A stretch of 64,000 bases of DNA from the NCBI RefSeq assembly GCF_001194135.2, contig NC_069005.1, positions 27,320,991 to 27,384,990 on the forward strand. Reading direction: 5' to 3'. The position numbers and the translations under genes were made by a program. Source of the DNA: Octopus bimaculoides. Lineage: Eukaryota. Every line of letters starts with the position of its first letter. Within the stretch, counting starts at the first letter, position 1. Below the pieces are notes generated by a model. The model saw only the letters and a program-made list of their open reading frames with translations. It was not told the origin of the DNA and made no database searches. Of the stretch, positions 1 through 64,000 are shown in pieces.

Positions 1-477
1 AGCTTTGTCACACTCTGTGTCACGCTGAATATCCCCCGAGAACTACGTTAAGGGTACACTTGTCTGTGGAGTGCTCAGCCACTTGCACGTTAATTTCACG
101 AGCAGGCTGTTCCGTTGATCGGATCAACTGGAACCCTCGACGTCGTAAGCGACGGAGTGCCAACAACAACATATACATGTACACACACACATGCATGAAC
201 ATTGTATGTGTGTGCATGAAGGTGTGTTTATTAAACAGGTCAAATGCCTCCTTTCCTCCCATCAGTCGTGAAGGTTCTGAAAAAAAGGGGATGATCACTA
301 CCCTTCCTCTTCAGACCAAATCCTAAAGAGTAACAGAACCCAGCCCTTAATTCTAAATATTATTTTATTATTATATCAGTAGATAACCTGTTCTATCTAA
401 CATATTATCTACTAGTGTCATCTTAATTAACTGGTTATCTTAATCATTCAATTCTTGTTTATATTTCATTTTTACAG

Positions 478-904
478 CACATCAATTCGGTGTTGAAGTC
501 ATTCCAATTGTTGTAGACTTTTCTGCTAACAGAGAAATTTATCATAAAATTTGGTCACAGATAAAGGATAAAGAAATAGGAATTCTAAGTAAGTGCTAAT
601 ACCTCATATTATATTCTTGTGCAATTTTTTTTTAAAAAAGAATGTTTTATATTGAATTCTGGTGGGAGAGGGTACATTGTTAAAATAAGTAGAACAATGG
701 TTACAAAATGGTTTGTGTTGTTTGTGATATTTAGTTATGTTTATTTATGGGGTTGATAGAATTAAGTTTAATCAGATACTGGTGTAGCTGTGATTGAGTG
801 TACCTATATGCCTCTTAGAAAATTTGTGGCCTGTTAGAAATATATGTTAAAATCTGAATTTTTTTCCTAATGTCGTCCATGTGTGTGTGTTTGTGTGAAT
901 GTAT

Positions 905-938
<34 letters not shown>

Positions 939-3900
939 TAGGTATATATATAGAACAAGTAGAAAGATAAATTTTATTCAACACATAGATACTGAACAGT
1001 ATAGATATAAAGGATAAAATCCTTTTTTTTTATCTATACTGTTCAGTATGTATGCGTTGAATAAAATTTATCTTTCTACTTGTTCTACCATACATTTCAG
1101 CGCTTTGAAAAACAAACTTGTTTGTTTACATGCGGCGTAATAAATATATATGTACTTGTGTGTGTGTGTATGTATATGTGTGTAAATATGTAGATATTTA
1201 TGTGTGTGTGTGTGTATATATATATATATTTATGTATAGATTGTCTGTGTATACATGTATGTGTGTATATTTGTATATATATATGTGTGTGTGTGTGTAT
1301 ATATGTATTATCATTATCCTTTAACATCCATTTTCCATGTTGGCATATTTATTTATCTATTTATTTATTAGAATTTGGAATAAGAGAAATTGACTGTAGT
1401 GTACAAGAGAGAACACTGTTCTGCTACAGACATGTGATGCATAAGAAGGGTAACTATTGGGTAAAGAAGTGCCAAGTTATCCAGGTGGAAGGAGGCAGCA
1501 GGAAAGGAACACCAAGAAAGACATAAGGATGTGGTGACAGTTGATCTTAGGATGCTCAAGACCTCAGGTGAAATGAAAACTGGAGATGCTTTGCTCCATC
1601 TAGAAACTACAGGAGTTACTTAGAGGTACTGCAAGCTCCTCTTTCTGAATTAGGAAGAAGAAAACCTTGCACAAACACTTATTGTATACACTTTGTACCT
1701 GCCTGTACAGCACCCACAATCTGTGTCTGTTCACTTGTCACCCATAACTTATGTCTGTCTTGTTAACACCTGCAGCAAATGACCAGTCTGTTGAGTCAAC
1801 ACCTGCAGCAAATGACCAGTCTGTTGAGTCAACACCTGCAGCAATACCAGTCTGTTGAGTCAACACCTGCAGCAAATATCTGTCTGTTGAGTCACATCCT
1901 ACAACCAATGTCTGTCTGTGGAGTCACTACCTATAGCCAATAACTACCTGTTGAGTCACTACACTACCACAGCCAAGATATCTGTTGAGTCACTACTTAC
2001 AACCAATAACTGTCTGTCTAGTGAACACCTAGAGCTAATGTCTGTCTGTCCAGTCACTAGCTACAGCCAGTAAATGCATAGCTGATCAAAAGCCATGTTT
2101 ATTACTTTGCACTATGTCTTTAGTTTATTTAGCAATGGGAGCAGTACTAGTTTAAATTAGCATTCTGTATAGCATACTTAACCCAGTATATACTATGTTC
2201 TGTGTTGCTAATATCAAAATCTTGCCTGCCAGATAATTGCAACACCAGTGATTTATTAATCACTGTTTTTCTATATCAATGTAGGTTAAATTTGTCTTAG
2301 CATGTAGGGCTAGTGGATGCTTACTAATAATGATGCAATTTCACCACTGCTGCTAGACACTAGTGTCTTTTAGCACTATACATCTATAAGAGATGCTTTT
2401 TAGACAAATGCCACAGTTTCCAGGCTTTCTACAGTACATCTGCATTAAGTATAATACACAGACTGCTAATTTGAACTAATACTGCTTTCATCGCTAATGA
2501 CAAATTAGTTGATTTATCTATATGTTTATTTATTTATCAAATTTTTTCAGTCAATAATGTTGGAGTTATGTACCATTATCCACAGTTATTTCTTGAGGTC
2601 CCTGAGGAGGTGAGTTCTCTGTTTGAATTTCACATTGGTCTGTTTTATATTGAGCTTCAAACTGGAGTGTAAAATTATTCTAAATGATAAGCTGAAGAGA
2701 GGGGCATTGAATGTGGAGTGGTTCAGTTGATGGAAACATAGGCATAGCCATCGCTCACAACCATGTGTTGGAAGTGGAGGGGTGGATGTTGTTCAGTCTC
2801 AACCCAGATCTATAATTAAAGGTGTTATGATTATGACCATTCCATCTTTCCTTCAGATGTACTGTATCTAAGATCTCTTTATTTAAAGGGTCCTTCACTT
2901 TTTTTAACGTTGGTTGGATGAAATTTGAAGGAAATTTAGCTACTATTTCTAGTAGGTCAAGTGACTATATAGAACAGTCATGGGATTTTCTGAATGGCAT
3001 GCCTAATGAAAAAAATTACCTTGAATTTTTTTAGTAGTGCAACCTGTCTGTTGATCAGCCATGTCTCGTGCAGCCCAATTTTCATTGAAAGATTGCCCAT
3101 GCCTGATATAAAAGCTTCCCCATTGGCTGAAATAACTCTTTAAGTTTCCCTGTAGACATGCAATGCAAGAGAAATACATTTAAAGTATGCCTTCGTTATA
3201 ATTCTATTGGAGTTTAACATTGTTTTTATCATTTTGTTTTGTTACAGAGACTCTGGCAACTTATTAATGTCAATATCTCAGCCACAACTATGGTAAGTGT
3301 TCAACTGACTTGCTTAACTCTTTAGCATTTGGGCCCAAACCATCCCAGATATTCTAACAGTTATATGCTCAAACTGGCTCAGATATTCTACCAATTATAT
3401 GTTCAAACTAGCCCAGATATTCTCCCAGGTATATGTTCAAACTGGCCCAGTATTCTCCCAAGTATATGTTCAAACTGGCCCAGATATTCTCCCAGTTATA
3501 TGTTCAAACTGGCCCAGATATTCTCCCAGTTATATGTTCAAACTGGCCCAGATATTCTACCAGTTATATGTTCAAACTAGCCCAGATATTCTACCAGTTA
3601 TATGTTCAAACTAGCCCAGATATTCTACCAATTATATGTTCAAACTAGCCCAGATATTCTACCAGTTATATGTTCAAACCNNNNNNNNNNNNNNNNNNNN
3701 NNNNNNNNNNNNNNNNNNNNNNNNNNNNNNNNNNNNNNNNNNNNNNNNNNNNNNNNNCTAGCCCAGATATTCTACCAGTTATATGTTCAAACTAGCCCAG
3801 ATATTCTACCAATTATATGTTCAAACTAGCCCAGATATTCTACCAGTTATATGTTCAAACTAGCCCAGATATTCTACCAATTATATGTTCAAACTGGCCC

Positions 3901-6900
3901 AGATATTCTACCAGTTATATGTTCAAACTAGCCCAGATATTCTACCAGTTATATGTTCAAACTAGCCCAGATATTCTACCAATTATATGTTCAAACTAGC
4001 CCAGATATTCTACCAGTTATATGTTCAAACCGGCTCAAATCTTCTACCTATCATATGTTCACACTGGTCAGATCCAGCCTCTCACACCTACTCTACAATA
4101 TCATTTTAAAAATATACAATGACATTTTCAAAATCTCAAAGCTGCAAGATAATGCACAATTAATTCAAAACAATGTGAATAAATAAGCCTTACATTTGAC
4201 AGAGTAATCGGAATTCTAAAGGGCTAACTCATAAATGCTCTTGTTACATATTTGTGGTTATTCATATCTAGTCACATTGCATCAGTTGTCACACATTTGG
4301 TCACATTTGTCTAATCACAGTACTTCTCTACTTATGTTTAGTCACATGTATTTGATACATCTTTAGTCACATTAGTTCTGTAGCCAAAACACTTCTGTGA
4401 TCATGCATATTTAGTCATACTATTTCTATAGTCATATGTGTCCAGTCATAGACACATTATTTATGACACATGTTTAGTGATGTTACTTCTCTCACATATG
4501 TTTGGTGAGAAGTTTTTGTAATTTTTTATGTCTGATGATATTACTTTTGCACATATGTTTGGTGATATATATATATATATATATATATTTGTGTGTGTGT
4601 GTGTGTATTTATATATGTATATATGGATGTAAATGATTGTGTGTATGTATGTTTATTTATGTATGATGTGTGTGTGTGTGTCTTCGTGTTCGCCCGCCAC
4701 CGCTGGTTAACAACTGGTGTAGCTATGCTTATGTCCCTGTAACTTAGCAGTTTGGCAAAAGAGATGACTAGAATAAGTATACACACACAGGTTCTAACCA
4801 GAGAAATGATGAGTTTGTACTAGTGACAGTAATTATANNNNNNNNNNNNNNNNNNNNNNNNNNNNNNNNNNNNNNNNNNNNNNNNNNNNNNNNNNNNNNN
4901 NNNNNNNNNNNNNNNNNNNNNNNNNNNNNNNNNNNNNNNNNNNNNNNNNNNNNNNNNNNNNNNNNNNNNNNNNNNNNNNNNNNNNNNNNNNNNNNNNNNN
5001 NNNNNNNNNNNNNNNNNNNNNNNNNNNNNNNNNNNNNNNNNNNNNNNNNNNNNNNNNNNNNNNNNNNNNNNNNNNNNNNNNNNNNNNNNNNNNNNNNNNN
5101 NNNNNNNNNNNNNNNNNNNNNNNNNNNNNNNNNNNNNNNNNNNNNNNNNNNNNNNNNNNNNNNNNNNNNNNNNNNNNNNNNNNNNNNNNNNNNNNNNNNN
5201 NNNNNNNNNNNNNNNNNNNNNNNNNNNNNNNNNNNNNNNNNNNNNNNNNNNNNNNNNNNNNNNNNNNNNNNNNNNNNNNNNNNNNNNNNNNNNNNNNNNN
5301 NNNNNNNNNNNNNNNNNNNNNNNNNNNNNNNNNNNNNNNNNNNNNNNNNNNNNNNNNNNNNNNNNNNNNNNNNNNNNNNNNNNNNNNNNNNNNNNNNNNN
5401 NNNNNNNNNNNNNNNNNNNNNNNNNNTGCTAGTTAAGCAGGCAGGCCAATATTTACCTTGAATGGACTACCCAGCCATTGCAGGGTTACTCATTTACAGC
5501 TGAGTGGACTGAACCAACATTAAATGAAGTGTTTTGCTCAAGAATACCAGTTTGGTATTCAAAACCATGATCTCACTCATGTGAGTGCAATACCTAATGA
5601 CTTGGCCATGCACTTTCTGTTATAATTCCATGCTTATCTAGAATGCTTAGGCAGAGGAGATACCTTAGAGCAACGTTTCTCAACCACGATTCCCAGCAAA
5701 AGGTTCCTAGGGGTTCCGTGAGAAAGTGTGAGATAAGCTAATGCTAATTTCATGATCATAATATTACTATACATGCACATTATATGTGCATATGCATACA
5801 TTATATATAATATAATTATATATATGATATTTACCATGTGAACTATGATGAGAAAAATATGAGAAAGATATGATATATAATTTTTTTTGTGCAGGGGTTC
5901 TTTGAGACATGTAATTTATTTTAAGGGTTACACAAGGGTAAAAAGGTTCAGAAACACTGCTTGAGAGAAAAAAACAACTAAAGAAGAATCAGACTACTGA
6001 ATCAGGTTATGGAGAGAGCATTACAGTACAATTGATCCATGACAAAGCGGGCCTTGATAAGATGCAGTTTGGGTTTGTGCCTAGCAGAAGTACCATGAAT
6101 GCAATCTTCCTTTGAGGCAATCACAGGAGAAATACTTGGCTAAGAGTAAACCACTATTCTTGGCACCTGTTGACTTGGAGAAGGTGTTTCGCTGGGTACC
6201 ATATTGGGTGATTTGGTGGTTACTAATGAAATTAGGTTTAGATAAATGACTTGTGAGAGCTTTATGCAGGCTATGTAGAAAGATGCAGTAAGGTAAAAGT
6301 CAATAATGATTTCAATGATGAATTTGATGTGAGGGTGTGAGCCTATCACTTTCACCTCCACCGTCAACACCACCATAATTAATGCCACATCATTATTTCA
6401 CCACCACCTCCACCGTCGCTGCCACCACTATTATTGGGTAAAATACTTACTGGTATTTCGTTCATTTTTATGTTCCGAGTTCAAATTCTGCTGAGGTTTA
6501 CTTTGCCTTTCATCCTTTCTGGGTCGATAAAGTAAGTTGCAGCCAAGTACTGGGGTCGATGTAATTGACTTACCTCCTTCCCCTGTAATTGCTGGCCTTG
6601 TGCCAAAATAAGAAAGGACTACTGCTATTACTACTGTGGAGGAACATGGCCTAGTGGTTAGAGCAGTGGACTCGCAGTTGAGGGGCTGCGGGTTCGAATC
6701 TCGGACCGGCCGATGTGTGTGTTTATGTGTGAAACACCTAAGTTCCATGCGGCTCCGGCAGGAGGTAATGGCGAACTTCTGCTGACTCTTTCGCCCACAA
6801 CTTTCTCTCACTTTTTCCTCCTGCATCTAGCAGCTCACCTGTGACGGCCCGGCGTCCCGTCCAGGCGGGGAACCTATATGCCATTGAATCCAGAAAACTG

Positions 6901-7710
6901 GCCCTTATGAGCCAGGCATGGCTCGAGAAGGAACAAACACACCTACTACTACTATCAACAGTACACTAACTACTATTGATAGCAAAAACAAACTCCAGTT
7001 TGCACCGAAAAATAGATACAAAAATTGACGCCTGAAATTGAACAGTTTTTGTTGTTGCTATTTTTTTTTCCTGTGGTGTTGTTTAACTAATATAGTCCCC
7101 ATCCAAATTTCACATTTCAGAAAGCGAGGTGCCATAGTCATGATGTCTTCAGCTAGCTGCATCAACATCACCCCACAACTGACTGTTTATGCTGGCACTA
7201 AAAAATATGTGGACTACTTTGTACAAGCATTACAGTATGAATACAGGGACAGTGGTGTAATCTTCCAAAGCTTAGTACCTCTTTATGTAGCCACTAGAAT
7301 GACACACTTCAGTGCAACACTATCAAACCCAAACCTCTTGATCCCCTCAGCCAGCGTCTATGCAAGACACGCTATCACTACGCTCGGTTTCTCCAACAGA
7401 ACAACAGGATATTGGCCTCATTCACTCATGGTAAGTTTACTTTGATTTCGCAAGAACTAAATCTTCTTCGTTGTTTGTTTGGATTTGTGGAAATAGCTTT
7501 CAAGATATTAAAGATTGATGATGATGATGATGATAAGAATTTATCTTGTATGTTATTTAGTCTATCCTTATTCACGTTTGTTATTCAGATATTTACCGTT
7601 GGTCACTCTGAGTTATTTCCCTTAGCTAATTTTCCTTGCACACACACACACACACACACACCTCAGTACGTACGTACTTTGGTACATAGAAATTGTGTGG
7701 AAGCCATTGG

Positions 7711-7758
<48 letters not shown>

Positions 7759-9129
7759 TGGCTATATATATATGTATATATATATATATATATGGCCAAT
7801 GGCTTCCACACAATTTCTATCTCCCAAAGTCACTCAAGGCATTTGTTGGCCTGGGACTATAGTAGAAGGCACTTGCTCAAGGTGCTGTGCAGTGGGACTA
7901 AGTCTGAAATCTGAAATCAAATGGTTGTGAAGCAAGCTGCTTAACTACACAGGCATTAAGACATTCAATAATGTTTCTAGTTGTAAAGTTTGAACCAACG
8001 ACCATGGAAGTAACACAGCATCTTAAAATAGAATTACTCTAACACTAAGATTATAATGTTATTGCTACAGCCATTATGGTTTATTTTAGGACAGGGTACA
8101 TAACTGCACCTGCCTCAGTATGCTCGTTTGTCAACAGGTTTCACCCTACAATTTTTCTTTTTTCTAATGGCTAACTCTGGTTCTTGGTCAAGGCTTTTGA
8201 GATTGGTAGGAAGAAAAAAGAAAGTTATCTTCAGACTTGTGACCTGGCCTGAACGCTTGCAGTAAAGACTCTGTCAAAAGCACCAAAGGGCCAGTATCAT
8301 CCAAGAACCGGTCTGGTCCGGTCCGGTCCGGTCCAGTTCCACACAGTTTCTGTCTACCAAACTCACTGACAAGGCATTGGTCAACCACAAGTCTATAAAA
8401 GAAGACACTTGCCCAAGTTGTCACATAGTAAGATTGAACCTGAAACTATGTGGTTACAAAGCAATTTCTGAACCATACAACTATTATCTCAAGCATTTGG
8501 TACATGATGCTAAACTTCACCTGTGTCAACAGGGATAACGAACTTCACAGTTGCTTGTAGAAGGAAGGGCATCCAAATATTAAGTAAAAATGTAATGCAT
8601 GGCCGTTGCCAGTACCGTATGACTGGCCCTCGTGCCGGTGGAATGTAAAAGCACCCACTACACTCTCGGAGTGGTTGGCGTTAGGAAGGGCATCCAGCTG
8701 TAGAAACTCTACCAGATCAGATTGGAGTCTGGTGCAGCCTGCTGGCTTGCTAGTCCTCAGTCAAATCGTCCAACCCATGCTAGCATGGAAAGCGGACGTT
8801 AAACGACGATGATGATGATGATATGTGTCTCTCTCCCTCCCTTTCTCTCTCTCTCTCTCTCTCTCTCTCATGTAGCTGTCACATGCCATATCTCATTCAA
8901 TGCCACATGTCTGTCTCATGTAATGTCACATGTCTCATACAATGCTACTACATGTATCTCATACATATTACATGCAGGAGTCTGACCGTTTTTCATTCTC
9001 CCTTTTCAGCTCTGGTTGCTAACAATGTTGCCAAGCACTTTATGGATGTGGTGTGCCACACATCTAAATAATGGCTTGCGCCGCCAACGTCGCAGAGGAA
9101 ACTCAGGCAGCATCACTGACACACCGTAA
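478..9129 (+). CDS. HSDL1: HSDL1-like short-chain dehydrogenase/reductase (17beta-HSD3/12/HSDL1 group), 3' part; exons 478-588, 2551-2609, 3248-3292, [~35-nt exon not found], 7121-7430, 9010-9129 (stop TAA 9127-9129); 5' end outside window
   Basis: All visible exons have AG/GT ends and compatible phases. Translation: HQFGVEVIPIVVDFSANREIYHKIWSQIKDKEIGIL|INNVGVMYHYPQLFLEVPEE|RLWQLINVNISATTM|...|KRGAIVMMSSASCINITPQLTVYAGTKKYVDYFVQALQYEYRDSGVIFQSLVPLYVATRMTHFSATLSNPNLLIPSASVYARHAITTLGFSNRTTGYWPHSLM|LWLLTMLPSTLWMWCATHLNNGLRRQRRRGNSGSITDTP*. SDR motifs NNVG, catalytic S, YxxxK. The segments TPQL, ALQYEY, QSLxPxYVAT, YAxHAxxTLGxSxRTTGYWxHS and LWxW match HSDL1 as I recall it better than HSD17B12; no C-terminal KKxx. 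Orthology is from memory, not a search. Confidence 0.85.
1380..1620 (+). mobile_element. RTE LINE 3' coding fragment
   Basis: RHVMHKKGNYWVKKCQVIQVEGGSRKGTPRKT resembles the RTE C-terminal GHVxR...GRPRKTW segment. Confidence 0.6.
1765..2075. repeat. 33-bp minisatellite AACACCTGCAGCAAATGACCAGTCTGTTGAGTC, decaying rightwards
   Basis: Copies start at 1765, 1798, 1831, 1862; later copies degenerate; intronic in HSDL1. Confidence 0.85.
3314..4226 (+). mobile_element. piggyBac-like (TTAA-flanked) MITE containing an expanded 34-bp minisatellite
   Basis: Left end ttaactctttagcatt, right end attctaaagggctaa; the 3' body (ctcacacctac...caaaacaatgtgaataaataagc...acatttgacagagtaatc) recurs at ~52265-52497 and ~60520-60736. 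Confidence 0.7.
3335..4030. repeat. 34-bp minisatellite, consensus TTATATGTTCAAACTAGCCCAGATATTCTACCAG
   Basis: Period 34 read directly (gttcaaac at 3570 and 3604); about 18 visible copies either side of the gap 3681-3757. Confidence 0.95.
5671..5959. mobile_element. Older hAT-type MITE
   Basis: Ends caacgtttctcaacc / ggttcagaaacactg; degraded TSD ccttagag/cttgagag. Confidence 0.6.
5990..6345 (+). mobile_element. RTE-clade LINE reverse transcriptase fragment (decayed)
   Basis: MQFGFVPSRSTMNAIFL..QEKYLAKSKPLFLAPVDLEKVF across frameshifts. Confidence 0.75.
6648..6945 (+). mobile_element. tRNA-derived SINE with intact A and B boxes
   Basis: TGGCCTAGTGG...GGTTCGAATC followed by a non-tRNA body; related body sequence at ~12060-12100. 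Confidence 0.75.
7121..7430 (+). CDS. HSDL1: HSDL1-like catalytic exon (SSAS...YAGTK)
   Basis: Acceptor ttcag at 7116-7120, donor gtaag at 7431; lies inside ORF 7038..7445. Confidence 0.92.
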
Positions 9130-9178
9130 ATTTGCTGCACACACTAGGACTACGATTATTTTCTGTTTTATTTTCCAT

Positions 9179-9240
<62 letters not shown>

Positions 9241-11208
9241 NNNNNNNNNNNNNNNNNNNNNNNNNNNNNNNNNNNNNNNNNNNNNNNNNNNNNNNNNNNN
9301 NNNNNNNNNNNNNNNNNNNNNNNNNNNNNNNNNNNNNNNNNNNNNNNNNNNNNNNNNNNNNNNNNNNNNNNNNNNNNNNNNNNNNNNNNNNNNNNNNNNN
9401 NNNNNNNNNNNNNNNNNNNNNNNNNNNNNNNNNNNNNNNNNNNNNNNNNNNNNNNNNNNNNNNNNNNNNNNNNNNNNNNNNNNNNNNNNNNNNNNNNNNN
9501 NNNNNNNNNNNNNNNNNNNNNNNNNNNNNNNNNNNNNNNNNNNNNNNNNNNNNNNNNNNNNNNNNNNNNNNNNNNNNNNNNNNNNNNNNNNNNNNNNNNN
9601 NNNNNNNNNNNNNNNNNNNNNNNNNNNNNNNNNNNNNNNNNNNNNNNNNNNNNNNNNNNNNNNNNNNNNNNNNNNNNNNNNNNNNNNNNNNNNNNNNNNN
9701 NNNNNNNNNNNNNNNNNNNNNNNNNNNNNNNNNNNNNNNNNNNNNNNNNNNNNNNNNNNNNNNNNNNNNNNNNNNNNNNNNNNNNNNNNNNNNNNNNNNN
9801 NNNNNNNNNNNNNNNNNNNNNNNNNNNNNNNNNNNNNNNNNNNNNNNNNNNNNNNNNNNNNNNNNNNNNNNNNNNNNNNNNNNNNNNNNNNNNNNNNNNN
9901 NNNNNNNNNNNNNNNNNNNNNNNNNNNNNNNNNNNNNNNNNNNNNNNNNNNNNNNNNNNNNNNNNNNNNNNNNNNNNNNNNNNNNNNNNNNNNNNNNNNN
10001 NNNNNNNNNNNNNNNNNNNNNNNNNNNNNNNNNNNNNNNNNNNNNNNNNNNNNNNNNNNNNNNNNNNNNNNNNNNNNNNNNNNNNNNNNNNNNNNNNNNN
10101 NNNNNNNNNNNNNNNNNNNNNNNNNNNNNNCTCCTATTCGGTACCGGTTTCTCTGGAATCTCATTATCTCTTCAACGACACATTTTTCTCAAACTCTATT
10201 CTGTCCAAATTTTAATCAAAGTCCTGCTTTAATGAAAGTAATTTAAAACAGGTAATTTTTTCTTGATGAAATAAAAAAAAAAACAACAAACAAACAAAAA
10301 AAAAAACAACCCAATCTTTCAGTATATTTTCCATAATTTGTTTTGTTGTTATTCATTTTTTATTGTCATTGTAATTATTATTATTAATGTGGTGATGACA
10401 GCAAGCTGGTAGAATTGTTCACACACCTGTTGAAATGCTTAGCAGCATTCGTCAGTCTCCTTATGTTCTGAGTTCAAATGCTGCTGAGGGTGACTTCGCT
10501 TTTCATCGTTTTGGGGTTGATAAAATAAGTACCAGTTGAGTATTGGGGGTCATAATTATTATTAAGGCGGTGAGCTGGCAGAATTGTTATTGAGCCAGAC
10601 AAAATGCTTTGCAGCATTTCTTCAAACTTTGTTCTGAGTTCCAGTGCCACAGAGGTCAACTTTACCTTCCATCCTTTCAGGACCAATCAAATAAGTACCA
10701 GTTGTGTGTTGGGGGTCAATGTATTTGACTCCCACACCCCTCAAAATTGCTGGTCTTGTGCAAGAATAAGAATGGATTAACATGGTGGCAAACTGACAGA
10801 AACATTGGTATGTTGGACGAAAAGCTTAGCAGCAGTTGTTTTGGATTTACACTCTGGTTCATATTTCACTGAGGTTGATTTTGTCTTTCATTGTTTCAGG
10901 GTCAGTAAAATAAGTACCGGTCATTGTAATCAACATAGGTGCAGGAGTGGCTGTGTGGTAAGTAGCTTGCTTACTAACCACATGGTTCCGGGTTCAGTCC
11001 CACTGCATGGCACCTTGGGCAAGTGTCTTCTACTATAGCCTCGGGCCGACCAAAACCTTGTGAGTGGATTTGGTAGACGGAAACTGAAAGAAGCCCGTCG
11101 TATATATGTATATATATATGGGAGAATGTACAAAAAAAAACAACAGACGAGGACAGGTGGTGTAAACAACAAAAGGATGTATTAGTTTGACGCTCGGGAA
11201 TACAGAAA

Positions 11209-11235
11209 GTCTTTAACGTTTCGAGCTACGCTCTT
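11209..11235 (-). ncRNA. 3' half of a minimal hammerhead-like motif cut by an assembly gap
   Basis: Minus strand [gap]AA-GAGC GTA GCTC-GAAAC GTT-AAAGAC. Confidence 0.4.
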
Positions 11236-12109
11236 NNNNNNNNNNNNNNNNNNNNNNNNNNNNNNNNNNNNNNNNNNNNNNNNNNNNNNNNNNNNNNNNN
11301 NNNNNNNNNNNNNNNNNNNNNNNNNNNNNNNNNNNNNNNNNNNNNNNNNNNNNNNNNNNNNNNNNNNNNNNNNNNNNNNNNNNNNNNNNNNNNNNNNNNN
11401 NNNNNNNNNNNNNNNNNNNNNNNNNNNNNNNNNNNNNNNNNNNNNNNNNNNNNNNNNNNNNNNNNNNNNNNNNNNNNNNNNNNNNNNNNNNNNNNNNNNN
11501 NNNNNNNNNNNNNNNNNNNNNNNNNNNNNNNNNNNNNNNNNNNNNNNNNNNNNNNNNNNNNNNNNNNNNNNNNNNNNNNNNNNNNNNNNNNNNNNNNNNN
11601 NNNNNNNNNNNNNNNNNNNNNNNNNNNNNNNNNNNNNNNNNNNNNNNNNNNNNNNNNNNNNNNNNNNNNNNNNNNNNNNNNNNNNNNNNNNNNNNNNNNN
11701 NNNNNNNNNNNNNNNNNNNNNNNNNNNNNNNNNNNNNNNNNNNNNNNNNNNNNNNNNNNNNNNNNNNNNNNNNNNNNNNNNNNNNNNNNNNNNNNNNNNN
11801 NNNNNNNNNNNNNNNNNNNNNNNNNNNNNNNNNNNNNNNNNNNNNNNNNNNNNNNNNNNNNNNNNNNNNNNNNNNNNNNNNNNNNNNNNNNNNNNNNNNN
11901 NNNNNNNNNNNNNNNNNNNNNNNNNNNNNNNNNNNNNNNNNNNNNNNNNNNNNNNNNNNNNNNNNNNNNNNNNNNNNNNNNNNNTGTGAGTGTTTATTGA
12001 GAGAAAACACCTAAAAGCTCCACGAGGCTCTGGCAGGGGATGGTGGCAAACCTTGCTGTACTCTTTCACCACAACTTTCTCTCACTCTTTCTTCCTGTTT
12101 CTGTTGTGC

Positions 12110-12292
12110 CTGTAATTCAAAGGGTCAGCCTTGTCACACTGTGTCACGCTGAATATCCCCGAGAACTACGTTAAGAGTACACGTGTCTGTGGAGTGCTCA
12201 GCCACTTGCACGTTAATTTCACGAGCAGGCTGTTCTGTTGATCGGATCAACTGGAACCCTCGACGTCATAAACGATGGAGTGCCAACAACAA
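12110..12292 (+). mobile_element. SINE 3' portion ending in (CAA)n; copies at 1-170 and ~33655-33960
   Basis: 1-170 and 12125-12292 are near identical (gtcacgctgaatatcccc...ggagtgccaacaacaac). Confidence 0.8.
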
Positions 12293-12659
12293 CATTTTTC
12301 CAGGATCAATAAAACACCACGCAAGTACAGGAGTCAACATAATAACACTGTGTACCATAATTTTTGCCCTTGGGTGGCAATTGTTATTTCCTATTTGCTT
12401 ACTGCTAGAAAGTATGAAAAATGGCCAATATTCCCTTCACGCTTTGCTTGTGTTCCAATATTTATTCAAACTCCAAAGTATCCTTCTCAACACATTATTT
12501 ACATACTTATTGCAGTGGTCCCTTTAGTTTTTCTAAACCCTGTAAAAGAACTTGGAAGGTTGGGCCTTCAATCTGGCCTTTCGCAATACCCTTAAAGCCG
12601 GGAATTTTTCAGCAACCCCTCATATTAAGGTAAACTGTTACCTCTTCGTGGCTTGACCA

Positions 12660-13200
12660 AGAGGTAGATCTTCAGGCTATTTACCCTGTTGAGTAACATT
12701 ATTCCAGAGGTCCTCTACAGGAACCCCATTTCAGATGCATGTGTTCATAATTGTACTTTTTATCCAACGTTCATGACCGTAGGTGAGGACAGGACCAAAA
12801 ATTGAATTGAATAAAGTGAATTGAATAAACTTCTCTTCTGGGATCAAATACTGGAGCTGGTGCATTACTGTACCAGCACCTGCAATTCTAGCATCCAGTT
12901 TGCCTCCTGATTCCCATCTCTGCATTGAGATGTTACAGCTCCAGTACTAATGGACATGTGATTAGAATGTTGCAGGAAAGCCAAGCTAACCAGTAGGAGA
13001 CCTAGAGGCAGACCAGAAATGAGACGAATGGATAATATCCATAGACCCAGTTGGTCACACTTGGGAACCCAGTTGGTCACACTTGGGAACCCAGCTGGAA
13101 AGTGTAATGCTGGTTGCTTTTGATAGGACCCTATGGAGGAGGTGTACAAGGTGTCTGCCCCCATGACCTTCCCAAGAATAATGAGAGGAGATGGATGAAT
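12660..13200. mobile_element. RTE (Rex3/Expander-like) LINE fragment with an inverted 5' segment
   Basis: Minus strand 12925 to 12660: LDARIAGAGTVM...IFGPVLTYGHERW...ASEMGFL; plus strand 12925 to 13200: GHVIRM...RRPRGRP...HLG then a ggatggatg-like tail. Confidence 0.7.
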
Positions 13201-13547
13201 TAAGGTAAGCTTTTTGTCACTTTAAGATAACTAATATTTATATTTGTTATACTTGTTTGAAATTTCACATTATTAGTTACAAAAACGTTGTTTAACCTTA
13301 ACCCTTTTGATAGCAACTCGGCTCTGTAGTAAAAAAAAATGTCCTATTTTTCAAAAGTTCTGAATTAAAATCATCCACCAAACCTTAGCCAAAATTCATG
13401 TTCCTAACACTAGTTTAATGATAACTAAGTTATTTTACTAAATTCTTNNNNNNNNNNNNNNNNNNNNNNNNNNNNNNNNNNNNNNNNNNNNNNNNNNNNN
13501 NNNNNNNNNNNNNNNNNNNNNNNNNNNNNNNNNNNNNNNNNNNNNNN

Positions 13548-16500
13548 ACGTTCTTTCTTTCGATCGTTCGTTCGTACGTACTTTCGTTCGTATGTACCTA
13601 CAATTGTTCGTTAAATCGTTTGTTCTATCGTTCGTTCCTTCTTTCGCACGTACAAAAGAACGAACGAACAAACTAACGTACGTACATACATCCGTAAGTA
13701 GGAACGATCGAACGAATGTACGTACGTACGTACGAACGAATGAACAAACGTATGTACGTACTTACGTATGAACGAAATGAAGGAACGAACGAACAAACGT
13801 ACATAGTACGAATAAACGAATGTACGAACGTTCGAACGTACGTATGTACGAACGTTCGAACGTACGTATGTACGAACGTTCGAACGAATGAACGTATGGA
13901 CTTACGATCGTACGTACGTACGTATGTACGTAAGTACGAACGAACGAACGTAATTACGTACGTACGAACGAACGAACGTAATTACGTACGTACGAACGAA
14001 CGAACGGATGGACGAGCGAACGTGCGTACGTATAATCGTTCGAACGAAAGAACGAACTAACGGATGAACGTTCGTACTGAAGAACGAACGAATGAACGAA
14101 CGTACATACTTACGTATGTATGTACGTAAGTACGAACGAACGAAAGTACGTACGTACGTAAGTACGAACGAAGGAACGAACGATCGAACGAACGAACGTA
14201 ATTACGTACGTACGAACGAACGGAAGAGCAAACGTACGTACGAACGAACGAAGCAACGAACGACAGTTTGTACATACGTACGTAGTAACGAACGAACGTA
14301 CGTACGTCTGAATCAACGAACGAACGAATGAAAGAACGTACGAACGAACGAACGAAAGAAAGAATTAACGAACGAAGGAATGAACGAAAGAAGGAACGAT
14401 CGATAGAACAAACGATTTAACGAACAATCGTAGGTACATACGTACGACAGAACGTATGTACGTAAAAACGATCGAAGGAAGGATTGATCGAACGAAAGTA
14501 CGTATGTACGTACGAACGAACGAACGTACGTGCGTACGAACGAAAGATCAAAATAAAGAAAGAACGAACGTACATACGTACGTAAATACGTACGAACGAC
14601 CGATGGAACCAACAGACGAACGAAAGAATGAACGAACAAACGTACGTGCGAACGAACGAACGAACCTAAGCACGTATGACGTGCGTATGTACGTACTACG
14701 TGCGTACGTACGTGTGTACCGTACGTACATGCGTACGTACGAACAAACGAACGAAGGAAAGAACGAAGCAACGAACAAAAGGTGGTATGTTTGTACGTAC
14801 GTTCATACGTAAGGAGGAACGAAAGTAGGAACGTAAGTACGAACGAACGAACGAACGATCTAACGAACGAACGTACGTACGTAGATAAGTACGTACGAAC
14901 GAACAAACGATGGCACGTAAGTATGTACCTAAGTACGCACGAATGAACAAACGAACGTACATACGTACGTACGTACAAACGAACGAACGTACGTCCGAAC
15001 GTAGGTACGTACGTATTACGTACATTAGAATGAACAAACCAAAGAACAAACCAACGAACGTACGGACTTGCGAACGAAAGCAAGATCGAACGAACAAACA
15101 AACGAACGTACGTACATACATCCGTACGTTGGAACGAGCGAACGAATGTACGTACGTACGAACGAATGAACTAACGTATGTATGTACGTGCGTATGTACG
15201 TAAGTACTATGTACGTAAGTACGAACGAACGAAAGTACGTACGTACGTAAGTAAGTACGAACGAACGAGCGTAATTACGTACGTACGAACGAACGGATGG
15301 ACGAGCGAACGTACGTACGAACAAACAAAGGAACGAACGAACGAACGTACGTACGAACAAACAAAGGAACGAACGAACGAACGTACGTACGTACATACAT
15401 TAGTGCGTACGTACGAAGGAACGAACGAACAACCGTACGTACGAAGGAAGAAACGAACGAATGAACGTACGTACGTTCGTAGGAACGAAAGAACGATTGA
15501 TCGAACGAACGCCCAAACGAACAAACGAAAGATGGAACGAACGAAGGAACGAAAGAACGAACGAAAGTACGTAGGTACGTACGAACAAACGAACGAAAGT
15601 ACGTACGAACGAACGATCGAAAGAAAGAACGTACGTACGTATGTAATTACGTTCCTTCGTACGTACTTACGTACGTACGTACGTTCTTTCTTTTGTTCGT
15701 TCGAACGTAGGAATGACCGAACGAAAGAACGAAGCAACGAACAAAAGGTGGTACGTTTATACGTACGTTCATACGTAACAAGGAATGAACGTAGGAACGT
15801 AAATTCGTACGAACGATCGAACGTACGTACGTACGATCGAACGTACGTACGTACGAACGAACGAACGTACGTACGTACGAACGAACGAACGTACGAACGA
15901 ACGTACGAACGAACAATCGTACGTATGTACGTACCTACGTAAGTACGCACGAATGAACAAACGAACGTACATACGTACGTACCTACGAACGAACGAACGA
16001 AAGAATGAACCAACGAATGAACAAACAAACGTACGTACGTACGATCGAGCGAGCGAACGAACGTGCGTACATACGTCCGTACGTACAAGCGAACGAACGA
16101 ACGCACTTGCGAACGAAAGGAAGATCGAATGAACAAACGAACGCACGTACATACATCCGTACGTAGGAACGATCGAACGAGCGAACAAATGTACGTACGT
16201 ACGAACGAATGAACAAACGTATGTACGTATTTACGTACGAGCGAAAGGAAGGAAGGAACGAACAAACGTACATAGTACGAATAAACGAATGTACGAACGT
16301 TCGAACGAATGAACGTATGGACTTACGTACGTACGTGTGTACGTAAGTACGAACGAACGAAAATACGTACGTAATTACGAACGAACGAACGAACGTAATT
16401 ACGTACGTACAAACGAACGAACGGATGAACGAGCGAACGTGCGTACGTACAATCGTTCGAACGAACGAACGAAAGAACGTACTAACGGATGAAAGAACGA

Positions 16501-19500
16501 ACGAAGGAACGAACGAAGGAACGACCGAATGAACGAACGTACGTACGTACGAACGAAGGAAAGTACGTACGTACGTACGTAAGTACGAACGAAGGAACGA
16601 AGGATCGAACGAACGAACGTAATTACATACGTACGAACGAACGAACGACGAATGGACGAGCAAACGTATGTACGAACGAACGTGCGTACGTACATACATA
16701 AGTACGTACGTACGAACGAACGAACGAACGTACATTGGTACGTACGAACGAAGCAACGAACAAAAGTTCGTACATACGTACGTAGTAACGAACGTACATA
16801 CGTCTGAATCAACGAACGAACGAATGAAAGAACGTACGTACGTACGAACGAACGAATGAAAGAACGTACGTACGTACGAACGAACGAACGAACGAAAGAA
16901 TTAACGAACAAAGGAATGAACGAAAGAAGGAACGAACGATAGAACAAACGATTTAACGAACAATCGTAGGTACATACGTACGAAAGAACGTATGTACGTA
17001 AAAATGATCGAACGAAAGATTGGACGAACGAAAGTACGTATGTACGTACGAACGAACGAACGAAAGAACTTACGTTCGAACGAACACACGAACGAAAGAA
17101 TGACTGAACGAAAGAATTAACGAACAAACGTACGTACGAACGACCGAACGATCGAAGGAATGAACGAATGAACGAAAGTACGTTCGTATGTACGTACGGA
17201 CGAAGAAAAGAACGAACGAACGTACGTACGAACGAACTAACGAAACAACGACAGAACTAACGAAGGTTCGTAGATACGTTCGAACGAACGAACCTAAGTA
17301 CGTATGACGTGCGTATGTACGTACGAACGACTGAACGAACAAAATTCAGGAACGAACGAACGAACGTACGTACATACATTAGTGCGTACGTACGAAGGAA
17401 CGAACGAACAACCGTACGTACGAAGGAGGAAACGAACGAATGAACGCACGTACGTTCGTAGGAACGAACGAACGATTGATCGAACGAACGCCCAAACGAA
17501 CAAACGAAAGATGGAACGAACGAAGGAACGAAAGAACGAACGAAAGTACGTACGAACAAACGAACGAAAGTACGTACGAACGAACGATCGAAAGAAAGAA
17601 CGTACGTACGTATGTAATTACGTTCCTTCGTTCGTACTTACGTACGTACGTACGTTCTTTCTTTTGTTCGTTCGAACGTAGGAAAGTACNNNNNNNNNNN
17701 NNNNNNNNNNNNNNNNNNNNNNNNNNNNNNNNNNNNNNNNNNNNNNNNNNNNNNNNNNNNNNNNNNNNNNNNNNNNNNNNNNNNNNNNNNNNNNNNNNNN
17801 NNNNNNNNNNNNNNNNNNNNNNNNNNNNNNNNNNNNNNNNNNNNNNNNNNNNNNNNNNNNNNNNNNNNNNNNNNNNNNNNNNNNNNNNNNNNNNNNNNNN
17901 NNNNNNNNNNNNNNNNNNNNNNNNNNNNNNNNNNNNNNNNNNNNNNNNNNNNNNNNNNNNNNNNNNNNNNNNNNNNNNNNNNNNNNNNNNNNNNNNNCCT
18001 ACGAACGAACGAACGAACGAAAGAATGAACCAACGAATGAACAAACAAACGTACGTACGATCGAGCGAACGAACGTGCGTACAAACGTCCGTACGTACAA
18101 GCGAACGAACGAACGTACGTCCGAACGTAGGTACGTACGAACGAACATAAGAACAAAGGAACGAACGAAAAAAGAACGAACGAACGTACGTAAGTAGTAC
18201 GTACATTAGAATGAACAAACGAACGAACGTACGCACTTGCGAACGAAAGGAAGATCAAACGAACAAACGAACGCACGTACGAACGAACAAACGAACGTAC
18301 GTACATACATCCGTACGTAGGAACGAGCGAACGAATGTACGTACGTACGAACGAATGAACAAACGTATGTACGTACGATCGAAAGGAAGGAAGGAACGAA
18401 CAAACGTACATAGTACGAATAAACGAATGTACGAACGTTCGAACGAATGGACTTACGTACGTACGGGTGTACGTAAGTACGAACGAACGAAAATACGTAC
18501 GTAATTACGTACGTACAAACGAACGAACAGATGAACGAGCGAACGTGCGTACGTACAATCGTTCGAACGAACGAACGAAAGAACGTACTAACGGATGAAC
18601 GAACGAACGAACGAAGGAACGAAGGATCGAACGAACGAACGTAATTACGTACGTACGAACGAACGAACGAACGACGAATGGACGAGCAAACGTATGTANN
18701 NNNNNNNNNNNNNNNNNNNNNNNNNNNNNNNNNNNNNNNNNNNNNNNNNNNNNNNNNNNNNNNNNNNNNNNNNNNNNNNNNNNNNNNNNNNNNNNNNNNN
18801 NNNNNNNNNNNNNNNNNNNNNNNNNNNNNNNNNNNNNNNNNNNNNNNNNNNNNNNNNNNNNNNNNNNNNNNNNNNNNNNNNNNNNNNNNNNNNNNNNNNN
18901 NNNNNNNNNNNNNNNNNNNNNNNNNNNNNNNNNNNNNNNNNNNNNNNNNNNNNNNNNNNNNNNNNNNNNNNNNNNNNNNNNNNNNNNNNNNNNNNNNNNN
19001 NNNNNNNNNNNNNNNNNNNNNNNNNNNNNNNNNNNNNNNNNNNNNNNNNNNNNNNNNNNNNNNNNNNNNNNNNNNNNNNNNNNNNNNNNNNNNNNNNNNN
19101 NNNNNNNNNNNNNNNNNNNNNNNNNNNNNNNNNNNNNNNNNNNNNNNNNNNNNNNNNNNNNNNNNNNNNNNNNNNNNNNNNNNNNNNNNNNNNNNNNNNN
19201 NNNNNNNNNNNNNNNNNNNNNNNNNNNNNNNNNNNNNNNNNNNNNNNNNNNNNNNNNNNNNNNNNNNNNNNNNNNNNNNNNNNNNNNNNNNNNNNNNNNN
19301 NNNNNNNNNNNNNNNNNNNNNNNNNNNNNNNNNNNNNNNNNNNNNNNNNNNNNNNNNNNNNNNNNNNNNNNNNNNNNNNNNNNNNNNNNNNNNNNNNNNN
19401 NNNNNNNNNNNNNNNNNNNNNNNNNNNNNNNNNNNNNNNNNNNNNATGACGTGCGTATGTACGTACGAACGACTGAACGAACAAAATTCAGGAACGAACG

Positions 19501-22500
19501 AACGTACATAGTACGAATAAACGAACGTACGTATTACGAACGTACGTATTACGAACGTACGTACGTACAATCGATCGAAAGAACGAACTAACGAATGAAC
19601 GTTCGTACTTACGAACGAACGAACGTACGTATGTACGTAAGTACGAACGAACGAAAGTACGTACGTACGTAAGTACGAAAGAAAGAACGTAATTACGTAC
19701 GTACGAACGAACGGATGGACGAGCGAACGTACGTACGTACGAACAAACAAAGGAACGAACGAACGAACGTACGTACGTACATACATTAGTGCGTATGTAC
19801 GAAGGAACGAACGAACGTACATACGTACGTACGTAGGTAGGAACAAACGAACTAATGAACGAACGAACGAACGAACTAACGAACGAAAGTTTGTACACAC
19901 GTACGTAGGAATGAACGAAAGAAGGAACGAACGATAGAACAAATGATTTAACGAACAATCGTAGGTACATACGATCGAACGAACGAACAACCGTACGTAC
20001 GACGGAAGAAACGAACGAATGAACGTACGCACGTACGTAGGAACGAACGAACGATTGATCGAACGAACGAAAGAAAGAACGAAGTAACGAACAGAAGGTG
20101 GTACGTTTATACGTACGTTCATACGTACGTTCATACGTAAGAATGAACGAACGTACGTACGAACGAACGAACGTACGTACGAAAGAACGATCGTACGTAT
20201 GTATGTACCTAAGTAAGTACGCACGAATGAACAAACGAACGTACATACGTACGTACCTACGAACGAACGAACGAATGAACCAACGAATGAACAAACAAAC
20301 GTACGTCCGTACGTACAAGCGAACGAACGAACGTACGTCCGAACGTAGGTACGTACAAACGAACAAAAGAACGAACGAACGTACGTACGTACGTACGTAC
20401 ATTAGAATGAACAAACGAACGAACGTACGCACTTGCGAACGAACAAACGGACGAACGAACAAACGAACGTACGTACATACAGCCGTACGTAGGAACGAGC
20501 GAACGAGCGAACGAATGTACGTACGTACGAACGAATGAACAAACGTATGTACGTATGTACGTACTTACGTACGATCAATATGAAGGAAAGAACGAACAAA
20601 CGTACATAGTACGAATAAACGAACGTACGTATGTACGAACGTTCGAACGAATGAACGTATGGACTTACGATCGTACGTATGTACGTAAGTACGAACGAAC
20701 GAAAGCACGTACGTAATTACGAACGAACCTAATTACGTACGTATGGACGAGCGAACGTGCGTACTAACGGATGAACGTACGTACTTACGAACGAACGAAT
20801 GAACGAACGAACGTACTTACGTAATGTATGTACGCAAGTACGAACGAACGAAAGTACGTACGTACGTACGTAAGTACAAACGAACGAACGTAATTACGTA
20901 CGTACGAACGAACGAATTGACGAGCAAACGTACGTACGAAGGAACGAACGAACGTACGTAGGTACGTACGAACGAAAGTTCGTACATACGTACGTAGTAA
21001 CGAACGAACGTACGTACATCTGAATCAACGAACGAACGAATGAAAGAACGTACGTACGAACGAACGAAAGAATTAACGAACGAAGGAATGAACGAACGAA
21101 GGAACGAACGATAGAACAAACGATTTAACGAACAATCGTAGGTACATACGTACGAAAGAACATATGTACGTAAAAACGATCGAACGAAAGATTGAACGAA
21201 TGAAAGTACTATGTACGTACGAACGAACGTATGTGCGTACGAAAGAAATAAAGAAAGAACGAACGTACATACGTACGAACGAACAGACGAACGAAAGAAT
21301 GATCGAACGAAAGAATTAACGAACAAACGTACGTACGTACGTACGTATGAACGAACGAACGACCGAACGATTGAAGGAATGAACGAATGTACGTTCGTAT
21401 GTACGTACGGACGAAGAAAAAACGATCGAACGAACGAACGTACGTACGAACGAACGAACGAAGTAACGAAAGAACGACAGAACTAACGAAGGTACGTACA
21501 TACGTTCGAACGAACGACCGAACGAACGAACCTAAGTACCTATGACGTGCGTATGTACATACGACGTCCGTACGCACCTGCGTACGTACGTGTGTACCGT
21601 ACGTACATGCGTACGTACGAACAAACGAACGAAAGAAAGAACGAAGCAACGAACAAAAGGTGGTACGTTTGGAGGAACGAACGTAGGAACGTAAGTACGT
21701 ACGAATGATCGAACGTACGTACGTACGCTCGTTCGTTCGAACGTATTTACGCTCTTTCATTCGTTCGTTCGTTGATTCCTACGTACGTACGTTCGTTCGT
21801 ACATTCATTCGTTCGTTACTACGTACGTATGTACGAACTTTCGTTCGTTAGTTCGTTCGTTCATTCTTTCATTCGTTCGTTCGTTCATTCGTTCGTTCGT
21901 TCATTTGTTCCTACCTACTTACGTACGTATGTACGTTCGTTCGTACGTACTAATGTATGTACGTACGTACGTTCGTTCCTTTGTTTGTTCGTACGTACGT
22001 ACGCTCGTCCATCCGTTCGTTCGTACGTACGTAATTACGTTCGTTCGTTCGTACTTATGTACGTACGTACTTTCGTTCGTTCGTTCGTACTTACGTACGT
22101 ACGTACGTTCGTTCTTTCGTAAGTACGAACGTTCATTCGTTAGTTCGTTCTTTCGATCGTTCCTACGTACGGATGTATGTACGTACGTTCGTTTGTTCGT
22201 TCGTTCGTTCGATCTTTCTTTCGTTCGCAAGTGCGTACGTTCGTTCGTTTGTTCATTCGTGCGTACTTACTTAGGTACGTACATATATACGATCGTTTGT
22301 ACGTACGTACTTATCTACGTACGTACGTTCGTTCGTTCGTACGTACGTTCGATCGTTCGTACATATTTACGTTCCTACGTTCGTTCCTTCTTACGTATGA
22401 ACGAACGTATAAACGTACCACCTTTTGTTCGTTGCTTCGTTCTTTCGTTCGTTCGTTTGTGCGTTCGTTCGATCAATCGTTCGTTCGTTCCTACGTATGT

Positions 22501-25500
22501 GCGTACGTTCATTCGTTCGTTTCTTCCTTCGTACGTACGGTTGTTCGTTCGTTCGTTCGAACGTATGTACCTACGATTGTTCGTTAAATCATTTGTTCTA
22601 TCGGTCGTTCCTTCTTTCGTTCGNNNNNNNNNNNNNNNNNNNNNNNNNNNNNNNNNNNNNNNNNNNNNNNNNNNNNNNNNNNNNNNNNNNNNNNNNNNNN
22701 NNNNNNNNNNNNNNNNNNNNNNNNNNNNNNNNNNNNNNNNNNNNNNNNNNNNNNNNNNNNNNNNNNNNNNNNNNNNNNNNNNNNNNNNNNNNNNNNNNNN
22801 NNNNNNNNNNNNNNNNNNNNNNNNNNNNNNNNNNNNNNNNNNNNNNNNNNNNNNNNNNNNNNNNNNNNNNNNNNNNNNNNNNNNNNNNNNNNNNNNNNNN
22901 NNNNNNNNNNNNNNNNNNNNNNNNNNNNNNNNNNNNNNNNNNNNNNNNNNNNNNNNNNNNNNNNNNNNNNNNNNNNNNNNNNNNNNNNNNNNNNNNNNNN
23001 NNNNNNNNNNNNNNNNNNNNNNNNNNNNNNNNNNNNNNNNNNNNNNNNNNNNNNNNNNNNNNNNNNNNNNNNNNNNNNNNNNNNNNNNNNNNNNNNNNNN
23101 NNNNNNNNNNNNNNNNNNNNNNNNNNNNNNNNNNNNNNNNNNNNNNNNNNNNNNNNNNNNNNNNNNNNNNNNNNNNNNNNNNNNNNNNNNNNNNNNNNNN
23201 NNNNNNNNNNNNNNNNNNNNNNNNNNNNNNNNNNNNNNNNNNNNNNNNNNNNNNNNNNNNNNNNNNNNNNNNNNNNNNNNNNNNNNNNNNNNNNNNNNNN
23301 NNNNNNNNNNNNNNNNNNNNNNNNNNNNNNNNNNNNNNNNNNNNNNNNNNNNNNNNNNNNNNNNNNNNNNNNNNNNNNNNNNNNNNNNNNNNNNNNNNNN
23401 NNNNNNNNNNNNNNNNNNNNNNNNNNNNNNNNNNNNNNNNNNNNNNNNNNNNNNNNNNNNNNNNNNNNNNNNNNNNNNNNNNNNNNNNNNNNNNNNNNNN
23501 NNNNNNNNNNNNNNNNNNGTACGTACATATATACGATCGTTTGTACGTACGTACTTATCTACGTACGTACGTTCGTTCGTTCGTACGTACGTTCGATCGT
23601 TCGTACATATTTACGTTCCTACGTTCGTTCCTTCTTACGTATGAACGAACGTATAAACGTACCACCTTTTGTTCGTTGCTTCGTTCTTTCGTTCGTTCGT
23701 TTGTGCGTTCGTTCGATCAATCGTTCGTTCGTTCCTACGTATGTGCGTACGTTCATTCGTTCGTTTCTTCCTTCGTACGTACGGTTGTTCGTTCGTTCGT
23801 TCGAACGTATGTACCTACGATTGTTCGTTAAATCATTTGTTCTATCGGTCGTTCCTTCTTTCGTTCGTTCGTTCGTTTGTCCGTACATACGTACGTTCTT
23901 TCATTCGTTCGTTCGTTGATTCAGACGTACGTACCTTCGTTCGTTCGTACGTACTTTCGTTCGTTCTTTCGTTCCTTCGTTCGTTCCATCGTTTGTTCCT
24001 TCTTTCGTTTGTTCGTTCGTCCGATCAATCGTTCGTTGGTTCCTACGAACGTACGTACGTTCATTCGTTCGTTTCTGCCTTCGTACGTACGGTTGTTCGT
24101 TCGTACGTATGTACCTACAATTATTCGTTAAATCGTTTGTTCTAACGTTCGTTCCTTCGTACGTTCTTTCATTCGTTCGTTCGTTCGTTGATTCCTACGT
24201 ACGTACGTTCGTTCGTACATTCATTCGTTCGTTACTACGTACGTATGTACGAACTTTCGTTCGTTAGTTCGTTCCTACCTACGTACGTACGTTCGTTCCT
24301 TCGTACGTACGCACTAATGTATGTACGTACGTATGTTCGTTCGTTCCTTCCTTTGTTTGTTTGTACGTACGTACGTTCGCTCGTCCATCCGTTCGTTCGT
24401 ACGTACGTAATTACGTTCGTTCGTTCGTACTTACGTACGTACGTACGTACTTTCGTTCGTTCGTACTCACGTACGTACGTACGTTCGTTCTTTCTTAAGT
24501 ACGAACGTTCATTCATTAGTTCGTTCTCTCGATCGATTGTACGTACGTACGTTTGTTTGTTCATTCGTGCGTACTTAGGTACGTACTTACGTACGGTCGT
24601 TCGTTCGTTCGTACGTACTTATCTACGTACGTACGTTCGTTCGTTAGATCGTTCGTTCGTTCGTACGTACGTACGGTCGATCGTTCGTACGTACGTTCGA
24701 TCGTTCGTACGTACTTACGTTCCTACGTTCGTTCCTCCTTACGTATGAATGTACGTACAAACGTACCACCTTTTGTTCGTTGCTTCGTTCTTTCCTTCGT
24801 TNNNNNNNNNNTTCCTACGTTCGTTCCTCCTTACGTATGAATGTACGTACAAACGTACCACCTTTTGTTCGTTGCTTCGTTCTTTCCTTCGTTCGTTTGT
24901 TCGTACGTACGCATGTACGTACGGTACACATGTACGTACGCACGTAGTACGTACATACGCACGTCATACGTACTTAGGTTCGTTCGTTCGAACGTATGTA
25001 CGTACCTTCGTTAGTTCTGTCGTTAGTTCGTTCGTACGTACGTTCGTTCGATCGTTCTTTTCTTCGTCCGTACGTGCATACGAGCGTACGTTCGTTCATT
25101 CCTTCGATCGTTCATTCGTACATACGTACGTTCGTTCGTACNNNNNNNNNNCGTTCTTTTCTTCGTCCGTACGTGCATACGAGCGTACGTTCGTTCATTC
25201 CTTCGATCGTTCATTCGTACATACGTACGTTCGTTCGTTCGTATTTACGTACGTATGTACGTTCGTTCGAACAAACGAACGAAGGTACGTACGAGCGAAC
25301 GAACGAACGAACGAACGAACGCAAGTACGTACGTAAGTACGAACAAAGGAACGTAATTACGTACGTACGTTCTTTCTTTCGTTCGTTCGATCGTTCATTC
25401 GTTTGTTCGCTCGTACGTACTTTCGTTCGTTCAATCTTTCGTTCGTTCGATCAATCGTTCGTTCGTTCCTACGTACGTGCGTACGTTCATTCGTTCGTTT

Positions 25501-27310
25501 CTTCCTTCGTACGTACGGTTGTTCGTTCGAACGTATGTACCTACGATTGTTCGTTAAATCATTTGTTCTATCGTTCGTTCCTTCTTTCGTTCATTCCTAC
25601 GTTCGTTAATTCTTTCGTTCGTTCGTTGATTCACACGTACGGACGTACGGTTGTTCGTTCGTTACTACGTACGTATGTACAAATTTTCGTTCGTTCCTAC
25701 GTTCGTGCATACCTACGTACGTATGTACGTTCGTTCGTACGTACGTACTTATGTATGTACGTACGTACGTTTGCTCGTCCATCCGTTCGTTCGTTCGTTC
25801 GTACGTAATTACGTTCGTTCGTTCGATCGTTTGTTCGTACTTAAGTACGTACGTACTATCGTTCTTTCGTACTTACGTACGTACGTACTTTCGTTCGTAA
25901 GTACGTATGTTCATTCGTTAGTTCGTTCTTTCTTTCGTTCGTTCGATTGATTGTACGTACGTACGTTCGTTTATTCGTACTATGTACGTTTGTTCGTTCG
26001 TTCATTAATTTAGTTTGCTCAGTCGTTCGTACGTAAGTACGTACGTACGTTTGTTTATTCGTTCCTACGTACGTACATTCGTTCGCTCGTTCGTTCCTAC
26101 GTACGGATGTATGTACGTACGTTCGTTCGTTCGTACGTGCGTTCGTTTGTTCGATCTTTTGTTCGCAAGTGCGTACGTTTGTTCGTGTGTTCATTCGTTC
26201 GTTTGTTCTTTTGTTCGTTCGTACGTACGTTCGTTCGTTCGCTTGTACGTACGGACGTATGTACGCACGTTCGTTCCTTAGCTCGATCGTACGTTTGTTT
26301 GTTCATTCATTTGGTTCATTCTTTCGTTAGTTCGTTCGTAGGTACGTATGTACGATCGTTTGTTCATTCGTGCGTACTTAGGTACGTACAAACGTACGAT
26401 CGTTCGTACGTACTTTTCTACGTACGTATGTTCGTTCGTTCTTTCGGTACTTGGTTCGTTCGTACGTACGTTCGTTCATTCGTACTTACGTACGTTCGAT
26501 CGTTCGTACATACTTACGTTCCTACGTTCGTTCCTTCTTACGTATGAACGTACGTATAAACGTACCACCTTTTGTTCGTTGCTTCGTTCTTTCGTTCGTT
26601 CGTACGCACGCATGTACGTACGTACGAATAGACGTCGTACGTACGTACGCACGTCGTACGTACATACGGACGTCATAGGTTCGTACGTTCGATCGGTTAT
26701 TCGTACTTACGTACGTTTGTACGTACCTTTGTTAGTTCTGTCGTCCTTTCGTTTGTTCGTTCTATCGTTTTTTTTCTTCGTCTGTACGTAGATACGTACG
26801 TACGTTCGTTCATTCGATCGTTCGTTCATTCGATCGTTCGTTTATTCGTACATACATACGAACGTACGTACATTCGTTCGTTCGTACGAACGTTTGTTCG
26901 TTAATTCTTTCGTTCGATCGTTCATCTGTTCGTTCGAACATAAGTTCTTCCGTTCGTACGTATTTACGTACGTTCGTTCTTTTGTTATTTCGATCTTTCG
27001 TTCGTTTGTTCTTTCTTTCGTTCGTACGCACGCGCGTTCGTTCGTTCGTACGTACTTTCGTTCATTCAATCTTTCGCTCGTTCGTACTTATGTACCTATA
27101 TTTGTTCGTTAAATCGTTTGTTCTATCGTTCGATCCTTTTTTCGTTCTTTGATTCTTTCGTTCATTAATTCGTTCGTACGTACGTTCTTTCATTCTTTCG
27201 TTCGTTCATTCGTGCGTACGTACATAAGTACGTACGTACGTAATTACGTTCGTCCGTTCATTCGTTCGTTTCTTCCTTCGTACGTACGGTAGTTCGTTCG
27301 TTCGTTCTTA
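13548..27310. repeat. Large CpG-rich complex satellite of CGAA/CGTA tetramers, with an orientation switch near 21,725
   Basis: Nearly pure (CGAA/CGTA/TGAA/TGTA) on + from ~13,653 to ~21,724 and the reverse complement (TTCG/TACG) from ~21,728 to 27,310; recurrent marker words; several N gaps inside and at both ends. Confidence 0.97.
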
Positions 27311-28061
27311 NNNNNNNNNNNNNNNNNNNNNNNNNNNNNNNNNNNNNNNNNNNNNNNNNNNNNNNNNNNNNNNNNNNNNNNNNNNNNNNNNNNNNNNNNN
27401 NNNNNNNNNNTATATATATAAATATATACATATGTATATATGTTTGTGTGTGTATATATATATATCTGTGTGTTTGTCTTTGAATGTCCCCCCATCACCG
27501 CTTGACAACTGATGCTGGTGTGCTTATGTCCCCCGTAACTTAGCGGTTCAGTGAAAGAGACTGAGAGACTTGATTGTTCAACTAAAGCCCTTTGAGGCGG
27601 AGCTCCAGCACGATGATCGCAGTCAAAAGACTGAAACAAGTAAAACAATAACAGAATAAAAGAAAAAAAAAACTATTACAGTTTTAAGTGCATACAATGT
27701 AATCTGCTAATGTGGTTGTTTGTTTAGAATCTACACAATGGGAGGAAAGAAAAAAGGAAGAGAGGTAAAGGTCTTGATTTAAATAGGATAGTTCTTGTGG
27801 CCAATCCTATTTGAATAGCAGAGTAACTAGTCTGGCTGGTGTTATTTGCTATAGTAGAATGGTAATTAGAGGGAGAGAAAGGGGATTAGGACTTAAGTAG
27901 TTAACACTTCTGTGTATAATTGATGTGTAAACTTGATAACGAAACACAAACAGCGAGGCTCCAGGTACAGCTTCTTGCTAATCTAGGCATAAGAAGAGAT
28001 ACTGTATGACCTTGGAAAAGCACCAATTATTACCATTTGCAATTATTATTTGTATTTGTGG

Positions 28062-28088
28062 TCATGTGTTGCGTATGGATGAGGACAG
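28062..28088 (-). CDS. Probable terminal coding exon LSSSIRNT*
   Basis: Acceptor ttttcatacag, phase 0, TGA at 28062-28064; short, so weak support. Confidence 0.45.
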   Translation of the reverse strand: MSSSIRNT

Positions 28089-31000
28089 CTGTATGAAAAT
28101 GTGTCAGACCCTAGCAGGCAAAGGTTGGTGACAGGAAGAACACCCAGCCATAGAAAATCAGCCTCAAATACACTCCAGCAGAAATAGCAGCCAATTCTCC
28201 CTCGAGTCACAGCCTACTATTTCAGACAATGACATGGACCACTGCATGGTGTCATGTATGTCTTAATGATAGACACAGTAGCCAAATTTCCCTCAGGCAG
28301 CAAACTACTCTCTTATGTATGTTTTTATAAATGCATGAACCAAACAAGTCAGACCTTAGTTTTTGGAGACTGTTCTCTATTAAAGCATATCCTTCTATCT
28401 TTCTGTTTCATATCCCTTTGCTACAAAACCGGGAAACCACTGGATACCTGAGTGATGTATATCATAATAATAATGATATGGTGCAGGCAGTTGGGTTTAA
28501 CTGAGTAGAAGTCTGATAGTGACTATAAGGCCTTGAAGGGATGTGGTAGACATATTTCTGACCATAGATCTGCTGGAATAAAGTATGATCAACACTTAAA
28601 TTACAATAACAGCAACAACTTCTTACCTGAGATTCAATAGTCATTACTTCATTAGTCATCTCTTCATATTGTTCTTTATCTTTGTTGGTCATCATCTCAT
28701 AGTCTTGTTTCCTTCCATTAGTCATCTCTTCACATTGTTGTTTATCTTCATCAGTCATCACCTCATATTCTTGTTTACCTCCATTAGTCATCGCTTCATA
28801 TCGTTGTTTATCTTCGTTAGTCATCTCTTCATACTGTTGTTTACCTCCATTAGTCATCACTTCATATCGTTGTTCACTTTCATTAGCCATCACCTCATAA
28901 TCTTGTTTATCTATATTAGTCATCTCTTGTTGTTTACCTTTGTTAGCCATCACCTCATATTGTTGTTTAACTTGAACACTTTTAACGACAGGATCGCGTG
29001 ATGGTGGTAACTTTTCTAACTCCATTTCATCATACGTCCAACTCGATTGACTTCCACAAATAAATGCTTCATAATTGTCATCTGTTGAATTACAGAAATA
29101 AACAAACACAAGTAAAGTACTGTACTATATGAGGTGTAGTCAAAATGTATCCGACCGTTGGCCAAAAAAACAAGTAATATTTAAAAACTCACCATTTTGA
29201 TTTAGTCTCCTTCAAAGTATTCGCCTTGGGAGTCTACACACTTCTTATTTATTTACTGCCCACAAGGGGCTAAACATAGAGGGGACAAACAAGGACAGAC
29301 AAAGGGATTAAGTCGATTACATCGACCCCCAGTGCGTAATTTATCGACCGTGAAAGGATGAACGGCAAAGTCGACCGCGGCAAAATTTGAACTCAGAACG
29401 TAGCGGCAGACGAAATACCGCAAAGCATTTCGCCCGGCATGCTAACGTTTCATTTCTTTATTGCCCACAAGGGGCTAAACATAGAGGGGACAAACAAGGA
29501 TAGACAAACAGATTAAGTCAATTACATCAACCCCAGTGTGAAACTGGTACTTAATTTATCAACCCTGAAAGGATGAAAGGCAAAGTTGACCTCGGCGGAA
29601 TTTGAACTCAGAACATAACGGCAGATGAAATATTGCTAAGCATTTCGCCCTGCCTTTCGAGTCTACACACTTCTGCCAGCGTTCCTGCCACTGCTGGAAA
29701 CATTTTTGGAAATCACTTTTTGGGATGCTGTAGAGGTGTGCTGTTGAATTTTGCTTAATGTCTGCTGTTGACTCAAATCTTCTCCCTTTGAGCTTTATTT
29801 ATTTATTTTTTTGAGCTTTGAGAATAGCCAAAGATCACACGGAGCCAAGTCTGGGGAGTAGGAAGCCTGACAAACAAGTGGTGTGTTTTGCTTGACGAAG
29901 AATGCTTGGACGACATGGGCGGAATGAGCAGGTGCATTGTCATGGTGGAGTTGCCAGTTCTTGGCTGCCTTCAGGCTGGGTTGTTTTTGCCACATAGCTT
30001 CACAAAGGCGACAAAGAATCCCTAGATAGTATTCTGTGTTAACTGTCTGCTCACACTGTGGCTCACTGTCTACTGAGGTGCAGCCATCTTTAAACTGGTT
30101 GCACCACTCCTTTATATGCATTTTTCTCATAGCATCTGACATTCAACCTTTGACATGACCCAGTTTACCTGCCATTATGATGATAACATCAAGCAATTTA
30201 GTTGTTGTAATGAACAGAAACTCTGACACAGTGCTACATACCTGTATCTGTGGTGACCCTAATAGCAGGGGGTACTGGTATCGTAGGGGGTAAAGGCAGG
30301 TCCAATGGGAGAGGAAACATCTTTTCAGTGTTGAAACTTCTTTTGGCTGCAGAGATCCTGTAGAATTGGAATAAAGATACAATTATTTAGAATTTCTAAA
30401 TGGTTTTCTTGTTGTTCAGCAAAAGCCCTCAGTGCCTTGTGAGTGCCTTAGGAAAAGAAAAGTCTAGCGGTATCAACCATTACTACAATTCAAGGAGCGG
30501 AATTACTCAGGTTGTCCAGTGCTCTCTTTAAAGAGCTCTACTTATACTGGCTACTCCACAACAGTAGTTGCTATCGAACATATATACATATGAGGCAGCT
30601 CTTGTGACATTACTCAACTAGTCAGAAATAGCAACTAAGTTTCTCACAAATCACTCCCAGGCATTTTCAATAAGGCAAAAAACACATTAGGCAATGTAAT
30701 CATAAATAACCTGAAAAATTGGGGATGGCCATACCTAGAATACCAACCTAGACAAAGGACCATAACCTATTCATATAAAGGACCAAAATCTACCCACACA
30801 AAAGACCAACACCTACCCAGAGAAAGGACCAAAAACTTACCTACATAAAGGACCAACATGTACCTAGAGAAAGGACTGAAACCTACCCACTCCAAGGACC
30901 AACACCTATCCACATAAGTAGTCAAAACCTGCCCACACGAAGGCCCAAAATCTATACATAGAAAAAAACCCCAATACCTACCCATGCAAAGGACCAACAC

Positions 31001-32421
31001 CTACCCTCACAAAGAACCAAAGAACATCTCATTACTTCATGGTGTTTATACTTACTTGCAGCAGACTATAATTGTTATAACAATGACCAACAGAATGAAA
31101 AAGGCCACAACAGGAACGCCAACCAGCAACAACAAATCTGGAGAAGAAGAAAAAAAAAAGATACAGAAAAACATACTTCCTCATCATTACTGAAAGCCTG
31201 TGTTCTATGCTGGCATAGGTTGGATGAGTTGACAGAGTCTGATGGGTTCAGTGTCTGCTTTGGCATGGTTTCTACAGCTGGATGCTCTTCCTAATGCCAA
31301 CCGCTTTAAAGTGTGTACTGGGTGCTTTTTTATTGTGCAACCAGCTCTATTCAGGTCATCATTGCAGAGCTCATGAGACTATGAGCCCTGAGGAAGGGGG
31401 GGTCGGCTTTATGCTAGGGGGACATAGAGTAAAAGTATCAGAGGTGGTGAGTGCGTTGCACTGCATGTTTTCTCACATTTAGTAAGGAAGGGAGACATGG
31501 TCAGTGTATGAAAAATACAAGCTGTATGGCGGTTGGTAATAGCGGCTGGAGGGTAATTTTCTAGGTGCAACCCCATGGTCATTTATGACTGAAGGGGGTC
31601 TTTACCCTTTTACCCTATGTACATATAATGGCATAGAGAGGGGAGGCTGGTATGCATGGGCAACTACCGGTCTTCCATAAACAACCTTNNNNNNNNNNNN
31701 NNNNNNNNNNNNNNNNNNNNNNNNNNNNNNNNNNNNNNNNNNNNNNNNNNNNNNNNNNNNNNNNNNNNNNNNNNNNNNNNNNNNNNNNNNNNNNNNNNNN
31801 NNNNNNNNNNNNNNNNNNNNNNNNNNNNNNNNNNNNNNNNNNNNNNNNNNNNNNNNNNNNNNNNNNNNNNNNNNNNNNNNNNNNNNNNNNNNNNNNNNNN
31901 NNNNNNNNNNNNNNNNNNNNNNNNNNNNNNNNNNNNNNNNNNNNNNNNNNNNNNNNNNNNNNNNNNNNNNNNNNNNNNNNNNNNNNNNNNNNNNNNNNNN
32001 NNNNNNNNNNNNNNNNNNNNNNNNNNNNNNNNNNNNNNNNNNNNNNNNNNNNNNNNNNNNNNNNNNNNNNNNNNNNNNNNNNNNNNNNNNNNNNNNNNNN
32101 NNNNNNNNNNNNNNNNNNNNNNNNNNNNNNNNNNNNNNNNNNNNNNNNNNNNNNNNNNNNNNNNNNNNNNNNNNNNNNNNNNNNNNNNNNNNNNNNNNNN
32201 NNNNNNNNNNNNNNNNNNNNNNNNNNNNNNNNNNNNNNNNNNNNNNNNNNNNNNNNNNNNNNNNNNNNNNNNNNNNNNNNNNNNNNNNNNNNNNNNNNNN
32301 NNNNNNNNNNNNNNNNNNNNNNNNNNNNNNNNNNNNNNNNNNNNNNNNNNNNNNNNNNNNNNNNNNNNNNNNNNNNNNNNNNNNNNNNNNNNNNNNNNNN
32401 NNNNNNNNNNNNNNNNNNNNN

Positions 32422-32460
<39 letters not shown>

Positions 32461-35400
32461 CAGACTTCACTCAGTTTCTGTCTACCAAATCCATTCACAA
32501 GGCTTTGGTCAGCCTGAGGCTGCAGTAAAAGACACTTGCCCAAGGTGCCACACAGTGAGACTGAACCCAGAACCATGTGGTTGGGAAGCAAGCTTCTTAC
32601 CACACAGCTGCATTGTGGAAGAATCAACCGTATATTATTGTAAGAATCTGCTAACAGAGAGTTTCACTGTACTGCACAACAACAGTACCTACTCACATCA
32701 AGGTGGACTGTGCCATCCCCTTGCATTTACAGGTGATAAGAATGTTTCACCTGCCTATAGTACATATCTGCAAGTAGATAAATTATGCCATGTGCCGATC
32801 CACAACAGCTCACACATCAAGGTGAACTGCCTTTTCTCCAGTTACAGTTAGTTACTCGACTGTGCCAAGGATATACCACACTAGTGATGTCTACTGGAGA
32901 TATAACACAATAGTGACATCTAGCAAGGATATTATACAGCAATGACATCTACTGAAAATATAACACAGTCATGATATCTAGGTCTACTGAGGAAAATATA
33001 TAGTTCATAGATGAGATCAAGATATTCTCCATATAGAATACACTTAGTTTAAATCAAGAGATTTAAACTTTAATAGGTATAGAAATAAATGTAGGGAAAA
33101 GCAATTTAGACAGGTCAATATATAAAGTATATTAAAAAATGTATATATATATATACACACGAAAAGGTCTGACTTGCACAGAATACAAGTGATATAAAGA
33201 ATTAAAGGGGTTGAAGTATTACAAAAGGATTACTACAGGAGGAAAATATGATGATGATAAAGAGTAATGTGACTTACTTTTCTGACAGTCAGGGCCTTCA
33301 AACCCAGTTTCACACAGGGTCTGTGGACAATAGCCAGTGATGAAATTACATCTGTCACTTTCCAGACAATGACATAGCTGCTGACATAACTTACCAAATG
33401 TACCAGGAAGACAAGCTAAGAAGAAAAGAAAATTAAAAAAATTACTTTCATCGTAACCAACAGAACGCCAGTTATAAATGTTGCCATTCTTCTGCACTGG
33501 AGGATCTTGGTAGACCACAAAGATCTTTAACGATGGTAAAGAATTAAGGATTCTGGCAAACCATGACAGACTTCAAAAATGAGAAACAGTGAAGTACCTT
33601 TGGCAGGCAAAGAAGATCTTTAAAATCAATGGCAGATATGAACTTAATGTTTGGCTAAATGGTTAGGGTATTCGACTAACAAATGTAAGGTTGTAAGTTT
33701 GATACCTGACTGGGTTGTGTGTTGTGTTCTTGAGCAAGACACTTTATTTCATGTTGCTCCAGTCTACTCAGCTCACTCAAGAATGAGTGGTACTTGTATT
33801 TCAAAGGGTTAGCTTTGTCATATTGCTTCATGCTGAATATCCCTGAGAACTACGTTAAAGGTGTTTGTGTGTCTGAGGAGAGCTCTACCACTTGCACATT
33901 AATTCCATGAGCATTAATTCCATGCTTCTGCTAATTGGATCAATTGGAACTCTTATCATAACTGACAATGTGTGTGTGTGTGTGTGTGTATCAAAGAACT
34001 GGTAAAGAAACAAACCTGTTTGGCAATCAGGTCCTGTATAACCTGGCTTGCAGTCATCATTCTCGCATAAACCAGTTTGTCTGTTGCAGAGGGTGTCATT
34101 TTCGCAATGACATGTACCATTACAGAGCACTCCAAAGGTACCATTGGTGCAAGCTGACAATAGAAAAGAAAACAGTTCTTAAATATTCAAATACCAAATC
34201 AAATGACATTTCTAACATTTCTGACAAAATCATAATGATATCTAATCCTTCTGATACCTAGCCATTGCAGACTGCCTCTTGTTACACGATATAAAATCCA
34301 TCTGTTTTTAAATATTTTACATATAGTTATGCTTGTTAAAGAAAACTACCTTTTTTCAAAGCTAGACTGTCTAACATATTTTCCAGTGTACAAATCAATG
34401 TAATATGTAGTGTAAACATTAAAAAATCGTCACTATCTTTCCAAACCCTGCTACATTTCACATGGAATTTTATGTTCCTCCAAAGTTGTCTTGGTGTATA
34501 AGCCAACCCTGCTTTTGGGGGCTGTGGGATGAAAAATTTGACTTCTATGCCAGAAAATATGGTTAAGTAGGTGTGCACGTGAAAGGTATAAACTGTTTCA
34601 CCTGATCAACATACTTTTAAAACAACTCGTTAATTATTATTTCTCAGCCATTCGAATACTTAAAATACTCTTCTTGGTCCCAACATCGTCGATAAACAAG
34701 AAATACATTGGAGACTCATTCAAGCATTCAAGACAAATGATAAAAAATTGTCAATAAATTCTAGCAGTCCATGCCATATATACACAGGCATGCAGGAAGT
34801 AAATAGACACCTTTAATTTTCAAAATTTCTGATCTAAGCATCTTAATATGTTTGCAGCTGTGTAGAATTTACAAAGTAATTATTCTTTTTCATTCCAGGT
34901 GCCATTATATTAAACATTTGCGAAGAGTAACCATGCCACACACAAAAAATTTAGCAGAACTGTCAGATTTTCAAAGAGGTCGTATTGCTGGGCAATCTGA
35001 GGCTGGTCTTAGCCAGGGAAAAATTGCCGAAAATCTTCAAATTCCTCTTGCTATTGTTAATAGAATTANNNNNNNNNNNNNNNNNNNNNNNNNNNNNNNN
35101 NNNNNNNNNNNNNNNNNNNNNNNNNNNNNNNNNNNNNNNNNNNNNNNNNNNNNNNNNNNNNNNNNNNNNNNNNNNNNNNNNNNNNNNNNNNNNNNNNNNN
35201 NNNNNNNNNNNNNNNNNNNNNNNNNNNNNNNNNNNNNNNNNNNNNNNNNNNNNNNNNNNNNNNNNNNNNNNNNNNNNNNNNNNNNNNNNNNNNNNNNNNN
35301 NNNNNNNNNNNNNNNNNNNNNNNNNNNNNNNNNNNNNNNNNNNNNNNNNNNNNNNNNNNNNNNNNNNNNNNNNNNNNNNNNNNNNNNNNNNNNNNNNNNN

Positions 35401-38400
35401 NNNNNNNNNNNNNNNNNNNNNNNNNNNNNNNNNNNNNNNNNNNNNNNNNNNNNNNNNNNNNNNNNNNNNNNNNNNNNNNNNNNNNNNNNNNNNNNNNNNN
35501 NNNNNNNNNNNNNNNNNNNNNNNNNNNNNNNNNNNNNNNNNNNNNNNNNNNNNNNNNNNNNNNNNNNNNNNNNNNNNNNNNNNNNNNNNNNNNNNNNNNN
35601 NNNNNNNNNNNNNNNNNNNNNNNNNNNNNNNNNNNNNNNNNNNNNNNNNNNNNNNNNNNNNNNNNNNNNNNNNNNNNNNNNNNNNNNNNNNNNNNNNNNN
35701 NNNNNNNNNNNNNNNNNNNNNNNNNNNNNNNNNNNNNNNNNNNNNNNNNNNNNNNNNNNNNNNNNNNNNNNNNNNNNNNNNNNNNNNNNNNNNNNNNNNN
35801 NNNNNNNNNNNNNNNNNNNNNNNNNNNNNNNNNNNNNNNNNNNNNNNNNNNNNNNNNNNNNNNNNNNNNNNNNNNNNNNNNNNNNNNNNNNNNNNNNNNN
35901 NNNNNNNNNNNNNNNNNNNNNNNNNNNNNNNNNNNNNNNNNNNNNNNNNNNNNNNNNNNNNNNNNNNNNNNNNNNNNNNNNNNNNNNNNNNNNNNNNNNN
36001 NNNNNNNNNNNNNNNNAAAGAGTAAATTTATTCAATAAAATTGCCACTGGCTTCAACCACGGCCTCCAGACAACTTCAGAATCTCCTGCAACTCTTCTGG
36101 ACAGTCTCCTTGTTTAAGTTGGTGAATGCTGCCATAATCCTTGCCTTCTGTTCATCTTTGGTGTTACAAGGACTTTTGTTGGTCTCTTGCACAACTGCAC
36201 CCCACACATAATAATCAAGGGTGTTGCAGTGTAGGGAGTTAGGTGGCCAAATGTTAGGGGTGATGTGATCGCAGAAATTGTCTGACAGCCATGACAGGGT
36301 TCTCCTGCTTGTGTGGCATGGTGCAGAATCCTGTTGTAAGACATAGGGCGTTACAGTAGCCACCCTCTTGACCTAGGGCAGTACTGCCTCCTCCAGGCAC
36401 TTGATGTAGGCCTCCATGTTGAGTCTGAGGCGATGTGAGAAGAAGAATAGAGGCATAATGTCACCATCACTAGTGATCACTCAAAAGACCATGATGTTGA
36501 CTGGATGTTTGATTTTTATCCCTCTCAGTACATGTCCTCAGATTGACACCCAAACACTCTCAGATGTTTATATTGGAGCTTCCGGCGTCAATGCCAAGCA
36601 GTACAGTGTCATTTCCATTTGCAGTTTGTTCAGCTTAAATCCCCTCAAGGCACTGCCGCAGCATTTCTGCAGCTCAGTGACTGAAACAAGTAAAAGATAT
36701 AAGATAAAGCTTTATTTGATTTAAAGACTAGTATTTGTAACAAGTATGGGCGATATAAAATTGCTCCTATTCTTCTTCTTACTTCTGTAAATGGTGGTGG
36801 TGGTGACTGGTTAAAACATGTAGCCAAAACCTCTAAAACAGGAAGTATGCACATAGACACATGATAACCTTGTGAGTTTTGATTTAACAAATTATTAAAT
36901 CAGTATTTGTATTGTGGGGACAGAGAGAGGGAGAAAGAAGGAGAGAGAAAGAACAAATATATTGATATGTTGATAATTTGATAATGTTTCACTGACCTTT
37001 TTGGCAGTCGTTACCTTCATAACCAGGAGCACATCCTTCACTCGAACACGTGCCAGATTGAGGATTGCATTTACTGTTATCAGCACAGTGACAAGTGTTG
37101 TTACACTCAGGGCCATACGTATTGTTCTTGCAAGCTTGAAAATCAAAATCAATTAAGTTTAATGAGTAATTCTATAAAATATATATTTCTTTAAAAAAAA
37201 ACAAAAAAAAAAACACCAGCATCCTCGTCATCATTTAACATCCATTTTCCATGCTGGCATCGGTTAGGCAGATTGGCAGCAGCTGATAAGATAGAGCAGG
37301 GGTTTTCAAACTTTTTGACTCGCGGACCCCTTTATATTTTAGGCTTTACCTTATAAAATAGGTTTATTGTCAATTAAAAGATTTCGATTAAGAAACATAT
37401 ATAAAATCAAATTGCCCATAAAAAGTATTTGCTGTCCACAGACCCCGTCTTGTCCTTGCGGACCCCCTGTGGTCTGCGGACCACAGTTTGAAAACCCCTG
37501 AGATAGAGGCCTACATCAAGCTCTAATGCAGTGCTTCTCAACCATTCTTTTTTTTTTATCTATGGACCCCTTTGATTACTATTTTATTTTGGTGGAGCCC
37601 TATAGCCTCTCGATGTTTAAAAACTAGTTTTATAGAAACTTCTTCCAAAATCCAAAATTCCTATTTTGTTTTTCAAACATAGACTTGTGTAGGTTGAACT
37701 ATGTAAAACATTAAATAAAGAGACTGAGTCATTCCTTGCAATAAATACATCAAAATCAAAAATTTTTTCATGGCTTGTTAATATTTTACTGTGTTCCCAA
37801 TTAACTAATTTGCATGTGTGGAACACCTAAAATCTTATTATGGAACCCCAGAGGACTTATGAACCCCAGTTGAGAACTACTGCTCTAATATCTGTTTTGG
37901 CATGTTTTCTATGGTTACATGTCTTTCCTTATGCCAACCACTTCAGAGAGTGTGCACTGGGCACTTTTTACATGGCCCTAGTGAGGTCACCAAATAACTC
38001 ACAGGACAAAACCCTCACCTCAACTGAGCAGTATCAAGGGAGGTAGCTTTATTCCAGTTGATGAGATGTTAAAGGATGGTAAAGGGATAAAAACAGGTGT
38101 CTTGCAGCAGAGGAGATAGATGGCTATTCTCCCAGTTGGAATCCTTTACTCACCTGATTGACAGTCTGGCTCAATGAAGCCAGCTTCACACTGACCATGG
38201 CCACCATCACAAAATCCATTTGTCCTGTTGCACTGTGTGACATTCTTGCAGTGACATCTTTCTTCACAGTTCACTCCAAACTGACCCTCTCCACACTCTG
38301 CAATGGAGAACATAACAGTTGGAACATAAGTTCAGCTTTTGTAGAAGTCGTTAAAACAGAGAAATCTAGCAACTGAACAAAATGCCAAAAAAATAAGGCA

Positions 38401-38435
38401 AACTAAAGATTTTAAATTCTGTCAAATAGCAGAAG

Positions 38436-38501
<66 letters not shown>

Positions 38502-41500
38502 GCCCGGATGCAGTACCAGGCAGTGCCTCATGGCTTTTGATCTTAACTGATTGGAAGTATTCTCACGTACATTGTTTTGTCTTGGTATAAAAGATGGGCT
38601 ACAGCAAATATTCTGCTCAAGACCACAGATCTGCTTGTCAGTGGTTTGATCTTAACCGGTTGAGCATGTCTCTTAGTGGCTGACAATATGTGCATCTCTG
38701 ATCATGAGCAGAAGTAGTAGGGGAGCATCATAGCCGTGTGTTGAAAGGAATCGACCTGAAGAAAATTTTAACTGGGACCCACCTGCAAGGTCATGCACTG
38801 TTAATCTTGGTACGAGATCACCATGTCACACATATATGGTTGTGATGCATGTTTTGGAATGGAATGAAAACATTCCTTTTTTTAAAACAACTTGTGAATG
38901 GAGATGAAAAATAGATTGTGTATGAAGACGTAGTACAAAAAAGATCCTGGAGTTTGCGTACATATGGTTGTGATGCATGTGCCTGGTGTACCCTTATCAA
39001 ATGAGTAGTCATGATGGGTATACTGGGATTCATATATTTTACCCCAGTGTCACTTTGATGGCATGCACTGCTCTCTCATTCAATAATAATAATAATATGA
39101 ATAAATAAAAAAGAAAAAACAAAAAAATATTAAAAAAAGCTGACCTTTCTGGCAGTTTTCCCCATGGTACCCTGGTGCACATCCAACAGCCGAACAAAAT
39201 CCAGATTCAGGGTCACATTGGTTATTATCAATGCAGTGGCACTGGTGTTTGCAATTTGGACCAAACTGACCTTTCTTGCACACTGAAAGAATGGTATTTT
39301 TAACACTGATTAACAGTTAGGATAGATGAAAATAACGAGGAAAATATCAACAATCAACTTCCACCATCAATTTCTCTTATCCACATCTTTCACGACCAAA
39401 TGTTAGTGGAAACTAAGTCACATGGAGCTGAATTAAACTGTTTTAAATAATATATGTAACTCCTACTAAATATGTTTGGTGCCTTTTTCTTTTGTTTGTC
39501 CACACACCTATCTGTATATATATATAATTAACATAATATGGTAAAAATTCGATATTAATTAATATCAATTTAATACCAGGAAACTAGCACATTAAAAGAA
39601 TAAGAAGGTTCTTGAAAAAATTTTTCGAGATCCTAAAAAAATTATAGTACTTGTGTATATAAGATTGACCAGTGACCGGTCTGTCAAAATGCTAGAAGAA
39701 GCTCACTTAAAAAATTCTCAAATACGGATTCAGCGGAGCAAAAACAGGCGGGCTAGACCAGTGAAAATTGTACATACCTCGATTATCTGCAGACTATAGT
39801 TTCAAAATCAACACTTTCAAAATAAAAATGTCTACAATTTTCACTGGTCTAGCCCGCCTGTTTTTGCTCCGCTGAATCCGTATTTGAGAATTTTTTAAGT
39901 GAGCTTCTTCTAGCAGTTTGACAGACCGGTCACTGGTCAATCTTATATACACATGTATATATATCTATATATATATATATATATGTGTATGTACATACAT
40001 ACACACAAACACATATATATACATATATATACGTATATATACATATATGATGGGGTGCTGAAAAATTTAAGGGTATCTCAAAAGATTTGGTTGGAGGCAC
40101 AACCTTCTGAATTCTTTTACAGGGCTTAGAAAAAAACTGAAGGACCACTGTAATAAGTGTGTGAATCTGAGAGGGGAATATGTTGAATAAAATCATAATT
40201 AACTGATCCTCCCATATTTTCTTTTACTCAAAGCCAGAATCTTTTCAATATCCCTTGTATGTGTGTGTGCACGTGCGTGTATGTATTACTGTTTCCTTGC
40301 CTTGGCACCTATGACAGTTGTAAATGAATGTCACTCTCATACAAGATGTGTCCTTCACTCCAAATCTTCCATGAAAACATCCTGCATCATAGGGAAATAT
40401 TCTTTTCTACTCTAGTCACCAGGCCTGAAATTTTGGGGATGGGGCCAGTCGATTAGATCGACCCCAGTATGCAAGGATGGAAGGCAGAGTCAACCTCAGC
40501 AGATTTTGAACTCAGAACGTAAAGACAGATGAAACACCGCTAAGCATTTTGCCTGGATTGCCAACGTTTCTGCCAGCTTGTTGCCTTTGTTATAGGGAAA
40601 TATTACCTTGGAAATGGGTGAAGGTTGACAACAGGAAGATCATCTGGCTGTAGAAAATCTGCTTTGGCAAAATACCTTCTGACCCATGACGGCATGGAAA
40701 AGTGGACATAAAAATGACAATGGTGATGATGACGAAAGGCCACACACAAAGATCTATATAAAGGCTACATACAAAGATCACACCCAAGGACATCATGTAA
40801 AGGTTACATACAAAGACTGCATGCAATGATGAATTGAACTGAACTGAAATGGAGAGAGAAGAACAGTTAATATTTCCACTCACTTTTCTGACAAGTAGAC
40901 CCAGTGTAACCATCTTGGCAAATGCCGTCATAACACGAACCGTATATCTGATTACACTGGGATATATTCATGCAATGACATTGTTCGTGGCAGTTAAGAC
41001 CAAACGTTCCAGCTGTACACACTGAAAAGATACAATAATAATCTTTAACTGGTAATAGATGAGGAACAGATGTTTCATTAATAACAACAGCTATCAGTTA
41101 TAATTTCTTACCTAGGCTGAAGGTAAGAATTTAAGTGGATGGGGGAAAATTATGGATTAAATCAATCCCAGTATTTGACTGATATTGTATCAACTTCTGA
41201 AGGCTGAAAGGCAAAGCTGACATTAGCATGATGCAAAGAGCCAGAACAAAGTCCGCAGAATAAGACCCACAGATGCTCTAATAATTCTACCAAACCAGCG
41301 CCTTATATAACAATAATAATAATCCTTTCTACTAAAGGCACAAAACCTGAAATTTAGTTGGGGCAGGGGCTATTGGGTCTCATTGACACCAGTGTTTCAC
41401 TGGTACTTAATTTATTGACCCCGAAAGGATGAAACGCAAAGTCTACCTTGGTGGAATTTGAACTCAGAGTGTAGCGGCAGATGAAATACCGCTAAGCATT

Positions 41501-42828
41501 TCACCCAGCATGCTAACGATTCTACCAGCTCACCACCACCTTACATAATAATAATAATAATAATAATAATGGTTTCAGATTTTGCCACAAGGGCAGTAAT
41601 TTTGAGGGAGGGGATGAGTTGATTATGTCAACCCCAGTGCTCAACTGGTACTTATTTTATTGATCCCGAAAGGATGAAAGCAAAGTTGACCTCAACGGAA
41701 TTTGAACTCAGAACTAAGTAACGGCTGAAATACCACTAAGCATTTCATCCAGCGTGCTAACGATTCTGCCAGCTCGTTGCCTTAATTATAATAATAATTA
41801 TAATAATAATTATAATACTGGTTTCAAATTTTAGCACTAGGCCAGTAATTTCAGTGTGAGGTTAAGTTGATTACATTGACCTGAGGAAGAGGTGGACGAA
41901 GAAGAAAGCCTTTATATGTATGTTCACGTATACCTATTGAATACGCATATATTAGTTTACTTGGCAAGTTCTGAGCATCTTTTAATATGCAAAAAGGGAT
42001 ATAGATAATTGACCTTGCAATAAATCTTATTCAATGAAATAATTCCCATTATTATTGACTTTTGTCTATTAGGCAATTTGAATATTCCATCAGCATAAAA
42101 TTTGAATGGTTTTGAAGAAAAAAAAGTTATGTTGATGCATTCTGACTCCATCGTTAAATATTTTTCCTGGCAGTGAGTTCTTTAGAGACAAAAACAAGTG
42201 ATAGATGCCTTGATGAGTTTTAGATGGTATATCATGGGATCAATTTGTTTGACTAAAACTCAGCAAGGCTGCAGTCCAATGATTGAAACAAGTAAATGAT
42301 GAACAATAACTGAAAGTAAAATCTCGAATTAAGAATTCAGACCAAACTTCATACAAACCTGACTGACAGTTGTCTCCTTGGAAACCAGCAGCACATCCGA
42401 CACTGGAGCACACTCCAGATTTAGTGTCACATCGGTTATTGTCGGCACAATGGCACAAATGTTTACAGTTAGGACCAAAGTATCCTCTTTTACATTCTGA
42501 AATACAAATATTCACCGTCAAAACTGATATCAATGGTTGTTATTTAATGACTAAGATAGACTGCAGAGATATGTGATATCATATACTTGCACGTTGAGAG
42601 TGTTCTGTAATAGCTGAGGTGGAGTGAGATATATACAATATACAATACATGAAGCTGTATGGTGTATATCATATATGTGAAACTGCATGGTATATAGTTA
42701 CTTGTGAAGAAATGTAGAATATGTGAGAAGATGAGTTTGTAGCTGACTTACTGTTCTGACTATATTCCCATCAACTGGTTCATATTTTGAATTGCTTTTA
42801 ACTGAGAAAGAGCTTATATAATGGATGC

Positions 42829-42874
<46 letters not shown>

Positions 42875-45800
42875 AATTATATTATTTTATAGATATTGTT
42901 ATTAATTATAGGCACAGGAGTGGCTGTGTGGTAAGTAGCTTGCTTACCAACCACATGGTTCCGGGTTCAGTCCGACTGCGTGGCACCTTGGGCAAGTGTT
43001 TTCTAACAATTCTGCCAGTGTGTCATAGAAACCAGAAATATTCAGAACACCTCATGTAACAAGGGACTTACCAGTTTGACAATCCGTCCCAGTGTAACCT
43101 GCTTCACAGATATTGTTATGGCAAGAACCATCAATTCCATTACACAGAGTGTTATTACTGCAGTGACACTTCCCTTCGCAGTTCATACCAAACGTACCAG
43201 CTGGACACACTGTAATATAGAAAGAAGTGAGGATGATAATGATAATGATAATAATAATCCTTTCTACTAAAGGTACAAGGCCTGAAATTTTGGAGGAGGG
43301 GACTAGATTACATTGACCCCCAGTGTTTCACTGGTACTTAATTTATCAACCCTGAAAGGGAATTTGAACTCAGAACATAGTGGCAGATGAAATACCGCTA
43401 AGCATTTCACCTGGCATGCTAATGGTTCTGCCAGCTCAGTACCTTAATAATACAAATTATAATAATAATAATAATAATAATAATGATGATAATAATAACA
43501 ACAATGATAATGATGATGATGATGCAGCACCTCAATGCCATGATGCAGTACCAGGTAGTGGCTCTCATGGCTTCTGATCTTAATTGATTGGAAGTGTTAT
43601 CATGTACATTGTTTTGTCTTGGCATAAAAGATGGTCTACAGCAGATATTCTGCTCAACACCACAGATTTGCTTGTCAGTTGCTTGACCTTAACCAATTGA
43701 GCACATCCCTTAGTGTGCTGACAATATGTGCATCTCTGATCATGAGCAGAAGTAGTGGGGGAGCATCATAGTCATGTGTTGAGAGGAATTCTTTGGGGTT
43801 TGGATAATTCACCTTTAGAAACATGGGTGTTTCATTCAATGCTGCTAATCGCTTTGCCTGGCATGCCAATGATCCTGTCAGCTTGCTGGCTTAAAAAAGG
43901 TGGGGCATAATAATGATAATGATAACAATGGTGCAAGGCCAGCAATTTCGGGGAGAGAATAAGTTGGTTACATTGACCTGAGTGCTCGACTGCTCCTTAT
44001 TTTAGCCCCTGAAAAGAGGAAAGGCAAAGTTGACCTTGGCAGCATTTGAACTCAGAACATGAGGACGTGAAATGCCGCTAAGCAATTTTTCCAGCATGCT
44101 AATGATTCTGCCAGCTCACCGCCTTGCTGTTATACTCATAATATCCTTTCTATCATAGGCATGAATGAGGCCTGGATTTTTACGGGGGGGTGGACAACCG
44201 ATTACATTGACCCCAGTACATGGCGATGATGATGATGATGAAAGGGATGACAATGATGACGAACAATATGATGATGATGACAATAACCATGGTGATGATA
44301 ATGAATGCAATAACGGCAATGACAATGATGAAGATGACAATTATGATGTTGATGACGATAATCATGATGATGATTGCACATGAGTGTGATGATGAAGATG
44401 ACAAAAATATGATGAGGATGGTGATAATATTTTAGATATTTATCATCTTAATGATTATAAACATTACTTTTAACGATGATAATAGCAAACAATAATGATT
44501 GTGATGAGGGTGGTGAGGCCGATAACATTGATGATACAAATAGAAATACTGATGCTGATGATGGTGAAGATGGTGATGGTGGTGGTCATGGTGATGGATA
44601 GTGATGATGGTAGTGGTGGAGGTGGCAATGAAACAATTGCTTTTTATATTTTGCTAACTACAGACCTGTTTGACAGTTGTCTCCTTTGAAACCGGCAGCA
44701 CACCCAACACTGGAACATACTCCTGATGCTGTGTCACAGTGCTTGCTGTCTGCACAATGGCACTGAGATTTACAGTTGGTGCCAAAGTATCCTTTCTGGC
44801 ATTCTGAAATTCAGAAAAGGTAATATATTAATAACATGTATATGGACAATACGAGGTCTACACCTTACATAGTAATTTGGCCATCATCATCATCATCATC
44901 GTTTAACATCCACTTATCATGCAGGCATGGGTTGGACGGTTTGACTGAGGACTGGCAAGCCAGGAGGCAGCACCAGGCTATAATCTGATCTGGCAAGGTT
45001 TCTACAGCTGGATGTCCTTCCTAATGCCAACCACTCCGACATTGACCACGTTTGGATGGTGCTTTTTGTGCCACCAACACGGGAACCAGTCAGGGGGCAC
45101 CAACATCGTTATTCTAGGGAAAGGCAAAGGCTGATACAGCTTAGCACCAGTGATGTTGCAACTCATTTCTAAAGCTGAGTGAAATGGAACAGCGTGAGAT
45201 AGTGTCTTGCTCAAGAACACAACACACAGCCTGGTCCAGGAATTGAACTCACTACCTCAACACAAACAAACATCTGAGATCTGTGCCACCCTATATCACA
45301 TACACCTCCCCTACCCTCCACAAACCCCCATGTTTATATAAAACCTACACACCTCAATATTGCCTACTTAATTACATCACATGCTGAAGGAATGCAAATA
45401 AAAATGTCATCTTAATGCGCCCACTTCAACTTACCTGTCTGACAATCAAGGCCCATATATCCAGGTAAACAGATACCATCATGGCACATACCATTAGTGG
45501 TGTTACACTGGCTTTTGTTGAGACAATGGCAGTTGTATTGACAATTTTCACCAAAGGTTCCAGGAGAACACACTGAAATAAAACAGGAATATTTATAAAA
45601 TAATCAGGCATGGCTGTGTGGTAAGAAGCTTGTTTTCCAACCACATGATTCTGGGTTCAGTCCCACTGTGTGGCACTTTGGGCAAGTGTCTTCTACAATA
45701 GCCTTGGATTTGGTAGATGGAAACTGCAAGAAGCCCATTGTGTGTGTATGTGAGTGTGTGTGTGTGTGTGCATGTATGTGTGCGTCTGTGACTTAGTGGT

Positions 45801-48800
45801 GTACCTGTAACTTAGAAGACGGAAAATAATGTTTTTATTTTCTTTTTGTTTGCTTCCATTTTATTTATATTTGAAAAGCTTTCTCCTTTGTTTCTGTTTT
45901 TTTTTTTTTTTAATTGCAAAGAGTTTGATATCATTAAAATTAATTTTACGTAAAACTTCTGCTTCCAATACTTAGAAGAGACTAGACATTACAAATATTA
46001 TTTTAGCAGGCTTAAAGTGATTTCTTTCATGCTGCAAACCCATTTTCTTTTCTGTTGTGCCCCTGTCTCTTGATACCCTAAACACGTGCTTATTTTGCTT
46101 ACTGGTTAATCCAGGGCTGCATGGCAAGATATGGGAACACATGGGATTATGAAACAGGGAGAGAACATTGCAAGGATTTAAGAATTATGAGTTTTGAAAG
46201 TTGTTTGAGGAATTACAGAATTACATATTCCGAAAGTTATTTTAAATCAAATTACAGCATGATAGTATTACGATTTAGATGAATGTCTTTATAATATCAC
46301 TTACATTAAATTTTAAATATTTGTCCCGTAAGTCAGGACAGGAGCGGTGAATGTATTAGCAACAAAATCAGAAATACAGACCTGACTGGCAGCTGTCCCC
46401 TTTGAAACCAGCAGCACATCCTACGCTAGAACATACTCCAGATTTAAAGTTACAATGGTCATTGTCAGCACAGTGGCATAAATATTTGCAGTTCAAACCA
46501 AAATATCCCTTTTTACATTCTGAAATAGAAAATTATAATAACTTCAAATATTAATGAAAGATGATGAAGATACGGTTGCATAACGAAATCCCATGTACCT
46601 ACAAATCGTTGTAGTGGTGTTGGCATAGGAATGTGCAGATAAAGAATTTGGAGACAGTCAGAGTGTGACAGGGTAGTTAGGCTGAGGGCTTGACTGCAAT
46701 ATAGCAAAAGTGTCATTTATCTCTGCTTCTGTTCCACAAACCTAGGCATAGGAGTGGCTGTGTGGTAAGTAGCTTGCTTACAAACCACATGGTTCCGGGT
46801 TCAGTCCGACTGCGTGGCACCTTGGGCAAGTGTCTTCTACTATAGCCTCGGGCCGACCAAAGCCTTGTGAGTGGATTTGGTAGACGGAAACTGAAAGAAG
46901 CCCGTCGTATATATGTATGTATATATATANNNNNNNNNNNNNNNNNNNNNNNNNNNNNNNNNNNNNNNNNNNNNNNNNNNNNNNNNNNNNNNNNNNNNNN
47001 NNNNNNNNNNNNNNNNNNNNNNNNNCGGGAAAGGAAAGAAAGAGAATTTGACATTTCGAGTGAAGCTCTTCGTCGGAAACATAGGAAAGTCCAAAGAAGG
47101 GAAGACAGAGGAAGAAAAAAATCGCCAACGATATTCACGAGTGTGTGTATATGTTTGTCCCCGCAACATTGCTTGACAACCGATGCTGGTGTGTTTAGGT
47201 CCCCGTAAGTCCCCGTAACTTAGCGGTTCGGCAAAAGAGACCAATAGAATAAGTACTAGGCTTCCAAAGAATAAGTCCAGGGGCTGATTTGCTCGACTAA
47301 AGGCGGTGCTCCAGCATGGCCGCAGTCAAATAACTGAAACAAGTATAAGAGTAAAAGAGTAAAGAGTAAACCTAGCTGGCAGATGAACAAGGGAACTGAT
47401 TTTACAAGTCCCTTTTGCAGACTACCTTGTTGATGAATGACAATGATGTTATTATCATCTGGACAGCACTAGGCTTACAATTAATAAGTCCTGGGTCAAT
47501 TTCTTTAACTAAAAAACCTTTTAATGTAGTGCTCCAGCATGGTCACAGTCTAATGACTGAAACAACTAAAAGAATGAAAGAATAAAAGAATAAAAGAATA
47601 AAAGAATCATTTGGAATTTATCAAGAACGCTTGAGATACAATTGATCTAAAGATCTTATTTATTATTCTCCATCTGCCCATTTACATGAAATCAACCCCA
47701 GGACTTATTCTTTTTAAACCTAGCACTTATTCTGTCAGTCTCTTTTGCCAAACCGCTAAGTTATGGGAATGTAAACACACCAGCATCGGTTGTCAAGCAA
47801 TGGTGGAGGAACGAACAGACAGACAGCCCCTTGACTGGCTCCTGTGCCGGTGGCACATAAAAAGCACCATCCAAACGTGATCGTTGCCAGGCCTGCCTTA
47901 CTGGCTTCTGTGCTGGTGGCACATAAAAGCACCCGCTATACTCTTGCAGGCTTTGGTCAGCCGAGGCTTTAGTAGAGGACACTACACTTGCCCAAAGTGC
48001 CATGCAGTGGGACTGAACTTGGAACCATGTGGTTGGTAAGCAAGCTACTTACCAAACAGCCACACCCACGCCTATATTTGAGTGTACACATGCACGACGC
48101 CTAAAGTTTAGTATACTATTTTTGTTCGTGGATAATTTTGCTTTATGGAAGTTTAACCAGACGAAGAAAGGTAAAAGAAAGGAAACATTGTATTTAATTG
48201 ACCCTGAAAGGATGAAAGGCAAAGTTGACCTCGGCGGAATTTGAACTCAGAACGTAGCGGCAGACAAAATACCGCTAAGCATTTCGCCTGGCATGCTAAC
48301 GTTTCTCCCAGCTCGCCGCCTTTTCAATTCTTCTTTCAGTTTCCGTCTACCAAATTCACTCACAAGGTCTCGGGTGACCTGAGGTTGTAGTAGAAGACAC
48401 TTGCTCAAAGTGCCAAACAGTGGGACTGAACCTGGAACCATGTGGTTGGGAAGTGAGCTTCTTACCACACAGCCACTCCTGCGTCATACCTTCTTATCAC
48501 ACAGCCACGCCTGTATATATTCTAAATATAAACTTATATTGTTAAGGGTTTGCACAACCGTATAATAAAATAAACACGACTGCATAATAATATACCAAAA
48601 GCAATTGTTTTTTTTCGTTTCCTTGACTAATCATTCAACTATGAAATAGGAGCAGTGTTTGGTCTGTTTTCAAATAAGTTCACCTAGAGGGTGGTGGGGA
48701 GATAGGGGGAGAGAGAGAGGGAGAGGGAGAGTACAAAGCTTGCTTCCCAATCATGGGGTCTCGGGTACAGTCCCATTGCACAGCACCTTTCGACAAGAAT

Positions 48801-50644
48801 CTTTTACTTAGGCCTTGGGCCAACAAAAACCTTCTAAACAGTAGACAGAAACTGATTTGGGTGGCTTCCTTGAAAAAACTGTTCTGTTCTATATTGTATG
48901 GCTATATAAATGTGTATCAACATCATCGTCATTTAACATCCGTTGGATGCTTTGACTAAAAGCTGGTAAGTTGGGGAGCTGCACCAGGTTCCAGTCTGAT
49001 TTGGCACGATTTCTACAGCTGGAAGCCCTTCCTAACGCCAGCCACTTAACAGAGCGTGTTGGGTGCATTTTATGTGCCACTGATATGAGTGCCATTGATG
49101 TGACACCGGCGCTGGCCATGACTATGGTCTCACTTGGCTTGACAGGTCTTCTTCAATTTTTATTGCCAAATAAATAATGTAGACGGAGGAAGTCTAACGC
49201 AGAAGAAGCTAGAAAGTTCTGGAGTGATATTAATCAGAATGGGAATGCAGCACGACTAAAGAAAGTGAGGAAAGAAGTAGTTAGTGGGAAGTAGCTTGAT
49301 CTAAAACTAATTAGTGCATTAATGAGTAAAATGTTAAGAAGAATACTGAATTGGAATGGCCCAGGACCAGATTTTTTTCAATTTCAATTTAGTAGCTTAC
49401 AGGAGGGTCTGAGGGAACAACTTCAGGATTGCTTGAATGGATGATTGCCATCTTGGATGACTACAGAGAGAACAGTACTCCTTATGAAAGGCAAAAGAAA
49501 GGGCATTGTAGCTAGTAACATACCTGTTTGATAGTCATTTTGTATAAAGCCATTAAAGCATAGGTGTACTGGCACATATTAAACTAATAAACAAATTCAA
49601 ATAACATACCCTTTTGACAGTCAATTCCTGTATAGCCAGTTTCACAGCTGCTCTTACCACAAAACCCATTGGTTTTATTACAGTGTTCATTCTGCACACA
49701 ATGACAAACTTTCTGACAGTTTGACCCAAAACTGTTGGCTGGACAAGCTGGAAAGATGACATGGAAAATAGCAAGTTATAAATTTGAAAACAAGAAAAAA
49801 ATGATTTCATAATTATATAGCAAACCCTTTTTGATAAATTACTCAGGTTCAGCATTAAATATAAAAGAAGGTAAATCCATTTATAACAGGGTTCATATTT
49901 TCCTGAATTGAACTGTTATATTCATTGACCCAGTGCAGGTGCATGGCTCAGTGGTTAGAGCATAGGGCTTACAATCATGACGTGAGCTCGATTCCCAGAC
50001 TGGGTTGTGTGTTGGGTTCTTGACAAGACACTTTATTTTTACAATGCTCCAGTTCACTCAGCTGTAGAAATGAGTTGTGATATCACTGGTGTCGAGTTAT
50101 ATCGGCCTTTGTCTTTCCCTTGGACAACATCGGTGGCATGGAAGAGGGGATGCTGATATGCATGGGCGACTGCTGGTCTTCCACAAACAACCTTGCCCAA
50201 ACTTGTGCCTCGGAGGGGAATTTTCTTGGTGCAATCCCTCAGTCATTTGTGAATGAAGGGGAGTCTTTTACATCATAGGGGATACCCTCAGTAATAACAG
50301 GTATACTGTGAAAAAGTCAACATTTACAAACAGGACAATTTGTAAACAAACCAACACTTTTGCATAAGGGGCAAACTGGGAACAAATCAATACATACAGG
50401 TTTTGCCTATCAACTATTAAAATGTTGCAAGTTTGTAAAATAGAACTACTCACAAGTTTGGCAAGTGTGTCCAGTATAACCTGGAAGGCACTGGTTATTT
50501 GGACAGTGACCAGTTTTGGGATCACATTTCTGACTGTCCTTACATTTGCATGGATTTGCACAGCGTAGACCAAAGTAGCCAGACTTACAGACTGAAAAAT
50601 AAACAAAAATATCATATTCAACATTATTTTTATAAGATACATAC

Positions 50645-50713
<69 letters not shown>

Positions 50714-53700
50714 AAAATAAGAGGAATGACCAGCAAAAATGGACTCCTATATGCACCGGTTTTAATTGATTAATATCAATTTCTACCCTCATTAATAAAT
50801 TTTTTATATATCATCATCATTATCATCATCATCGTTTAACGTCCGCTTTCCATGCTAGCATGGGTTGGACGATTTGACTGAGGACTGGTGAAACCGGATG
50901 GCAACACCAGGCTCCAATCTAATTTAGCAGAGTTTCTACAGCTGGATGCCCTTCCTAACGCCAACCACTCATATATATATACATATATATATATAAATAA
51001 TAATAAAGGAGTTAATATAACCAAAAGGATCGATTCTTGAGGAGTCTGCATACCTTCACAGTGGTTTTTTTCTGCTATTTTGGTGATGATTTTTTGAGTT
51101 AACGTACCAGTTATTTTTGTTGGTAGTTAATTTATAATATATTGATATATATATATATATATATATAGTATGTTTATGGCGTACCAAACCACAAATAAAT
51201 TAGTTGAACTGAATGTTTGTGGGGTGGTGGTGGAGGGAGGGATATATTTTCTCAGCTTTGGTAATGTCGTTACCTGTTATACTCTGTGATTCTCTGATCA
51301 AGAAAGGCTGTGGCCACCACATGATTTAACTTTTATACATAAAAGGGGCTTGTGCTAGTTACATATAAAAGGAACCCAGTACACTCTGTGGAGTGGTTGG
51401 CATTAGGAAGGGCATCCAGCTGTAGAAGCCAAGCCAAGCCAAACCAGACTGGAGCAGCTCTCTGGCTTACCAGTTCCCGTCACACTGTCTAATCCATGCT
51501 AGCATGGAAAAACAGATGTGCTAAATGATGATGGTGATGATGATGATATATTACAGAAGACCTGCACATCTAAGTGAAAAAAAACGAGGCTCTAAAGATA
51601 TGTTGTTCACGTCTATGCTCCTGCACACAATCTTTCTCTGATGGTTTTCTTTCCCTACAACCCATCTTCCAAACACCCCAACTCCCCACCTGCGTTCACC
51701 TCTCACTGCTTTCTCCTCCCTTCCATGTGCCACTCCCCCTTCACACTCACCAAAGCTTAAGTGCTCACTCACCCTACCCAATCCTCTGTACACTTCACAT
51801 AATCATCTCTCTGCAACTTGAGGGTTCACCCTAACACATTCTTCGCCATCTCTTTCTCTCATTCTCCATCTGGAGTAGCCATGAATCTCCTCAAATGCAA
51901 GACCCCTGTTTCTGTCCCCTCTGTCATACTCTAACCTTTCATCACCTGGCATACAGTCACCTCCCTCAGTATTACTTGCTCTCTCTCTCTCTCTCAGTTG
52001 AGGAGGTTGTGTGCTGCAAATTACTTGATCTCACTGGTGCTGGTGCCATGTAAAAAGTTCCCAGCATGCTCTGTAAAGTGGTTGGCATTAGGAAGGGCAT
52101 TCAACCATAGAAATCATCCCACAGCAGACATTAGCACTTGGAATTTTCTGGCTTGTCAGCTCCTGTCAAACCGTCCAACACATGCCAGCATCAGAAAGGG
52201 TAAATACAAAATATTTAGAGTGTCATGGTGCAAAAACTAACTTGCTGATTCTTAATAAAAGCTATTTTTAACCCATTAGTGTTTAAAATGGCCGTATCCA
52301 GCTCAAATATTCAAGTTATTTTATGTTCAAAACTAGCAAGATTCAGCCTCTTACACCTGCCCTGCAATGTCATTAAATTAAAATTAAAATGCATCATCAA
52401 AATCTCAAAGCTAGAAGATAATGCGTGATTAATTCGAAACAAGGTGAATAAATAAGCATTACATTTGACAGAGTAATCTGAATGTTAAAGGGTTTAACTG
52501 GCCATATCTGGCCTCTCACACCTACCCTACAATGTCATTCTAAAAATAAACAATCACATAAATAGTGTGAGGCTGCTTAGGCTTCTTTCAGTTTCCATCT
52601 ATCATATCCATTCACAAGGCTTTGGTCAGTCCAGGGTTATAGTTGCTGCACAGTGGGAATGAACCCAAGACCACATGGTCGGGAAGTGAACTTCTGACCA
52701 CACAGCCACACCTGTATCTATATTAGGATTTGATTAGGACTTAAGTTACACACTGTGCTTTCAAAAAAAAGTATCTGACCTTTGGGCATAAAAAAACCCC
52801 CAATTTTCTACATTTCACAAATTTTCTACTAATCCCCTTCAAAACACTCCTCTTGAGAGTTCACACACTTCTCCCAGTGTTTCTGCCATGGCTGGTAACA
52901 CCCTTGGAACACCTTCCTTCGAATGCTATGCAACTCTGCTGTTGCTTTTCTCATAATTCCCCCCGTTGAGGTCTAAATCACTTCCCTTTCAGTGTGGTTT
53001 CCAGTTTAGGGAAGAGCCAGAATTTACACAGTGCCAAACTGGGAGAGTAGCGAGCCTGTCAAACAAGTGAGGTGTTGTTCTTAACCAGAAAAGCTTGGAT
53101 TATGAAATCTGTTTAAAAAGCATGCAAACCTTTGTTCACTCTCTGCATGCACAACTCCCCTGTTAATATGGAATGAACTGATCCTGTGCTTATTCCAACT
53201 TTGTGAGCAATTTCCTAGATTATTACAAATGGTTTTCTATGAAGGTTCACTGAACCTTCTCAATCAGTTCCTTGTTTTGGCTTGTGGATGGCCTGACTGA
53301 ATGAGCCTGGTTCTCCATGGGGTGCAACCATGTTTGAAGCAGTTATACCACTTCTTGATCTAAGTTTTGCTCACAGAATCATCGCCAAAGGCCAGCTAAA
53401 TCTTCTGGACTTGAGCATCACCAAGCTTTAGACAAAACTTAATGTGACATTTCTGCTTGATGCGTTCAGTCATCTTGCGTGAAGACAAAAGTTTGACAAG
53501 CAGACACAACATATCTGTACTCAAGGTGTAACAGCTGGGAACTGACACAACCCACCAGACAGGTACACTTGCACTAATTCTTCTGTAACAAACATGTCAA
53601 AAACAAGAAAAACAACATCTGTCCTTACAATAGAAAGTTCACATCACTCTCTAATTACAGCAATGTCGAAGCAAATAGCACAATGGCCAGGCTAAAGCTA

Positions 53701-56206
53701 GGCAAGTAAATCATGCAAATTTGCTCATCTTTCTCCCTCCTCTCTTTTTTTCCCAACTGGGGTAGTCATGTATCTCCTCTACAGCAAGACATCTGTTTCT
53801 GTCCCTCTCTGAGGAAGCATTGAAAAGTTCCCGGCCCTAAAGGTATCGCGAAAGGCCTGGTTGAAGCCCCAACCTTCCGAGTTCTTTTTTCAGGGCTGAG
53901 AAAAAACTGAAGGACCACAGCTTGATGATAATAATGATGATGATGATGATTAACAATAAACTTATAAAATCTATCAGTTTACTGCAGCAGAACACACTGG
54001 TATTGAAACCAGCTGCAACTTCACCTTAAAAAGAAACAATTACAACATTGAAATCTCAAAGTTATCAGACAATGCATGATTAATTCAAAACAATGTGAAT
54101 CAATAAGTATTACATTTGACAAAGGGATCTGAATGTGAAAGGGCTGAGGTATAAGAGAAGAGGTTGGGGTAGAGCAGGTTTTTGTTGTAGAGGAGAGACA
54201 TGGCTGTTCATATTTAGGGGAGAGAGTGAGAATGAAGTGATGGCGTCCCCAAGTAGGTTTTAGTTTAAAAAAAAATAGATGATTCACTCACCGTTTTGAC
54301 AGTTTCTTCCTTCATAACCTGGAGCACATCTTCCATCAGAACAAAAGCCCGTGTGAGAATCACACTTGATGTTGTCAGCACAGTGACACGTACCTTTACA
54401 GTTGGTGCCAAACGTACCATTCTTGCAGACTTCAAAGAAAAAGGTTTCTTGTTAATAAAAAAAAACACATTCATTTAAAAGGTTGTTATATCATTAAACA
54501 ACTGTTCATTCTGTTTATATTTTATAGTCTTCGAAGTCAGTGAGCTTGCAGAATCGTTAGCATGATGGGCAAAATGCTTTGCAGCATTTCATCTGCCTTT
54601 ACATTCTGAGTTCAAATCTGCCGAGGTCCACTTTGCCTTTCATCCTTTCAAAGCATTTAGTAACAGACTGTCGTCAGTGCCACAACTTAAAAACCAAAAA
54701 AAAGAAAACACCAAGTTTCGCAACTTTCAGAATGTGACATCTCAGCAAGAGATGAAGCTAGGAAGCTGGTTTTTGGCCTTAAAATGACCGTGAAGACCTC
54801 CTCTAATTATTCCACCTTTGCACAATTATTTACTTCTGTATGCATCTGAAAGATGAAACAATGACTGTGTCTTTCTCATTTTGTAGAATGTCCAACCTAT
54901 GCTAGCATGGAAAGCAGACGTTAAATGAACACCAGTACTACAAAATGGTGTATCGCATTGCATATACCTAAAAAAAAATATAGAGACCCCCACCCCCAAG
55001 GTATTATTTGTGTTTTAATATACCAAGGTAAGTATCTTTTAGGGGTAAGTTAGACAAGATAGTAAGATAATAGTTCATTATCATTACGATAGTAACGAGA
55101 ATTATTAGAAAATGAGCCATAACACCTTGAAAAACAATACAGGGACCACACCAAAATTATTGATTGGGCGTGTGTGTTTACGATGGTGTCTTACTAAACT
55201 CTCTGGTCTGAGTTTGGGTGAGCGAACGTTGTGTCGATAGTGTTGAGGTACAATTTTTTTCAGCTGGATTTTCGACCTTATTGCAAGCCTCACCGGTTAT
55301 TCCTCCCAACTTTTTCAGATTCTAGACATTGAAACAAAGAAAATAATGTATACTAACCTCGAAAATGGCCAGGGTGGTGCTTATGACACTGTTGCTAAAT
55401 GCCTCATGTGATGCATGAACATGAAGGAAATATGTCATTTGTGTCACATGTGATACACAAGACAGGCAAAGGGTTAACCAAGGAAAATGAACAGCAACAC
55501 ATCTCTGTTATTCTTTTATTCTCTTACTTGTTTCAGTCATTTGACTGTGGCCATGCTGGAGCACCGCCTTTAGTCAAGCAAATTGACCCCCAGGACTTAT
55601 TCTTTGTAAGCCTAGTACTTATTCTATCAGTCTCTTTTAGCATCGGTTGTCAAGCAATGGCAGAAGTACAAACACAGACACACACACACATAAATACATA
55701 TACATATATANNNNNNNNNNNNNNNNNNNNNNNNNNNNNNNNNNNNNNNNNNNNNNNNNNNNNNNNNNNNNNNNNNNNNNNNNNNNNNNNNNNNNNNNNN
55801 NNNNNNNNNNNNNNNNNNNNNNNNNNNNNNNNNNNNNNNNNNNNNNNNNNNNNNNNNNNNNNNNNNNNNNNNNNNNNNNNNNNNNNNNNNNNNNNNNNNN
55901 NNNNNNNNNNNNNNNNNNNNNNNNNNNNNNNNNNNNNNNNNNNNNNNNNNNNNNNNNNNNNNNNNNNNNNNNNNNNNNNNNNNNNNNNNNNNNNNNNNNN
56001 NNNNNNNNNNNNNNNNNNNNNNNNNNNNNNNNNNNNNNNNNNNNNNNNNNNNNNNNNNNNNNNNNNNNNNNNNNNNNNNNNNNNNNNNNNNNNNNNNNNN
56101 NNNNNNNNNNNNNNNNNNNNNNNNNNNNNNNNNNNNNNNNNNNNNNNNNNNNNNNNNNNNNNNNNNNNNNNNNNNNNNNNNNNNNNNNNNNNNNNNNNNN
56201 NNNNNN

Positions 56207-56270
<64 letters not shown>

Positions 56271-59200
56271 AGATTCTTTCAATCTCCATCTACTAAATCC
56301 ACTCACAACACTGTAGTCGTTCTGAGGTTTATAGGAGAAGACAATTATCCAAGGTGCCACACAGTGGGACTGAACCAGAAACCATGCGGCTGGGAAGCAA
56401 GCTTCTTACCACACAGCCACACCTGTGCCTACTGAGAAACTCTAGAAACCAAAATGGAGCAGTTATCTTGCTTTCATTTCGTTCTAATTCTACTTACCTT
56501 TTTGGCAGTTGTTACCTTCATAGCCAGGGGCACACCCACCACTTGAGCAGGTGCCTGACTTAGGATTACATGCGCTATTCACAAAGCAGTGGCAGGTATT
56601 TCTACAGTCTTTACCAAACTTATCACTGGGGCACTCTGAAATATAGAAGCAGTTATTTATTAATAAACAATCACAGATTCTAGTTTTCCATTTTGTAATC
56701 GAAAATTGGTAAAATAGATAGTGAAGGAACCTCTAAGTAATTACTCGACCTTTCAGAAATAACAGTAAAAATCTCTACCAAACCACTGCCATGGAAAAGG
56801 CCTTCCTTTTTCACATTGGATAATACAGTCCCCAATTCTTAGAAAATGATAGGATGGTCATGGTTGGAATATTTTTGACCATAGATTTATTAAATTAGAG
56901 GTGACATGGGCTAAAAAACAATAACAACTGAGATGCTTTCCTAAAAATCTTGAGGAGCAAGAATTTGAATTTGAAAGTCAAATTGCAATTGGAACTTGTT
57001 ATAACACAAAGTCTTTTTTAAACAAAATTTTAGATCTTTTAAAATATGTCTGGGACATATTTGCCCTGTAAAAATGCTGTAGTCACTGTTATTTTCCATT
57101 GAGAATTCTCAATGGTGTTAAATAAGTTAATAAAAAAATCCAAGAAATATAGTTCTTGTATGTTCTAACCTGTTGACATACTCCAGACCTCTCTAGACCT
57201 GGAGAGTTTAACTCCCATTTCTAGCAATTTAAAGAGTTGATCTGCTAAATTTACTCACGTTTCTGACAGTTGCTTCCTTTGTAGCCAGCTTCACAGCCAC
57301 CACTGGCACAAACACCAGTCAAAGCGTCACATTTGCTGTTGTCGGCACAGTGACAGGAATTGACACAGTTATGGCCAAATTTACCACTTCTGCATTCTGT
57401 AGAAATTAAACAACAAAAAAGCATTAAAACATTAAATAGAATAGGGTATGTGAAGACACAAAGCTTAGGGATTAGGGTATTCAGCTAATGGTTGTAAAGT
57501 CGTGAGTTCAATCCCTAGTGGCACAGTGTGTCCTTGAGCAAGAACCATGAGCTAATATATTTCTATAAAAAGAAAAGTGTTGCCATATAAGGTATTATTT
57601 CCTATGTCAATATGGCTCAACCAATCAGCACTGGCTGGCTTCTTATGGCTAAGATGGCTAAACTACAAAGAAAGTGGGTGAATTTTTCTGCTGAAGAGTT
57701 AGCCATAGAATCTCAATAGAAAATAGCTTCAAATATGACATTCCTCAAAAAAAACAGATAGGTTGGCATAAAACTGTTTTCTGTTGTTAAGGTTTATGAA
57801 ATTTTCAGTAGATATATCTGATTTCCATAGCAGAAGGGTTTAATATGAATATTTGCACTGGAAGAGATATTGAAACTAAAAACTGGGGTCTGCTGTGTTC
57901 TGCAGTAGCTTTGGCGTAATTTACTGAATAAAACAGAACTGTTCAGAACAGCCCTTAAATAATGTATAAAGAAATCACGTTTTTATTCTTAATAATGAAT
58001 ATTCTAGAGACACACCAATGGTATCTGATGTCATGACATGATTATTAAAGATTATTTTTATTTAGGACACAAAATGCTAATATCGTCAAATCTAAAAATG
58101 GTACTGGGCTAAAGATAGCAAACAACAAACTTTATCACAAAAGAGAATTAATTCAAAACAGGTATATGGTGATTAAGTTCAGTGAATGTCTTACCAACAT
58201 TTCACAAATTTCTACTTTTATTTGCCAAGATTAATCTGTACAGTACTATTGAACACAACAGTATATCCCATGATAAATGCAGTGAATTTGATTTTAGAAG
58301 TTGAAACGAACTTAAAGTTTGCTCATGCCTAAACAATGCTTGGTGCTGTTATTACTGTAATTTTCATGACCCTGGCGGTCCACAGATACAACTCAGTCAA
58401 TGGTGTTGACTGTATTTTAGTTAAAACCACAGCTTTGATTAGATCTGTCTAGAGTTGCCTCCCTTCGATATTTCTCATTGATAACAACTAAAGAACCAGA
58501 AACATCGATGTCTGGGAATCCATCTGACTTTTCCCAACTGGTCAATATTGTTGACTGTGTTTTAGTTAAAGCTACAGCTTTAAATCCGTTCAGAGTTATC
58601 TCATTTTGGTATTTCTCATTGATAATGGTCAAAGAACTAGAAACACGTCTGGAAATCTAACCGGTAGCAGCACTGGGCAGATATGGTGTTTCTACACCTT
58701 TTTACCATAAGAGAATTTTCCTCCTCAGTAAATTTGCCTTTAGAAGTTGAAATATGTCACAAACATATTTTAACTAGCCTAAAGTTTACTCATATCTAAT
58801 ATATAAATCCCATTCTGTCTGTCTGTCTTTTGTGCACTTATAACTCAAGTATTGTTCATCCGATTACGTTGAAATTTTAAACATAGATACATGAGAGAGC
58901 AGGGTGTTCCGTAATCTAAAAAGATTTTCAAAATTGTCAGTTTCAAAATGAGAATCGCTATCTTTGTAATCTTTTTGTCTGTTTCTTCTGCCATCCTGTT
59001 CATTAACTGATGTTCTAAACAATTCATTTCTACGTTTTCATATTTAAATGACAGAAATATGGAAATAAAGCTTGCTATTTGTAAATACAGTCTCATTTTG
59101 ATTTAACTATTAGACCACAAACAACTGTATTCATTTCTGCCCTTTGGTTTTGTACCAATTCTGCCCTTTGGTTTACCACAACAGTAACAACAAGATTAAC

Positions 59201-62200
59201 AATGCAATCCTTACTTAACTGACAATTGTTCCCTTCATAGCCTGCAGCACATCCTCCTTCCGAGCAGGTTCCTGACACTGGGTTGCACTTCCTGTTGTCT
59301 GCACAGTGGCACATGCTGGTGCAGTTGGCACCAAACCTTGCATTTTGGCAAACTGTTAGAAAAGAATATCAAGTGTAAAAAAATATGTCACTGACTGACC
59401 CCCACTCATACTCACTTGACCCTTGAGTCTGTTCCACCTTTGACAAACCCCACTCAATGTTTCACCTCACTTCACTCATGTCATTCTTCATCTCCATACT
59501 CTTCTTGACCTTATTCCACCCTCCACTTAAGTCCACTCTCCACATAAGTTTGCTCTCTACTTAAGTCTATTCTCCACTTAAATCCACTCTCTAGTTAAGT
59601 CCACCCTTCACTCATGTCCTTCCTTCACTCATGTCCACCCTTCACTCATGTCCACCCTTCACTCATGTCCACCCTTCACTCATGTCCTTCCTTCATCTCA
59701 TTCCATCTTGTGCTCCACGTTCCTTTGGCCTCCATACTACTCCCTCCATTTTCAACCCCATTCAACTCTTGAACTATTCTCTCCCTTGACCCCACACCAC
59801 TACTGACCTCTCTCCACATTTGACCTCCCTTTACTCTTGACCCTCTCAGCCTTTGACCTTACAGCACCCTTGTTCTTTCTCTCTAACCTGGGCCCTATTT
59901 CATCCATGGCCTTACCCCCACCTTCAATTCCCTTCCAGCCTTGAACTCATTCTACCTTTGACTTCACTCCACCACTTGCCCTCAGCCGACCTCACAAAAG
60001 CATGAATATTTCAAGAAACTAATTCCCAAGGTTGGTGGAAGCATGTGGCTGAGTGGTTAGGGTGTTGGACTCCTGATTGCAAGATTGTGGTTTCAATTCT
60101 TGCCGGGTGATGCATTGTGTTCTTGAGCAAAACACTTCACTTCACATTGTTACAGTCCACTCAACTGGCAAAAATGAGTAATCCTGCAACGAACTAGAGT
60201 CACATCCAGCAGAGAATATATATGCCATGGAAACTTAAAAACCAGCCCCCTGAGTTTGTATGACTGAGGAAGGGCCTTTATCTCTATCCTTTAATTACCA
60301 AAGTTAATTACCTACAGACACCATTCAATTTAGCTTTCAGATTACTCTGTCAAATGTAATACTTTTTTCTTTTTATTTGTTTCAGTCATTTGATAGTGGC
60401 CATGCTGGAGCATCGCCTTTAGTCGAATGAATCGGCCCCAGGACTTATTCACAACTTTCTTAATAATGCATATTAGTTTAAATGAAATTTAACAGAGCAA
60501 GTCCTAATACTCTACTTGCTTTATGTTCAAAGTGACCAGTGCTCTATGTTCAAAGTGACCAGTGCTCTATGTTCAAAGTGACCAGATCTGGCCCTTCAAC
60601 CTACCCTACAATGTCATTCTGAGAAATAACACATCATTGAAGTCTCAAAGCTCTGAGATAATGCATGATTAATTCAAAACAATGTGAATAAATTAGCATT
60701 ACATGTGATAGAGTAACCTGAATGCTAAAGGGTTAATATAGTTCTGGAGATCCAAGTTGTTTGATTATTTATTTTATTGCTAAAAAGGAATAAAAAAGGA
60801 TAATGGTAGATTAATATAAAACATACAAAAATGTATATCTTACCTGTTTGACAGTTGCTACCTTCATAACCTGGAGCACATCCTCCACTAGAGCATTTCC
60901 CAGTCTGATGGTTACACTTGCTGTTGTCTGCACAATGGCATGTATGTTGACAGTTTGGTCCAAACTTATCTCTGGAACAAACTATAGATATGAAGACAAA
61001 GAAAAAAAAAAAACGATAGTTAGTCTACCAAATCTGTGTAGGTATTTCCACCATACCAATGTACTTACATCTACGATATTATTGTGCTCCCTAAGATGAT
61101 GAGCTGCAAAATCACTAGCATGCTGGGGAAAATTCTTAGAGGCATTTCCTCCATCTTTAAGATCTGAGTTCAAATTCCACGAGGAATATTTTTTAAAAAA
61201 TTGAAAAAAAAAAAAAAAAACGTTTATAAATTTGTGTTGCAAGATTTCTGATGTGAAACCCTGTGTTAGAACAGATATTATTGTATTTCGAGATGGTCAT
61301 TTTTTTTTTTTTTTGCCAAATAAACATGCATTCTCAGAGAATGGAGTACACATGAGGATGGAAAGTGTTGCTGAAGCGGTCACAGATGTGTGACGAAAGA
61401 TTTCCAGACAATGGACATGCGTTAAAATAAGAACAGTAATAAATGAGAGAAAAACAAATATATAGTGTGTGTTTATTTGGCAAAAACAAAAACAAAACAA
61501 AACAAAAAATGACCATTCCGAAATGCAATAAAAAAAATTGTGGAGAAAGACATTTCTCCTTGATTCTTATTCTTTATTCTTTCAGCAACTATAAGAGACA
61601 ATTCTGGATATGTGTAGCCACTTTAGCATGTGGTCTACCAAGCCATTTAGACTTTAGTGTGCAGTCTAGTAATATATAAAGATTAAGTTAAGCAACTATA
61701 ATCACTCTCTTGTATGCAAATGGTATTGTTCCCAGCCAAAGGAAACCAAAACTGGATACAAAAGATCAAATTTGGAAGTAACCTACCTTTTTGACAGTTG
61801 TTTCCTTCATAACCTGCTGCACAGGCCCCACTGGAGCAGATTCCCAACTGGGAATTACATTTGCTGTTGTCAGCACAGTGACATATATTCTGGCAGTTAG
61901 GACCGAAAGTTCCACTTTTGCAGACTAAAAGAAGAATAATCATCTCTATAGGATTGTGGAAATGGTAGTGAGAAACAAGGGAGGCGGGGATGTCGAAAGA
62001 AGAAAACAAAGGAGGAGGGGATGTCGAAAGAAGAAGAAAAAGTGGTGAGGGATGTGAATAGGAAATGGGTGGCAAAAAGAAGTGGTTCCAGGGAGAAGGG
62101 TGGGTAGGTTGGGGAGCTCATGTAACTACAGCATCTCAGTTGTGCCATAATTAGAAGAGTGATGAAGGAATGGATATCAAATAGATGAGTTATGGGCTGA

Positions 62201-62608
62201 AGACTTGACGAGGACAGATTGGATGTCGGGACATAAATATATATGACATGTGCTGGTCCATTATTATTGATATATATATATATATAAATATATATATATA
62301 CACGCATATATATTATTATTATTATTGATATATATATATATATATACGCATATATATTATTATTATTATTATTATTGATATATATATATATATATATATA
62401 AAGTAGAGTTTGTTGCCACTTCAACATGGCTGTTCCATACAGATCTACGTTACTACCATTTTTTTTAACCCCAGGAGGATACTTCTCCAAGTGGTTAATG
62501 ACACAACCTGTGTCCGATATATTGCGAGCAGAGGAATGAACCCCTACCATCTAGTGGTGACAAGACCAGTAGACCAGTCTAGTTTCAGGGTATTTCCCCT
62601 CATCAGAG

Positions 62609-62647
<39 letters not shown>

Positions 62648-63425
62648 TATATATATATGTATATATGAATATATATACGTCACTAGAGTGACTAAGGGTA
62701 CAAGTTAGCACCACCTTTGCTAAAAATAAGAGTTAAAACAAATCTTAGCCATGATAAAGCCCTTATCTTATGACTGACAAGGGAGGCAGGCCCTCTACTG
62801 CATCTGAGGCACAACCAGATCATCAGTGATTTCGCATTTTCATTGCAACTTCACAGAACAATTTTGTATAACAACATTTACCAAAACAGATGTCATGTTT
62901 AACTCACATATTTACTTACCTGTCTGACAATTGCTACCCTCATAACCAGCAGCACATCCTCCACTGGAACAAATGCCTGTCTGACTGCTACATTTGCTGT
63001 TGTTAGCGCAGTGACAAGCAATTGCACAGTTCAGTCCAAATTTACCTAGTTTACACACTGAAAATAAAATAGAAATAACTAATGTTATTTAATAACCCAT
63101 AAACATATTAATTAGTAAAGTCTGGTATACACGGGTTTTATGATGGACATTATTAGGAAGCAACTTTTACATACATACATACAGTGGCGGACTGGGTATA
63201 AAAATATTGATGTATAAAAATATTGTATGTATGTATGTATGTATGTATATAAACTTAAAGAATGACACTGTTTTATGTCTAACTGACCTTCCTGGCAGTT
63301 GTTTCCTTTAAAACCAGGGGCACACACCCCACCGGAACAGGTGCCTGTCTGAGAGTTACATGTGCTGTTGTTGGCACAATGGCAGGTATTGATGCAGTTG
63401 GCTCCAAATTTACCTCTGCTACATT
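28062..63425 (-). CDS. Multiple-EGF-like-domain single-pass receptor (MEGF10/11/PEAR1/SCARF-like ectodomain) with a Pro-rich and tandem-YExM cytoplasmic tail; 5' end outside window; about 1,200 aa within the window
   Basis: 21 EGF exons (63425 down to 33278), TM exon 31056-31137, Pro-rich exon 30242-30357, Tyr-repeat exon 28627-29081, probable terminal exons 28355-28420 and 28062-28088. Every junction is AG/GT, phases chain (1-1 x21, 1-2, 2-1, 1-0, 0-0, 0-stop) and no junction creates a stop. Confidence 0.9.
28355..28420 (-). CDS. Possible penultimate exon (phase 0-0)
   Basis: ttttgtag / gtctga ends, 66 nt open: [22 protein letters not shown]. No homology support; could instead be a terminal exon reading into V-stop. 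Confidence 0.4.
28627..29081 (-). CDS. Cytoplasmic exon with a tandem 11-aa YExM repeat array
   Basis: Acceptor ttcaacag, donor gtaaga; 455 nt, phase 1-0; [152 protein letters not shown] (inside ORF 28462..29109). Confidence 0.87.
29128..30142 (-). mobile_element. Mariner (DD34D-type) transposase remnant, interrupted by two SINE copies
   Basis: HHDNAPAH...[17 protein letters not shown], continuing [10 protein letters not shown]...[18 protein letters not shown] across the SINE insertion; TA-flanked end near 29128. Confidence 0.85.
30242..30357 (-). CDS. Juxtamembrane proline-rich cytoplasmic exon
   Basis: Acceptor ttctacag, donor gtatgt; 116 nt, phase 2-1, which exactly bridges the TM exon and the Tyr-repeat exon; [39 protein letters not shown]. 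Confidence 0.85.
30740..31020. repeat. Degenerate ~23-bp tandem repeat (AAAGGACCAACACCTACCCAC-like)
   Basis: About 11 imperfect copies immediately downstream of the TM exon donor. Confidence 0.75.
31056..31137 (-). CDS. Transmembrane exon of the EGF receptor
   Basis: Strong acceptor (ttttttttttcttcttctccag), donor gtaag; 82 nt, phase 1-2; [26 protein letters not shown] then K. Absent from the ORF track in this frame. Confidence 0.88.
33278..33415 (-). CDS. EGF-like exon 21 (membrane-proximal)
   Basis: 138 nt: [46 protein letters not shown]. Confidence 0.92.
34016..34153 (-). CDS. EGF-like exon 20
   Basis: 138 nt: [46 protein letters not shown]. Confidence 0.92.
34930..35068 (+). mobile_element. 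Tc1-like transposase N-terminal HTH fragment running into a gap
   Basis: [45 protein letters not shown]. Confidence 0.75.
36040..36540 (-). mobile_element. Tc1/mariner DD37D (maT-type) transposase pseudogene fragment
   Basis: QQDSAPCH...[17 protein letters not shown]: 37 residues between the second and third Asp; in-frame stops upstream. Confidence 0.8.
36997..37134 (-). CDS. EGF-like exon 19 (A type)
   Basis: 138 nt: [46 protein letters not shown]; donor GTCAGT. Confidence 0.92.
37297..37500. mobile_element. hAT-type MITE
   Basis: Perfect 16-bp TIR CAGGGGTTTTCAAACT and perfect 8-bp TSD AGATAGAG (37289-37296, 37501-37508). Confidence 0.9.
37529..37882. mobile_element. hAT-type MITE (second family)
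   Basis: TIR CAGTGCTTCTCAAC / GTTGAGAACTACTG; 8-bp TSD CTCTAATG/CTCTAATA. Confidence 0.8.
38154..38297 (-). CDS. EGF-like exon 18 (B type, 2 extra residues)
   Basis: 144 nt: [48 protein letters not shown]; donor GTGAGT. Confidence 0.92.
38437..38800 (-). mobile_element. SINE-like repeat with an (ATT)n tail; second copy ~43460-43830
   Basis: About 260 bp shared (gatgcagtaccagg...gagcatcatag) adjoining (AAT)n runs. Confidence 0.7.
39145..39282 (-). CDS. EGF-like exon 17 (A type)
   Basis: 138 nt: [46 protein letters not shown]; donor GTCAGC. Confidence 0.9.
39652..39953. mobile_element. Foldback/MITE-like inverted repeat: ~121-bp arms, 60-bp spacer
   Basis: 39652-39772 is the reverse complement of 39833-39953 with about one mismatch (aaaatgct vs aaactgct); TA-rich flanks. 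Confidence 0.9.
40884..41021 (-). CDS. EGF-like exon 16 (B type)
   Basis: 138 nt: [46 protein letters not shown]; donor GTGAGT. Confidence 0.92.
42359..42496 (-). CDS. EGF-like exon 15 (A type)
   Basis: 138 nt: [46 protein letters not shown]; donor GTTTGT. Confidence 0.9.
43072..43209 (-). CDS. EGF-like exon 14 (B type)
   Basis: 138 nt: [46 protein letters not shown]; donor GTAAGT. Confidence 0.92.
44205..44630. repeat. Degenerate (GAT/GAC/GGT)n trinucleotide tract
   Basis: Direct reading; intronic between EGF exons 13 and 14. Confidence 0.85.
44666..44803 (-). CDS. EGF-like exon 13 (A type)
   Basis: 138 nt: [46 protein letters not shown]; donor GTCTGT. Confidence 0.9.
45435..45572 (-). 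CDS. EGF-like exon 12 (B type)
   Basis: 138 nt: [46 protein letters not shown]; donor GTAAGT. Confidence 0.92.
46382..46519 (-). CDS. EGF-like exon 11 (A type)
   Basis: 138 nt: [46 protein letters not shown]; donor GTCTGT. Confidence 0.9.
46745..47365 (+). mobile_element. tRNA-derived SINE family A (head, TA microsatellite, tail); further copies or fragments at ~7800-7950(-), 8340-8470(-), 10942-11110(+), 27470-27650(+), 32455-32610(-), 42912-43000(+), 45607-45740(+), 47660-48065(-), 48335-48485(-), 52580-52715(-), 55520-56425(-)
   Basis: Head GGAGTGGCTGTGTGGTAAG...GGTTCAGTCC (pol III A/B-box-like); tail ...CTCCAGCATGGCCGCAGTCAAA...CTGAAACAAGTAAAAGA; many near-identical dispersed copies. 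Confidence 0.85.
47046..47080 (-). ncRNA. Degenerate minimal type I hammerhead-like motif (Penelope-type)
   Basis: Minus strand GTTT-CCGACGA-A-GAG CTTCA CTC-GAAA TGTC-AAAT. Confidence 0.45.
48190..48322 (-). mobile_element. tRNA-derived SINE family B (AAGGCGGCGAGCTGG...GAGTTCAAATTCCGCCGAGGTC...CATCCTTTC); copies at ~6470-6610, 10395-10760 (x2), 29246-29650 (x2), 40420-40590, 41340-41880 (x2-3), 43270-43445, 43930-44125, 54540-54650
   Basis: Dispersed ~200-bp repeat with a B-box-like GAGTTCAAATT and (AAT)n or A-rich tails. Confidence 0.85.
49180..49520 (+). mobile_element. Decayed non-LTR retrotransposon fragment (R4/Dong-like RT N-terminal region)
   Basis: NWNGPGPD...[25 protein letters not shown]. 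Confidence 0.55.
49610..49747 (-). CDS. EGF-like exon 10 (B type)
   Basis: 138 nt: [46 protein letters not shown]. Confidence 0.92.
50454..50591 (-). CDS. EGF-like exon 9
   Basis: 138 nt: [46 protein letters not shown]. Confidence 0.92.
50811..50970 (-). mobile_element. Retroelement-derived short repeat with a (GAT)n tail (family C); copies at ~8590-8822(+), 44880-45100(-), 48920-49150(-), 51370-51550(+), 52050-52200(+)
   Basis: Shared core GGAAGGGCATCCAGCTGTAGAAAC...CCCATGCTAGCATGGAAAGCGGACGTTAAACGATGATG. Confidence 0.8.
52746..53600 (-). mobile_element. Mariner remnant of the same family as 29128-30142
   Basis: [36 protein letters not shown] with stops and frameshifts. Confidence 0.7.
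54292..54429 (-). CDS. EGF-like exon 8
   Basis: 138 nt: [46 protein letters not shown]. Confidence 0.92.
56498..56635 (-). CDS. EGF-like exon 7
   Basis: 138 nt: [46 protein letters not shown]. Confidence 0.92.
57259..57396 (-). CDS. EGF-like exon 6
   Basis: 138 nt: [46 protein letters not shown]. Confidence 0.92.
59215..59352 (-). CDS. EGF-like exon 5
   Basis: 138 nt: [46 protein letters not shown]. Confidence 0.92.
   Translation of the reverse strand, partial: FAKMQGLVPTAPACATVQTTGSATQCQEPARKEDVLQAMKGTIVS
59390..60000. repeat. Pyrimidine-rich low-complexity tract with a 17-bp tandem core (CCTTCACTCATGTCCAC) at ~59605-59695
   Basis: Direct reading; about 5 copies of the 17-mer. Confidence 0.8.
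60844..60981 (-). CDS. EGF-like exon 4
   Basis: 138 nt: [46 protein letters not shown]. Confidence 0.92.
61787..61924 (-). CDS. EGF-like exon 3
   Basis: 138 nt: [46 protein letters not shown]. Confidence 0.92.
62572..62606 (-). ncRNA. Hammerhead-ribozyme-like core (Penelope-type), probably truncated
   Basis: Minus strand CTGATGA-GGGG AAATA CCCT-GAAAC TAGACTG GTC; no stem I partner visible. Confidence 0.45.
62920..63057 (-). CDS. EGF-like exon 2
   Basis: 138 nt: [46 protein letters not shown]. Confidence 0.92.
63288..63425 (-). CDS. EGF-like exon 1 (first in window)
   Basis: 138 nt, phase 1-1: [46 protein letters not shown]. Confidence 0.92.
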
Positions 63426-64000
63426 CTACAATGATATAAAAAATGTAACATCGCATTAGTCAGTCAAAATGTGTAACAATGGCAATGGTTTGAGATTTGT
63501 CTTTGCTAGTATTACTAGTTGTTAACCCAGGACTATACTTCTTCGACCTAGTCGAGATAAAATAGATCCTTCAACAGAAACCCACTACAATGATCACATT
63601 GATATGCTCAGCAACAAATTATTTTGTTTTTTCTTGAAATAAATTTTAATTTTATCTTTTACACACACACACACTCCCTCCCCCCTCTCTCTCTCTCAAC
63701 AACAACAACCTGTTATTATAGTGAAACTCTTTTTTCAAAGTCTGCATCTTGTTGTCTACATGTTGAAAGACATACAGAAACACACACAGAAATACAGACA
63801 CAAAAATCTCAAAAAATAACTATGTATTATACATTTACATATAGTTATTTTTTGAAGTCTGAGTTGTGTTGTATTGACAGACTTGCACTGTGTTGTGTTG
63901 TGTTGATAGACTTGCACTGTGTGGTGTTGATAGACTTGCACTTAAAACCATCTGTTAGTTACTGTGGTGACAACACTGCCTATCTGCCTATTTTTTGTGT

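Follow-up and report, generated by a model that had tools for sequence, protein, structure and literature searches.

A tandem array of YExM motifs in the tail of a MEGF10-like receptor gene of Octopus bimaculoides

The window analyzed here, a stretch of 64,000 nucleotides of the Octopus bimaculoides genome (contig NC_069005.1, positions 27,320,991 to 27,384,990), contains on its minus strand the 3' part of an expressed single-pass receptor gene of the MEGF10/MEGF11/PEAR1/Draper/CED-1 kind (Table 1). The ectodomain comprises at least 21 EGF-like repeats, a lower bound because the gene starts past window position 64000, where any exon for the N-terminal EMI domain of this family would also lie, and these follow the pattern C..G.FG.NC...CHC.....C....G.C....C..GY.G..C; the last two EGF exons are contiguous in RNA contigs. 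Pfam recognizes EGF_STAB1-2 in 11 stretches of the ectodomain (E=1.4e-34). The best protein matches are PEAR1 (E=2e-131, 33% identity), MEGF10/11, Draper, and CED-1-like proteins (29-45% identity), and the Tie2 EGF region and SCARF1 were matched in the PDB. By percent identity, the closest ectodomain relatives are molluscan. The receptor thus possesses the long EGF array of the MEGF/stabilin type that is found in MEGF10, MEGF11, PEAR1, Draper, and CED-1.

Table 1. Features of the receptor gene (positions are those of the window)
Feature	Position	Strand	Description	Basis
EGF-like repeats (21)	33278..63425	-	one per exon; 138 nt each (one 144 nt), phase 1-1	pattern and splice-site scan
EGF exons 1-7	63425-63288, 63057-62920, 61924-61787, 60981-60844, 59352-59215, 57396-57259, 56635-56498	-		
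EGF exons 8-14	54429-54292, 50591-50454, 49747-49610, 46519-46382, 45572-45435, 44803-44666, 43209-43072	-		
EGF exons 15-21	42496-42359, 41021-40884, 39282-39145, 38297-38154, 37134-36997, 34153-34016, 33415-33278	-		
Putative 147-nt exon (49 codons)	N gap 31689..32421	-	placement inferred	lies between last EGF exon and TM exon
TM exon	31056..31137	-	(N) + 27 residues	translation; RNA-contig joint to 30357
Pro-rich juxtamembrane exon	30242..30357	-	38 residues, three PxxP	translation and RNA junctions
Tail exon	28627..29081	-	455 nt, 151 codons: DNYEAF, TYDEM, YExM array; donor 28627 used	RNA contigs
Solitary YDEM	29023..29034	-	Tyr 13 residues past the DNYEAF Tyr; unchanged in sister species	
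Coding minisatellite	28648..28971	-	ten units, 33 bp (one 27 bp), x-K-Q-x-Y-E-x-M-T-N-x	TRF and unit alignment
Y-less unit	28912-28938	-	27 bp	unit alignment
CEEM unit motif	28723-28734	-		unit alignment

Translation of the three minus-strand exons that follow the EGF repeats gave the same order of transmembrane (TM) segment, Pro-rich segment, and YExM tail that an earlier note on this DNA had proposed. The junctions predicted there, for which a check against RNA had been called for (31056/30357, 30242/29081, and 28627 to a downstream exon), all proved real: they are present in RNA contigs of four runs from three studies and in the sister species too. For the 31056/30357 joint, RNA contigs of five runs (X2-X5, X14) agree with a single raw read from X20, and the 30242/29081 junction follows from the loose ends of RNA contigs and contiguous record coordinates. 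RNA contigs of 3.5-3.6 kb from four runs align exactly to 28627-29085 without a single mismatch, RNA depth is 0 in both introns flanking the tail exon, and all sampled words of this exon were found in at least 12 runs. In the raw-read runs X20 and X21, exon depth was approximately 1x at 6% sampling, with one junction-supporting read. The RNA record also points to a missing exon. In the X4 RNA contig, record position 2515 is the last of exon 33415-33278, whereas the TM exon begins only at 2663; the same 147-nt offset was seen in X5 and has a 144-nt counterpart in the sister species. No such exon was found in the assembled bases of the 64-kb window.

The minisatellite in the tail exon was delimited by TRF at 28647-28973, with a period of 33, 10.1 copies, and 73% matches. 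Its units read, in order, YEVM, Y-less, YEVM, YEVM, YEEM, YEAM, YEVM, CEEM, YEMM, and YEEM, as first reported, and together with the upstream TYDEM, the eight YExM of the array bring the number of YxxM motifs to nine. These lie within 126 residues, mostly 11 residues apart (successive tail tyrosines are spaced by 13, 25, 20, 11, 11, 11, 11, 22, and 11), and by simple arithmetic from its own Tyr and Met content, the 203-residue tail would be expected to hold about 0.7. It thus carries two or more YxxM in one cytoplasmic region, the mark of multi-YxxM docking proteins; no other YxxM cluster was found inside a coding exon in any frame of the window. Both TRF and the unit alignment bear out the proposal that the array was made by expansion of a 33-bp unit within an exon, and two details of the first reading required correction. 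The unit described as having its Tyr deleted has indeed lost it, but two codons are gone and nine residues are left (GKQQ--EMTNI), and the Tyr does not follow an acidic residue or Gln in every unit, as Arg precedes it in two. The known tail is strongly acidic, with 41 Glu and Asp, 23 Lys and Arg, and a net charge of about -18. No NPxY, the PTB site for GULP/CED-6, occurs in its 203 known residues, in agreement with the earlier reading and for a C terminus that is incomplete; the DDNYEAF segment lacks the Pro. As for an ITAM (YxxL/I, 6-8 residues, YxxL/I), the spacing fits, with seven residues between motifs, but every unit has Met at +3.

The protein extends beyond the tail exon, as the RNA reads on past 28627 with ...ESQ|IMLKNQDAHD. 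The transcript beyond this donor covers at least 294 nt in O. bimaculoides, where three runs have RNA contigs that stop 294-296 nt beyond the tail exon, and at least 864 nt in a 3.2-kb contig of the sister species. The opening 30 nt of the following exon, taken from the RNA loose ends, matched nothing in the window, either whole or as two 16-nt halves, even with mismatches; these 30 nt differ between the two species at 4 positions and in 3 of 10 residues. RNA depth at 28052-28209 was considered as a 3' exon and rejected, since other contigs account for it. An open reading frame at 27982-28128 on the plus strand overlaps this region; by eye it looks like a LINE reverse-transcriptase remnant, and Pfam gave no match for it. 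When cytoplasmic regions of PTPs and kinases were used as tblastn queries, the assembled part of the window yielded no exon of either type, and five PTP-bearing tails gave nothing below E=1.8 there; the terminal exon or exons lie outside the assembled bases. The description of the receptor as non-catalytic is overstated: the assembled window showed no kinase or PTP exons, but the label is unproven because splicing at 28627 leads to an exon missing from the window. With the C terminus known for 10 codons past 28627, a further domain may follow, which counts against the docking model set out below.

The motif core of the array is under purifying selection, and four spacer positions change freely. 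Met is encoded by ATG in all ten units, and the +1 Glu is encoded by GAG four times and by GAA five times without an amino acid change; both this position and the Asn at +5 vary synonymously, with replacement almost nil. Within the array, pN/pS is 0.15 for the core and 3.65 for the spacer. The sister-species orthologue has the same ten units, with 28 nucleotide differences and no indel, and retains every array Tyr together with its +3 Met, the sole Met loss falling in the Y-less unit. Between the species, 4 of 68 codons of the core K-Q-x-Y-E-x-M-T-N have changed, compared with 12 of 40 in the spacers (Fisher p=0.0013), in a test of one species pair with column classes defined from the same array. 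The corresponding dN/dS is 0.10 for the core and 0.54 for the whole tail exon.

While the ectodomain belongs to a known MEGF-type family, separate searches with the tail, which the earlier note had suggested, revealed no homologue of it outside two closely related species. A word-indexed search of 5.8 billion proteins gave no match to the tail (217 aa) or to a query of three EGF repeats plus tail, and the tail exon, compared by a full HMMER scan with 1.84 billion representatives, returned 10 matches, all of them unrelated periodic low-complexity proteins and none of them the tail itself. As no annotated protein with this tail was found, we do not date the array beyond the two species. The earlier remark that this architecture was not recognized from any described receptor is too strong, since the ectodomain is plainly of the MEGF10/MEGF11/PEAR1/Draper type and a YxEM is already present in vertebrate tails. 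The tails of vertebrate MEGF10/11/PEAR1 each contain one ES(S/G)Y[MV]EMK, with all 52 such motifs reading YMEM or YVEM, and the 120 closest relatives have a maximum of 2 YxxM in any 150 residues. The octopus tail can therefore be described as an amplified family-type motif, whose novelty lies in copy number and tandem layout, not in kind. With YDEM plus eight YExM, it shares the motif class of the vertebrate tails, and the solitary YDEM may be the counterpart of the single vertebrate YxEM. We do not claim the YMEM tyrosine as a p85 site because our literature searches for the PEAR1 tyrosine that binds p85 returned FAK papers and did not identify it; a search for tandem YxxM arrays in invertebrate receptors gave nothing relevant.

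With somewhat better than even confidence, we predict that the array is a phosphotyrosine docking scaffold, mainly for p85, in which the PEAR1 route is amplified. In this model, ligand-driven clustering would allow a Src-family-type kinase to phosphorylate the array tyrosines, and each pY-E-x-M would dock a protein with an SH2 domain, of which the regulatory subunit of class IA PI3K is the likeliest. One p85, through its two SH2 domains, could occupy two neighboring units, several PI3K molecules could be held per receptor, and PIP3 would then build up locally as a strong signal to engulf or adhere. The route from Src-family kinase to p85 and AKT would be that of PEAR1, with the docking site multiplied. 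The K-Q-x at positions -1 to -3 is not an optimal Src substrate context, which counts against the model. In its favor, the 11-residue spacing equals that of pY740 and pY751 in PDGFR-beta, so one p85 could span two neighboring units; the bis-phosphorylated PDGFR pY740/pY751 activates PI3K, and full, efficient activation needs both SH2 domains (bioRxiv 10.1101/704106). In the case of Draper, ligated clusters recruit Shark, Crk, and p85, but the p85 N-SH2 domain does not bind the Draper tail directly, a finding that argues against p85 as the reader (PMC6219719). A wider and more tentative reading, to which we give somewhat less than even chances, is that of an engulfment or adhesion receptor with a built-in multivalent PI3K scaffold, in which the single YxEM of its family was expanded as an exonic minisatellite, the 11-residue register was tuned to the tandem SH2 domains of p85, and the spacers are under relaxed or diversifying selection.

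The phosphorylated array might instead be read mainly by Src-family SH2 domains, with processive self-amplification, or by the tandem SH2 domains of Syk/Shark. With its conserved Glu at +1 and Glu or Val at +2, pY-E-E/V-M resembles pYEEI, the Src-family SH2 optimum, which counts against p85, and YxxM-x7-YxxM has ITAM geometry. Processive self-amplifying phosphorylation by a Src-family kinase has been proposed for Draper, and MEGF10, Jedi-1, and Draper signal via Syk/Shark after Src-family phosphorylation (PMC8092387, PMC6219719). Nevertheless, an ITAM needs Leu or Ile where all ten units have Met, which the sister species keeps in every unit that has a Tyr. A +3 Met is what determines p85 binding (pYXXM; bioRxiv 10.1101/704106), and we regard these other readers as unlikely. 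Quite improbable, in our judgment, is a receptor-type PTP or other enzyme with catalytic exons downstream, for which the YExM array would be a juxtamembrane linker or regulatory segment. Such a protein would fit a donor at 28627 that is spliced to an exon outside the window, the 864 additional nt of the sister-species contig, and the molluscan relatives with the same EGF array that carry PF00102 (P0019, P0024, P0026, and P0041). The EGF-array PTPs P0019 (Acanthosepion pharaonis) and P0024 (Haliotis rubra) share with the octopus protein the EGF type (43% identity for the cuttlefish protein) and a TM helix, after which comes a juxtamembrane region some 100 residues long; they differ in their PF00102, which has no match in this window, where the C-terminal exon or exons fall outside the assembled bases. 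Besides the tblastn searches, the common contig ends of three runs speak against an enzyme, being too short for a PTP if they mark the transcript end, as do the short non-catalytic tails of most molluscan MEGF10-like relatives and the divergence of the next exon, which is far above the tolerance of a catalytic domain.

The two remaining explanations dispense with phosphotyrosine signaling. The 11-residue repeat could be structural and form a long helix, or a coiled coil of the hendecad type, with Tyr and Met as a hydrophobic stripe, serving as a spacer or oligomerization module; such a helix, if real, would be unsuited to SH2 docking. At 3.67 residues per turn, 11 residues complete three helical turns, T-N and K-Q are conserved around the motif, and AlphaFold, run without an alignment, placed residues 31-150 in one helix with a pLDDT of 70-88 in the best model. 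The pTM was 0.25 and the other four models reached a pLDDT of 47-56, a confidence too low in this single-sequence model to tell helix from disorder, and single-sequence helix predictions are unreliable for E/K/Q-rich repeats. Moreover, 3 of the 10 units contain Gly-Gly, and each 11 residues offer only two hydrophobic positions. The tail shares the period of the 11-mer amphipathic helices of apolipoprotein, synuclein, and perilipin but falls outside this class, which has a wide hydrophobic face with basic residues on its flanks, as only Tyr and Met are hydrophobic in each unit, and its net negative charge argues against binding to the inner leaflet. We give this explanation little credence, and slightly less to the last one, in which the tail is disordered, its coding minisatellite is neutral and has no function of its own, and the many YxxM merely accompanied the expansion of the repeat. 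The restriction of the tail to two close species, the whole-exon dN/dS, and the units with a missing Tyr or a Cys in its place speak for neutrality, but the constraint is position specific both within the array and, independently, between species, replacement is nearly absent at E+1 and N+5 despite synonymous change, and units that are only 73% alike have kept identical number and frame in both species.

Among the closest known systems is PEAR1 (MEGF12, Jedi-1), which shares the MEGF-type EGF array, the single TM segment, the Pro-rich kinase-less tail, and Y-x-E-M. It has one YMEM/YVEM plus NPxY, whereas the octopus protein has nine YxxM, eight of them in 11-residue tandem, and no NPxY in its known part; neither protein-library search detected sequence similarity between the tails. 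MEGF10, Draper, and CED-1 have the same type of ectodomain, and their tails are built of tyrosine motifs that Src-family kinases phosphorylate and SH2 or PTB proteins recognize (PMC8092387). They use ITAM (YxxL/I) for Syk/Shark and NPxY for GULP/CED-6, neither of which is present in the known octopus tail. ErbB3, CD19, IRS, and Gab also concentrate several YxxM in one cytoplasmic region as a PI3K amplifier, a role that is predicted here; ERBB3 has seven consensus p85 sites (PMC8555822). In contrast, these proteins are unrelated in sequence and domains, and their motifs are scattered instead of forming a regular tandem repeat, none of them behind an EGF-repeat ectodomain.

To our knowledge, molluscan MEGF10-like receptor families are greatly expanded, with tails that are almost entirely uncharacterized, and PI3K docking, if true, would provide a first handle on their signaling. 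Signal strength would then be tunable by motif copy number, through exonic replication slippage and with no new domain, and the array, as a dose series provided by nature, could show what number of p85 sites is of use to a receptor for phagocytosis or adhesion, a question that also bears on how synthetic engulfment receptors are designed. A p85-recruiting segment of CD19 enhances engulfment in a synthetic phagocytic receptor, where this one added module raised whole-cell engulfment (PMC6008046); the octopus protein would be a natural counterpart of that engineered "tandem" receptor if the scaffold reading is true. Should the array be unphosphorylated, the finding would come down to a repeat that is specific to one lineage, in a receptor that evolves fast.

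Between the TM helix and the array, palmitoylation of the juxtamembrane CC pair, by analogy to LAT/PAG, is speculation. The Pro-rich juxtamembrane segment is strictly conserved between the two species, with 0 differences in 115 nt, compared to about 5% in the neighboring exons (P about 0.003).

The gene product was shown to be an expressed single-pass EGF-array protein with a constrained Y-E-x-M array in its tail. A single reading frame with good splice signals runs through the TM, Pro-rich and tail exons, and unit-by-unit alignment of the ten repeat units gave the consensus x-K-Q-x-Y-E-x-M-T-N-x, with YE[VEAM]M in eight of them. One of the remaining units carries CEEM (TAT to TGT), and the other has lost two codons (GKQQ--EMTNI). 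Tandem Repeats Finder likewise called super-repeats with periods of 66 and 99. Counting TYDEM upstream of the array, there are nine YxxM motifs in 126 residues, compared with about 0.7 expected by chance from the composition of the tail (203 residues, of which 10 are Tyr and 15 are Met), and consecutive tail tyrosines are spaced by 13, 25, 20, 11, 11, 11, 11, 22 and 11 residues. A scan of all frames of the window found no further YxxM clusters in coding exons, the remaining clusters being simple repeats. The earlier note had described the exons and the array accurately save for small points: the loss in the Y-less unit is of 6 nt rather than 3, and the residue ahead of the tyrosine, given there as acidic or Gln throughout, is Arg in two units.

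Exons, repeats and other elements of the window
Feature	Coordinates	Strand	Content
TM exon	31137-31056	minus	translates as (N) and 27 further residues
Pro-rich juxtamembrane exon	30357-30242	minus	translates as 38 residues
Tail exon (exon 3)	29081-28627	minus	37 residues, followed by the ten-unit array and ...EVMTIESQ
Tandem repeat	28647-28973		period 33, 10.1 copies, 73% matches (Tandem Repeats Finder)
Last EGF exon	33415-33278	minus	
N gap	31689-32421		
Minisatellite, intron 1	30752-31021		23-bp unit, 11.6 copies, between TM and Pro-rich exons
Transposase remnant, intron 2	29830-30140	minus	DDE transposase ORF; weak Pfam DDE_3 match (E=0.0016, below cut-off)
Short interspersed repeats	29247-29650, 31250-31310, 32470-32610, 33710-33770		RNA-contig depths 10^4 to 10^5
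Satellite	14000-27307		about 13 kb, (GTTC)n/(GTAC)n type, strong AT skew
ORF segment	7038-7445	plus	short-chain dehydrogenase adh_short, E=3e-9

The tail exon was found in RNA assemblies of many public runs, all from one organism; at least 12 runs contain every sampled word of it. Four runs gave contigs of 3609, 3611, 3503 and 1987 nt that match 28627-29085 exactly, with zero differences, and RNA depth is zero in the introns on either side. Both internal junctions that the earlier note had proposed as checks are present: 31056/30357 is seen in these contigs ("skips 698") and in one spanning read of raw RNA-seq (2026 run), and 30242 is contiguous with 29081 in the same contigs that cover the tail exon. 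The third, at the 28627 donor, is also spliced, to sequence absent from the window; the transcript goes on with the 30 letters ATTATGTTAAAGAACCAAGATGCACATGAC, the exon starts with ATTATGTTAAAGAACC..., and the protein reads ...ESQ/IMLKNQDAHD across the joint. Since these letters were not found anywhere in the window, even with mismatches allowed, the terminal exon or exons must lie either beyond the window or in an N gap on the satellite side of exon 3. Satellite and N gaps make up most of the interval that separates exon 3 from the neighbouring gene, leaving the 3' end of the gene unassembled in the window. Contigs end 294-296 nt past exon 3 in three runs, and the contig of the sister species, organism B, extends 864 nt past it. 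The convergent neighbour had been named as HSDL1, and the adh_short match on the plus strand fits an HSDL1-like gene there.

By the record coordinates of the RNA contigs, a hidden 147-nt exon separates the last EGF exon from the TM exon; its counterpart in organism B is 144 nt. It is missing from the assembled part of the window and probably sits in the N gap 31689-32421. We read it as a further EGF repeat or a stalk. Upstream of the TM exon, on the same strand, are 21 EGF exons of 138 nt each (one of 144 nt), all in phase 1-1, each encoding one repeat of the form C..G.FG.NC...CHC.....C....G.C....C..GY.G..C, and the gene extends beyond the window at its 5' end. Pfam EGF_STAB1-2 matched in 11 stretches (E=1.4e-34). 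With 13 EGF repeats, the TM helix and the juxtamembrane region as query, the top relatives, 29-45% identical, were PEAR1 (E=2e-131), MEGF10, MEGF11, Draper and CED-1-like proteins, and molluscan sequences had the highest identities. Matches among solved structures were the Tie2 EGF region and SCARF1.

Searched alone, as had been proposed, the tail found no homologue in a word-indexed search of 5.8 billion proteins or in an exhaustive HMMER scan of 1.84 billion representatives, whose ten matches were all unrelated periodic proteins; because the self match was missing too, the tail exon is in no predicted protein of those libraries. In vertebrate PEAR1, MEGF10 and MEGF11, every tail carries a single NPxY and a single ES(S/G)Y[MV]EMK (28 YMEM and 24 YVEM), so the motif class is not foreign to the family. 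The octopus tail, in contrast, has nine YxxM motifs and, in its known part, neither NPxY nor ITAM; the description that fits it best is an increase of the YxEM motif of this family from a single copy to nine. Among the 120 closest relatives, the maximum is two YxxM in any 150 residues, and none has nine p85-type motifs in regular tandem order behind its EGF repeats; literature searches turned up no comparable array. Tyrosine-rich tails occur in other invertebrate relatives, including the Logan-derived library protein P0032 with 14 YxxL/I/V-type motifs, but none of these holds a regular tandem tyrosine-motif array. An unrelated, receptor-like library protein, P0004, has a TM helix followed by tandem GGAA(N/D)YESLTTDDKDYTALSE(V/I)SK repeats, an array of ITAM-like YxxL pairs, which suggests that receptor-tail tyrosine motifs are amplified in tandem in other lineages too.

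Could the array be a neutral repeat? Within it, columns K2, Q3, Y5, E6, M8, T9 and N10 are nearly invariant and columns 1, 4, 7 and 11 each vary among four or five residues. The E6 codons are four GAG and five GAA, with zero replacements, the N10 codons three AAC and six AAT, and M8 is ATG in all ten units. Pairwise comparison gave a pN/pS of 0.15 in the core columns and of 3.65 in the spacer columns, classes derived from the array data themselves, to which the species comparison adds an independent test. The organism B ortholog, a 3220-nt transcript contig, differs in the tail exon at 28 of 459 nt without indels, so all ten units are retained; the 27 listed changes translate to 18 replacement and 6 silent codon changes. 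Each array Tyr and its +3 Met are conserved (YEVM to YEEM, YEAM to YQEM, YEMM to YEVM), the sole Met lost is in the Y-less unit, and the CEEM Cys is common to both species, placing that loss of Tyr before their split. Codons changed in 4 of 68 core and 12 of 40 spacer positions (Fisher p=0.0013), with dN/dS of 0.10 and 3.6, respectively, from small numbers. The Pro-rich exon shows 0 differences in 115 nt, compared with about 5% in neighbouring exons (P about 0.003). These comparisons show constraint on the motif core and on the Pro-rich juxtamembrane segment, and quick change in the spacers and EGF surfaces, which argues against a neutral repeat. In the two EGF exons compared within 33278-34153, the listed changes include 7 replacement and 1 silent, with all Cys retained. 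Recognition surfaces that evolve fast typically show this pattern, a hint that evolution of the ectodomain surface has been rapid or diversifying.

The kind of receptor and its signalling logic are already known. pYXXM is the ligand of both SH2 domains in class IA PI3K regulatory subunits, full and efficient activation requires both, and the standard activating peptide, PDGFR-beta 735-767, carries pY740 and pY751, 11 residues apart (bioRxiv 10.1101/704106; PMC7458397). Shark, Crk and p85 are recruited to ligated Draper clusters, although direct binding of the p85 N-SH2 to the Draper tail was not observed (PMC6219719). In the most likely reading of the octopus protein, ligand-driven clustering would lead to phosphorylation of the array, each neighbouring pY-E-x-M pair, 11 residues apart, would hold one p85, and several PI3K molecules concentrated per receptor could drive strong PIP3 signalling locally. 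An SH3-bearing kinase or adaptor may be kept near the array by the invariant PxxP-rich segment, and the CC pair is a possible palmitoylation site. In a rival reading, the array would be read mainly by SH2 domains of the Src-family or Syk/Shark type. In an engineered "tandem" phagocytic receptor, adding a p85-recruiting segment raised whole-cell engulfment (PMC6008046); the octopus array would be a natural parallel.

The array might instead be a structural helix, as AlphaFold run without an alignment drew residues 31-150 as one helix, but pTM was 0.25, four of five models were poor, the known tail is strongly acidic overall and hydrophobic residues number only two per unit. Molluscan fusions of this EGF repeat type to tyrosine-phosphatase domains exist, including a cuttlefish protein at 43% identity, and bear on the "non-catalytic" label of the earlier note. 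Cytoplasmic regions from five such PTPs and from two kinase-bearing relatives gave no match in the window by tblastn, but the transcript continues into an exon absent from it. We nevertheless consider a catalytic domain encoded downstream improbable, because of this blank search, because the next exon has 4 differences between species within its first 30 nt (3 of 10 residues changed), too variable for a catalytic core, and because the contigs stop together near +295 nt, which would allow fewer than 100 codons.

Several repeats surround these exons. Strand polarity of the satellite switches near 21500-22500, and several N runs interrupt it. The transposase remnant looks mariner/Tc1-like by eye. 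The short interspersed repeats, of which the intron 2 example has a 215-bp unit in 1.9 tandem copies, are a very abundant, transcribed SINE-like family.
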